Shown: positions 1 to 64,000 of the stretch, one piece after another | Position numbering within the stretch: position 1 is the stretch's first letter | Layout of the letters: the number at the start of each line of letters is the position of its first letter | NCBI GenBank assembly: GCA_001244265.2 | Contig: CDLV01000007.1 | Coordinates: forward strand, 1,860,001-1,924,000 | From: Microbotryum violaceum | Taxonomy: Eukaryota | Length of the DNA: 64,000 bases | Direction: 5' to 3' | Notes under the pieces: generated by a model | The model's input: only the letters and a program-made list of their open reading frames with translations | The model's database searches: none | What the model was told of the DNA's origin: nothing | Position numbers and translations under genes: made by a program

Positions 1-279
1 GAGCGATTTTTGGAGCATGTAGAATACATTTTGATACACAGTTTGATAATATTTCCGAGGTGCAGGTCAAATTTTGACATTTTGGGGCCAAAATAGGGTA
101 AAAACTTTGACAAAAAGGCCGAAAAGGGCGTTTTCCCACATTGCTTTCGGGGGTCCTGGCGGAGGGACGAGGCGGGCCGGCTGCTACAGGCTACTACAGG
201 GCCAGCGGGCGCTCATGCTCAGCTCGATCACCCGACTGCCGGCTCAACCGCTCCTCAACCCTAACCCCCTCAAAGCACG

Positions 280-1336
280 ATGGCCTCGTTCGTCAAATCC
301 GGGAAAAAGATTGTCGCAATCGGACGCAACTATGTCCAGCACGCCAAAGAACTCGGCAACTCGGTGCCCAAGCGCGAACCCATCATGTTCCTCAAGCCGA
401 CGTCGTCCTACACGACTCGCAATGAGGTACACCTGCCACGAGGGATCCTTGTTCATCATGAGGTCGAGCTTGGATTGGTCATGAAGGCTGGAAAGGACAT
501 CACCCAAGAAAATGCCCTCGATCACATTGCTGGGTTCGTCCGGACGGCCGGTGGTGCGAGCTCATGAAGGGGGGGGACTGATGTCTCCGAACTGGGTTTC
601 ATCGCCCCCAGGTATGCACTTGCTATCGACTATACCGGACGGAACATTCAAAACGAAGCTCAATCCAAAGGCCTCCCGTTCGTCCACGCTGTGCCAAACT
701 CCTCGCCAAGAGATCCGAGGAATCTGATATTTAGTCGCCATCTCCGTCTACAGGTGGTCAGCGGCCAAGGGTTTCGACGATGCATGCCCCATCGGCGAAT
801 TCATCCCCAAGTCAAAAATCAAGGACCCCCACGCCGTCAAGATCTGGCTAAAGGTGCGCGAGCATGTTTCCAGTCCATGTCTACGCAGAGTTACGCAGAA
901 TTTACTGACCCGAGGAGCTGACTTTCCAGATCAACAGCGAAACAAAGCAATCGGATTCGACCGAGTTGATGATCTACAAGATTCCTCGGCTGATCGAGCA
1001 CTGCTCCAGCATTATGAGCTTCGAGGATGGGGACTTGCTTTTGACAGGTGAGTCGATCCCGAATTCTCGCAGCTCTCGGCGTCCGAAGTCTTCGAGCTGA
1101 TCTTGCCACGACATGTCACAGGAACACCCGCCGGAGTTGGACCAGTGAAAGAAGGCGATGAGATCGAAGCTGGTACGTCACAGGTACCGAATGAGTGCTG
1201 CAGACTTGTAGCTTATTCCGAGTCCCCGACCCTTCGACCTCCAGGCCTGGTACAGGACGGAGAGCTCGTTTCCTCCATCAAGCATCTCGTCCGGACCCGC
1301 AAGGGAGGGTACCTCTTCAAGCCAGAAACCAAGTAG
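280..1336 (+). CDS. FAHD1: Fumarylacetoacetate hydrolase family protein (FAHD1/Fmp41-like), 6 predicted exons
   Basis: N-terminus KIVAIGRNYVQHAKELGN..P..FLKP..HHEVELG. Downstream exons read YALAID, W..AKGFD..CPI, GDLLLTGTPAGVG. GT-AG introns join the pieces and the stop is at 1334-1336. Confidence 0.9.
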
Positions 1337-1470
1337 ATAGACTGCTTCACCCTCTTAGAGAATTGTCAATAACGTTTGCAACGTAAGTCTCGATAAATTT
1401 GGATGTTCATAATGCAAATGGACCTCGGCCAGAAATCCTCCATGATCCATGAGGAAAATTATACACTTTT

Positions 1471-4400
1471 TTACAGCAAGTCCTTTGGCCGTTCACCTGT
1501 CGAATCTATCGACGATCTCCGATGCGCAAGTACGATGTCGTCCGCGGGTACTCTGATTGTCCGCCCATCGACCTCACTGACGACTTCGACCATCCCTTCG
1601 TTTGTCATGTGCGCTGACCGCGCCATGCCGTGGCCTAAAGGCTCGTCTGCGGACGTCGCCAAGTCGGCTTGAAGTCCTGGCGAGGCTGCCGGAGAGCTGA
1701 TGGAATCACGCGATGCTGCACGTGGTAGGGATGGTGGTCGACTAGTGGAGCTGGTCGGTGTCTTAGCGGTAACATCCTCTATCGGTGAGCTCGGAGAGGA
1801 TAAAGCGCCGAAGGCCGCGGACCCATCCTCGACAGTGTCCCGCCTCAGTAGTGCCCCTGGTCGAGGCGCGCCGAAAGTGGGTGCGATCGTAGCCGAGTTG
1901 GGCGCGTCGAGATCCGGATTGCCCGCCGCAGCATTTGATTCGACGCGTCGCCCTTCTTCACCAAAGTCGAAGTCGTCCAACGCGTCATCCATCGATGGCA
2001 AGGTGATGGAAGGCACCGAAGCATTCTCAAAGTCACCAAAGTCATCCTCGTCGTCGTCACCCGAAGGTACGGACGGCGAAGAGGCGAAGCTGTCGGTGAA
2101 CGAGTCGACGAAGGAAGACCCAAAGCCAGAAACGGCAGCGGCGACAGCGTAAGCGGATGAGGACGCGACAGTGGGCTTGAAGTCGTCTGAGAAGAGCTCG
2201 TTTCCTTTCGTCGTAGCACTAGACGGTGCATTGGAAGCCGGCTCACTCGTTGCGAATGCTCCCCATTCGCCTTCCTGCGTTAGAAGAAAGGGATGCCGAG
2301 TCAGTTCACATGGCTCAACACCTACACGAACTGGTACCAACACCACTCACATCATCACTGTCCTCCGTAGATGACCTAAATACCTGCTTGCCCGCCATCT
2401 CGAACCGATCATCGAACCCAAACTGCTTCGGCGGTCGTTCCAACTTGCCCAGAGCGAAATCGCGATCGCGCGGATCACCAGATGACCCAACCCACCCCGT
2501 CTCGTCGTCATCCTCATCCTCTTCATCCGAACTCCCGAATTTGTCCGGTCGATCACCGGCGATCGCGTTCGCGAGATACCGCGCAAACTTGTCGTGGGAA
2601 CTGGCATCGGCGATCTCGGCGTTCGCGGCCCTTTTGCTCTCGGCGCCGAACAAACCTCCTGCCAATTGCCCGTCCTCGGCGCCGGGTAATGGTCCATTCT
2701 TCGAATTTGCCTCTACCGCTCGCAGAGCTCGCACGGCATTCATGGGGAACTCGTCATCCTCATCGCTCAGAGCGCTTGTGACCGAGCTCGTGTCATGTAA
2801 GTGGTTCGCGACGCCTCCTCCTAAGGGTGACAGATCCCGATCCCTCGTTTCGCGCAAGGTCTTGGTGACGTATCGATCCCATGCCGGCTGCGGAATGTGG
2901 GGTTCGACAACAAGGTAGATTTCTTCCTGGTAGTGTTCGAACAGCTTGACGATCTCCTCTGCGATGAGAATCATGTGACCCATGTACCCCAATCGACGCT
3001 TGTGTGTTCGCTCGGACTGTTCATTCGCTTCGTGTCCCGCGAGGATGCGATCGATGAGCCGACCGTTGAGGAAGACCGAAAGCGCGAGTTGTCGATCCAG
3101 CCCTCGGTCAATGCGGCCGTGGAAAATTTGTTGGATCAGGTCGAAGGTGACGTTGTGGATGAGGTTGTTCCAATGGTACCCGAAGAACATGTCCTGTATT
3201 ATCAAGCAAACACACCGAGTGAGCTTTTCAATCTATAAGACAAATGGATGTAGGGGTGACTTACCAGCATTGTCTCAATGACATCGCTCTCCAGGAATGC
3301 GCGTTTGAGCATCGGACCCGGCGGCAGGTCTGGTCTGTGGGGTGTATACATCTCGGGCAAAGAAGCCACAGTTGGTGCCGAGGGCGTCCTCGCATCGTCC
3401 TCCCCGTCGCATCCCAGAGGTCGACCTCCTCTGGCAAGATGTTGATCATCAACCGAAAGTTCGTGTGGCGGTGCTCGCGTCTTCAGGTCAGAGTCCAAGC
3501 TGATAGTCGCGGTCGCCGCAGCCAGGTCGTCATCGTCCGTAGGATCACCAAACGGATCCTTCCCAGCATCTGCACCATTCTTGCCGCCCCCTCCGTTACA
3601 GGAGTCCAAATCATGATCATCATCGTCCGCTCCTCCCGTCGAGGCAATTAAATCGCGCAACTCGCGCGCCTCCTCCCGCGTCAAGATCCCTGACTCAGAG
3701 TCCAACGACCCCTGCACCGAAGGCGAGGACATCCCCGAAGCGGGCTGTCGTCGCGGTACAGTGATCGGGCTAGTCGAAATCGACGAGTGTCCACTCTTGT
3801 TGAAGCGGTAGTTCTCGTATTCGTAGTCCTCCTCGGGGGCGGTCGTCTGCAGCGCCTCAGCCAAATCATCAGCACCTTGCCACCCCTTGGCGAGATGCCC
3901 GTCCTTATCGTAAAGCTGTGCCGAGCCGACCGGTCGATTGAGCAAGCCCATGTTGGAGCAATGCAAAAGCTCGGCATAGAACTCGCAGACGCGGAAGCGC
4001 TCCAATGTCACGGGTTCAATAGGGCCTACGGTGGAGGCGATCGGCCCTTTGGCACTACGTGGCGATTTGACGAGGCGCTGCAGCCCGTGTATACGCTGCG
4101 AAACGGTCGTGAGCATCGCGCTCAAATCAACAACCGATGGTCCCTTGTCATCTCCATCAATTTGGTGGCTCGAACCATCGACGAATTCGGCCCCTTCTGC
4201 TTCCAGCATCTCACGTTCGATCTGCTCCGCTTCCTTCTTCCGCGCCCACGTGAGCATGTGCTGCTCGACAAAATCCGAGTTATTCTTCCGGATCAAATCG
4301 ACAAAGATGGCGATCGAAGCAATCAACGACGAGGTCCTCAAGTCGGCCGTCTTTTCCGGCGAGTCAGGCGAAAGTTCAACATCGCTCGACATCCGCGGTG

Positions 4401-5989
4401 TCGTTTCGACTTGCTCCTCAGGTTCATTGATAGCGGCCGTCATGAAGCTTTTGCGTTGTTGAAGTTGACCTACGGGCCGTTTCGAGTCATCGTTCGGCGG
4501 CAAGACCCAATCGAGCAAAGTTCGCACCGTCTTTTCTTCGGCGATTTGGCGCGTCAGCGAGTTGTCACCCCACACCAGTTCGATCTCCTGCTGCGCCTGC
4601 GGGTCCCCTGGTGCGTTCTGTGGCGGTTGCATAGCTGGCACGGCGCTACCGAGTTCGAGGCAGCCCCGCAAGAGTTCTTCGGCGGCGACATGTCCCTCTT
4701 TGCCGAGGGCAGCAAAAGGTTCGAGCAGCCGGATCGATTGCGGGACGACGGAGGAGAGTAAGGGTGATGGGGCTGTCGAGACGCGAATCAGAATGAGGAG
4801 CAAGTTGTTCAAGGGCGAGCAGTAAGGTAAGAGGGCGAGCAGGCGGGGTAAGAGATGAGGGATTGTCAAGATGTGGGCGAGGACCTGGAGTCGCAGAAAA
4901 AAATTTATTAGTACTTGGTTTTCTCTTGGTACCATAAACACATTCAATCCTCCTACCTCCTGTTTCCTGGGACCATTCAGCAGTGTCGCGTTGACACGAG
5001 TCCAATACCCGACCTGGGCGCTCCGTGTCTCGAGCTGTGTTTCGGTCGAGCCCAGCAGAGTTTCCCTGATTGAATGGGCAGACGGGCGTCAGCAGGTCGT
5101 AGCGGGGCTGCACAGGGGATCGGTTCTACGGACTGACCAGAAGGGCGTAAGAAAGGACGGTGCGTCGGGACATGTATGGGGTTCGGTCGACACGGCACTC
5201 GGGTTGAAGAGCGTGTCCGTCAAAGAGGGGTCTTCGGACGAGAGGATCTCGGTGCACAGCCTCGGGAACCTGGTGGGAGAGAAGCCGGGCAGTCAGGACA
5301 CGCTACTTTATTTTCACCAGCTGTTCTCATTGCCTGACTTACACTGTCCATTCCTTCTCCTGGTCCGTCTCTGGCTCACCACCCTCCAATATACCCATCT
5401 CATCCATGTCCCTCCGTCTCGGAATGCCGCCCATCCCAATCTTGATCAAGTCCTTATCATCGGCGTGCACGAAATCATCAGGCACTTTCCCATCCGGTAA
5501 ATCATCCGAGACCAGACCCCCATTAGGTACAGGATGCAACGTCGTCGCTCGCCCCAGTCCCCATACGACCCATCCACCCAATCGGAGCACGACGTCCTTG
5601 CGCGCGAGGAACGTCTGCAGCTTGGCGTTACCACCCGTCTTGAACTCAGACAGCAAGTCCGGTGATCCGAGCAAGGCGTCCAAGGTCTTGTCATAGATGG
5701 TTCGTTCGACGACTGCCACGGGACTGACTCCGGAAGCGGCGCCATTCGCCGTCGGTCGCCCCACACCTGCGCTCGAGACGGACCCGCTCCGAGTCGACGA
5801 CGCGCCCTGGCTCAGCGACGAGAAGGATGAGGCGGAATCAACCGAGTCCGAGTTACGATGGTTGGATGTGGTCGCATTTGAGGCCGAGGCAGCGGAGGCG
5901 GCGGGCGAGTCCGAGTCCGGTAGGCCGGCAAGGATCGACGCGATCGAGTCGACCGCGGGCGCGTTGAAGTTGAACTTCCAGAACGACAT
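1471..5989 (-). CDS. SIT4/PP6 phosphatase-associated protein (SAPS domain; Sap155/185/190, PPP6R-like), multi-exon
   Basis: Start MSFWKFNF. Motifs FPRLCTEIL, LIRKNNSDF, LERFRVCEFYAELLHCSNM, FFGYHWNNLIHNV..DLIQQIF and RLGYMGHMILIAEEIVKL lie across ORFs 5339-5989, 3202-4947, 2315-3205 and 1471-2346, separated by GT-AG introns. Acidic low-complexity tail. Confidence 0.88.
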
Positions 5990-6594
5990 GATCGCAGCTG
6001 CAGCTCACTCAAACGGCAAAGTTGTACAGTGGTGAACCTCAGGATCTTGACTGCGGAGGTTGGGGCTCGGCAGTCGGGATCAGGATCGTGCTTGGGTTGC
6101 GCTCGCGGTCGGGTGGCCCGAGGAATGGGGCGGTTCCGAGTTGCGGTCGGGTTGGTCGCACTGCGCAACTCCAAACTCGGAAACAACGTCGCGAAATCGA
6201 CGAAGAGAGAAGAGATACACCCGAGGCCAAATACGACGACCGGCGAGGGCGAGGGCGAGGGCGAACTCCGGGATGGCGGTGTGGTGTCGTCGCCCGCCTA
6301 TTATCACTGAGATAGACTGAGACTAACTGAGATGGGGGTCGTCACGGGAAGGGGGGCGGCGTCGTCGTCACACTGCGTCACCAGTTCGTCAGCGTAAGAA
6401 AACCAGCGCTTGGCCTGCGTAATGTAATGATTTTGGGGGAATCTCCACATTTGTCAGAGTGACTTGGAACATGAGAGACGACATCAATAAAATAATAACA
6501 CATCATCCACACTTTTGAAACGGATCCATTCACAGCTAATGCTACCTGCCCCTCCTCGTAGCGTAGCACCCCTCGGCCACTCAGCCGATCGATT

Positions 6595-9500
6595 CTAAAA
6601 TCCACTGACCCTTTTCTTGGCCTTCTTTTTCGCTTTCAGCCTCTCCTCCAAACTCAATCCACCCCCACCTGTCCCACTCCCCGCTCTCGTCCCAAAAGCC
6701 CCCGGAACAAACTGAGAAGCCGCCATCGTCCTCGGAGATGATGGGGGCCCTGCCCCGCCCGCACTCCGCGACAACGTCGGGGGTTGACTGGCTGAAAAAT
6801 CGCGTACGCTCACGGAGGATTCTTGTGACGAGTTCAATGGCTGAGATAGATCGTCCGTAATTTCAACCCTTCTTTTTGTCGGCGATCGCCGGGCGTTGTG
6901 TTGCGGTGGTGGTGCATGGATGACGATGGAAGGGGGGACAACTTGGGACGAGCTAAAGATCCTCGACCCGTAGGCTTCGTGAATACGTCGAGGATACGAC
7001 GATGAAGGTAACCCTGTTCTTCGCTGGGATTCCTCCTTCTCTTCTTCCCCCTTCTTTTTCGTATCCCTACCATCATCGACATACATGTCCTCCCATTGGT
7101 ACGACTTGGGGTCCGCACCCGTGTGCCACTCGGACAAAATCCTCCGAACTCCGTTCGACGCAAGAGAAGCACCCGCCCCATCTCCATCATCGGACGACTC
7201 TGATCTATGCTCCTCGTCGTAAATTCGGACGGAAGATCCCGCCCTAGCACTAGCGACGAGTCGACCCAATCGCTGAGGTTTGAAATATGCGAAGTGCAAC
7301 GAAGGTATATCCTCGTCCTCGGAGAGGCGCGCGGGCAGAGGTCGATTTATCAAGTCGAGTCGAGAGGGCGGGTCAGGGATGACCGGTCGATCAGAATATG
7401 CTCGATTTGAGAGAGCGAGATCGAGCGAAAGGTCAGGAGCATACGGCTCGTCGATCGAATTGGCTTGCCCGTAGCGGCTTCGGAGGGTCCGAGTGTAGGC
7501 TTCGACCGACGCCTCGGTCAACTCAGGTGGGCAGTCACATAGCCGGGCAAGTGCTACAGCCGAGCCTGGATTGCCGGAGTGAGCACCCAAAGTTTTCAAA
7601 AAGTGCTGGAACTCTGTTGGAAATCGATGCGACAGCGCTTCCTCCACTTGGGCGAGCTCGTCGTCGTCAAAATCAAGTCGTGCTCGCTTTGGTAGCGCGG
7701 GTCTCTCCATGGAAGTGACTTGATCAGACAGAATGTCGTAGCTGCAGTTGGCGAACGAACATATTAGCGAGTCTAATCATACGGCTCTTCTCTTCACCTA
7801 GACTCACAGCGTCTTCATCTGTTTCGCCCGTGGCGGCTCATCCTCATGACCCTCCGTGAGATCCGCAACTCGCATCGTCGACCTTCGCACCCTCCGATCG
7901 TTATCCAACATCCTAGCTAACCTACCGAAAGGCTTTATTTTTTTCCCTTCCACGACTGGGATCCCCGAGTCCTGCAAACGCTTGAATTTTTGTCCTGTTT
8001 GCCCCCAATCTACGTCCACCCGACCCTCCCGCAGTTTCTCCCCCACCAGGGCCCCACGTTCCCACAACCCACCCCCCATCTCAGATTCCAAAAACCTCCA
8101 ACCCCCTTCTTCGCCCGCAATCCCGATCCCACTCCTCGACCACCTCATCCCATCCTCCATCGTTACCACTGGTCCAGATATCGAATACGGGTCCAGAAGA
8201 CTAGTTACGACTCCACCTTTGATCTCGAGAGTGTAGACGTCGATCCCTGAATGAAGGCGAGAGGCGAGGCCGATGCGCCAAACATCTCCCGAATCCGTAT
8301 TGGCGCTCGAAAGGGTGCCTATCGTGAAAAGGTATAACGTCCGATCGTACCCTTTTCCCATTGGACCAACTCGAGGCATAGGGAAAGACAGGATCGGACG
8401 GAGAGGGAAGCGAGCGTCGAGGATCGTGAGGGGTGACGAAGGGGTCGAGATGGCCGCATAGGGCGTTGAGGGGCGGGTGAGGAGGGAGGTGATGCATGAA
8501 TCGACGTTACTTGATGCGGGGGAGGTGAAGATGACGAGAGATGAGGTTGGGGACTGTAGCTTCAAGAGTGTCAGTACTTTTGCGCGACTTCCGACTGCTT
8601 CTGATCCCATTCCCACCTACCCTGAGATCATACAAAGTGACCTCGCGCTGACTCGCGACGATCAATTCTCTCTCATCCCTTCCCCACCCAAGCCTTCTGA
8701 ACTTGCCTTGCTTGGCATCCCCTTTCCTCAACCTATACATCTCCGGTGCTTTCCCTTTCCAATCCCCATTCGGATCGCCTATCCGATCTGACCCTCGCAC
8801 CCCGATGCCAAAACTAAAGACCGATCCGTCGGTGTCGATCAAGGCACCTGAGCCGAGTTGATGCGGGGACAGAGAGAAGGAAGTGATGGGTCGACGGAAG
8901 AAGGAGGTGGAGGTATAGGTGAATGAGTTGAGGATCTGAGGCTTCGATGTGCTGTAGTTTGATGAGGGATGCACAGCCAGGTGGGTCAATGTGAAGTCGG
9001 TTATCGTCCGCGTTGCGAGTAGAGCGGTAGAAGGGATGGGAAGAGGCGAAAGCTCCATCTGGACGATGGGTGTAGAACATGGTGTCTCAAGCAGAGGTTC
9101 ACCACACGGTGAAATGGGGGTCGTTGGTATTGTAGATGAGTCTTCAGCGCATACTGCCGGGGAGAGAAAAGTCTGCGCCCATCCGATCGAGGTAGTCCTA
9201 CCGCCTTCGGCCGACGTAGCTGTGCTCGTACTTGTGCGCCAAGCGGCACAAACTGAAGAGGTGCCATCGTGATGTGTGATTGATGTCGAAGCTAGACAGT
9301 TGCCGAGATTGGGGTTCAAAGATTTGTCGGCCTCGGAGCGTCGCTCGTTGATCATCGCCGAGAGCAAGATTGAAGGATGACAAGGGGGGCTCGAGCGGAG
9401 AATAGACTGGTTAGAAGGATCAAAAGGAGCTCATAATCAGATACGCTTCCATCTTGAGCATCTGCTTTGCGGCTACGACCTACAAATTGCCGAAAGAGCT

Positions 9501-10100
9501 CGACCCTGCTCGCCGCAGCCAATCTATCGCCTTGAATCTCGATCGCCTCGGCTTCGTCGCACGCGACGGCGATCGACCTGCAGCGTCGTATCGGTGGTCT
9601 GGAAGGATTGGGCCGGATGCGCAAGTCTGAACAAACGAAGAGGATCAGCAACTCGACCGCTTTTGCTCAAAAGGGCCGGCTCGGGTACCGTAGCCCACCT
9701 TGTCGCTGCTGAACCGCTTGAACCCATTTGAATCCTAGCACCCGTCGCTCATCATCCTCGTCCTCGTCGTCGATCTGAAGCTCCAATCTGGCCGCCCCAA
9801 AGGCTCCTGGAGTCAACTTGAGGTGGTGCGACCATGTCTCGTTGTATGGGTTCCGGTAGTCATGGTCACCTCCGCTTCGTGGGGTTGGAGGGGGCGGTGG
9901 GTAGTAGCACGTGATCGACGAGCGCCTACACGACGTGCATGGGTATTGTCCGTCGCAAGTGGATCGTTGGGGCTTTGACGTCGTTGAAATTTGTTCGGAA
10001 CCTGTATAACGTAAAGAAGATCACCAGCTCAGCTTTGGCCTTCACCGCCAATACGCGGGGACTGCATCGCAACTGACAAGCGAGGCAAGCGACGGTGCTC
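6595..10100 (-). CDS. Multi-exon protein, probably RNA polymerase I core factor subunit Rrn6/TAF1C-like; 5' boundary approximate
   Basis: Colinear ORFs 8507-9367, 7804-8616 and 6595-7710 joined by introns. N-terminal TPGAFGAARL, beta-propeller-like middle (TILDARFPLRPILSF), C-terminal RRILSEWHTGADPKSYQW, SSQ/SQP-rich tail ending KKKAKKRVSGF. Family call is from motif recognition only. Confidence 0.55.
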
Positions 10101-10543
10101 ATACTCGTCGAGTCGGAGCACACAGGGTGGAGAAGGGAGAGGGCGGGGGGGGGGTCCAAGCCCCCCAGATGGAGCGTTGGGCGAAGGTAAAGCGAACGCG
10201 TTGAGATCGGGGAGAACAAAAGTGGATGATAGGAGTGCAGAGCCAAGCCGAGCCGAGCGACCGATCAAGCTCGGGCTTAGGCTGGGTTAGACTGGCTCAG
10301 GCTACGATATTCGATATTCGATCACGAAACACATGTCTCTGACTAACCACCCACACCCTCGCGCAAGCGCTCGGGCGTATTGAAAATCGCGCCGGCCCGG
10401 CTGCGAAGTGCGGCGCGGGCGCAGGGCAGGCTACGTCTCGGGCTTCGACACCCTACTCCCGCCCAAACCCTCGAGCAGTGATCGCAAGTTCTGTGAGCTC
10501 AACTCCTTACCGTCTATACCTACACACTCAACAACACTCTAAG

Positions 10544-11208
10544 ATGGCCAGTACCGCGTCCTTGCTTCCCACTGACTATGCAACTCTCGGCTCATTTTCA
10601 TTCCCGCCCTTCTCCTCCGCACACATACTCTTTACCTTCTTTTCCACTGTGCAGGCCGAAGTCAACCCCAAAGCTTTCCCCTTGGCCGATGCCGCCCTCA
10701 CTAGCCAGATCTTGGACTTGATTCAGCAAGCCAGCCACTACAAGCAGGTCAGCCCGCATACTCGCAGCGAAACGAGCGACGGCGCACATCTTCCCCTACC
10801 AAGGCATAGACAAGACTGACCATAAACATGAAATCTCACAGCTCAAGAAGGGAGCTAACGAAGCTACCAAGACCTTGAACCGCGGAATCGCGCAAATCAT
10901 CGTCATGACCGCCGACACGGAGCCGATCGAGATCCTGTTGCATCTCCCCCTCTTGTGCGAGGACAAGAACGTGCCGTACGTCTTTGTTCCCTCCAAGACG
11001 GCATTGGGTCGCGCGTGCGGTGTCTCGAGGCCCGTCATCGCTTGCTCCGTCACGACCAACGAAGCGAGGGAGTTGCAAGGCCAGATCGATACCATCCGAG
11101 TCAGTCCGAGCGGGGCCCTCTGAAGCATCTGTTGTCTGGTCAGCCGAATGCTAACCATCCTCTTTCATTCTTTGTCCACAGAACCAAATTGAGCGTCTCC
11201 TCATCTAA
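10544..11208 (+). CDS. SNU13: Snu13/15.5K K-turn-binding snRNP/snoRNP protein (L7Ae family), 4 exons
   Basis: [29 protein letters not shown] | [71 protein letters not shown]...IR | NQIERLLI*. Introns about 10748-10841 and 11100-11181; the first intron has ambiguous boundaries. Confidence 0.96.
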
Positions 11209-11640
11209 GTGGTGAAGCTTCATTTTCGGACGGTGGCCGACCTTATCAAATGCTGGGAAAAAGGTTGCAGACAGAGCGCCAGCTGTCCGCATGACTTGGT
11301 TCTTGGTGATGCAATCGATATACAGGAGACCTTGATTGGTTCATCCTCATAATCCCTTGATTCTGGGCCTTTGCAAGATCTTTTGCATACAAGTCGGAAT
11401 TGGGAGATTGAATGGGCAGGGGGATAACTCCGAGCAACTTTCGAGAGTTCCACTCTAATCAAATTCACAGCACCTTGCTTTACCACTATAATGCGAGTGC
11501 ACGACCATGCATCATGATGCAGACCCATGCACCCGCACCCCCTAACCTACGCTAACCTACGCTAGGCAACACTAAACTACACTAGCCATTCGACTTCGGG
11601 ACCTGTTCCGGACGGGCAGCCAAGGCCACACGAGGTCGTA

Positions 11641-14600
11641 CACATGCGCGCGCGAACGAACTTTATGGATTTCCTGTGGCAGGACCCGCCGTATGTCTTC
11701 TCTACGGAGGTGTTGCAATTTAGGTAAGGCGGTTTTATAGAGCTCCTGTAAGAGCAAAGCTTTTTTATGGCTGCCTTAGGGGGTCGTTCTAGTATCCGTA
11801 TGGACATTAGGTTATCAGGTCCATAGGGGCGCCGGTTTGCGGTGACCCTACGCGTGCGGTACAGCTAGCGTAAAAACGGCCTTTGCGGCCGCGGTAAAGA
11901 TTCAACCCTTATTGCATTCGGCAATGAGACGTAAGTGAGCACTAAAGTGCACAAGAGACGGGATCGATAATGTTTTACGTGTACGGAACCTGGAGGTAGG
12001 CCGTATGGGTTTATTCCACCTGGTGTATGGTAGCATTAGTTTTGTCCCGATAGGGAAATTGCGTGTCACTGCATCCGAAAAGTGGCACGTGACGTCGCGA
12101 GCGGTCGCTGTTCCGAGCCATATCGATGCAGAGAGTGTATCCCACGGTCGCTGAAACATTTCAGGGCTCGCGCTTTATAGAGTCCAAAGTCCATTTGTAC
12201 CAGCTGAGGCAGCGAGTAATCAATAGCGAGTCAGTGCCATAAGTCGAGACTGCACCCTCACGCGGCCAGCTGAAGTCTGCTCAGCAGGCTGGCGTGCGCC
12301 GGTGAGAGTCTCGGAGCAGAGGTCTGAGATCTGAGATCCCCAGCGCTCAGAGCGCTGAGCGCGCGAGGACCCGACTGAGAAGCATGGGGGCCCCACCCTC
12401 TCTCCCTCGCCCCGCCCCAGAATAAGTGGACAACCACTTTGCCCACAAACGGGACAGCCACGTCATGTCTCCTCGAACAAAGGCGTCCGAAGATGTTCTC
12501 GACCGTGGTGGGTATTGTTTGAGGCGCAGTTTCAGTGTTCAGATCGTCCAGCGTCCCGAGTGCGTCCTTTTGCGTCCCGCCCTCGGTCAGACCGCGCGAG
12601 ACGTGGCGCTGACCTTGGCTCCCGGCCACCACATGTCGCCAAGCAGGAGCAGCCCTGTGTTACCATCATCGCCGACATGGCTCGCCCTGACCCGCTTCAT
12701 GCGTCGACTCCATGACCCGCTCACTCCACTGCTCCTTCAGGTTCGAGCTTGATCGGGCGCGTCACGCTCGGGCGTCAGACCACACCGCCAAACCCTTGAC
12801 GTCCACGACTGCTGCGTCGAGGGTCGTCGTGTCGCCAGGCCCCGCCGACGACCCTCATTCGGGACCCACCCACCTCCATTTGCCCAAGGCGCTTCACGAG
12901 TCACAGGTATGTGCTGCAACTCACCGCTGCCGACGCGACGTCGGCCCAGCCTCAGCTACTGCGGTCCCTAGATGCCGCATGTGCAGTCATTGACTAGTGA
13001 CGAACGACACGACCATCCGGCGTCGACAACTGCGGCGCTTGCCACCTTGGATTCTCACGTAAGGCTTGGGAGGAGAAGCAGACACTCATCTTTCGCCGGG
13101 TTCGAGCTGATGCATGGCACTCCCACGTCTGTCCAATCCGCAGAGCTCGACGACGTCAGCTAAATCGCATCAAGCCCCAACCACACCTCGCCGCAACGAC
13201 AAGCGACCAGCCCGAGTGAGTACTGAACCTGCTTGTCCGGCTTCCGCGTCACCCTAGCTTAAACCAACTCCAAAATTTCACCACCCTGAAGTCCGAATCA
13301 AAGGCCGAAGTCCAGGACGCTTTCTTCGTTCGTGCCCGCGTCCCGCGTCCCCTGGTCGAGGAGTTATGGGTGCTGATAAGGTATCGTTGCCAATCTGGAC
13401 AGCTAACTGACGGCGATGACGACGACGACGACGACGACGGTGACGTGGGCGATGGGCGACAAGCCGCGCAAGCGTCAGCGCACCGATATGTCCTTGGCTG
13501 TTTCGGACACTGGGGGAACAGAGGACAAGACTTTCGAAGTACGTTGCACCCCTGCAATGACGTCAGCCGAAACATCCTGGTGACACGCTGACCACCGCGC
13601 ATAACCCAACCAGGTCATGCATTCTAAACCCCAGTACTCTACGCCATATTTCGACGGCCCGAGCAACGTGAGCTGGTGCAGATGCGCCCCCGCGTCGTGC
13701 CCCACTCCGCTGACTGCACTCACCACAAACACCCACAGCCTCCGGACGCGCAAGGTGGCCCAGATGGCCTGTCTGTCCTTGCCGCGACAATCAGCGCTCG
13801 ATTGGATCATTTGGAAGCTCAGCTTGCCCCACTGATTAACGTGCTCCCCCGACTGATCGACGTGCTCACCGCTCCCTCTCTGGACCACATCAAGGTTGGT
13901 GGATGTTCTTTCGGTCTCGCCCATAAGCTCCTACTCATCAAGCTGTGTTTATGACTGTGCCAGTCCGATGTGGGGTCAGCTGCCGAGATCTTCGTCTCCA
14001 CGCAATTCCTCTGCAAGCACCACGGTGCTGCTCCTATGTTCGTGGTAGGTGAACTATGTTCTCGCGTGCTGTGCTGGGCTGTTCACTGACTCAGGCTGCA
14101 CCAATTGTAGGCTGCTCTACGCAAGGACGGGTTGGTATCAGAAAGCGACGTCAAGCATCGAGCTTTCTACAAGGCTCTAATGCGCCACCTTCCGAGTGCG
14201 CTAATGCAAGGCCGATCTGAACTCGAAGATCATGTAAGCGGCGTGGTGTCCACGTCCGGGCCTGCCTATTGACATCAGCCTTGCACGCCGCTGCGCCACG
14301 CCTTCTGACCGTCGGCTCGCGCTCAGATTAAGCGCGCCCAGAGCGACTCTTTAGTGTTGGGAACAACAATGAAGTCGTGGTACAAAAACCTCGAAGTCAC
14401 AATCACTGACGAGCATATGTGCTGGTGGCGCGTGTTGGTACGTGTTTGGGTGACACGCCCTCAACCCTAGATTTCAGCTTAACCCCTCACTTTTGCTTCA
14501 TATCTCAGTGGCAAGCCGTCAAGCAGCCCGACCGCAAAGCAGCGGTCGAGGCCGATCTTACGGGGAATGAATCTCACAAAACGGCCAACGTGCCCGGGTC

Positions 14601-15572
14601 CAGGTCGAACACCTTTGCCGAAAAGGTGAATCGCGTTTCCTCTACCCTCGCGGAAATGGCGGTCGACGCATACCTTGAGGGCGAGTACAAGCACGGCCTT
14701 GAATTTGACCATCAACGGTGAGTCGCAGGTCAATTGGGGACATGCATTCGCAGGTCGAATGAACTGACGCTGCGCACCCCCGCTCGTCGCGAGCGATAGT
14801 TTTCTGACGGATCGACTTGCTCCGGTCATGCCTCGTCATGATGGAATCAAGACATCGCAACCCGGACGTCGTCAAATTTAATGCAGATCTCCTGTTTGGA
14901 AGTTGTTGAAAACCCCGATCACGAGATCAGCTTTGCCTCGTTGGTGGAGGTGAGTTGTCCTCGTTCGACGCACTATTTGATTCGACACTGATAGGACATT
15001 GGTTGCGGTTTGACATAGGGTTGTCTCCAAGCCGACAAAGAGGCCGCTCAAAATCCAAAGTCCAAAAAGAAGAAGAAGAAGATCGGGGACTAGAGCCCGT
15101 AGCAGGTTGGTCGGGAATCGGTGGGTCGTCGACGAGCTTGCGAGCGGGCGGGGCCCGAGGACGTGAGGATCTGCGCTTGCTAGGTTGGGCATTTGTTCTG
15201 GGCTATATGTTAATGTTGCTTGTTACAGAGGTATCCAGTGTATATATGATCGAGGTCAACAACCCTATAACGCTTTAAAGAATCTCTATGGCTCGTTCAT
15301 AGACCCAGTTCAGGGGATGCCATAAGGTTTTTACATGGCTAGCGTACTTGGGACTTGCGGCTTTTGTATGGTAACCATAGAGATTCCGTAGGGCCGGGAT
15401 CTACGGGTGCCATAGGGTTTCCGTAGGGGACGCGGCCTGACGATTCCCATAGGGGACGCGCCTTATGGCATTAGTAAATAATACCTGCCAGGTATTTTAC
15501 ACCTGCCATACAGGCGCCCGCGGGGGCGGCACTATTTTCTTAGGACCGCCATAAGTTTTGCGTGCGCATGTG
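11641..15572. mobile_element. CACTA/EnSpm (CMC)-like TIR DNA transposon, apparently non-autonomous
   Basis: Left end TA|CACATGCGCGCGCGAACGAACTTTATGG; right end (reverse complement) TA|CACATGCGCACGCAAAACTTATGG. TA flanks both ends. Many CCRTA(G/T/A)GG subterminal motifs in both orientations at about 11660-12060 and 15260-15560. Confidence 0.7.
12634..15093 (+). CDS. Spliced gene of unknown function inside the TIR element (possible TnpA-like accessory protein); boundaries approximate
   Basis: Series of canonical donors (GTGAGT, GTAAGC, GTACGT) and YAG acceptors bounding open exons such as AALRKDGLVSESDVKHRAFYKALMRHL, IKRAQSDSLVLGTTMKSWYKNL and WQAVKQPDRKAAVEADL. Basic tract near the 3' end. 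No DDE motif recognised. Confidence 0.45.
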
Positions 15573-15753
15573 TAAGGCAGCTTTTCTGTTTTTTGGCCCG
15601 GTTGGAGGTTGGTACAGGTCGGGTGTACCAATGGGCGCTTGGTCGCTCGTCGAGCGTCTCGTGTCGGCCAAGTAATACGACGGACAGTCTCCGACTGAAC
15701 AACGTTTGTGCCGATCTCTATTGATGAACATAATTAATATATAATAAATGGCT

Positions 15754-15905
15754 TTGGTTTGGGCTTGGGGGCGAATTCCCTCACGACCCGGCCCCGCGAA
15801 GAAACCGGCGACCTAACCGGCGCAGATTGCGCCGCCGCGAGCGAGGCCGAGAAGGGGGGCAATACAGGGGGTTGAAGGGAGAGCTCGCCCCCCAGCCCAA
15901 ACCAA
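15754..15905. repeat. Imperfect inverted repeat (about 30-bp arms) downstream of the recombinase
   Basis: TTGGTTTGGGCTTGGGGGCGAATTCCCTCA at 15754 versus reverse complement of 15873-15905 TTGGTTTGGGCTGGGGGGCGAGCTCTCCCTTCA. Confidence 0.75.
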
Positions 15906-16086
15906 GCGAGTTCCTAAGTGATTTCGATATCCCATATTTCACAATGAAGACCACTGCGACCATGAAGCGGCGGAACGTATCAGGGGACGCGTGGAGACAC
16001 GGTCAACGCGAAGAGACCTGAGCTGAGCGTAGAGGAGCGCAGGATGAGCAGGAGGCAAGTCACAAATTCCCGCACTTGCGAGCTCG

Positions 16087-16600
16087 TCAAACGCAATCTC
16101 TGATTGACTGTAGGGTTGAACCAAACGTGCACCTCCCGGCGAGCTGAGCCGAGAAATATCGCCTGACATTACGCGGGCCGCGATGAGATTGACTTGGCGC
16201 CAGTCGGTACCGTTCGAATGAGTTGCTCTTCCAGCGACCAATAACTTTCACTGTTTCCGGTGGAATCCCCTCGAGAAGGTAATGGGTGGCGCAACCGATA
16301 CGGAAGGAGTGACCGGATACGGGCGGACGATCTGCTGCCTTCAAGGTTTGATTCACACGCGAGAGGAACCGGGATCGAGTCAACGGAACCCATCGTCCCT
16401 TAGATTGGAGGAGAAAAGCGGTTGATCTTGTGGAGGGTTCGTTTGCAAGTGCAACAAAAGCAGGTTATAGGGGCAGGGACCTTTCCCCGATTGCGGTACG
16501 ATGGTGATGAAGTCACCTTGATGACGTTGTACCTTGTCAAACGGTAGGTGAAGCTCGGTTTAATCGAGATCCCACACGGAGAGCAGAGATTAAGGGATAC
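16087..16600 (-). pseudogene. C-terminal tyrosine recombinase fragment of a DIRS/Ngaro-type (or Crypton) element, frameshifted
   Basis: SGHSFRIGCATHYLLEGIPPETVKVIGRWKSNSFERY gives the H-x-x-R, W and Y catalytic motifs. Upstream in another frame: LHLPFDKVQRHQG...CP...QPLFS. Confidence 0.85.
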
Positions 16601-16753
16601 ATCCTGACGATGAAACCAGGGTACTCAAAGGAAAAGCGGGGAGAGTCACCAGAGTAAGCTAAGAACACACACAGCACAAAGCAGCAAGGAGGAAAGAAAA
16701 ATGGAGAAACCCAGAAGAAAGAGCAACAACCTGTGAGAGCTCCGAGTCCATAC

Positions 16754-17113
16754 TGTGAAGAGTCCACTCTCAGCTCGACAGGGGCGCCTCGGTCGTTGCG
16801 CGAGCCCGCTAGCCCGCCCCCCTGCGGTGAGGACTTAGACGCGCGCGACTGCCTCAGCGCGCCAGCGATTTCACCCACGGCTGGGCCTATCCCAGCCCGG
16901 GCCCCCTTTTTGTTTCTTAGCTTCCTTCTCATCACTTCTGTTTGACTCTCAACCTCTCCTGAGAGTCGTGGTGATCATCTTATAGGTACGCTGAAATACA
17001 TCACTTCTTTTTGACTCTCAACCTCTCCTGACAGTCGTGGTGATCGTCTTATAGGTTATTCGCCCATTGACCTACCGCTGGCATGAACACGTCGTTGCCC
17101 CTAACGACGGGTG
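16754..17113 (+). mobile_element. Copia LTR family A (16754-17053, TG...TA, duplicated 3' unit) plus PBS and first bases of gag, truncated by the next element
   Basis: Starts TGTGAAGAGTCCACTCTCAGCTCG, ends CTTATA|GGTTATTCGCCC. The internal stub matches 27320-27382. Confidence 0.85.
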
Positions 17114-17337
17114 TATAAGACGATCACCACTACTGTCAGGAGGGGTTGATAGTCGAACAGAAGTGATGAGGAGGAAGCTAAGAACAGACAGGAGGCCCGC
17201 GCTGAGATAGGCCCAGTCGCAGGTGAAATTGCTAGCGCGCTAAGACAGTCGCGCGCGTCTAAGTCCCCAGCGCAGGGGGCGGGCTAGCGGGCGTGCGCAA
17301 CGACCGAGGCGCCTCTGCCAAGCTGAGAGTGGACTCG

Positions 17338-19278
17338 TCACACCCCCCCCCCCACGCGAATGCAAGGCAGACCCAAGCGTGGGTGTCGAGTGCGCAAGCC
17401 AAGAGCATAGCAATGCATGGAAAAAATCTTTGGGCCAAGTGCCTTGGTAAAGATGTTGGCCACCATGTTGCTTGTCCCCACGTGGGAAAGAGAAATCTCA
17501 CCCCGATTCACCATGTCCCGAACGAAGTGCTCACGCAGACGGATATGTCGAGTCCCGGATGCGCGGACAGGGTCTCGTGCGACAGCGGCAGCAGCTTCGT
17601 TGTCAGTGTAGATGTGAGCTGGGATACCAGACTGGACATGGAGCTCCTCAAGCAGCTGACTGAGGTAGATCCCTTCCTTGCCAGCATGCGAGAGAGCGAG
17701 GTATTCCGCGTCGGTGGTAGAGTCGGCGACCCGCGATTGACGCTTGGAGGACCAGGATACAGCGGAGCCGGCAATGTAGAAGACGAAACCCATGGTGGAG
17801 ACCGATGTGTCGACGCAGGCACCCCAGTTTGCATCGGAGTAACCTACCACGCCCGTGATGCCCATCTTACCACAAGTGTAGAGAAGCTCGTCGCGATAAG
17901 TGGCTCGGAGGTAGCGTAGGACATGCTTGACGGCAATCCAATGGCGCTGACCCGGGTTGTTGGCGAAGCAGGCCAGGTAAGATACGGCAAAGGCGCTGTC
18001 GGGGCGAGTGCCAAGTGAGATGTATAAGAGCGAGCCGATTGCCTGTAGATACCATGACCTGATCTGTTCCGTGCCTTGACCCGGAATGGCGGTGAGCGAA
18101 AGACCGGGGGTCATCGGGACGGTAGCGCTGCGAGTCGTAGTGTCGAAGTGGAACCGAGCGAGCACGTCCATGATGTACCGTTCCTGGCATAGGGCGATAG
18201 AGCCGTCGTTGAGCCGCCTGATCTGGATGCCGAGGATGTACTCGGCCGGTCCAAGGCCTTTGACACTGTAACGTTGTTCCAGGCCCGAGATGACGCGTTC
18301 GATCTCGGCCAGGTCCGGGCTGATCATCAGAAGGTCGTCGACGTACAGTGCGATGTAGTGTGGGCTTTGACGATCGTCGAGCCGAGAGTAGACGCAGTGA
18401 TCGGTGCCCGTCGCCGTATACCCGAGAGCACGAAGCGAAGCGTCGATGTGTCGATTCCAGATGCGGCCGGCCTGTTTGAGCCCGTAGATGGAACGGCGCA
18501 GTCGAAGCACCTTGTCGCTGGGAAGGTCGAAGCCGCGCGGTGCCGTCATCCAGATGTCGTGATCGAGGTCGCCGTGAAGATAGGCTTTGTCGATGTCCGC
18601 TTGGTGTACATGCAGGCCGTTGGCGGCCGCGAGCGCGAGGAGTGAGCGTATTGAAGAGAAGCGGGCAACGGGTGCGAACGTCTCGTTGAAGTCGATGCCG
18701 TCGCGTTGGTGATTGCCCTGCGCAACGAGCCGTGCCTTGTGTCCAGTGACGTCGCCGAGTGCGTTCCGTTTGGTTTTCCAGACGAACTTGGACGTGACGA
18801 TGGTCGCACCAGGGGGTACTGTAGAGCGATCGTCGATGGTGAAGACCTTGAAGTCATCTCGCATGGAATTGAACTCGTCGGTGGCGGCCTTGGCCCATAC
18901 CTCACGCTTGTCGCTGGACATTGCCTCGCGCCAGGTCTGTGGGTCACTGGTGATGGACTTAACTGGTTGAATGGCCTCGGCGTCAGACACGTCGTCGTCG
19001 GTTGCAATGAATGCGCGGTGATGTCGGATGAGGAAAGCGAGTTCGTCCGGCGATTCGTCGTGAGAGGGGTGCCCAATGAGGTCGAGTTCGTCAGGAGACT
19101 CCTCAGCCGATGCGGGCTCACGGTACGTGCTGAAGTCTGGGTGGTGCACGGCCGGTGGGTCGAAGCGAACCTGGGGCTGTGAGCCGATAAGGTTGAGAGG
19201 ATCGGCGGAGTATTCAGAGTCAGTCGGTAAAGCCGATGGTGACGATGACGCAGCCGACGATGTGGAAGGCACAGGCAA
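17338..19278 (-). pseudogene. Copia RT/RNase H ORF
   Basis: [54 protein letters not shown]. Confidence 0.92.
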
Positions 19279-21517
19279 TGGCGACGTGGGCGGCTCAGGC
19301 GACGGTGACGAGGACAGGACGACGGCGAGGAGGACGGTTCGGCATCTGTGGGGTTAAGTAAGGTTCCGCCAGTGTACCCTGGGGCCACGTCAACGGCGCT
19401 CATGGGAGAATCATCAAGGGGGGATGAGACGTCCATGTGCGCCGACCTTACTAGTGGGGTCCTCGTCTTGATGGCGGGGGCGGGCGGATTGGCAGGAACG
19501 ACGACGTAGCGTTCGGTGTTGGCCAAGTTGACGGGTGCGTCGTCCTGCAGGCCGGGGAAGTCGTTGTCCAAGAAGGTGACATTTCGGCCAAGTACAATCT
19601 TGTTGACGGAGTGGTCAAAAAAACGGAAAGCCTTGGAGGCGAGGTCGTAACCGGTGAAGATCACGCGCCTGGCTTTGGGGTCGAGCTTGTTGCGAAGGTC
19701 CGGGGCGATCGTGAGCCAGGCGGCGCAGCCAAACGGGTGGAGGGCGGTGGCGGTGGTGCGTTGGCCGTTTCAAGCGGATTCTGGAGTCTGTTTGGCTAAA
19801 GCGGAGTGTGAGCACCTGTTTTTGCAATGAACAAAGTACGCGGCCGCCTCATCCCAAAAGGTGGCGGGCAAACGAGAATCGGCGAGGAGAGCGAGGACAC
19901 CTTCGACGATGGAAAGGTTGACACGTTTGGCGCGACCATTTTGTTGAGGTGTGTACGGTATAGAGTACTGGCGGCGAATACCCCTGGACTTGCAGAACTC
20001 CGTGAAGGCAGTGAAGCGATACTCCCCACCATTGTCGGAGCGGAGGATCTTCAAGCGTGCGTTTGTCTCCAATTCCACCTCGGCGAGCCAAGTCTTGAAG
20101 GTTGGAAAGACGTCGCTTTTGTGGTCGATCGCGTATGCCCAGAGTTTGCGAGAGTGGTCGTCGAGTAACGTGACGAGGTAGCGCTTGCCGGTCAAAGACG
20201 GAGTCGGAAACAACAGGACGTTGCTGTGTACGAGGCCGAGTCTCTCGGAGGAGTGCGAGTCCGAGTCAGGGAAAGGGAGGCGATGGCCTTTGGAACCAAG
20301 GCAAGCATTGCAAACAAACTGCTCTATGTCTTTGTCACTATATCCGACCCCAAACCCGTCCAACAAACCAGCGGCCATCATCTTCTGTATAGAGGATGGA
20401 GCAAGATGGCCGAGGCAGCGATGGAGGGTAAGCAGGGGCACGGTGGACTCAGAACGCGAGAGTAAGGCAAGATGCTGACATTTTGAGTGATCCGCGTCCA
20501 GGAGGTAGAGACCCTCGTCGACCCTGTGACCTTGAGCGATGGCCTGACCGTCCTTCGCGATGTTGATGCCTTCGTTGGTGAAGGCGAGTTGAACACGGTC
20601 GGTGTCGCAGAGGCGAGAGACGGATAGAAGGTTGACGGCGAGACCAGGCGTATGAAGGACGCCACGCAGCGTGATCGGATGTCCGGACTTGGCAACGAAG
20701 GCCACGTCACCGATGCCAATGGCCGTGATGCCGCCTGCAATGCCGCCTATTTTGGTTTGCGCCGTGCGGCGGTACGTGGTGAACAGAGACCGATCAGCAA
20801 CCATGTGTGCCGTGGCACCCGAATCAACCACAAAGGCGTCATCAGGGAGGTGGCGGCAAGCAAACAGGCAGGAGGCGAAATAGCCGATGTTAGGCTGTTG
20901 AGACGCAGTTGATACCGAGTCGTCGTGGTTGCTGTCGCTGGTGGTTTTCTGCTCCCCTTGGTGCTTGCAGTCGAGGGCCCAGTGGCCTTTTTTGTGGCAT
21001 CGGCAGCAAGGACCGGTGGGGGGTGCTTGGCTCGCGACTTGCAGTCGCGAAGGCGGTGACCAGGGGCGTGGCAGGCTGGACAAAGCGATGGCGTGGCGAG
21101 CATGTCCAAAGGCGAGGTGGAAAGTCCTGCCGAGCGAAGTTGGATGCGGATGCGGTCCGTGAGCGTCATGAGTTTGGGAAGTTTGCGCTGGCTTTGCTGC
21201 TCGTCTGTGAAGGTCAGGCGGAAGCTGTTGAGGCAGGACGGAACCATGGCGAGGACGTGGGTGGCGAGGACGTGGTGGCGAGGACGTGGGTGGCGAGGAC
21301 GTCGTTGAGCGATGTTTTGGCATCACGGATTTCTTGTGCAACCGACATGTACTCGCGGAGCCAAGTGTCGTATGCCTCGACGGAAGCGGGCATCTTCTTG
21401 AAATCCCAAAGACGGGCGAAGAGTTTGAGGGTGCGCGTGGCATCGTCCGGTGCAAAACGAGCCTTGAGAGTCGCAAAAATGCGAGGGGCTGACAGCTGGT
21501 CGCTGGGATGGCATCGA

Positions 21518-23587
21518 TGTCATTATATGGTTGCATCGTCCTTCAGTCTACGTATAGTACCTGTTATGGTACTTCATCTTGAGCCTCTAGCGACTTCATG
21601 AATCCCTTCAGCACCTCATTTGTCTTACCCTTTTTTAGTCACTATTAGCTCTTTATTATCTCCGCTTATCATCCCTTCCTAGTCCTTCTGGAGTTTGTCC
21701 CTTAGCCTTTGGCCACTCTGTTCTCGTCCCGTTCCATTGGACTGAGTCATGGTCTTCATCAGGTATGCATTCTCTGGAATCCTACTCACTCTGTTCTCGT
21801 CCCGTTCCATTGGACTGAGTCGTGGTCTTCATCAGTTACCACATGAGAACATTTTTACAATAGGTTATGAGCCCAACGAGCTACCAAGCTGCTCTCGAGC
21901 CTTCGTCTTCCGCCCTCATCTCTAGGATCCACCTTAGCGACAATCCGAACTCGTACGAAGAATGGTCCGTCTGGATCAGCAACCATCTTCGTCGCAAGAA
22001 ATGTTTGGATGTCACAACTGTGGGCATTCCTGCTCTGCTAGCGATCTATGAGGCCGCCCTTGTCACCCCGTCCACTTCGCAAGCAACCTCCGCAGGCGCA
22101 AAGATTTCACCCGCCGCGCCTCGCGCGCTCACCTCTGCTCAGCAAGGACTTGTCGACATCTACACCCTTGATCTTGAAGCCAAGGATGACAAAGCTGCTG
22201 AGTTGATCAACAACACAATTACCGGTTCTCAAATGAAGATTATCAAGAATTGTGTTTCAGCCCATGAGATGTGGACCGCCCTACGGATTCACCACACCAA
22301 AGGCGCTGAAGCTCGCTTCATCCAGCTCATCCCCGTCATCTTCCGGAGCACGTTCACGCGTTCCAACACGTCCAATTTCAAGTCGTTTGTTTCCAACTTC
22401 CTAAACGCCGTTGAGGAAATCTCCACTATGGGTGTTCCACTGCCTGGTTTTGCGCAAGCCGCTCTACTCGTCCATTCGCTTCCGCCCGAATGGGAAAGTA
22501 TTGCAAGTAGCCTTACTACCAACCTCACCCTCGCTACAGACATTGATTCGTTCATTGCTGTCCTCTACGCTCAAGTTGATCGCAAAATGGCCTCGTCTTC
22601 TACTACTCATGGAGCCGAGCGCCACGCTTACGGGGGGATTGAATCCGCGCTGGCTATGTCCGCGCAAAGTCACGATCACTCCAAGGTTCACTGCAAGAGT
22701 TGCAACGTTATGGGGCATAGTTCCAAGTGGGCTGGTTGCCCTTCCCTCAAGAAAGCGCAAGCAGTCAAGGAGGAAGCAGCCAAAGCTATGTTTGTTAACA
22801 GCGCTTTCTGTCACTCGCTTTAATCGTCACAAGTCCTCGTCGTATCGGTCTTCTTCAAGCCGATCACCCGTCCAAGTTTCGTATCGGTGTCTCTTCATCA
22901 GCCCGATCAACCGTCAAGTCGTATTGGTATTCTTGCCAATCACCGTCCCCGTCTGCGAACATGATGGCTTCGTACACCAGCCCTTCGCTCCAAGTCCAAG
23001 TAGTGCCAACTAGTCCACCAGCGTACTCTGGTTTGTTGGCTTCCGTCCCCGCATTTGGTTATACTGGTCCCTTTCAGATCAGTTCTCCAGCCCGTTTTAT
23101 GGCGTCATTGTCCGTCATACCGCCACCCGTCTTCGGCCCCTTTTACCCGAACAAGTCCCGTCGCTTTCGGCTTTACCCGATCTCGTCAAAAGTCTTCGAC
23201 CATGTACCGTTTACTCCATCTTCGGACCTTCCAACCGGGGAGTGTCATTATATGGTTGCATCGTCCTTCAGTCTACGTATAGTACCTGTTATGGTACTTC
23301 ATCTTGAGCCTCTAGCGACTTCATGAATCCCTTCAGCACCTCATTTGTCTTACCCTTTTTTAGTCACTATTAGCTCTTTATTATCTCCGCTTATCATCCC
23401 TTCCTAGTCCTTCTGGAGTTTGTCCCTTAGCCTTTGGCCACTCTGTTCTCGTCCCGTTCCATTGGACTGAGTCGTGGTCTTCATCAGGTATGCATTCTCT
23501 GGAATCCTACTCACTCTGTTCTCGTCCCGTTCCATTGGACTGAGTCGTGGTCTTCATCAGTTACCACATGAGAACATTTTTACAATA
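21518..23587 (+). mobile_element. Young gag-only non-autonomous LTR retrotransposon (family E); 345-bp LTRs 21518-21862 and 23243-23587; TSD ATCGA
   Basis: Nearly identical LTRs ending TG...TA. ATCGA at 21513-21517 and 23588-23592. PBS at 21863, PPT GGGGAG at 23237-23242. No pol motifs. Confidence 0.93.
21867..22823 (+). CDS. Copia-type Gag (318 aa) with C-terminal zinc knuckle
   Basis: NSYEEWSVWI, SAHEMWTAL, LVHSLPPEWE, CKSCNVMGHSSKWAGC; uninterrupted ORF between PBS and 3' LTR. Confidence 0.85.
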   Translation: MSPTSYQAALEPSSSALISRIHLSDNPNSYEEWSVWISNHLRRKKCLDVTTVGIPALLAIYEAALVTPSTSQATSAGAKISPAAPRALTSAQQGLVDIYTLDLEAKDDKAAELINNTITGSQMKIIKNCVSAHEMWTALRIHHTKGAEARFIQLIPVIFRSTFTRSNTSNFKSFVSNFLNAVEEISTMGVPLPGFAQAALLVHSLPPEWESIASSLTTNLTLATDIDSFIAVLYAQVDRKMASSSTTHGAERHAYGGIESALAMSAQSHDHSKVHCKSCNVMGHSSKWAGCPSLKKAQAVKEEAAKAMFVNSAFCHSL

Positions 23588-24045
23588 ATCGAGGGCCGCC
23601 GAGACGTTGGCTGAGTCAATAGAGCCAACGATGATCTCGCGGGCAGCATCGTCACGGGCGGGCAGCTGCTCGGCCGTCCAGGTAGCGGGGATGACACCGT
23701 CGAGGACGTAGCTCCGAAGCTGGTTCGGGAGCGTCAGACGGAGTTGACGCAACCAATTCGTAAAAGATTTGGGTCCGTCAAGGCGAGCGTGTTTGGGAAA
23801 CACAACTTTGGATGCGGTGGTGGCGTGGACCGGCGTGGCTGCAACGGCCGGGGGCGTGGGAGCGGCAGCGGCTAGGGGCTGTGAGGCCTGCAGAGCGGCG
23901 AGTTGCGCCTGGAGAGTGGCGATTTGCGCGCTGAATGAGGGCTCAGGGGAGCTGGAATCCCTGGGCGGCAAGGGTGCGGCAGGAGGGCTGTCCATGCTGC
24001 GAGGGATGTGTGCGGTGCGAGTGGTTGGGCTCGAAAAATCCCTCA

Positions 24046-24046
24046 A

Positions 24047-24078
<32 letters not shown>
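24046..24078 (-). promoter_or_regulatory. Extended primer-binding site complementary to the 5' half (anticodon and D arms) of a tRNA-Met(CAU)
   Basis: Plus strand reads GGAGCAGCTGGTAGCTCGTTGGGCTCATAACC directly beside the LTR end; related sites at 21863, 37696, 30207, 41756, 50770, 25015 and 59988. Confidence 0.85.
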
Positions 24079-24458
24079 TGTAAGACAATCACCACTATTG
24101 TCAGGAGGGGTTGATAGTCAAACAGAAGTGATCTATTTCAGCGTACCTATAAGACGATCACCACTACTGTCAGGAGGGGTTGATATTCAAACAGAAGTGA
24201 TGAGGAGGAAGCTAAGAACAGACAGGAGGCCCGCGCTGAGGTAGGCCCAGTCGCGGGTGAAATTGCTAGCGCGCTAAGACCGTCGCGCGCGTCTAAGTCC
24301 CTACCGCAGGGGGGCGGCCTAGCGGGCATGCGCACGGATCCACCCGGCGCTGGCGCGCTGAGTCAGTCGCGCGTCTAAGTCCCCAGCGCCGGGGGTGGGC
24401 TAGCGGGCTCGCGTAACGACCGAGGCGCCTCTGCCGAGCTGAGAGTGGACTCATCACA

Positions 24459-25910
<1,452 letters not shown>

Positions 25911-27006
25911 TATTTGATCAACTCTACTACGTCAGCAATGTAGTTATAGCCAAGAGTGATGAATAGGAAGCTAACAATAAGAGACCTGCGCGCCCCAAGT
26001 CCACAGCCAGCGAGCCTTGGGGCTGAGTCAATGGCCCAGGCTCCCTCCGTGTGTCTAAGTCCCAGGCTCGCTCCGCGCGCCTAAGTCCTGGGCCGGGGCG
26101 CCCGGCTCGCTCCGCATGCCTAAGTCCTGAGCTGAGGGAAGAGTGGATTCCTCACACCCCCCCCAGCGAACGCAAGGTAGACTTGAGCCGTGGATGTCGC
26201 ATCCGGAGGCCAAGAGCATAGCAATGTGTACCGAAAATCTTGGGGCCCAGCGCTTTGATGAATACATCCGCAACCATGTTTGCTGTGCCAACGTGTGAGA
26301 GGGAGATATTGCCCCGATTGACCATGTCACGGACAAAATGCTCGCGGAGGCGGATGTGCCGGGTGCCAGAGGTGCGAACGGGGTCGTGAGCGACGGCGGC
26401 AGCGGCCTCGTTGTTGGTGAAGATGTGAGCTGCAGCAATTGGGCTAACGTGGAGCTCGGAGAGGAGTTGTGTAAGGTAGATCGCTTCCTTACCCGCGTGC
26501 GACAAGGCCAGGTACTTGGCATCAGTGGTGGAATCCGCCACCCAAGTCTGACGCTTCGATGACCAAGAGACGGCGGCGCCTGCCAAGTAAAATACATAGC
26601 CCATCGTCGAGATGGATGTGTCAACGCAGGCGCCCCAGTTCGCATCAAAATAACCAACCACACCCGTGACTTTTGCTGGACTGTGGGCATAGAGAAGCTC
26701 ATCGCGGTACGTGGTGCAAAGGTAGCAAAGGACATGTTTGACGGCAATCCAATGGCGGCAGCCAGGGTTGTTGGTGAACCGGGACAGGTACGAGACGGCG
26801 AAGGCAATGTTGGGTCGAGTGCCAAGGGAGATGTAAAGGAGGGAGCCAATGGCCTGTAGGTACCACAATTGAATGCGCTCCGTTCCCTGACCCAGAATTG
26901 CCGTGAGCAAGAGGCCGGGCGTCATCGGCACTGTAGCGCCGCGTGTTGTGGTGTCAAAGTGGAAACGGGCCAGCACGTCCATGATGTAGCGCTCCTGGGA
27001 TAGAGC
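25911..27006 (-). mobile_element. 3' fragment of Copia element: RT/RNase H end, PPT and LTR family B (25911-26156, single 3' unit)
   Basis: ORF 26152-26982 with RNase H motifs; G-run immediately before TGTGAGGAATCCACTC. Confidence 0.88.
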
Positions 27007-28082
27007 TGTAAAGAGTCCACTCTCAGCTCGACAGAGGCGCCTCGGTCGTCGCGCGCACCCGCTAGCCCGCCCCTTGCGGTGGGGACTTAGGCGCGCACGA
27101 CTGCCTCAGCGAGCAGGCGCCAGCGGACTCGGGCGCGCGCCCGCTAAGCCGCCCCCTTGAGGTGGCGACTTAGACGCGCGCAGCTGCCTCAGCGCCCTAG
27201 CAAGTTCACCCGCGGCTGGGCCTATCCCAGTGCGGGCCCCCTTTCTGTTTCTTAGCTTCCCTCTCACCACTTCTGTTTGACAATCAACCTCTCCTGACAG
27301 TAGTGGTGATCGTCTCATAGGTTATTCGCCCATCGAACTACCGCTGGCATGGACGACACGTCGCCACCCCTAGCGACGGGTGTCCACCCGACATTTCCCG
27401 CCGACCAGCTTGTCGCCCTTACGTTGCTGCTGTCGGGTCTCACCGCTGCCGCGTCCGGCACTGTCACAACCACCACGTTGTCTAGCACCACCCGCCCCGC
27501 CTTTCCCAAGCACGCACGCTTGGATGGGCCAAAGACATTTGCAAATTGGACACGCCAACTTCGCCTGTGCCTAGCGGACGACATCCGCTCGTACGTCCTC
27601 GACGGCATCGTGCCCATCGACTGGACCCCTTCGCAACGCTCCGCCCGCGATGTCGTGGCCCGCAAGCTCCTAGCGAACTCGATCGACTCAGCCGACGTCT
27701 CGGCAGTCCTCGACCAAATCCCTACCGCCGACCTCACAGCGCCCAAAATGTACTTGACGCTGAAATCGCGGTATGCTCCTGACGACGCCACTCGCACGCT
27801 CGAGCTCTTCTCCCGACTGTGGAGTTTCCGGCCCATGCCCGGCACCGTTGGCGAATTCGACGGCTGGATCATGGAGTTCAAAGCTATTGCGCAAGAAATC
27901 ATCGATACGAAGACCACGATCAACGATGTTCTCGCCACACTCCTCCTCGCCATCGCTCACCCGTCCCTCGAGAGTTTCAAGGCGTCGTTCACCGATGAAC
28001 AGCGCACCCAACAAGCTCTCCCTGTCATTGATTCGCTCGCCGACCGCATGCGTGTTCAACTCCGGTCCACCAACGTCCCCAG
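27007..28082 (+). mobile_element. 5' fragment of Copia element: LTR family A (27007-27319, single 3' unit), PBS and gag from 27349
   Basis: CTCATA|GGTTATTCGCCC followed by gag [16 protein letters not shown]; cut by LTR-B at 28083. Confidence 0.88.
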
Positions 28083-31000
28083 TATTCGATCACTCTACTA
28101 CGTCAGCGATGTAGTTCTAGCCAAGAGTGATGAATCATTACAACATACCTATTCGATCAACTCTACTACATCAGCGATGTAGTTATAGCCAAGAGTGATG
28201 AATAGGAAGCTAACAACAAGAGAGCCGCGCGCCTCACGTCCTCAGGCTGCGAACCTTGGGGCTGAGCCAATGGCCCAGGCTCGCCCTGCGCGCCTAAGTC
28301 CTGGGGCTGTGTGCGCCTGGCTCGCTCCACGCGCCTAAGTCCTGAGCCAATGCGCCTGGCTTGTTCTGCGCGCCTAAGTCCTTGGCCGGTGCGCCAGGCG
28401 AGCGTGCGCCTAAGTCCTGGGCCGGTGCGCCAGGCTCGCTCTGCGCGCCTAAGTCCTGAGCCGAGCGGAGAGTGGATTCCTCACAGTCTCTTGGGGGAAT
28501 GTGACTCTGAGTCGGGAAAAGGAAGACGATGGCCTTTGGAACCAAGGCAAGCATTGCAAACAAACTCGTCTACGTCTTTGTCACTGTACCTGGCCCCGAA
28601 ACCGTCCAGCAAACCTGCAGCAATCATCTTTTGTATGGAGGATGGGGCAAGATGGCCGAGGCAGCGGTGAAGGGTAAGCAGGGGCACGGGAGACTCAGAA
28701 CGTGAGAGCAAGGCAAGCTGCTGACATTGGGTGTGGTCCGCATCCAAAAGGTAGAGACCGTCGTTGACGCAAGTCCCATGAGCGATGGCCTGGCCGTCCT
28801 TGGCAATGTCGATCCCGTCGCTGGTGAAGGCGAGTCGAACGCGGTCGGTGTCGCAGAGGCGAGAGACAGAGAGAAGGTTGACGTGAAGACCAGGCGTGTG
28901 AAGAACGCCACGCAACGTGATTGGGTGTCCGGTCTTGGTAATGAACGCCACATCCCCCATGCCAATGGCCGTGATGCCGCCTGCGATACCGCCGACCCTG
29001 GTGTGCGCCGTCTGACGATAAGTCGTGAACAGCGAGCGATCGGCGACCATGTGTGTCGTGGCGCCCGAGTCGACGACGAAGGCGTCGGTCGGGAGATGGC
29101 GGCGAGCGAGTAGGCAGGAGGCGAAATAGCCGACATTTGGTTGTTGAGCCGCCGATGAGGGTGTGTTGTCCTGGTTGTCGTCGCCGATTCGTTTTTGGTC
29201 GCCTCGCGGTTTGCAGTCGAGGGCCCAGTGACCCTTCTTGTAGCAGCGACGGCAGGGGCCGGTGGGGGGTGTTGAGCGCGTGAGGTGCAGTCACGAAGGC
29301 GGTGACCGGGGGCGCGGCAGGCAGGGCATAGGGAGGCGGTAGCGAGCATGGCCGAGTGCGAGGTGTAGAGTCCCGCCGAACAAAGTTGGACGCGAATGCG
29401 GTCGGTCAGCGTCGTCAGCTCGGGAAGGTCGCGTTGGTGGCGTTGCTCGTCCGTGAACGTGAGTCGAAAGCTGTCGAGGCACGATGGGACCATGGCAAGC
29501 ACGTGAGTGGCGAGTACGTCGTTGAGCGAAGTTTTGGCGTCGCGAATTTCTTGTACGATGGACATGTACTCGCGCAGCCAGGTGTCGTATGCCTCAACGG
29601 AGGCAGGCATCTTCCTGAAATCCCAAAGGCGGGCGAACAACTCGAGGGTGCGGGTAGCATCGTCCGGTGCAAAGCGAGCCTTGAGAGCGGTGAAGATGTG
29701 CGGTGCTGAGAGATCGTCATTGGGAATGGCGTCGAGTGTGGCCAAGACGTCCGCGGAGTCGATAGAGCCAACGATGAGTTCCCGGGCGTCGTCGTCACGG
29801 GCGGCAAGCTGATTGGCCGTCCAAGTAGCGGGAACAACACCTTCGAGGACATAAGCATGGACTTGATTCGGGAGCGCAAGACGGAGTTGACGCAACCAGT
29901 TGGTGAACGATTTGGGACCGTCGAGGCGAGCGTGTTTGGGAAACACGACTTTGGCTGAGGTAGCGGCGTTGGTCTGCGTGGCGGGGGCGGCCAGGAGTGC
30001 GGGGCAGCGGTGGCGGGAGAGTGCGAGGCCTGCAGGGCAGCGAGCTGTGCCTGTAGAGTTGCAATTTGTGCGGCAATCGAGGATTCAGGGGGGCTGGGAG
30101 AATCCTTGGGGGCAAGGGCGGTGCGAGAGCGGGAGAGTCGCCCATGGTGCGAATGGATGTGTGCGGTCGAGTGGCTAAGCTCGAGAAAAAAAATGCAAGG
30201 CGGCGAGGCTGGTAGCTCGTGGGCTTATAACCTATTCGATCAACTCTACTACGTCAGCGATGTAGTTATAGCCAAGAGTGATGAATCCATTACAACATAC
30301 CTATTCGATCAACTCTACTACGTCAGCGATGTAGTTATAGCCAAGAGTGATGAATAGGAAGCTAACAACAAGAGAGCCACGCACCTCAAGTCCTCAGGCT
30401 GCGAACCTTGGGGCTGAGCCAGTGGCCCAGGCTCGCCCTGCGCGCCTAAGTCCTGGGGCTGTGTGCGAGGCTCATTTCGCGCGCCTAAGTCCCAGGCTCA
30501 CTCCTCGTGCCTAAGTCCTGAGCCGGTGCGCCTGGCTTATTCCGCGCGCCTAAGTCCTGGGCCGGTGCGCCAGGCTCGCTCTGCGCGCCTAAGTCCTGAG
30601 CAGAGCGGAGAGTGGATTCCTCACAGTCTCTTGGGGGAATGTGACTCCGAGTCGGGAAAAGGAAGACGATGGCCTTTGGAACCAAGGCAAGCATTGCAAA
30701 CAAACTCCTCTACGTCTTTGTCACTGTACCCGGCCCCAAACCCGTCCAGCAAACCCGCAGCGATCATCTTCTGTATAGAGGATGGAGCAAGGTGGCCGAG
30801 GCAGCGGTGGAGGGTAAGTAGGGGCACGGTAGACTCAGAGCGTGAGAGAAAGGCAAGCTGCTGACATTTGGTGTGATCCGCGTCCAGGAGGTAGAGACCG
30901 TCGTTAACCCGTGTACCGTGAGCAATGGCCTGGCCGTCCTTGGTGATGTCGATGCTGTCGCTGGTGAAGGCAAGCCAAATGCGGTCGGTGTCACAAAGGC

Positions 31001-31675
31001 GAGAGACGGAGAGAAGGTTGACGTGAAGGCCCGGCGCGTGCAGAACGCTGCGCAACGTGATCAGGTGTCCGGTGTTGGCAACAAACGGTACATCCCCATA
31101 CCAATGGCCGTGATACCGCCTGCGATACCGCCGACCCTGGTGTGCGCCGTCTGACGATAAGTCGTGAACAGCGAGCGATCGGCGACCATGTGTGTCGTGG
31201 CGCCCGAGTCAACTACGAAGGCGTCGGTCGGGAGTTGGCGGCGGGCAAATAGGCAGGAGGCGAAATATCCGATGTTCGGTCGGTGAGCCGTGGCGAAGAC
31301 AAGTCGTCCTGGGTGTCGTCGCTGGTACGTGTCGGTTGGCCCCGGTTCTTGCAGTCAAGGGCCCAGTGACCTCGCTTTTGGCAGCGGCGGCAGGGGCCGG
31401 TGGGCGGATGCTTTGCACGTGAAGTGCAGTCGCGCAGGCGGTGGCCGGGGGCGCGGCAGGCGGGGCAAGAGGGGGCGTCGGCGAGCATGGCCGAATGCGA
31501 AGCCGAGAGGCCGGCGGATCGGAGCTGAACGCGGATACGGTCCGTTAAGGTCGTGAGCTCCGGGAGTTTGCGCTGGGCGCACTGCTCGTCCGTGAACGTT
31601 AGCCGGAAGCTGTCTAGGCAGGACGGTACCATGGCGAGGATGTGGGTGGCGAGTACGTTGTTCCGCGATGTCTTG
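28083..31675 (-). mobile_element. Tandem internally deleted Copia units with family B LTRs (28083-28485 and 30233-30625), each gag-protease-pre-integrase only
   Basis: Both LTRs abut the same integrase position (...SHSPKRL|TGTGAGG); PBS at about 30207-30232; no RT. Confidence 0.85.
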
Positions 31676-34600
31676 TGTGAGATCAAATATCTCCTTCATG
31701 TCCTTCTTGTATCTTGTACCTACCTCAACATCCTCCTCTCTTCGTTTTGATCACTTTTGGCCTACTTTTCACCACCTTAGCTCTCCCACTCTGGGCCTGG
31801 TCTCTGCACCTGGGCCAGGTCCGTGCGCCTGACTTTGGCTGGGCTGACTTGGGCCCAGCCAAATGGCCCCACTCTGGTTTCTCTCCTGCTCAAGCAACTT
31901 CTTGGTCTGGTCTCCCTTGGTCCTTTGATCAGAGACTTACCACCGCTTGAGCAGGTGAGCACTACTCTTCCTATCATCTTTCACCCCTCTAGATGTGGTA
32001 ACTTACTGTAGTGCTTGAGCAGGTGTGTAACAAGCAACTTCTTGGTCTGGTCTCCCTTGGTCCTTTGATCAGAGACTTACCACCAATTGAGCAGGTGTGT
32101 AACAAGCAACTTCTTGGTCTGTTCTCCCTTGGTCCTTCGATCAGAGACTTACCACCGCTTGAGCAGGCGTGACAACATCATACATAGGGATCAGGAGCTC
32201 CGGGATTTTTACTGCAATGCTTGTCTCGCTTCCAAAGCGCATGCCCTCCCCTTTGCCCGGTCCAAGTCCATTGCCTCTGGCCGCCTGGATCTCCTCCATG
32301 TCGATGTAGCGCAAATGCCTCGCCCTACATTTGGTGGACATCGGTACATGCTGGTCATCATTGATGACTTCTCTCGCAAGCACTGGTGTATCCTCCTGGC
32401 ACTCAAAAGTGACGTCTTCCCTCGCCTTTGCGACCGGATCCTTGAAGTCGAGAATGCCACCGGCAACAAGGTGAAGACCATCCGCTCTGACAATGGAGGC
32501 GAGTTTACTCTGGGCAACTTCGTTGACTTCTGTGCAAGCAAAGGCATTCGTCGGGAACTCACCATCCCCTACACACCCCAGCAAAATGGGCGTGTTGAGC
32601 GCAGCAATCGCACCTTCAAGGAGGGTATCCTTGCTCTGCTCTACTCCTCTGGCGCTGATTCACGCCTCTGGGGTGAGGCCGCTTTGTACTATGTGCACTG
32701 CAAAAACCTGATGCCTCACGCCGGCATTGGTGGTGAGATCCCCGACACTCGTTGGCATGGCTTTGCGCCTGACATCTCCACCCTTCGCGCATTTGGCTGC
32801 CGCGCTTGGCACCACCTTCCCTCGGCCAAGCGCACGGACCTCGACCCCAAGGCTGTAACCCTCCTGTTCGTTGGTTTTGACCACCATACCAAGGCTTTCC
32901 GACTCTTCGAGCCGTCCACGCGCAGGATACAACTCAGCCGCAATGTCGTCTTCCGTGAATCCGAGTTCCCTGCACTCCGGCCAGCCACCAACGTTCGCGC
33001 TGAACCAATCCCACTCCCCGTCACTGTTGACGCATACCCTGACCAGGTAGACCCCTTGAGCCTTCGCTCGTTGCTTCCCCTCGCTCACTCGCGCCTCGCG
33101 CTGAGCCACCTCGACCCGTGCCGGCAGCCCCTGACCAGGGCCCGCACCGTCCCGCCCCTGCCTGCGAGGTCCCTGACCAGGACTTGCTCGCACCCCCTGC
33201 CCCTGACCAAGGCTCCCCTGCTCGTGAGCTCCCTGACCCGGAATCACCTGCATCAAGCGCCTCTGACCAAGGTAGCTCTGACTCGGCCATCTCCACGCCT
33301 TGTCCTTCCCCGCGCCCCGTGGCCTCCCGTGCGTTGCCAGCGCCACCCTCACCCGCTCGGTCCGACTCCCCGGACCCGATCGATCTCCTGCCACGCCCAC
33401 GCGATGTTGCTTCGATATGCCAGGCGCAGGAGTTTCCCGACGACGTGGATGACGCACTCCACTCACCCTCTGCCGTGGCCTACCTTGCCTCTGGCGCTGC
33501 CGCCCTCATTGAGACCTCGCCCGCCGACCCTGCGGAACTGATTGCCCCCGCTCGCGACCCACCTCACTGGCGAGCGGCCATGGCCACTCCTCAAGCGGAT
33601 GAATGGCGTCTTGCGGCCCGCGACGAGTTTGACTCACTCTTGCAAGATTTTTCGGCGTTCACACCGATTGACGAGTCCCTTGTCCCAGCAGACGCCAAGG
33701 TCCTGGGCTCCCGCTTTGTCTTCCGCACCAGACGCGACCAGCATGGCCAAGTCAAGTCCTACAAGGGCCGTCTCGTTGCTCGTGGTGACTCCCAACGCTC
33801 TGGCATTGACTTTGACGAGACCTTTGCACCCGTGGCCAAATTCACCTCCATCCGCGCACTCCTGGCTCTTGCTGCTGCTCATGGGTACCACGTCCACCAG
33901 GCCGACATCGACAAAGCCTACCTGCACGGCAAACTCGATGCACCCCTGTACATTCGTGTGCCTGATGGCATCTACATGCCAGGCAAGGTCCTCCAACTGC
34001 ATCGGTCCCTCTATGGTTTGCGCCAGGCCGGTCGCATCTGGAACGACGAGATTGACTCTGCCTTGTCCGCACTCGGCTACGTCGCCACCGAATCCGACCA
34101 CTGCGTCTACGTCAGGACAACGGGTGATGTGCACCACTACATTGCGCTCTATGTCGACGACCTGCTCATGATCAGCCCCTCTCTCCCTGAGATTGAGCGT
34201 ACCCTTCAGGGTCTTGAGCAGCGCTATGGTGTCAAACGGCTCGGTGAGGCAGAATACGTCCTTGGCATCCAGATCCGGCGCTCTCCAGACGGTTCCATCT
34301 CTCTGAGTCAGGAACAATACCTCAAGGACGTCCTTGCCCGATTTGGAATGTCCGATGCCCATCCCGTTGCCACGCCCATGCAGCCCGATCTCCGCCTCGA
34401 AGTCGAGCTGCAGCCCACCCCATTCCCGGATCGCACTCGGTACCTGCAGGCCATTGGTTCCCTTATGTACGCGTCCACTGGTACTCGGCCCGACCTGGCT
34501 TACACCGTCGGTTACTTGGCTCGCTTCTCTCACTCGCCTTCCGCTGCTGCTTGGGGAGCTGTCAAACACGCCTTCCGTTACCTCGCTGGCACTCTTTCTC

Positions 34601-35629
34601 ACGGCTTACGCTACGCTCGTGGGAATCCGGCACCGCTCTTGGGCTACTCCGACTGCAACTGGGGTGCATGCGTCCTCTCTTCCAAGTCGACCATGGGTTA
34701 CCCTTTCGTCTATGCAGGTGCTGCCGTCTCATGGTCCTCCCGGCTTCAATCGCGTGTTGCCGACTCCACTTGTGACGCCGAGTACCTCGCACTGTCACAC
34801 GCTGGTAAGGAGGCAATCTTTCTGCGTCAGCTCTTTGGTGAGCTTGGCCTTTCGTCTTCAAAGCCCGTCCTCATCTACGGCGACAACCAAGGCGCCAATG
34901 CTCTCACCAAGAATCCGGTATTTCATGCTCGGACTCGGCACATCCGCCTGCGCGAACACTTCGTCCGGGATATGGTTTCCATGGGCGACATTGTCGTCCA
35001 GTACATCAACACTGGTGAGATGACAGCGGACATCTTCACCAAAGCTTTGTCACGCGACCTCTTTGCTCGGCACCGCGGTTGACTCGGTATCTGTCCTCCC
35101 TGATACTCGAAGTAGGGGGGGTGTGAGATCAAAATATCTCCTTCATGTCCTTCTTGTATCTTGTACCTACCTCAACATCCTCCTCTCTTCGTTTTGATCA
35201 CTTTTGGCCTACATTTCACCACCTTAGCTCTCCCACTCTGGGCCTGGTCTCTGCACCTGGGCCAGGTCCGTGCGCCTGACTTTGGCTGGGCTGACTTGGG
35301 CCCAGCCAAATGGCCCCACTCTGGTTTCTCTCCTGCTCAAGCAACTTCTTGGTCTGGTCTCCCTTGGTCCTTTGATCAGAGACTTACCACCGCTTGAGCA
35401 GGTGAGCACTACTCTTCCTATCATCTTTCACCCCTCTAGATGTGGTAACTTACTGTAGTGCTTGAGCAGGTGTGTAACAAGCAACTTCTTGGTCTGGTCT
35501 CCCTTGGTCCTTTGATCAGAGACTTACCACCAATTGAGCAGGTGTGTAACAAGCAACTTCTTGGTCTGTTCTCCCTTGGTCCTTCGATCAGAGACTTACC
35601 ACCGCTTGAGCAGGCGTGACATCATCACA
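31676..35629 (+). mobile_element. Copia family D element lacking PBS, gag and protease: LTR 31676-32182, integrase-RT-RNase H, PPT, LTR 35122-35629
   Basis: Near-identical LTRs; ORFs 32087-33541 (IRSDNGGEF) and 33118-35082 (YVDDLL, YSDCNW); PPT GTAGGGGGGG. Confidence 0.92.
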
Positions 35630-37273
35630 CTGGTCAGGGGCTGCCGGCACGGGTCGAGGTGGCTCAGCGCGAGGCGCGAGTGAGCAAGGGGAAGCAACGA
35701 GCGAAGGCTCAAGGGGGTCTACCTGGTCAGGGTATGCGTCAACAGTGACGGGGAGTGGGATTGGTTCAGCGCAAACGTCGGTGGCTGGCCGGAGTGCAGG
35801 GAACTCGGATTCACGGAAGACAAATTGCGGCTGAGTTGTATCCTGCGCGTGGACGGCTCGAAGAGTCGGAAAGCCTTGGTATGGTGGTCAAAACCAACGA
35901 ACAGGAGGGGTACAGCCTTGGGGTCGAGGTCCGTGCGCTTGGCCGAGGGAAGGTGGTGCCAAGCGCGGCAGCCAAATGCGCGAAGGGTGGAGATGTCAGG
36001 CGCAAAGCCATGCCAACGAGTGTTGGGGATCTCACCACCAATGCCGGCGTGAGGCATCAGGTTTTTGCAGTGCACATAGTACAAAGCGGCCTCACCCCAG
36101 AGGCGTGAATCTGTGATGTTGTCACGCCTGCTCAAGCGGTGGTAAGTCTCTGATCAAAGGACCAAGGGAGACCAGACCAAGAAGTTGCTTGATACACACC
36201 TGCTCAAGCGGTGGTAAGTCTCTGATCGAAGGACCAAGGGAGACCAGACCAAGAAGTTGCTTGATACACACCTGCTCAAGCACTACAGTAAGTTACCACA
36301 TCTAGAGGGGTGAAAGATGATAGGAAGAGTAGTGCTCACCTGCTCAAGCGGTGGTAAGTCTCTGATCAAAGGACCAAGGGAGACCAGACCAAGAAGTTGC
36401 TTGAGCAGGAGAGAAACCAGAGTGGGGCCATTTGGCTGGGCCCAAGTCAGCCCAGCCAAAGTCAGGCGCACGGACCTGGCCCAGGTGCAGAGACCAGGCC
36501 CAGAGTGGGAGAGCTAAGGTGGTGAAATGTAGGCCAAAAGTGATCAAAACGAAGAGAGGAGGATGTTGAGGTAGGTACAAGATACAAGAAGGACATGAAG
36601 GAGATATTTGATCTCACACCCCCCTACTTCGAGTATCAGGGAGCACAGATACCGAGTCGACCGCGGTGCCGAGCAAAGAGGTCGCGTGACAATGCTTTGG
36701 TGAAGATGTCCGCTGTCATCTCACCAGTGTTGATGTACTGGACGACAATGTCGCCCATGGAAACCATATCCCGGACGAAGTGTTCGCGCAGGCGGATGTG
36801 CCGAGTCCGAGCATGAAATACCGGATTCTTGGTGAGAGCATTGGCGCCTTGGTTGTCGCCGTAGATGAGGACGGGCTTTGAAGACGAAAGGCCAAGCTCA
36901 CCAAAGAGCTGACGCAGAAAGATTGCCTCCTTACCAGCGTGTGACAGTGCGAGGTACTCGGCGTCACAAGTGGAGTCGGCAACACGCGATTGAAGCCGGG
37001 AGGACCATGAGACGGCAGCACCTGCATAGACGAAAGTGTAACCCATGGTCGACTTGGAAGAGAGGACGCATGCACCCCAGTTGCAGTCGGAGTAGCCCAA
37101 GAGCGGTGCCGGATTCCCACGAGCGTAGCGTAAGCCGTGAGAAAGAGTGCCAGCGAGGTAACGGAAGGCGTGTTTGACAGCTCCCCAAGCAGCAGCGGAA
37201 GGCGAGTGAGAGAAGCGAGCCAAGTAACCGACGGTGTAAGCCAGGTCGGGCGAGTACCAGTGGACGCGTACAT
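35630..37273 (-). mobile_element. Inverted family D pieces: integrase fragment 35630-36111, LTR-D 36112-36618, PPT and RNase H
   Basis: Reverse-complement matches to about 32657-33138, 35122-35629 and 34466-35121. Confidence 0.9.
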
Positions 37274-37441
37274 TGTGACAAGTCCACTCTCAGCTCGGCA
37301 GAGGCGCCTCGGTTGTTGCGCGCACCCGCTAGCCCGCCCCCTGCGCTGGGGACTTAGACGCGCGCGACTGACTCAGCGCGCCAGCGCCGGGTGGATCCGT
37401 GCGCGTGCCCACTAGGCCGCCCCTTGCGGTGGGGACTTAGG
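37274..37441 (+). mobile_element. Truncated LTR family A
   Basis: TGTGACAAGTCCACTCTCAGCTCGGCAGAGG matches 45954; cut by the TRIM. Confidence 0.85.
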
Positions 37442-37695
37442 TATTAGGAGCAATATACCACTGCACCAAAAGGAGAGGCACCTCTACTTCAGGGAGCGCA
37501 TATTGTCCTAGAAGTGAGATGGAGGGAGGTTCAACACCCCCCTGTGCGCGAAGCTGAAGAGCTTGTGGCAGTGGGTGCGGCTTTGAAGGCAAGTGCGGGG
37601 CGCGCACGAAATTTGCCTGACCCAGGGGGTGCGGCTTTGGAGGCAAGTGCGGGGTGCGCGCAAAATTGCCTGACCCCAAGGGGGCTTGAACCCAT

Positions 37696-37726
<31 letters not shown>

Positions 37727-37762
37727 TATTAGGAGCAATATACCACTGCACCAAAAGGAGAG
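37442..37762 (-). mobile_element. TRIM-like miniature LTR element: 95-bp 3' LTR 37442-37536, PPT, 190-bp non-coding interior, PBS 37696-37726, truncated 5' LTR
   Basis: TATTAGGAGCAATATACCACTGCACCAAAAGGAGAG repeated at 37442 and 37727; G6 PPT; about 54-bp internal tandem duplication. Confidence 0.8.
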
Positions 37763-40700
37763 AGCCGATGGCCTGTAGGTACCAAGAACGAATGCGCTCC
37801 GTTCCCTGACCCGGAATTGCCGTGAGCGAGAGGCCGGGCGTCATCGGCACTGTAGTGCCGCGTGTCGTGGTGTCAAAGTGGAAACGGGCTAGCACGTCCA
37901 TGATGTAGCGCTCCTGGGATAGAGCAATGGAGCCGTCGTCCAGGCGGCGGATTTGGATTCCGAGGATGTACTCCGCCGGGCCGAGTCGTTTAACGCCGTA
38001 TCGCTGTTCAAGGCCGCAGATGACACGTTTGATCTCGTCGAGGTGGGACTGACAATGAGGAGGTCGTCGACATACAAGGCGATATAGTGAGGCCGCTGCT
38101 GATCGTCAATGCGAGAGTAAATGCAGTGATCAGTGCCTGTTGCCTTGTACCCGAGATTCCTGAGTGATGTGTCAATGTGACGATTCCAGATGCGACCGGC
38201 CTGCTTGAGACCGTAGATTGAACGTCGCAGCCGGAGAACCTTATCGCTCGGGAAGTCGAAACCTCGTGGTGTCGTCATCCAGATATCATGATCGAGCTCG
38301 CCGTGGAGGTAAGCCTTGTCAATGTCGGCCTGATGAACGTGGTAGCCGTTGGCAGCGGCAAGAGCCAAGAGGCAGCCAATGGAGGAGAAGCGGGCGACGG
38401 GTGCGAAGGTTTCTGAGAAGTCGATGCCGTTGCGCTGTCGGTTACCCTGCGCTACAAGACGTGCCTTCCGCCCCGTGACTTCACCGCTGGCGTTGCGCTT
38501 GGTCTTCCAGACGAATTTGGAGGTGACGATGGTGGCGCCCGGCGGTACGGATGAGCGAGGCTCGATGGTGAACACCTTGAAGTCGTCGTGCATGGCGGTG
38601 AACTTGGTGGCGGCAGCCTCAGCCCAGATGTTGTGCTCGTCGCTGGACATTGCTTCGCGCCAGGTTTGGGGGTTGCTAGTGATCGATTTGACGGGCTCGA
38701 TGGCGTCGAGGGTGGGGTCGTCGTCGTCTGTGGCGATGAAAGCGCGGTGGTGACGAGAGAGGAAATCGATCTCATCGGGGAGTCGTCATCGGAGGGCTGC
38801 CCAACGGGGTCAACGGCTGGTGCCTGCGTCTCTGGTGTGTCGTCGTCGGATCAATGCACGTCCATCAGGTTGAGGCAAACCGCGGTGTTGGAGCTGAGGA
38901 GATCAAGCGGGTCATCCGAGTCATTGAGGGACGGATCCCTGGCCGAGGACGTGGCCGGCGACAAAAATGGGGAAAGCGATGGAGACAACGAAGAGCGAGT
39001 GTCTGTAGAATTAAGTAAGGATCCGCCAGTGTACCCTGGGGCCACGTCAACGGCGCTCATGGCAGAATCATCAAGGGAGGATGAGACGTCCATGTGCGCC
39101 GACCTTACTAGTGGGTCCTCGTCTTGACGGCAGGGGCGGGCGTGTCGGCGGGAACGACGAACTGACGGTCGGTGTCGTCCGCATCGACGGGCGTGGTGAC
39201 TGGCAGGCCGGGGAAGTCGTTGTCGAGGAAGGTGGCATTGCGACCAAGCACAATCTTATTGATGGAATGGTCAAAGAAACGGAAAGCTTTGGAGGCGAGG
39301 TCGTAACCTGTGAAGATCACGCGCGCGGCCTTGGGGTCGAGCTTGCTGCGACGGTCCGGGGCGACCGTGAGCCAGGCTGTGCAGCCGAACGGGTGGAGGG
39401 CGGTGGCGGTGGTGCGTTGGCCGTTCCAAACGAATTCTGGAGTCTGTTTGGCCAAAGCTGAGTGTGAGCATCTGTTTTTGCAATAAACGAAATACGCAGC
39501 CGCTTCATCCCAAAAGGTGGCCGGCAGACGGGCGTCCGCAAGGAGAGCGAGGACGCCCTCGACGATGGAGAGGTTGACACGTTCAGCGCGACCGTTTTGC
39601 TGAGGCGTGTAAGGGATAGAATATTGGTGACGTATGCCCTTGGACTTGCAGAACTCCGTAAATGCGTTTGATCGATACTCCCCGCCATTGTCGGTTCGAA
39701 GGATTCTCAAACGCGCGTTCGTCGCTAACTCCACTTCGGCGAGCCAAGTCTGGAAGATCGGGAAGACGTCGCTCTTGTGATCGATCGCATATGCCCAGAG
39801 TTTGCGAGAGTGGTCGTCGAGGAATGTGACAAGGTAGCGCTTCCCGGTCAAGGACGGAGTGGGAAACAACAGGACATCGCTGTGCACGAGGCCAAGTCTC
39901 TCGGGGGAATGCAACTCAGAGTCAGGAAAAGGGAGACGGTGGCCTTTGGAACCAAGGCAAGCATTGCAAACAAACTCTTCCACGTCTTTGTCACTGTACC
40001 CGGCCCCAAACCCGTCCAGCAAACCTGCAGCAATCATCTTCTGTATAGAGGATGGGGCAAGATGGCCGAGGCAGCGGTGTAGGGTAAGCAGGGGCACGGG
40101 GGACTCAGAGCGTGAGAGAAAGGCAAGATGCTGACACTTGGTGTGATCCGCGTCCAAAAGGTAAAGACCATTGTTGACCCTGGTACCGTGAGCGATGGCC
40201 TGGCCGTCCTTGGTGATGTCGATGCCGTCGCTGGTGAAGGTGAGGCGAACCCGGTCGGTGTCGCAGAGGCGAGCGACAGAGAGGAGGTTGACGTGGAGGC
40301 CAGGCGTGTGGAGAACGCCACGGAGTGTGATCGGGTGTCCAGTCTTGGCGACGAATGCCACGTCCCCCATGCCAATAGCCGTGATGCCACCCGCGATGCC
40401 GCCGATCTTGGTGTGTGCCGTCTGACGATAAGTCGTGAACAGAGATCGGTTGGCGACCATGTGTGTCGTGGCGCCCAAATCGACTACAAAGGCGTCAGTT
40501 GGGAGTTGGCGACGAGCGAACAGGCAGGAGGCGAAATAGCCGACGTTCGGTTGCAAAGCCGCGGAGGAAGACGTGTCGTCCTGGGTGTCGTCGCTGCGAC
40601 GTGCCTGTTCACCCGGTTCTTGCAGTCAAGTGCCCAGTGACCTTTCTTGTGGCATTGGCGGCAGGGGCCGGTGGGCGGGTGCTTCGCACGTGAAGTGCAG

Positions 40701-41336
40701 TCGCGCAGGCGGTGACCGGGAGCGCGGCAGGCGGGGCAGGGGGAGCTGGTGGCAAGCATGGCCGAATGCGAGGTCGAGAGTCCTGCCGAATGAAGCTGGA
40801 TGCGAATGCGGTCCGTAAGCGTCGTGAGTTCGGGAAGGTCGCGTCGGTTTCGCTGCTCGTCCGTGAACGTGAGTCGGAAGCTGTCGAGGCAAGACGGGAC
40901 CATGGCGAGCACGTGGGTGGCGAGCACGTCGTTGAGCAATGTTTTGGCGTCGCGTATTTCCTGAGCAATCGACATATACTCGCGTAGCCAAGTGTCGTAG
41001 GCCTCGACGGAGGCAGGCATCTTCCTGAAGTCCCAAAGGCGAGCGAACAACTCGAGACTGCGTGTAGCGTCGTCCGGTGCAAAACGAGCCTTGAGAGCGG
41101 CAAAGATGCGCGGTGCCGACAGGTCGTCGCTGGGGATGGCGTCGAGGGTGGCCAATACGTCGGCGGAGTCGATCGAGCCAACGATGATTTCCCGGGCGGC
41201 GTCGTCACGGGCGGCTAGCTGGTCGGCGGTCCAGGTCGGGGCATGACACCGTCGAGAACGTAACCGCGAACCTGGTTGGGGAGCGCAAGACGGAGTTGAC
41301 GCAACCAGTTGGTGAACGACTTGGGGCCGTCCAGAC
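37763..41336 (-). pseudogene. Degenerate Copia internal region (gag-protease-integrase-RT), no LTRs retained
   Basis: ORFs 40484-41155, 39108-40556 (LRTDNGGEY) and 37889-38650 (YVDDLL) homologous to 17338-24046. Confidence 0.9.
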
Positions 41337-44300
41337 TGTAAGAGTTACAACTCTTTGTATTTCCTTCTCACACCGTCTCACCCTTTCTCTGCCTTATTCT
41401 TTCTGTGATTTTTGGCCTTTCCCTTCACCCTGCTCTCCCATCTCTGGGCTGGGTCTGTGCACCTGCATCAAGCGCACGGACCAAGCCATGCTCTGCCTGG
41501 CTCCCTCTATCTTCAGGCTGGGTCCGTGCGCTTAACACTGGGGCACGGACCTGGTTGCGCACTACCCCAGCGAACTGGCTCCGCGCTTCTCTCTCTCCTG
41601 CTTAAGCAACTTCATTGGTCTGGTCTCCCTGGTCCGTCGATCAGAGACTCACCACCGCTTGAGCAGGTGTGTAAGCTCAAGCAACTTCATTGGTCTGGTC
41701 TCCCTGGTCCGTCGATCAGAGACTCACCACCGCTTGAGCAGTTGTGTGGTTCATAGGTTATAAGCCACAACAAGCTACCAGCGCGGTCACCTCCGTGCCC
41801 GCCCTCGTCGTCGTTTTTTTTTTTTTTCGCGCTTCGCACGACTCAGCCTCGCCCTGCACCCTGCACGCCTGGCATGTCCGACGACGCCAAGTCCTTAACG
41901 CCTGGCATGTCCGACGACGCCAAGTCCTTAACGCTCGCGGTCCCCCACCGCGCCCTCCCACACAGGTCGCAGCCTTCGCTGTTTCCGACCTTCTGCGCGA
42001 CACCAACGGCTATCAAGACTGGGTCCTGACGCTATGCTCCCGTCTACCCTCCGACGTTATCGACTACCTTCAGTCTGGCGTCCCTTCGTCGTCCTGGCCG
42101 CCATCTTACGTTTCATTATGGGATCACTACGCCCGCGCCTCGATCTGCGCCGCCGTCGACCCTCGGATGGTTCTTCCCGGCCTCTCGCAATACTTCGGCG
42201 ACCCTCGCAGCGGTCACAAGATTTGGGTAGCTCTGCGCATGCGATATGGCGCTGTTTCGGCGGTCGATCTTCTCCCTGTCATCTCTCGACTCTTCAGTCC
42301 CGACCCTATGCCCGACACCGTCGACAAGTTCCTTCAGTTTCGCGACCGATTCGAGAACGACTCCCGCCTCCTCGACGACTCAAAGGTGACGACGGACTCC
42401 CTACTAGCGTCACACTTGCTCGCCCGGATGCCCTCCTCCCTCTCCGCCTGGCGCACTACGTTTGTCAATTCTCAGGGCACATCCCGTACACTGCCCCCTG
42501 CCGCCGAGATCCTCGACCGTATCTACCGCGAGATCAAGGCTCGTCCGGTCGACTCCCCCGTTGCCGCCACTACCACCTCTCAGCAACGCGTTCCCCATAG
42601 CCCTTGCCCCAACCCCTCTTGCCGAAAGATGCACTGGCTTCGGGACTGTCCCGACACCGCCTGGGCCGCCGCCTTCCGCGCCTGCAAGGCTGCCGCCGGA
42701 GCGACTTCGCGAAATCACAAGAAGGGTTCCCGCGCCGTCGCCTCTCCTGCTGTCACCTCCCCTGCCGTCGACGAGAAGTCAGAACCCGCCACCTTCACAG
42801 CGTGCCTCCTCGCCACCCCGTCTTCCTTTCCTAAGTCGGCTTGGCTCCTCGACTCCGGCGCTAATCGCCACATGGCCAACGACAGCCAGCTCTTCTCCAC
42901 CCTCCGGCCGTTCGCTGGCCCGCACGTTGCTGGAGTTGCCGGTTCTCTTCCGTCCACCGGTTGTGGCTCCGTCTGCCTCTCGACGTCAGCTGGCCCCGTT
43001 GTAGCGACCGACGTCCTCTTGGTACCTTCGCTCCCGTGCAACTTATTATCGGTCCGCCGTCTGGATTGACTCGGCTTCACCACCTCCTTCGGTTCCGGCC
43101 GCGCCACGATCCACAACTCCTCAGGCACCATCGTCGCCACGGCACAAGCAATCACAAATGACCTTTACGCGTTAACTGTCGCACCCTCACCCTGTATGCC
43201 CAATGCCCTCCTAGCCACCCCTCACAGAGTTTCCTTACTGACTATGCACCGTCGCTTCGCACATTTACCCGTCGCGCAACTCAAGAGCGTCGTGCAGAAA
43301 GGTTTGGTCACTGGGGTGGATTGGGTATATTCAGAGGAAGAGGTTAGGTCTTTCAATTGCAATGCTTGTCTCGCTTCCAAAGCGCATGCCCTCCCTTTTG
43401 CTCGTTCCAAGTCCATTGCATCCGGTCGCCTGGACCTCGTCCACGTCGACGTCGCCCAAATGCCTCGGGCCAGCTTCGGCGGTCATCGCTACATGCTTGT
43501 GATTGTCGACGACTACACCCGCAAACATTGGTGCATCCTCCTCACTCACAAAAGTGACGTCTTTCACCGTCTCCGCGCCTGGATTCTTGAGGTAGAGAAC
43601 GTCACGGGTGACCGGGTAAAGACTATTCGCTCCGACAATGGTGGCGAGTTCACTCTTCGGAACTTTGTCGATTTCTGTGTGGCCAAGGGTATACGTCGCG
43701 AGCTCACTATTCCGTACACCCCTCAACAAAACGGACGTGTTGAACGCACCAACCGCACCATCAAAGAGGGTATCCTTGCTTTACTCTACTCGGCAGGTGC
43801 TGACACGCGCCTCTGGGCTGAGGCCGCCACGTACTTCGTACACTGCAAGAACTTGATGCCGCACGCAGGCATTCGCGGTGATATCCCTGACACTCGTTGG
43901 TATGGCATTGCACCGGATGTATCCTCATTACGTGCCTTCGGTTGTCGTGCGTGGCACTACCTTCCCTCGGTTAAGCGCACCGCCCTCGATCCAAGGCTGT
44001 GCCGCTCATGTTCGTAGGGCTCGACGACCACGCAAAGGCGTATCGCCTATTCGACCCGGCTACACGCAAAATCCTCCTCAGTCGCAACGTCGTCTTTCGC
44101 GAATCCGAGTTCCCTGCCTTGCAGAGCGTGGTCGACACCCACACTGGCACCACTCCACTTCCTGTGGCCGCCGACATTCACCCCGACCAGGTAGACCACT
44201 CTGAGCCGTCGCTCGTTGCTTCCCCTCACTCTCTTGCGCCTCGTGCCGAGTCCCGGACCCTATCGACCTCTTGCCGCGCTCGAGTGATCTCGCTTCCTTC

Positions 44301-46948
44301 TGTCTCGCACCCGAATTCCCTGACGATCTGGATGACGCTCTCCACTCCCCTCCACCCGTCGCCTACCTCGCCTCCGGCGCTGCCGCTCTGCTCAACAACG
44401 CGCCTCCGGACTCGACAGAGCTGATCGCACCCGCCCGCGATCCCCCTCACTGGCGTGCTGCGATGGCAACCCCGCAAGCTGACGAGTGGCGTCTCGCCGC
44501 CCAGGCCGAATTCGACTCACTCTCCCGCGATTTCTCTGCCTTCACACCAATTGATGAGTCCCTCGTGCCTGCAGATGCCAAGATCCTCGGCTCGCGATTT
44601 GTCTTCCGCACGAAACGCGACCAGCACGGCCAGGTCAAGTCTTACAAAGGCCGACTGGTTGCTCGTGGTGACTCCCAGCGCTCGGGCATCGATTTCGACG
44701 AGACCTTCGCACCCGTCGCCAAGTTCACGTCTATTCGCGCACTCCTGGCCCTCGCAGCCGCGCACGGGTACCATGTCCATCAGGCAGACATTGACAAAGC
44801 CTACCTCCATGGCAAATTGGACAAACCACTCTACATTCGGGTGCCCGATGGTATCTATATGCCAGGCAAGGTTCTCCAGCTGCACCGCTCGCTCTACGGC
44901 TTGCGCCAAGCTGGACGCATTTGGAACGACGAGATCGACTCGGCCCTGTCGGCTCTCGGCTATGCTGCCACCGAGTCTGACCACTGCGTTTACGTTCGGA
45001 CGGCCGGTGATGAGCGCCACTACATCGCACTTTACGTCGATGACTTGCTCATGATCAGCCCTTCCCTCCCAGAGATCGAGCGTACTCTCCAGGGTCTCGA
45101 GCAGCGGTACGGTGTCAAACGACTCGGTGAGGCAGAGTACATCCTGGGTATCCAAATTCGGCGCTCCGACGATGGCTCCATCACCCTCAGCCAGGAGCAG
45201 TACCTCAAGGACGTCCTCGCCCGCTTCGGTATGTCTGATGCCCACCCTGTCGCCACACCCATGCAGCCCGATCTCCGCCTCGAAGTCGAGCTCCAGCCCA
45301 CCCCTTTCCCGGATCGCACTCGGTACTTGCAGGCGATTGGCTCCCTCATGTACGCTTCTACCGGCACACGTCCCGACCTGGCCTACACCGTCGGCTATCT
45401 GGCTCGCTTCTCTCGGGCACCATCCACCGCTGCCTGGGGCGCAATCAAGCACGCCTTCCGCTACGTCGCCGGTACTCTCTCTCATGGCTTACACTTCGCT
45501 CATGGCGCCTCGCCTCCCTTGGTCGGCTACTCGGACTGCAACTGGGGTGCATGCCTCTCCTCCTCCAAATCGACCATGGGTTACAATTTTATCTATGCAG
45601 GCGCCGCCGTCTCTTGGTCCTCTCGCCTGCAGTCACGGGTTGCCGATTCTACTTGCGACGCTGAGTACCTAGGTCTGTCCCATGCCGGCAAGGAGGCCAT
45701 CTTTCTGCGTCAACTCTTTGGTGAGCTTGGGCTCTCCTCTTCAGAGCCTGTCCTCATTTACGGTGATAATCAGGGTGCCAATGCTCTCACCAAGAATCCC
45801 GTCTTCCATGCTCGCACTCGGCACATTCGACTTCGGGAACACTTCGTTCGGGATATGGTCTCCCTGGGTGACATTGTCATCCAATACATCACCACCAGTG
45901 AGATGACGGCCGATATCTTCACCAAGGCCTTATCTCGCGACCTCTTTGCTCGATGTGACAAGTCCACTCTCAGCTCGGCAGAGGCGCCTCGGTCGGTGCG
46001 CGCACCGCTAGCCCGCCCCCCTGCGCTGGGGACTTAGACGCGCGCGACTGACTCAGCGCGCCAGCGCCGGGTGGGTCCGTGCGCGTGCCCACTAGGCCGC
46101 CCCTTGCGGTGGGGACTTAGGCGCGCGCGACTGCGTTAGCGCGCTAGCAACTTCACCCGCGACTGGGCCTATCCCAGCGCGGGTCCCCTTTCTATTTCTT
46201 AGCTTCCCTCTCACCACTTCTGTTCAACAATCGACCTCTCCTGACAGTAGTGGTGATTGTCTCATAGGTATGCTGAAATAGACCACTTCTGTTCAACAAT
46301 CGACCTCTCCTGACAGTAGTGGTGATTGTCTCATACTCGACACCGTGGCCGACTTGGTGTCTGTGCTCCCTGATGCTCGAAGTAGGGGGGTGTAAGAGTT
46401 ACAACTCTTTGTATTTCCTTCTCACACCGTCTCACCCTTTCTCTGCCTTATTCTTTCTGTGATTTTTGGCCTTTCCCTTCACCCTGCTCTCCCATCTCTG
46501 GGCTGGGTCTGTGCACCTGCATCAAGCGCACGGACCAAGCCATGCTCTGCCTGGCTCCCTCTATCTTCAGGCTGGGTCCGTGCGCTTAACACTGGGGCAC
46601 GGACCTGGTTGCGCACTACCCCAGCCAACTGGCTCCGCGCTTCTCTCTCTCCTGCTCAAGCAACTTCATTGGTCTGGTCTCCTTGGTCCGTTGATCAGAG
46701 ACTCACCACCGCTTGAGCAGGTGAGCACTACACTTCCTAGTACCTCTCTCACTTTGATAGCCAGGGTAACTTACTGTAGCATCTGAGCAGGTGTGTGCAA
46801 AGCAACTTCATTGGTCTGGTCTCCTTGGTCCGTTGATCAGAGACTCACCACCGCTTGAGCAGGTGTGTGCAAAGCAACTTCATTGGTCTGGTCTCCTTGG
46901 TCCGTTGATCAGAGACTCACCACCGCTTGAGCAGTTGTGTGCATCATA
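41337..46948 (+). mobile_element. Full-length chimeric Copia family C element (LTRs 41337-41755 and 46391-46948) with premature stop, linker deletion and nested solo LTR-A
   Basis: PBS at 41756; gag-protease 41744-43069, integrase 43196-44424, RT/RNase H 44271-46037. From 44246 onward it is essentially identical to the copy 9,218 bp downstream. Confidence 0.92.
45954..46335 (+). mobile_element. Solo LTR family A, TSD CTCGA, inserted in the RNase H C-terminus
   Basis: CTCGA|TGTGACAAG...TCTCATA|CTCGA; the host ORF resumes as HRGRLGVCAP*. Confidence 0.95.
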
Positions 46949-48337
46949 ATAGGGTGCCGGCAACGTAGCGGAAGGCGTGCTTGATCGCACCCCAGGCAGC
47001 AGCAGACGGTGAACGAGAGAAGCGAGCCAGATATCCGACGGTGTAGGCGAGGTCGGGACGTGTACCGGTAGAAGCATACATAAGAGAGCCGATCGCTTGC
47101 AGGTACCGAGTTCGATCCGGGAATGGGGTGGGTTGGAGTTCGACTTCGAGGCGGAGATCGGGCTGCATGGGTGTAGCGACAGAGTGAGCATCGGACATAC
47201 CGAAGCGAGCAAGAACGTCCTTGAGGTACTGCTCCTGACTGAGAGTGATGGAGCCGTCGTTGGAGCGCCGAATTTGGATGCCGAGGATGTATTCTGCCTG
47301 ACCAAGTTGTTTGACGCCGTAACGCTGCTCGAGACCGTGGAGGGTACGCTCGATCTCTGGGAGAGAAGGGCTGATCATGAGCAAGTCGTCAACGTAGAGC
47401 GCAATATAGTGACGCTCATCACCGGCCGCCCGAACGTAAACGCAGTGGTCCGACTCCGTGGCGGTGTAGCCGAGAGCCGACAAGGCAGAGTCGATCTCGT
47501 CGTTCCAAATACGTCCAGCCTGGCGCAAGCCGTAGAGAGAGCGGTGCAGCTGGAGAACCTTGCCCGGCATGTAGACTCCATCGGGTACGCGAATGTAGAG
47601 TGGCTTGTCCAATTTACCGTGGAGGTAGGCCTTGTCAATGTCGGCCTGATGAATGTGGTAACCATGGACGGCTGCGAGGGCGAGGAGTGAGCGAATGGAT
47701 GTGAACTTAGCGACGGGTGCGAAGGTCTCTTCAAAATCGATGCCCGAGCGCTGAGAGTCGCCACGGGCAACAAGTCGGCCTTTGTAAGACTTGACCTGAC
47801 CGTGCTGGTCGCGTTTCGTACGGAAGACGAATCGAGAGCCAAGGATCCTAGCATCTGCAGGCACGAGGGACTCATCAATTGGTGTGAAAGCGGAGAAATC
47901 GCGAGAAAGTGAGTCGAATTCGGCCTGGGCAGCGAGACGCCACTCGTCAGCTTGAGGGGTTGCCATGGCAGCACGCCAGTGAGGGGGATCCCGGGCGGGC
48001 GCGATCAGTTCCGTCGAGTCCGTAGGCGCGGTGTTGAGCAAGGCGACGGCGCCGGAGGCAAGGTGGGCAACAGGTGGAGGCGAGTGGAGGGCGTCGTCCA
48101 GGTCGTCGGGGAATTCAGGTGCGAGACAGACGGAAGCAATATCACCCGAGCGTGGCAAGAGGTCGATAGGGTCGGGGGACTCGGATCGAGCGGGCGAGGA
48201 CGGCGCGGGCAACGGACGTGGCACCACCGGTCGAGGGGATGGACAAGGCGTGGAGATTGCCGAGTCGGAGCTGCCCTGGTCAGAGGCGTGGGTGGCGGGG
48301 GAGTACTGGTCAGGGAGGCCACCCGTACGGTTGATGA
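46949..48337 (-). pseudogene. Inverted family C linker-RT fragment (repeated at 48896-50283, 56167-57554 and 58113-59501)
   Basis: 427-aa ORF 46944-48227 with RT motifs, bounded on both sides by + strand LTR-C. Confidence 0.92.
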
Positions 48338-50283
48338 TGTAAGAGTTACAACTCTTTGTATTTCCTTCTCACACCGTCTCACCCTTTCTCTGCCTTATTC
48401 TTTCTGTGATTTTTGGCCTTTCCCTTCACCCTGCTCTCCCATCTCTGGGCTGGGTCTGTGCACCTGCATCAAGCGCACGGACCAAGCCATGCTCTGCCTG
48501 GCTCCCTCTATCTTCAGGCTGGGTCCGTGCGCTTAACACTGGGGCACGGACCTGGTTGCGCACTACCCCAGCCAACTGGCTCCGCGCTTCTCTCTCTCCT
48601 GCTCAAGCAACTTCATTGGTCTGGTCTCCTTGGTCCGTTGATCAGAGACTCACCACCGCTTGAGCAGGTGAGCACTACACTTCCTAGTACCTCTCTCACT
48701 TTGATAGCCAGGGTAACTTACTGTAGCATCTGAGCAGGTGTGTGCAAAGCAACTTCATTGGTCTGGTCTCCTTGGTCCGTTGATCAGAGACTCACCACCG
48801 CTTGAGCAGGTGTGTGCAAAGCAACTTCATTGGTCTGGTCTCCTTGGTCCGTTGATCAGAGACTCACCACCGCTTGAGCAGTTGTGTGCATCATAATAGG
48901 GTGCCGGCAACGTAGCGGAAGGCGTGCTTGATCGCACCCCAGGCAGCAGCAGACGGTGAACGAGAGAAGCGAGCCAGATATCCGACGGTGTAGGCGAGGT
49001 CGGGACGTGTACCGGTAGAAGCATACATAAGAGAGCCGATCGCTTGCAGGTACCGAGTTCGATCCGGGAATGGGGTGGGTTGGAGTTCGACTTCGAGGCG
49101 GAGATCGGGCTGCATGGGTGTAGCGACAGAGTGAGCATCGGACATACCGAAGCGAGCAAGAACGTCCTTGAGGTACTGCTCCTGACTGAGAGTGATGGAG
49201 CCGTCGTTGGAGCGCCGAATTTGGATGCCGAGGATGTATTCTGCCTGACCAAGTTGTTTGACGCCGTAACGCTGCTCGAGACCGTGGAGGGTACGCTCGA
49301 TCTCTGGGAGAGAAGGGCTGATCATGAGCAAGTCGTCAACGTAGAGCGCAATATAGTGACGCTCATCACCGGCCGCCCGAACGTAAACGCAGTGGTCCGA
49401 CTCCGTGGCGGTGTAGCCGAGAGCCGACAAGGCAGAGTCGATCTCGTCGTTCCAAATACGTCCAGCCTGGCGCAAGCCGTAGAGAGAGCGGTGCAGCTGG
49501 AGAACCTTGCCCGGCATGTAGACTCCATCGGGTACGCGAATGTAGAGTGGCTTGTCCAATTTACCGTGGAGGTAGGCCTTGTCAATGTCGGCCTGATGAA
49601 TGTGGTAACCATGGACGGCTGCGAGGGCGAGGAGTGAGCGAATGGATGTGAACTTAGCGACGGGTGCGAAGGTCTCTTCAAAATCGATGCCCGAGCGCTG
49701 AGAGTCGCCACGGGCAACAAGTCGGCCTTTGTAAGACTTGACCTGACCGTGCTGGTCGCGTTTCGTACGGAAGACGAATCGAGAGCCAAGGATCCTAGCA
49801 TCTGCAGGCACGAGGGACTCATCAATTGGTGTGAAAGCGGAGAAATCGCGAGAAAGTGAGTCGAATTCGGCCTGGGCAGCGAGACGCCACTCGTCAGCTT
49901 GAGGGGTTGCCATGGCAGCACGCCAGTGAGGGGGATCCCGGGCGGGCGCGATCAGTTCCGTCGAGTCCGTAGGCGCGGTGTTGAGCAAGGCGACGGCGCC
50001 GGAGGCAAGGTGGGCAACAGGTGGAGGCGAGTGGAGGGCGTCGTCCAGGTCGTCGGGGAATTCAGGTGCGAGACAGACGGAAGCAATATCACCCGAGCGT
50101 GGCAAGAGGTCGATAGGGTCGGGGGACTCGGATCGAGCGGGCGAGGACGGCGCGGGCAACGGACGTGGCACCACCGGTCGAGGGATGGACAAGGCGTGGA
50201 GATTGCCGAGTCGGAGCTGCCCTGGTCAGAGGCGTGGGTGGCGGGGGAGTACTGGTCAGGGAGGCCACCCGTACGGTTGATGA

Positions 50284-53200
50284 TGTAAGAGTTACAACTC
50301 TTTGTATTTCCTTCTCACACCGTCTCACCCTTTCTCTGCCTTATTCTTTCTGTGATTTTTGGCCTTTCCCTTCACCCTGCTCTCCCATCTCTGGGCTGGG
50401 TCTGTGCACCTGCATCAAGCGCACGGACCAAGCCATGCTCTGCCTGGCTCCCTCTATCTTCAGGCTGGGTCCGTGCGCTTAACACTGGGGCACGGACCTG
50501 GTTGCGCACTACCCCAGCCAACTGGCTCCGCGCTTCTCTCTCTCCTGCTCAAGCAACTTCATTGGTCTGGTCTCCTTGGTCCGTTGATCAGAGACTCACC
50601 ACCGCTTGAGCAGGTGAGCACTACACTTCCTAGTACCTCTCTCACTTTGATAGCCAGGGTAACTTACTGTAGCATCTGAGCAGGTGTGTGCAAAGCAACT
50701 TCATTGGTCTGGTCTCCTTGGTCCGTTGATCAGAGACTCACCACCGCTTGAGCAGTTGTGTGCATCATAGGTTATAAGCCCCAACAAGCTACCAGCGCGG
50801 TCACCTCCGTGCCCGCCCTCGTCATTTTTTTTTCGCGCTTCGCACGGCTCAGCCCCTCCCACACTTCGCACGCCCGGCATGTCTGACTCCGACGTCCCCA
50901 AGCCCACAACGCTCACAGTTCCCCCACCGCGCCCGCCTACACAAATTACAGCCTTTGCTGCTTCGGACCTTCTGCGCGACGCAGATGGCTATCAGGACTG
51001 GGTTCTTACCCTATGCTCCCGCATGCCATCCGACGTAATCGATTATCTAAAGTCCGGCGTCCCTCCTACGTCCTGGCCACCCGCTTATGTACCTTTGTGG
51101 GACCATTACGCTCGAGCCTCGATCTGCGCTGCCGTCGACCCCCGTCTGGTCCTCCCCGGTCTCTCCCAGTACTTTGGCGACACTCACAGCGGTCACAAGA
51201 TTTGGGCAGCTCTGCGCACGCGATATGGCGCTGTCTCGGCTGTCGACCTTCTTCCCGTCATCTCTCGACTCTTCAGTCCCGACCTTATGCCCGATACCGC
51301 CGACGCATTCCTTCAGTTCCGCGACCGTTTCGAGAACGACTCCCGACTTCTAAACGACTCCAAAGTGACAACCGACTCCCTCCTAGCGTCGCACTTACTT
51401 GCTCGGATGCCTCCCTCCCTGTCTGCCTGGCGAACGACTTTTGTCAATTCTCAGGGTACATCCCGCACACTGCCCCACGCAGCCGAGATTCTCGACCGCA
51501 TCTACCGCAAGATCAAAGCTCGCCCCATTGACCCGCTCGCTGCCGCCACCGTCACCGCCACCTCGCCGCAACGCACCCCTCCCAGCCCCTGTCCCAACCC
51601 GACTTGCCGCAAGATGCACTGGCTCCGGGACTGTCCCGACACCACCTGGGCTGCCGCCTTTCGCGCCCGCAAGGCTGCCTCTGGCACGACATCGCGTGCT
51701 CACAAAAAGGGTTCCCGCACCGTCACCTCCCCTACCGACACCGAGAGGCCGGAGCCCACTACTTTCACTGCTTGTCTTCTCGCCACTCCGTCTGCCTTTC
51801 CCAAGTTGGCTTGGCTACTCGACTCTGGCGCCAATCGTCACATGGCAAATGACAGCACGTTGTTCTCCAGCCTCCGGCCGTTCACCGGCCCACACGTCGC
51901 TGGAGTCGCCGGTTCCCTCCCGTCTACCGGTTGCGGCTCCGTCCGCCTCTCGACTTCAGCCGGCCCAGTTGTCGCGACCGACGTCCTCTTGGTGCCTTCG
52001 CTGCCGTGCAACCTCCTGTCCGTCCGTCGCTTGGATCGCCTCGGCTTCACCGTCTCCTTCGGCTCAGGTCACGCCACGATCCGCAACTCTTCCGGCACAG
52101 TCGTTGCCACGGCACGAGCCATTGCAAATGATCTGTACGCGTTAAACGTCGCACCCTCAACCTGTATGCCCAATGCTCTGCTTGCCACCCCTCACAGAGT
52201 TTCCTTGCTAACTCTGCACCGTCGTCTCGCGCATCTACCCGTCGCGCAACTCAAGAACGTCGTGCAGAAGGGCTTGGTTACTGGGGTGGATTGGGTATAT
52301 TCAGAGGAGGAGTTCAGGAGTTTTCATTGCAATGCTTGTCTCGCTTCTAAAGCGCATGCCCTTCCTTTCGCACGTTCCAAGTCCATTGCACCTGGCCGGC
52401 TTGCCCTCATTCATGTGGATGTTGCCCAAATGCCCCGGGCCAGCTTCGGCGGCCATCGCTACATGCTGGTGATCGTTGATGACTACAGCCGTAAACAGTG
52501 GTGCCTCCTCCTCACTTACAAAAGTGATGTCTTCCACCGGCTACGCGACTGGATCCTCGAGGTAGAGAATGCCACAGGTGACCGGGTAAAGACCATCCGA
52601 TCTGACAATGGCGGCGAGTTCACTCTGCGGACCTTTGTCGATTTCTGTGTGGCTAAGGGTATACGTCGCGAGCTCACGATCCCGTACACCCCTCAACAAA
52701 ACGGACGTGTTGAACGCACCAACCGCACCATCAAAGAGGGTATACTTGCGTTACTCTATTCGGCCGGTGCTGACACGCGCCTCTGGGCCGAGGCCGCCAA
52801 GTACTTCGTGCACTGCAAGAACTTGTTGCCGCATGCGGGCATCCACGGCGAAGTACCTGACACTCGTTGGTATGGCATGGCACCGGACGTCTCCTCGTTA
52901 CGTACCTTCGGTTGCCGTGCTTGGCACTGCTCCCCTCGGTCAAGCGCACCGATCTCGATCCAAAGGCCGTGCCACTCATCTTTGTCGGGCTCGATGACCA
53001 CGCAAAGGCGTATCGCCTCTTTGACCCGGCCACGCGCAAAATCCTCCTCAGCCGGAACGTTGTCTTTCGTGAATCCGAGTTCCCTGCATTGCAACCTGCG
53101 GCCAACACCACCACTGGCGCGACTCCCCTGCCCGTGGCCGCCGAGGTTTACCCTGACCAGGTAGACCACTCTGAGCCATTGCTCGTTGCTTCCCCTCGCT

Positions 53201-56166
53201 CCCCGCGCCTCGCGCCGCGCCTCCTGGACCCGCGCCCGTTGCCTCTGACCAAGGCCTGCGCCGCCCCTCCCCAGGCCGTGCCGTCCCTGACCAGGACTCG
53301 CACGCGCCCCCTGCCTCTGACCAAGGCCCTTCTCCTGCCTCTGACCAAGGCTCTCCCACCGCCTCTGACCAAGGCAGCTCCGACTCGGCCATCTCCACGC
53401 CTTGCCCATCCCCTCGACCAGTGGTGCCACGTCCGTTGCCAGCGCCACCCTCGCCCGCTCGATCCGAGTCCCCGGACCCTATCGACCTCTTGCCGCGCTC
53501 GAGTGATCTCGCTTCCTTCTGTCTCGCACCCGAATTCCCTGACGATCTGGATGACGCTCTCCACTCCCCTCCACCCGTCGCCTACCTCGCCTCCGGCGCT
53601 GCCGCTCTGCTCAACAACGCGCCTCCGGACTCGACAGAGCTGATCGCACCCGCCGCGATCCCCCTCACTGGCGTGCTGCGATGGCAACCCCGCAAGCTGA
53701 CGAGTGGCGTCTCGCCGCCCAGGCCGAATTCGACTCACTCTCCCGCGATTTCTCTGCCTTCACACCAATTGATGAGTCCCTCGTGCCTGCAGATGCCAAG
53801 ATCCTCGGCTCGCGATTTGTCTTCCGCACGAAACGCGACCAGCACGGCCAGGTCAAGTCTTACAAAGGCCGACTGGTTGCTCGTGGTGACTCCCAGCGCT
53901 CGGGCATCGATTTCGACGAGACCTTCGCACCCGTCGCCAAGTTCACGTCTATTCGCGCACTCCTGGCCCTCGCAGCCGCGCACGGGTACCATGTCCATCA
54001 GGCAGACATTGACAAAGCCTACCTCCATGGCAAATTGGACAAACCACTCTACATTCGGGTGCCCGATGGTATCTATATGCCAGGCAAGGTTCTCCAGCTG
54101 CACCGCTCGCTCTACGGCTTGCGCCAAGCTGGACGCATTTGGAACGACGAGATCGACTCGGCCCTGTCGGCTCTCGGCTATGCTGCCACCGAGTCTGACC
54201 ACTGCGTTTACGTTCGGACGGCCGGTGATGAGCGCCACTACATCGCACTTTACGTCGATGACTTGCTCATGATCAGCCCTTCCCTCCCAGAGATCGAGCG
54301 TACTCTCCAGGGTCTCGAGCAGCGGTACGGTGTCAAACGACTCGGTGAGGCAGAGTACATCCTGGGTATCCAAATTCGGCGCTCCGACGATGGCTCCATC
54401 ACCCTCAGCCAGGAGCAGTACCTCAAGGACGTCCTCGCCCGCTTCGGTATGTCTGATGCCCACCCTGTCGCCACACCCATGCAGCCCGATCTCCGCCTCG
54501 AAGTCGAGCTCCAGCCCACCCCTTTCCCGGATCGCACTCGGTACTTGCAGGCGATTGGCTCCCTCATGTACGCTTCTACCGGCACACGTCCCGACCTGGC
54601 CTACACCGTCGGCTATCTGGCTCGCTTCTCTCGGGCACCATCCACCGCTGCCTGGGGCGCAATCAAGCACGCCTTCCGCTACGTCGCCGGTACTCTCTCT
54701 CATGGCTTACACTTCGCTCATGGCGCCTCGCCTCCCTTGGTCGGCTACTCGGACTGCAACTGGGGTGCATGCCTCTCCTCCTCCAAATCGACCATGGGTT
54801 ACAATTTTATCTATGCAGGCGCCGCCGTCTCTTGGTCCTCTCGCCTGCAGTCACGGGTTGCCGATTCTACTTGCGACGCTGAGTACCTAGGTCTGTCCCA
54901 TGCCGGCAAGGAGGCCATCTTTCTGCGTCAACTCTTTGGTGAGCTTGGGCTCTCCTCTTCAGAGCCTGTCCTCATTTACGGTGATAATCAGGGTGCCAAT
55001 GCTCTCACCAAGAATCCCGTCTTCCATGCTCGCACTCGGCACATTCGACTTCGGGAACACTTCGTTCGGGATATGGTCTCCCTGGGTGACATTGTCATCC
55101 AATACATCACCACCAGTGAGATGACGGCCGATATCTTCACCAAGGCCTTATCTCGCGACCTCTTTGCTCGATGTGACAAGTCCACTCTCAGCTCGGCAGA
55201 GGCGCCTCGGTCGGTGCGCACACACCGCTAGCCCGCCCCCTGCGCTGGGGACTTAGACGCGCGCGACTGACTCAGCGCGCCAGCGCCGGGTGGGTCCGTG
55301 CGCGTGCCCACTAGGCCGCCCCTTGCGGTGGGACTTAGGCGCGCGCGACTGCGTTAGCGCGCTAGCAACTTCACCCGCGACTGGGCCTATCCCAGCGCGG
55401 GTCCCCTTTCTATTTCTTAGCTTCCCTCTCACCACTTCTGTTCAACAATCGACCTCTCCTGACAGTAGTGGTGATTGTCTCATAGGTATGCTGAAATAGA
55501 CCACTTCTGTTCAACAATCGACCTCTCCTGACAGTAGTGGTGATTGTCTCATACTCGACACCGTGGCCGACTTGGTGTCTGTGCTCCCTGATGCTCGAAG
55601 TAGGGGGGTGTAAGAGTTACAACTCTTTGTATTTCCTTCTCACACCGTCTCACCCTTTCTCTGCCTTATTCTTTCTGTGATTTTTGGCCTTTCCCTTCAC
55701 CCTGCTCTCCCATCTCTGGGCTGGGTCTGTGCACCTGCATCAAGCGCACGGACCAAGCCATGCTCTGCCTGGCTCCCTCTATCTTCAGGCTGGGTCCGTG
55801 CGCTTAACACTGGGGCACGGACCTGGTTGCGCACTACCCCAGCCAACTGGCTCCGCGCTTCTCTCTCTCCTGCTCAAGCAACTTCATTGGTCTGGTCTCC
55901 TTGGTCCGTTGATCAGAGACTCACCACCGCTTGAGCAGGTGAGCACTACACTTCCTAGTACCTCTCTCACTTTGATAGCCAGGGTAACTTACTGTAGCAT
56001 CTGAGCAGGTGTGTGCAAAGCAACTTCATTGGTCTGGTCTCCTTGGTCCGTTGATCAGAGACTCACCACCGCTTGAGCAGGTGTGTGCAAAGCAACTTCA
56101 TTGGTCTGGTCTCCTTGGTCCGTTGATCAGAGACTCACCACCGCTTGAGCAGTTGTGTGCATCATA
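50284..56166 (+). mobile_element. Full-length Copia family C element (LTRs 50284-50769 and 55609-56166) with nested solo LTR-A 55172-55553
   Basis: PBS at 50770; gag-protease-integrase ORF 50879-53164 (WLLDSGAN, IRSDNGGEF); RT/RNase H 53681-55231; PPT before 55609. Confidence 0.95.
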
Positions 56167-59100
56167 ATAGGGTGCCGGCAACGTAGCGGAAGGCGTGCTT
56201 GATCGCACCCCAGGCAGCAGCAGACGGTGAACGAGAGAAGCGAGCCAGATATCCGACGGTGTAGGCGAGGTCGGGACGTGTACCGGTAGAAGCATACATA
56301 AGAGAGCCGATCGCTTGCAGGTACCGAGTTCGATCCGGGAATGGGGTGGGTTGGAGTTCGACTTCGAGGCGGAGATCGGGCTGCATGGGTGTAGCGACAG
56401 AGTGAGCATCGGACATACCGAAGCGAGCAAGAACGTCCTTGAGGTACTGCTCCTGACTGAGAGTGATGGAGCCGTCGTTGGAGCGCCGAATTTGGATGCC
56501 GAGGATGTATTCTGCCTGACCAAGTTGTTTGACGCCGTAACGCTGCTCGAGACCGTGGAGGGTACGCTCGATCTCTGGGAGAGAAGGGCTGATCATGAGC
56601 AAGTCGTCAACGTAGAGCGCAATATAGTGACGCTCATCACCGGCCGCCGAACGTAAACGCAGTGGTCCGACTCCGTGGCGGTGTAGCCGAGAGCCGACAA
56701 GGCAGAGTCGATCTCGTCGTTCCAAATACGTCCAGCCTGGCGCAAGCCGTAGAGAGAGCGGTGCAGCTGGAGAACCTTGCCCGGCATGTAGACTCCATCG
56801 GGTACGCGAATGTAGAGTGGCTTGTCCAATTTACCGTGGAGGTAGGCCTTGTCAATGTCGGCCTGATGAATGTGGTAACCATGGACGGCTGCGAGGGCGA
56901 GGAGTGAGCGAATGGATGTGAACTTAGCGACGGGTGCGAAGGTCTCTTCAAAATCGATGCCCGAGCGCTGAGAGTCGCCACGGGCAACAAGTCGGCCTTT
57001 GTAAGACTTGACCTGACCGTGCTGGTCGCGTTTCGTACGGAAGACGAATCGAGAGCCAAGGATCCTAGCATCTGCAGGCACGAGGGACTCATCAATTGGT
57101 GTGAAAGCGGAGAAATCGCGAGAAAGTGAGTCGAATTCGGCCTGGGCAGCGAGACGCCACTCGTCAGCTTGAGGGGTTGCCATGGCAGCACGCCAGTGAG
57201 GGGGATCCCGGGCGGGCGCGATCAGTTCCGTCGAGTCCGTAGGCGCGGTGTTGAGCAAGGCGACGGCGCCGGAGGCAAGGTGGGCAACAGGTGGAGGCGA
57301 GTGGAGGGCGTCGTCCAGGTCGTCGGGGAATTCAGGTGCGAGACAGACGGAAGCAATATCACCCGAGCGTGGCAAGAGGTCGATAGGGTCGGGGGACTCG
57401 GATCGAGCGGGCGAGGACGGCGCGGGCAACGGACGTGGCACCACCGGTCGAGGGGATGGACAAGGCGTGGAGATTGCCGAGTCGGAGCTGCCCTGGTCAG
57501 AGGCGTGGGTGGCGGGGGAGTACTGGTCAGGGAGGCCACCCGTACGGTTGATGATGTAAGAGTTACAACTCTTTGTATTTCCTTCTCACACCGTCTCACC
57601 CTTTCTCTGCCTTATTCTTTCTGTGATTTTTGGCCTTTCCCTTCACCCTGCTCTCCCATCTCTGGGCTGGGTCTGTGCACCTGCATCAAGCGCACGGACC
57701 AAGCCATGCTCTGCCTGGCTCCCTCTATCTTCAGGCTGGGTCCGTGCGCTTAACACTGGGGCACGGACCTGGTTGCGCACTACCCCAGCCAACTGGCTCC
57801 GCGCTTCTCTCTCTCCTGCTCAAGCAACTTCATTGGTCTGGTCTCCTTGGTCCGTTGATCAGAGACTCACCACCGCTTGAGCAGGTGAGCACTACACTTC
57901 CTAGTACCTCTCTCACTTTGATAGCCAGGGTAACTTACTGTAGCATCTGAGCAGGTGTGTGCAAAGCAACTTCATTGGTCTGGTCTCCTTGGTCCGTTGA
58001 TCAGAGACTCACCACCGCTTGAGCAGGTGTGTGCAAAGCAACTTCATTGGTCTGGTCTCCTTGGTCCGTTGATCAGAGACTCACCACCGCTTGAGCAGTT
58101 GTGTGCATCATAATAGGGTGCCGGCAACGTAGCGGAAGGCGTGCTTGATCGCACCCCAGGCAGCAGCAGACGGTGAACGAGAGAAGCGAGCCAGATATCC
58201 GACGGTGTAGGCGAGGTCGGGACGTGTACCGGTAGAAGCATACATAAGAGAGCCGATCGCTTGCAGGTACCGAGTTCGATCCGGGAATGGGGTGGGTTGG
58301 AGTTCGACTTCGAGGCGGAGATCGGGCTGCATGGGTGTAGCGACAGAGTGAGCATCGGACATACCGAAGCGAGCAAGAACGTCCTTGAGGTACTGCTCCT
58401 GACTGAGAGTGATGGAGCCGTCGTTGGAGCGCCGAATTTGGATGCCGAGGATGTATTCTGCCTGACCAAGTTGTTTGACGCCGTAACGCTGCTCGAGACC
58501 GTGGAGGGTACGCTCGATCTCTGGGAGAGAAGGGCTGATCATGAGCAAGTCGTCAACGTAGAGCGCAATATAGTGACGCTCATCACCGGCCGCCCGAACG
58601 TAAACGCAGTGGTCCGACTCCGTGGCGGTGTAGCCGAGAGCCGACAAGGCAGAGTCGATCTCGTCGTTCCAAATACGTCCAGCCTGGCGCAAGCCGTAGA
58701 GAGAGCGGTGCAGCTGGAGAACCTTGCCCGGCATGTAGACTCCATCGGGTACGCGAATGTAGAGTGGCTTGTCCAATTTACCGTGGAGGTAGGCCTTGTC
58801 AATGTCGGCCTGATGAATGTGGTAACCATGGACGGCTGCGAGGGCGAGGAGTGAGCGAATGGATGTGAACTTAGCGACGGGTGCGAAGGTCTCTTCAAAA
58901 TCGATGCCCGAGCGCTGAGAGTCGCCACGGGCAACAAGTCGGCCTTTGTAAGACTTGACCTGACCGTGCTGGTCGCGTTTCGTACGGAAGACGAATCGAG
59001 AGCCAAGGATCCTAGCATCTGCAGGCACGAGGGACTCATCAATTGGTGTGAAAGCGGAGAAATCGCGAGAAAGTGAGTCGAATTCGGCCTGGGCAGCGAG

Positions 59101-59501
59101 ACGCCACTCGTCAGCTTGAGGGGTTGCCATGGCAGCACGCCAGTGAGGGGGATCCCGGGCGGGCGCGATCAGTTCCGTCGAGTCCGTAGGCGCGGTGTTG
59201 AGCAAGGCGACGGCGCCGGAGGCAAGGTGGGCAACAGGTGGAGGCGAGTGGAGGGCGTCGTCCAGGTCGTCGGGGAATTCAGGTGCGAGACAGACGGAAG
59301 CAATATCACCCGAGCGTGGCAAGAGGTCGATAGGGTCGGGGGACTCGGATCGAGCGGGCGAGGACGGCGCGGGCAACGGACGTGGCACCACCGGTCGAGG
59401 GGATGGACAAGGCGTGGAGATTGCCGAGTCGGAGCTGCCCTGGTCAGAGGCGTGGGTGGCGGGGGAGTACTGGTCAGGGAGGCCACCCGTACGGTTGATG
59501 A

Positions 59502-62500
59502 TGTAAGAGTTACAACTCTTTGTATTTCCTTCTCACACCGTCTCACCCTTTCTCTGCCTTATTCTTTCTGTGATTTTTGGCCTTTCCCTTCACCCTGCTC
59601 TCCCATCTCTGGGCTGGGTCTGTGCACCTGCATCAAGCGCACGGACCAAGCCATGCTCTGCCTGGCTCCCTCTATCTTCAGGCTGGGTCCGTGCGCTTAA
59701 CACTGGGGCACGGACCTGGTTGCGCACTACCCCAGCCAACTGGCTCCGCGCTTCTCTCTCTCCTGCTCAAGCAACTTCATTGGTCTGGTCTCCTTGGTCC
59801 GTTGATCAGAGACTCACCACCGCTTGAGCAGGTGAGCACTACACTTCCTAGTACCTCTCTCACTTTGATAGCCAGGGTAACTTACTGTAGCATCTGAGCA
59901 GGTGTGTGCAAAGCAACTTCATTGGTCTGGTCTCCTTGGTCCGTTGATCAGAGACTCACCACCGCTTGAGCAGTTGTGTGCATCATAGGTTATAAGCCCC
60001 AACAAGCTACCAGCGCGGTCACCTCCGTGCCCGCCCTCGTCATTTTTTTTTCGCGCTTCGCACGGCTCAGCCCCTCCCACACTTCGCACGCCCGGCATGT
60101 CTGACTCCACGTCCCCAAGCCCACAACGCTCACAGTTCCCCCACCGCGCCCGCCTACACAAATTACAGCCTTTGCTGCTTCGGACCTTCTGCGCGACGCA
60201 GATGGCTATCAGGACTGGGTTCTTACCCTATGCTCCCGCATGCCATCCGACGTAATCGATTATCTAAAGTCCGGCGTCCCTCCTACGTCCTGGCCACCCG
60301 CTTATGTACCTTTGTGGGACCATTACGCTCGAGCCTCGATCTGCGCTGCCGTCGACCCCCGTCTGGTCCTCCCCGGTCTCTCCAGTACTTTGGCGACACT
60401 CACAGCGGTCACAAGATTTGGGCAGCTCTGCGCACGCGATATGGCGCTGTCTCGGCTGTCGACCTTCTTCCCGTCATCTCTCGACTCTTCAGTCCCGACC
60501 TTATGCCGATACCGCCGACGCATTCCTTCAGTTCCGCGACCGTTTCGAGAACGACTCCCGACTTCTAAACGACTCCAAAGTGACAACCGACTCCCTCCTA
60601 GCGTCGCACTTACTTGCTCGGATGCCTCCCTCCCTGTCTGCCTGGCGAACGACTTTTGTCAATTCTCAGGGTACATCCCGCACACTGCCCCACGCAGCCG
60701 AGATTCTCGACCGCATCTACCGCAAGATCAAAGCTCGCCCCATTGACCCGCTCGCTGCCGCCACCGTCACCGCCACCTCGCCGCAACGCACCCCTCCCAG
60801 CCCCTGTCCCAACCCGACTTGCCGCAAGATGCACTGGCTCCGGGACTGTCCCGACACCACCTGGGCTGCCGCCTTTCGCGCCCGCAAGGCTGCCTCTGGC
60901 ACGACATCGCGTGCTCACAAAAAGGGTTCCCGCACCGTCACCTCCCCTACCGACACCAAGAGGCCGGAGCCCACTACTTTCACTGCTTGTCTTCTCGCCA
61001 CTCCGTCTGCCTTTCCCAAGTTGGCTTGGCTACTCGACTCTGGCGCCAATCGTCACATGGCAAATGACAGCACGTTGTTCTCCAGCCTCCGGCCGTTCAC
61101 CGGCCCACACGTCGCTGGAGTCGCCGGTTCCCTCCCGTCTACCGGTTGCGGCTCCGTCCGCCTCTCGACTTCAGCCGGCCCAGTTGTCGCGACCGACGTC
61201 CTCTTGGTGCCTTCGCTGCCGTGCAACCTCCTGTCCGTCCGTCGCTTGGATCGCCTCGGCTTCACCGTCTCCTTCGGCTCAGGTCACGCCACGATCCGCA
61301 ACTCTTCCGGCACAGTCGTTGCCACGGCACGAGCCATTGCAAATGATCTGTACGCGTTAAACGTCGCACCCTCAACCTGTATGCCCAATGCTCTGCTTGC
61401 CACCCCTCACAGAGTTTCCTTGCTAACTCTGCACCGTCGTCTCGCGCATCTACCCGTCGCGCAACTCAAGAACGTCGTGCAGAAGGGCTTGGTTACTGGG
61501 GTGGATTGGGTATATTCAGAGGAGGAGTTCAGGAGTTTTCATTGCAATGCTTGTCTCGCTTCTAAAGCGCATGCCCTTCCTTTCGCACGTTCCAAGTCCA
61601 TTGCACCTGGCCGGCTTGCCCTCATTCATGTGGATGTTGCCCAAATGCCCCGGGCCAGCTTCGGCGGCCATCGCTACATGCTGGTGATCGTTGATGACTA
61701 CAGCCGTAAACAGTGGTGCCTCCTCCTCACTTACAAAAGTGATGTCTTCCACCGGCTACGCGACTGGATCCTCGAGGTAGAGAATGCCACAGGTGACCGG
61801 GTAAAGACCATCCGATCTGACAATGGCGGCGAGTTCACTCTGCGGACCTTTGTCGATTTCTGTGTGGCTAAGGGTATACGTCGCGAGCTCACGATCCCGT
61901 ACACCCCTCAACAAAACGGACGTGTTGAACGCACCAACCGCACCATCAAAGAGGGTATACTTGCGTTACTCTATTCGGCCGGTGCTGACACGCGCCTCTG
62001 GGCCGAGGCCGCCAAGTACTTCGTGCACTGCAAGAACTTGTTGCCGCATGCGGGCATCCACGGCGAAGTACCTGACACTCGTTGGTATGGCATGGCACCG
62101 GACGTCTCCTCGTTACGTACCTTCGGTTGCCGTGCTTGGCACTGCCTCCCCTCGGTCAAGCGCACCGATCTCGATCCAAAGGCCGTGCCACTCATCTTTG
62201 TCGGGCTCGATGACCACGCAAAGGCGTATCGCCTCTTTGACCCGGCCACGCGCAAAATCCTCCTCAGCCGGAACGTTGTCTTTCGTGAATCCGAGTTCCC
62301 TGCATTGCAACCTGCGGCCAACACCACCACTGGCGCGACTCCCCTGCCCGTGGCCGCCGAGGTTTACCCTGACCAGGTAGACCACTCTGAGCCATTGCTC
62401 GTTGCTTCCCCTCGCTCCCCGCGCCTCGCGCCGCGCCTCCTGGACCCGCGCCCGTTGCCTCTGACCAAGGCCTGCGCCGCCCCTCCCCAGGCCGTGCCGT

Positions 62501-64000
62501 CCCTGACCAGGACTCGCACGCGCCCCCTGCCTCTGACCAAGGCCCTTCTCCTGCCTCTGACCAAGGCTCTCCCACCGCCTCTGACCAAGGCAGCTCCGAC
62601 TCGGCCATCTCCACGCCTTGCCCATCCCCTCGACCAGTGGTGCCACGTCCGTTGCCAGCGCCACCCTCGCCCGCTCGATCCGAGTCCCCGGACCCTATCG
62701 ACCTCTTGCCGCGCTCGAGTGATCTCGCTTCCTTCTGTCTCGCACCCGAATTCCCTGACGATCTGGATGACGCTCTCCACTCCCCTCCACCCGTCGCCTA
62801 CCTCGCCTCCGGCGCTGCCGCTCTGCTCAACAACGCGCCTCCGGACTCACAGAGCTGATCGCACCCGCCCGCGATCCCCCTCACTGGCGTGCTGCGATGG
62901 CAACCCCGCAAGCTGACGAGTGGCGTCTCGCCGCCCAGGCCGAATTCGACTCACTCTCCCGCGATTTCTCTGCCTTCACACCAATTGATGAGTCCCTCGT
63001 GCCTGCAGATGCCAAGATCCTCGGCTCGCGATTTGTCTTCCGCACGAAACGCGACCAGCACGGCCAGGTCAAGTCTTACAAAGGCCGACTGGTTGCTCGT
63101 GGTGACTCCCAGCGCTCGGGCATCGATTTCGACGAGACCTTCGCACCCGTCGCCAAGTTCACGTCTATTCGCGCACTCCTGGCCCTCGCAGCCGCGCACG
63201 GGTACCATGTCCATCAGGCAGACATTGACAAAGCCTACCTCCATGGCAAATTGGACAAACCACTCTACATTCGGGTGCCCGATGGTATCTATATGCCAGG
63301 CAAGGTTCTCCAGCTGCACCGCTCGCTCTACGGCTTGCGCCAAGCTGGACGCATTTGGAACGACGAGATCGACTCGGCCCTGTCGGCTCTCGGCTATGCT
63401 GCCACCGAGTCTGACCACTGCGTTTACGTTCGGACGGCCGGTGATGAGCGCCACTACATCGCACTTTACGTCGATGACTTGCTCATGATCAGCCCTTCCC
63501 TCCCAGAGATCGAGCGTACTCTCCAGGGTCTCGAGCAGCGGTACGGTGTCAAACGACTCGGTGAGGCAGAGTACATCCTGGGTATCCAAATTCGGCGCTC
63601 CGACGATGGCTCCATCACCCTCAGCCAGGAGCAGTACCTCAAGGACGTCCTCGCCCGCTTCGGTATGTCTGATGCCCACCCTGTTGCCACACCCATGCAG
63701 CCCGATCTCCGCCTCGAAGTCGAGCTCCAGCCCACCCCTTTCCCGGATCGCACTCGGTACTTGCAGGCGATTGGCTCCCTCATGTACGCTTCTACCGGCA
63801 CACGTCCCGACCTGGCCTACACCGTCGGCTATCTGGCTCGCTTCTCTCGGGCACCATCCACCGCTGCCTGGGGCGCAATCAAGCACGCCTTCCGCTACGT
63901 CGCCGGTACTCTCTCTCATGGCTTACGCTTTGCTCATGGCGCCTCGCCTCCCTTGGTCGGCTACTCGGACTGCAACTGGGGCGCATGCCTCTCCTCCTCC
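59502..64000 (+). mobile_element. Next array copy of the family C element (5' LTR 59502-59987), running off the window
   Basis: Near-identical to 50284-54783; ORF 60304-62916 and RT from about 62897. Confidence 0.95.

Follow-up and report, generated by a model that had tools for sequence, protein, structure and literature searches.

An intron-like, homogenised repeat module at the LTR/PBS junction of Ty1/Copia elements in Microbotryum violaceum: a candidate for regeneration by strand transfer

Results

A module of real, non-random character, clade-wide and maintained by replication-linked copying, is located at the 3' end of the LTRs of Ty1/Copia elements in a 64,000-nt stretch of the Microbotryum violaceum genome (assembly GCA_001244265.2, contig CDLV01000007.1, positions 1,860,001 to 1,924,000; hereafter the window). 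It consists of a sequence unit, an intron-like spacer and a further copy of the unit, and its letters make it a candidate leader intron that would be rebuilt thanks to the exon repeat, a reading to which we assign slightly less than an even chance. Among the readings considered, this proposed regeneration model fits the data best.

Host genes (among them an RRN6-like gene and a SAPS-domain gene, for which an Atlas search returned nothing more specific than a 'fungal-like SAPS protein') fill the first ~11.5 kb of the window, beyond which lies a strongly nested and rearranged Ty1/Copia field; G+C amounts to 54-63% across the window. The LTR elements belong to Ty1/Copia, as seen from their Pfam domains (RVT_2, rve, gag_pre-integrs, Pol_BBD and Retrotran_gag_2), the position of the integrase upstream of the RT on the same strand, the flanking LTRs and the 5-bp target-site duplications (ATCGA and CTCGA). 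The window also contains a 10.5-kb segmental duplication (44240-54784 versus 53458-64000, identity 99.8%), tandem blocks of 1947 bp at 46391-50764 (each made of a four-unit LTR-C and an inverted RT fragment) and inverted duplicates at 34465-35629 and 36112-37273 (identity 98-99%).

The repeat module in LTR-A and LTR-B

The following LTR-A copies and parts were recognised:

16754-17053, plus strand: LTR-A copy A1, two units, with a purine-rich tract before it and the PBS after it
16930-16985, plus strand: unit1 of A1 with its final G, putative exon 1, beginning at CA behind a pyrimidine tract
16986-17054, plus strand: candidate intron of A1, 69 nt, formed by the spacer (GTACGC...) and unit2, with a CTGAC branch motif and a TAG acceptor
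17114-17342, minus strand: single-unit LTR-A, presumed 3' LTR of the minus-strand element M1 (17114-24459)
24079-24459, minus strand: LTR-A copy A2, two units, 5' LTR of M1
24078-24146, minus strand: candidate intron of A2, 69 nt (GTACGC...CTGAC...CAG)
27006-27319, plus strand: single-unit LTR-A, with the PBS from 27320
45954-46335, plus strand: two-unit solo LTR-A (A3), with a CTCGA target-site duplication on either side

Within A1, G16985 comes after unit1 (16930-16984), 16986 is the first base of the spacer and unit2 spans 16999-17053, the two units differing at 3 of 55 positions. The 69-nt segment reads GTACGC...CTGAC...TATAG, with the branch A 24 nt ahead of the junction, and its last base (G17054) is at the same time the first base of the PBS. 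The solo LTR A3 has a donor at 46268, but since it ends in ...CTCATA and the next base is C, it is left with no acceptor G; a near-identical duplicate of it lies at 55172-55553. A purine-rich tract (16680-16752) directly precedes A1, which, having the PBS on its 3' side, may be the shared LTR of a tandem element array (compare 28083-31675).

LTR-B is represented by:

30233-30625, minus strand: LTR-B copy B1, two units, with the PBS at 30232
30232-30300, minus strand: candidate intron of B1, 69 nt (GTATGT...CTGAC...TAG)
28083-28500, minus strand: LTR-B copy B2, two units, without PBS, 3' or shared LTR of a tandem array
25909-26155, minus strand: single-unit LTR-B

The units of B1 are identical (54/54), and B2 is a second two-unit LTR-B that the first-pass annotation of this DNA did not contain. 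Tandem repeats of 26-75 bp occupy the U3 of LTR-B (28262-28462, 30426-30601 and 26035-26088) and, to a lesser degree, that of LTR-A; they are built on a GCGCGCCTAAGTCC-like motif and may be enhancer-type repeats.

That annotation had described the 69-nt GT-AG segment of A1 (with its CTGAC branch motif and its acceptor G borrowed from the PBS), segments of the same length at 24078-24146 (minus, CAG acceptor) and 30232-30300 (minus), a solo LTR followed by C, and single-unit copies of both families, all of which we recovered at the positions given above. It had also held that splicing would rebuild an exact LTR end, and sequence comparison bears this out, as excising one period leaves precisely the single-unit LTR, a form also found in the window.

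The same layout in families C, C' and D

A PBS search revealed the same unit/spacer/unit layout in three families that were absent from the first-pass annotation:

41337-41755, plus strand: LTR-C copy Ca, unit1 at 41606-41666, 14-nt tail, PBS at 41756
41667-41741, plus strand: candidate intron of Ca, 75 nt (GTGTGT...GAGCAG)
25045-25386, minus strand: single-unit LTR-C, PBS at 25033-25044
46391-46949, plus strand: LTR-C copy Cb, four units (u1, u2x, u3 and u4)
50284-50769, plus strand: LTR-C copy Cc, three units (u1, u2x and u3), PBS at 50770, with a duplicate at 59502
31675-32195, plus strand: LTR-C', four units (u1, u2x, u3 and u4), terminal junction CAG/GCGTGA
21518-23587, plus strand: element D, a gag-only Copia derivative of 2070 bp with an ATCGA target-site duplication

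In Cb (which recurs at 48338, 55609 and 57555) the unit u2x is diverged and intron-like (46721-46792, GTGAGC...CAG), and further LTR-C' copies (98%) are located at 35121-35647 and 36114-36619 (minus). Element D is nested in the minus-strand element 17114-24459 and is young, with 345-bp LTRs (99.7% identical); each of these comprises unit1, a candidate 73-nt intron (21763-21835 in the 5' LTR, GTATGC...CATCAG) and a 27-nt tail, with the PBS at 21863. The periods in C, C' and D measure 72-75 nt (2-4 units), and those in A and B 69 nt, with a spacer of 13-16 nt. Copies of family C have 1 to 4 units, and LTRs with a single unit exist in A and B as well. The acceptor AG of C, C' and D lies 14-27 nt inside the LTR, and 3' and solo LTRs therefore hold the whole candidate intron. 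Consequently, the earlier proposal that only the 5' LTR possesses an acceptor stands for A and B and fails for C, C' and D, where a candidate intron is contained in every LTR.

Two older presumed LTR pairs are discordant in unit number: in M1 the LTRs at 24079-24459 and 17114-17342 have 2 versus 1 unit (U3 agreement 94.7% over 187 bp), and those at 41337-41755 and 46391-46949 have 2 versus 4 (98.8% over 333 bp). No replication model predicts such pairs, and, the region being rearranged, they may not be true ones.

PBS and primer

The PBS motif matches 10 times in the window (2.5 expected), with an LTR adjoining 9 of the 10 sites, and is common to the LTR families of this Copia clade. Two of its forms are:

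17054-17079, plus strand: PBS of A1, variant GGTTATTCGCCC...
24053-24078, minus strand: extended PBS next to A2, GGTTATGAGCCC followed by 14 nt common to the families

Conservation extends over ~26 nt after the LTR at 24053-24078 (minus), 21863-21888, 30207-30232 (minus) and 41756-41781. The reverse complement of this stretch resembles what we take, from the general layout of tRNAs, to be the D-loop to position ~40 of a tRNA with a CAT anticodon, which suggests a long half-tRNA PBS. A1 and the copy at 27320 have a two-base PBS variant (TC for GA) that is a misfit to that anticodon loop. A search for tRNA genes across the window returned none, and Rfam gave only a chance-level match for the PBS stretch, which is a short query.

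Intron-like signals

The internal unit junctions listed read AG/GT with a purine at +3, G at +5 and a pyrimidine at +6 in 20 of 20 cases (donors GTACGC, GTATGC, GTATGT, GTGTGT and GTGAGC, i.e. GTRNGY), versus 0 of 17 terminal junctions, which read GTTATN (the PBS itself), TT, TC, GC, CT, CA or GA; these counts are non-independent, as the lineages have a common ancestry and several copies are near-identical duplicates. Past the terminal junction, A and B continue into the PBS or flanking DNA, C into TT or TC, C' into GC and D into TT. AGGT occurs at both junctions in A and B, and the terminal junction of C, C' and D is AG/TT, AG/TC or AG/GC. As the tail of C and C' nearly copies the spacer in all other respects, the mismatch falls exactly on the donor dinucleotide (+1 or +2), and does so in two different ways. 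Five LTR lineages of otherwise diverged sequence have kept a GTRNGY donor, a branch motif and a YAG acceptor, the donor motif even where the remaining spacer is unalignable between lineages. The branch motif is CTGAC in A and B (branch A at -24 in both), CTCAC or CTTAC in C, and a weaker CTGAG in D.

Host introns for comparison were delineated with RNA contigs of a related species:

7742-7807, 8554-8620 and 9627-9698, minus strand: host introns
10748-10841 and 11100-11181, plus strand: host introns

These stem from nine extracted contig joints, five of which gave clean GT...AG introns, the other four being offset by inserted letters because the RNA source is a relative diverged by 5-9%. The host introns (n=5) measure 66, 67, 72, 82 and 94 nt, all have CAG acceptors, and combine donors of the form GTNNGY (GTGAGT, GTAGGT, GTGGGC, GTCAGC and GTCAGT) with the branch motifs CTAAT, CTGAC, CTGAT, CTGAC and CTAAC. 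With lengths of 69-75 nt (66-94 nt in the host), the candidate introns conform, as far as sequence can tell, to the U2 type (that of the host) in donor, in the spacing of branch motif and YAG acceptor (judged against a range of 15-35 nt) and in length.

Concerted evolution of the units

Units within one copy differ at 1-5 of 55 positions in A, 0-3 of 54 in B, 0-4 of 61 in C/C' and 0-1 of 49 in D (0-9%), versus 35-53% between families (41-53% for C, C' and D against A and B). Moreover, copy-specific changes are common to the units of a copy (bases specific to A3, and two positions in C at which Ca and Cb differ). In the 3' LTR of D the units are identical (49/49), and evidently all D units were identical at insertion. 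Because units are alike within a copy and the families are diverged, it follows that the units are homogenised during replication; the pattern of substitutions indicates that one unit is repeatedly copied onto another in this process, and that the first and last units are the ones involved. One unit behaves differently, namely the second one in those C and C' forms that have 3-4 units; it is diverged and not homogenised. Its conservation between C and C' is limited to the first ~19 nt and the last ~30 nt (i.e. donor and branch/acceptor); in sequence terms, it is conserved as an ordinary intron would be.

Occurrence of the repeat beyond chance

The spacer motif has 6 matches in the window (0.91 expected), each directly behind a unit. 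Direct-repeat scores reach 45-67 at five PBS-adjacent LTR ends of the window, and the best score was at most 11 at 19 of 19 Copia LTR ends with the same PBS in metagenome contigs scanned for the LTR-end-plus-PBS pattern (124-300 nt upstream of the PBS at each of the 19 loci, at least 8 of which belong to two redundant groups). As none of the 19 control ends carries such a repeat, the unit repeat is not a general feature of Copia elements with this PBS.

Several other readings of single parts were tried. A templating of the spacer from elsewhere in the elements was rejected, since the spacer motif is confined to six LTR sites. RNA folding as the reason for the units was unconvincing (z = -1.77, -1.38, -0.49 and +0.38 for the units of A, B, C and D), the whole A1 module having z = -2.58 and the D module -0.30. 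A TATA box at the unit end was discarded on account of the loss of the motif in A3 and B, and a cap-copy footprint (a G before unit2 in A2, A3, B1 and B2, absent in A1, C and D) was too weak.

RNA contigs

Four sequence runs were compared as contigs, two of them RNA-like (X17 and X18, taken as RNA because host introns are skipped in them, and stemming from a relative whose sequence departs from that of the window by 5-9%) and two DNA-like (X14 and X16). LTR/PBS joints (including 16985/17055 and 24077/24147) were absent among the 15 of 41 joints listed, which, with contigs of a diverged relative, is uninformative either way. Furthermore, identical units leave no 31-mer unique to the spliced form, and the contigs are hence blind to splicing in B1, A3, C and D. 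The RNA contigs include a two-unit, spacer-bearing form of family C over the single-unit copy at 25059-25110, which points to unspliced RNA or else to a carry-over of DNA into the run. As to element D, word depth in the RNA run is several-fold higher than in the DNA run, and 687 nt of its gag region (22148-22836) are skipped by contigs of the RNA run and not by those of the DNA run; the skipped segment has non-canonical ends (CT..TC) and could be a deletion variant of the related species, or an artefact.

Discussion

In the replication of LTR elements, both new LTRs obtain their R-U5 from the 5' end of the RNA, by way of a strong-stop cDNA that then pairs with the 3' R. On the assumption that the module occupies the R/U5 part at the LTR 3' end (exon unit, AG/GTRNGY spacer and exon-unit copy ending in AG), transcription would start at the first purine of the unit behind the pyrimidine tract (in every unit1 the first base is a purine, with a run of pyrimidines before it), and the poly(A) site would fall within or beyond the last unit, leaving at least the start of that unit in the RNA 3' end. 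As the last unit of A and B reaches the LTR end, their RNA 3' end must fall inside unit2 or in flanking DNA, and no poly(A) signal could be named from the sequence of these two families. Splicing of the leader would supply a single-unit 5' end, the strong-stop cDNA of which would land on the downstream unit of the unspliced 3' end; this out-of-register first-strand transfer would cause spacer and unit1 to be recopied, so that the module is rebuilt and unit2 overwritten by unit1. Since every round of replication would replace unit2 by the 5' unit1, the model predicts concerted evolution within copies. In the 3-4-unit forms of C, each splice would rebuild AG/GT, and removal could proceed stepwise (recursively).

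The regeneration model accounts for the restriction of donors to internal junctions, for units that end in AG and for a homogenisation that has its boundary at the junction. It also accounts for the single-unit by-products: as the 3' part of the intron repeats the exon, exactly a single-unit LTR would be left after splicing (or after the RT has jumped from one unit to the other). The first-pass annotation had advanced the same cycle; the homogeneity of units within copies is what it predicts, and the discordant unit numbers of the M1 and 41337/46391 pairs are something it did not foresee and count against it. It had started from the premise that LTR elements lose their introns, which is too simple: retroviruses and copia keep theirs because the packaged RNA is unspliced. 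For the same reason regeneration is not required by an intron as such; what calls for it is the repeated exon, together with the homogenisation of the repeat. In its strict form (i.e. that the leader intron must be spliced for good expression or a host-like mRNA, and is kept since strong-stop cDNA from the spliced end re-creates it on the unspliced 3' exon copy in every cycle) the model is tentative, and we would regard it as somewhat doubtful.

The best surviving alternative is an R/U5 minisatellite, in which units in or beside R expand, contract and homogenise through out-of-register transfer or RT template switching, with the GT spacer unspliced and having another role (such as U1 binding or 3'-end control) or none. 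Misaligned strand transfer with gain and loss of units can also give concerted evolution with no splicing at all, and such a minisatellite would sit well with the 1-4 units of family C, the single-unit forms of A, B and C, the discordant presumed pairs, the presence of the spacer in RNA contigs and the lack of an LTR splice joint among the 15 of 41 listed. On the other hand, it leaves unexplained why GTRNGY follows AG at all 20 listed internal junctions and at none of the 17 terminal ones, why the near-copy tails of C and C' are altered at exactly +1 or +2 (TT, TC or GC), why the period falls within the host intron size range and why the sole non-homogenised unit is conserved in an intron-like manner; nor do the units possess an unusual RNA fold (z -1.8 to +0.4). 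We hold it to be possible, at well below even chance.

A retained leader intron of the ordinary kind, spliced for the mRNA and inherited passively through packaging and copying of the unspliced RNA (as in retroviruses), would be in keeping with the splice-like donor, branch and acceptor signals. The single-unit LTRs would then be dead ends, derived from spliced RNA or from a deletion made by the RT, and the exon repeat would be a remnant of the tandem duplication at AGGT that gave birth to the intron, a mode of origin documented, in the available text of the source, for host genes (PMC3265369) and matched here by the AGGT at both junctions of A and B. A relic repeat should decay, however, yet units are near-identical within copies and differ by 35-53% between families, and this lack of decay requires repeated copying of one unit onto the other. 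We therefore consider passive retention rather unlikely. Chance resemblance or an assembly artefact, for which the repetitive and rearranged context speaks and nothing further, is scarcely credible in view of the recurrence of the layout in five lineages and many copies, the presence of two-unit B forms also in the DNA run of another strain, the 0 of 19 controls and the enrichment of PBS and spacer motifs.

If both splicing and regeneration hold true, the module would be a natural way for an element copied through RNA to keep a spliceable intron, would connect the maintenance of an intron with the way first-strand transfer works, and would explain a concertedly evolving tandem repeat at the LTR/PBS junction. 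Introns are needed for mRNA accumulation in Cryptococcus (PMC3744415), as well as in Armillaria and Ganoderma, according to the available portions of these accounts, so a leader intron could benefit an element in a host of that kind. Even without splicing, the module clearly illustrates how sequence within LTRs is homogenised by replication. Our literature search returned no account in which strand transfer regenerates an intron, or in which an LTR contains an intron that repeats its exon.

Comparison with known systems

The introns of retroviruses and of copia/EVD-type retrotransposons span coding regions and are not known to repeat the upstream exon. They resemble the module in that a retroelement carries splice sites (candidate ones here) and its unspliced RNA is still copied; they differ in that the candidate intron described here is located inside the LTR, beside the PBS, and has a copy of the exon as its last part. 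As to the primer, half-tRNA priming is documented, in the parts available of the two sources, for copia and Ty5 (PMC5371799; bioRxiv 10.1101/2025.04.25.647736), and our elements may be comparable, the PBS directly adjoining the LTR and its reverse complement resembling the general layout of a CAU-anticodon tRNA from the D-loop to the anticodon stem-loop; this likeness bears on the primer alone and does not extend to the intron-like module.

In split-intron retroviral vectors (Ismail et al. 2000, as related in the available part of PMC3182074) the donor sits in the 3' LTR, the acceptor follows the packaging signal, and the intron of the provirus is likewise assembled by LTR copying in reverse transcription; these vectors are engineered and one-way, and have, by that account, neither an exon repeat nor a regeneration in each cycle. 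Spliced transcripts within LTRs have been described in maize, as the first such evidence to the knowledge of its authors (bioRxiv 10.64898/2026.05.08.723830). The maize introns share the location inside LTRs, but, going by the available text, they have a mean length of 1303 bp, belong to LTR-contained non-coding transcripts and are without an exon repeat or a link to strand transfer.

A further structural parallel concerns the gain of introns in host genes by tandem duplication at AGGT (the Rogers model; PMC3265369 and PMC4974935, each in its available part), where, too, the 3' part of the intron repeats the upstream exon, the junctions are AG/GT and splicing restores the unduplicated sequence. 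By this measure (AG/GT at both ends together with an exon-identical 3' part), A and B possess the complete structure, and C, C' and D the exon repeat only. In contrast to the module, the introns in those accounts are single events in host genes whose repeat decays, whereas the LTR repeat stays near-identical over a long divergence; furthermore, the donor here belongs to a non-repeated spacer, and the terminal junction of C and D is not AGGT.

Follow-up and report, generated by a model that had tools for sequence, protein, structure and literature searches.

Long primer-binding sites in Microbotryum violaceum retrotransposons match the 5' half of an atypical initiator tRNA, with a candidate edge at m1G9

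Ty1/copia retrotransposons of Microbotryum violaceum, and smaller elements that appear to depend on them, carry long primer-binding sites (PBSs) that match the 5' half of the host's own initiator tRNA. Across the genome this match ends most often at tRNA position 10, and the copies that run on to the tRNA 5' end all differ from it at position 9. Half-tRNA priming is itself already known, including priming with spliced initiator tRNA (iMet) in rust fungi; what is new is the position-10 edge together with the position-9 errors, across 100 of 109 genomic sites. The long PBS is probably a plus-strand copy of the attached primer, made by an RT that stopped before m1G9 or misread it, and sometimes inherited or captured. 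The feature is real, this account of PBS length is testable, and the single-copy initiator tRNA is unusual.

Within the window, the whole 64,000-nt stretch of DNA that was analysed, a gag-only element is inserted inside a minus-strand copia element that has a PBS of its own, and further PBSs belong to a miniature element and to three degenerate families (window coordinates):

21513..21517 (+): target-site duplication, left copy, 5 bp, identical to the five bases at 23588-23592
21518-23587 (+): gag-only copia element, 2070 bp, non-autonomous, delimited by LTRs, target-site duplication and gag ORF
21518..21862 (+): 5' LTR, 345 bp, ends TG...TA, one difference from the 3' LTR over 345 bp
21863..21894 (+): PBS, complementary to positions 40 to 10 of the spliced tRNA-iMet except for one extra base facing the D-loop
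21867..22823 (+): gag ORF, 318 aa (Pfam Retrotran_gag_2, E 4.8e-16)
23237..23242 (+): candidate PPT, a short purine run 5' of the 3' LTR, with a putative role
23243..23587 (+): 3' LTR, paired with the 5' LTR
23588..23592 (+): target-site duplication, right copy, equal to the left copy
17338..21517 (-): pol region of the surrounding copia element, in several frames (Pfam Pol_BBD, gag_pre-integrs, rve, SH3_retrovirus, RVT_2)
24047..24078 (-): PBS of the surrounding copia element, perfect 32-nt match to tRNA positions 40 to 9
37442..37762 (-): TRIM-like element, by sequence anatomy a truncated 5' LTR, PBS, short internal part, G run and 95-bp 3' LTR
37696..37726 (-): PBS of this miniature non-coding (TRIM-like) element, perfect 31-nt match to positions 40 to 10 (cluster D0, 23 sites)
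41756..41787 (+), also 50770 and 59988 (+) and 25044 (-): degenerate PBS of a coding copia family, with mismatches and an extra base relative to the tRNA half
17054..17082 (+), also 27320 (+): degenerate PBS of another family, by comparison with the tRNA half
30205..30232 (-): degenerate PBS of a third family, by the same comparison

The PBS at 21863-21894 and its reverse complement read as an earlier note on this DNA had given them. Complementarity to tRNA-iMet is perfect over 24 nt, meets the insertion, and continues for 7 nt more; it begins opposite nucleotide 40, flush with the 345-bp LTR with zero gap, which supports the proposal of half-molecule priming from the initiator. Of the two sister sites that the note had named, the one at 37696 stands (37696-37726, -), and the one at 24046 really lies at 24048-24078 (-), or 24047-24078 with one more matching base. 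The doubled D-loop T that had been read from 21863 into the tRNA is a one-base insertion common to 7/7 PBS-bearing copies of this family, which has LTR-only matches besides; the host tRNA and the other two sites have a single T, and a DNA search with the initiator revealed no second isodecoder with a doubled T. The PBSs of the coding families in the window are worn, and the conservation of two sequence blocks claimed for the degenerate families holds at 25044, 30232, 41756, 50770 and 59988 and fails at 17054 and 27320, where both blocks are mutated.

The surrounding element encodes protease, integrase, SH3 and RT in copia order, the domain order of Ty1/copia elements (Pseudoviridae). The inserted element, whose only coding region is a copia-type gag, shares the paired LTRs and 5-bp target-site duplication of that group and departs from it in its LTR ends, TG...TA in place of the TG...CA that is typical of Ty1/copia though not universal there. 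Genome-wide, the two bases before the PBS are TA at 77/100 sites and CA at 18/100, and with the first PBS base either LTR end yields YAG. The first AUG of the gag ORF is the PBS triplet opposite the anticodon, the next Met being residue 123, within the Retrotran_gag_2 domain; an in-frame stop codon lies immediately 5' of this PBS-borne AUG (21861-21869), and the family's one-base PBS insertion falls inside the gag frame. At three loci (L001, L006, L102) this same frame stays open over 165 codons, and when loss of the PBS AUG was compared with the reading frame across families the relation was inconsistent. Between 44200 and 63900 the window holds near-identical repeats with periods of ~1947 and ~9217 bp, which are either tandem element arrays or an assembly effect.

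The miniature element D0 (37442-37762; L099, L100, L002) is found behind four LTR clusters and also in tandem arrays with periods of ~230 and ~284 bp, which suggests LTR swapping at the shared PBS. The stretch right after its PBS (37680-37695, -) resembles, by eye, a tRNA T-arm or B box, as in the tRNA-Ala of L038.

The primer is encoded by a nuclear tRNA-Met(CAU) gene, G000:C12:29062-29153, the one real gene among nine matches to a motif search and the sole nuclear copy found. It has a 19-nt intron at 37/38, A1:U72, A54, A60 and a downstream T run, and its ARAGORN structure closes the anticodon stem with three G-C pairs, a mark of initiator tRNAs. A DNA search with the initiator returned this one gene and six matches confined to the 5' exon, all six at LTR-adjacent sites; an intronless initiator gene was sought in the genome, and the only match was an element remnant. 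ARAGORN reported no tRNA gene within the window or the first 30 PBS loci, and a Rfam search in which 63 of 950 candidates were scored did not have the initiator gene among its results. In public run X12 the gene shows no difference inside the tRNA, an observation that bears on neither expression nor splicing, and it had no cover in the other three of the four runs examined (12 exist). A multi-copy repeat (L088:1300-1408) ends ~65 bp upstream of the gene.

The PBSs follow the spliced sequence: the site at 24047 matches spliced tRNA-iMet over 32 nt and the gene over 29 nt, and the spliced-form triplet opens 99/100 PBS sites where the intron triplet opens 0/100. Their partner is therefore the mature cytosolic initiator; the elongator tRNA-Met has only 6-7 nt in common with the PBS.

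This initiator is atypical, as one option in the earlier note had it. The host gene has the A1:U72 pair, the three G-C pairs and the A54/A60 of eukaryotic cytosolic initiators; these normally have A20 and no nucleotide 17, and here an 8-nt D-loop contains U17 and U20. Its assignment accordingly rests on the other marks and on its being the only such gene found. The D-stem pair A11-U24 gives it the D-arm that marks bacterial and organellar tRNA-fMet, from which it departs in having A1, A54 and a 19-nt intron in place of C1 or U1, T54 and no spliceable 37/38 intron. The bacterial look that had been claimed for the D-arm extends over positions 9-37 (29 nt), which are identical in 123/123 metagenome matches listed, all of them bacterial-type initiators with C1 or U1 and T54; no eukaryotic-type initiator with this stretch was among the matches listed. 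The yeast cytosolic initiator shares A1:U72, A54 and A60 with the host gene and has A20 and no U17, as against U20, nucleotide 17 and the A11-U24 pair here (PMC10602860). With nucleotide 17 and without A20, this single-copy eukaryotic initiator is a naturally occurring departure from an elbow structure that is supposed to be conserved.

The first 23 nt of the PBS have 109 matches in the 33.2-Mb genome at <=2 mismatches, as against 0 for a reversed control, and this contrast, with the match to a real host tRNA gene, argues that the PBS match is not due to chance. One hundred of the 109 sites were read, and the counts on ends cover those 100; since sites were selected by their match to positions 40-18, shorter PBSs lie outside the count. 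Grouping by downstream sequence (BLAST groupings) gave 32 clusters, each scored by its longest member, except that D0 (23 sites) was scored by its 22-site majority. The match ends at position 10 in 11 clusters, at 9 in one, at 11 in four, at 1 in four, at 4-8 in five and at 12-19 in seven. For the edge at position 10 a crude post hoc P is ~7e-6, to be read with the proviso that the clusters may not all be independent; they may not be separate events, and D23 probably belongs to the D0 family.

All four copies that reach position 1 (L018, L091, L092, L104) differ from the tRNA at position 9, one by a deletion at 9/10 and the other three by substitutions, of which there are two kinds, and their other differences amount to 3 in 156 positions (crude post hoc P ~5e-6 for the errors at position 9, again for clusters that may not all be independent). 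The three substitutions stand opposite position 9, with position 10 correct. Among the clusters that end at 4-8, four of five have the correct base opposite G9, as do the five copies that end at position 9 itself, the window site at 24047 among them. Position 26 differs at only 1/54 sites matching positions 17-10, so G26 is apparently no block. The coding families keep their mismatches over many copies, an example being a change opposite position 34 in most copies of D1 and D2, and L102 is tRNA-exact to position 11, its 15 sister copies sharing a deletion at 17. L110, L112 and L113 are altered opposite tRNA position 25; read on the opposite strand, TCG has become TTG, the context of RIP-like mutation in anther smuts.

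Several perfect tails are joined to foreign DNA. Those in L021, L091 and L017 lead not into the family interior but into a copy of the DNA upstream of them, in inverted orientation, those in L019 and L020 into DNA without a match in the window or at other sites, and those in L005 and L130 into other elements. The L021 junction is a hairpin whose inversion starts directly after position 10, as would be expected if a DNA end at that point had folded back on four matching bases near the PBS start.

An edge at position 10 with errors at position 9 is the stop-or-misread signature expected of m1G9. The host initiator has G9 and the genome a Trm10 homologue (PDB match E 1.7e-27), so that tRNA-iMet would, to judge from sequence, be an m1G9-modified Trm10 substrate; yeast tRNAi carries m1G9 (PMC10602860), and Watson-Crick-face methylations cause RT stops and misreads (PMC8062790). 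In the proposed pathway, the primer of Ty1/copia elements and their dependants would be nucleotides 1-40, the 5' half, of the cytosolic initiator in its mature, spliced form, and this half would stay attached to the minus-strand DNA. Plus-strand synthesis would then reach the half-tRNA, and RT would copy it from position 40 toward the tRNA 5' end, usually halting before m1G9 to leave a 31-nt tail and less often reading through, with position 9 misread or skipped, to give a copy to position 1. The LTR-plus-tail DNA may complete second strand transfer, in some cases putting fresh tRNA sequence in place of the worn PBS of a family; alternatively, it may be caught up in fold-backs, exchanges of LTRs and stray insertions. 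Indirect support for the putative tRNA half on minus-strand cDNA comes from the four copies that run from position 40 all the way to position 1. As the coding families retain their mismatches, the tRNA copy cannot as a rule be inherited; for Ty1, a title in the reference list of PMC5371799 says that the primer sequence is not inherited.

That the 31 nt are under selection is an unlikely alternative, in which priming depends on, or benefits from, pairing along the full D-arm and anticodon arm, and the PBS is inherited from element RNA only. The degenerate families have indeed retained the blocks that face the anticodon loop and the D-loop, the predicted duplexes of their PBSs reach -37 to -49 kcal/mol with the extension as against -14 to -17 for positions 27-40 alone, and C. 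albicans has families with extensive matches to the internal part of tRNA-Arg (PMC4139406). Selection of this kind, however, predicts neither a common edge at 10, nor position-9 errors in full-length copies, nor perfect tails on foreign DNA, and the coding families tolerate mismatches and indels in the extension. The suggestion in the earlier note that priming uses about 31 nt of pairing survives as a possible secondary benefit: the length is better explained as a DNA-synthesis stop on the primer, but the predicted duplex energies allow extra pairing to help, and all 31 nt may plausibly take part in priming. On the primer-copy account the length would be set mainly by a modification on the primer, and extra pairing may help priming secondarily, an effect that is possible and compatible with copying.

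Less probable again is that copying is real and the position-10 edge reflects a primer trimmed to 10-40, m2G10 or structure, and not m1G9. Yeast tRNAi also carries m2G10 (PMC10602860), a trimmed fragment would leave the same edge, and four read-throughs are correct at 9; against this stand the three substitutions opposite position 9 with position 10 correct, the four copies that reach position 1, from which an untrimmed half was present, and the consideration that in a half molecule positions 1-9 would have no acceptor-stem partner. It is barely credible that the primer was a mitochondrial or bacterial-type tRNA-fMet fragment, the other option in the earlier note: the 123/123 identity over positions 9-37 and the small mitochondrial-like inserts in the genome speak for it, but the nuclear cytosolic initiator matches exactly, D-arm included, the very outcome by which the note had said that its organellar idea would fall, in four copies the match goes on through the initiator's acceptor strand (positions 8-1), a strand unlike that of all 123 bacterial-type matches listed, and Met is absent among the four mitochondrial-like tRNAs read in the nuclear assembly, so an organellar primer was rejected. 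A search for tRNA-Met in those four tRNAs and the first 10 kb of contig C20 found none. The four (L274:4978-5050, L275:4944-5014, L276:5015-5086, L277:4930-5000) are AT-rich tRNAs of mitochondrial appearance that lie in nuclear DNA, within short patches of low GC content. Seven further loci (L054, L057, L063, L068, L072, L078, L080) hold a dispersed tRNA-like repeat with varying anticodon, a common upstream flank and a T-rich tail, a candidate SINE or Helenus-like element.

Copying of the primer up to m1G9 would bear on the way in which plus-strand synthesis is completed in retrotransposons primed by half-tRNAs. To judge from the copies, the entire mature 5' half serves as primer, RT uses it as a template, and a methyl group of the host fixes the edge, much as m1A58 does in retroviruses; the copies also offer a way to read tRNA modifications from genome assemblies, and the account is testable in existing yeast systems.

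In Ty5 and copia the PBS pairs over about 14-15 nt, and a stop before G26 would leave 14 nt, the same length. The G-C pairs required for G26 dimethylation in yeast are 10-25 and 11-24. Yeast tRNAi has dimethyl-G26 (PMC10602860), and in yeast this dimethylation needs two consecutive D-stem G-C pairs (preprint 10.1101/2025.05.02.651894). The odd D-arm and the odd PBS length may thus be cause and effect. A wider reading, offered tentatively, is that the length of a half-tRNA PBS depends on which RT-blocking modification of the primer is met first: with dimethyl-G26 the PBS would measure 14 nt (40-27), as in Ty5/copia and the rust TRIM core, and here the A11-U24 D-stem would prevent G26 dimethylation, letting RT run on to m1G9 to give 31 nt. 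On that reading the genome would amount to a natural sequencing record of tRNA modifications, families could exchange parts at the common tail, and the only cytosolic initiator would function although it lacks the A20 elbow element; its D-arm may descend from bacteria or mitochondria. In the literature searched, judged by titles, abstract openings and passages, neither an m1G9-limited PBS nor such an initiator was found described; older subscription papers may well describe one.

Yeasts, flies and some plant lineages are known to have elements primed by half-tRNAs (PMC6317226, PMC13017519). The sites described here are of the Hemivirus type (PMC1181622), with a PBS to the iMet anticodon arm that starts opposite nucleotide 40 and is flush with the LTR. 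With S. cerevisiae Ty5, Drosophila copia and 1731 and Volvox Osser, a group that is not monophyletic (PMC1181622), they share copia domain order, an LTR-flush PBS and synthesis from nucleotide 40; they differ in complementarity that reaches position 10 (31 nt) and at times position 1. Rust fungi also use half-tRNA priming with spliced iMet (PMC10886601, section 3.6), and that section makes no mention of primer copying or a position-10 stop. In part 1 of 11 of the supplement to that report, which deals with rust Copia families and Helenus TRIMs, 8/10 iMet-type internal consensus sequences have the same 14 nt in common and diverge beyond them (counted by eye). Helenus LTRs hold a tRNA-like promoter, and the same report found none in Microbotryum (PMC10886601). 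The C. albicans families resemble those described here in having a long PBS that matches a tRNA interior in a fungal element; the tRNA is another one, and the available text gives no mechanism for the length (PMC4139406). The nearest mechanistic likeness is to retroviruses, in which plus-strand synthesis copies the primer up to a modified base (PMC13191261): at their plus-strand strong stop, too, a methyl group on the primer, m1A58, blocks RT and so determines how long the PBS is, and read-through products are minor. In M. violaceum, by contrast, the primer is a 5' half, for which reason the block would be m1G9 and not m1A58, and the products are known as genomic fossils.
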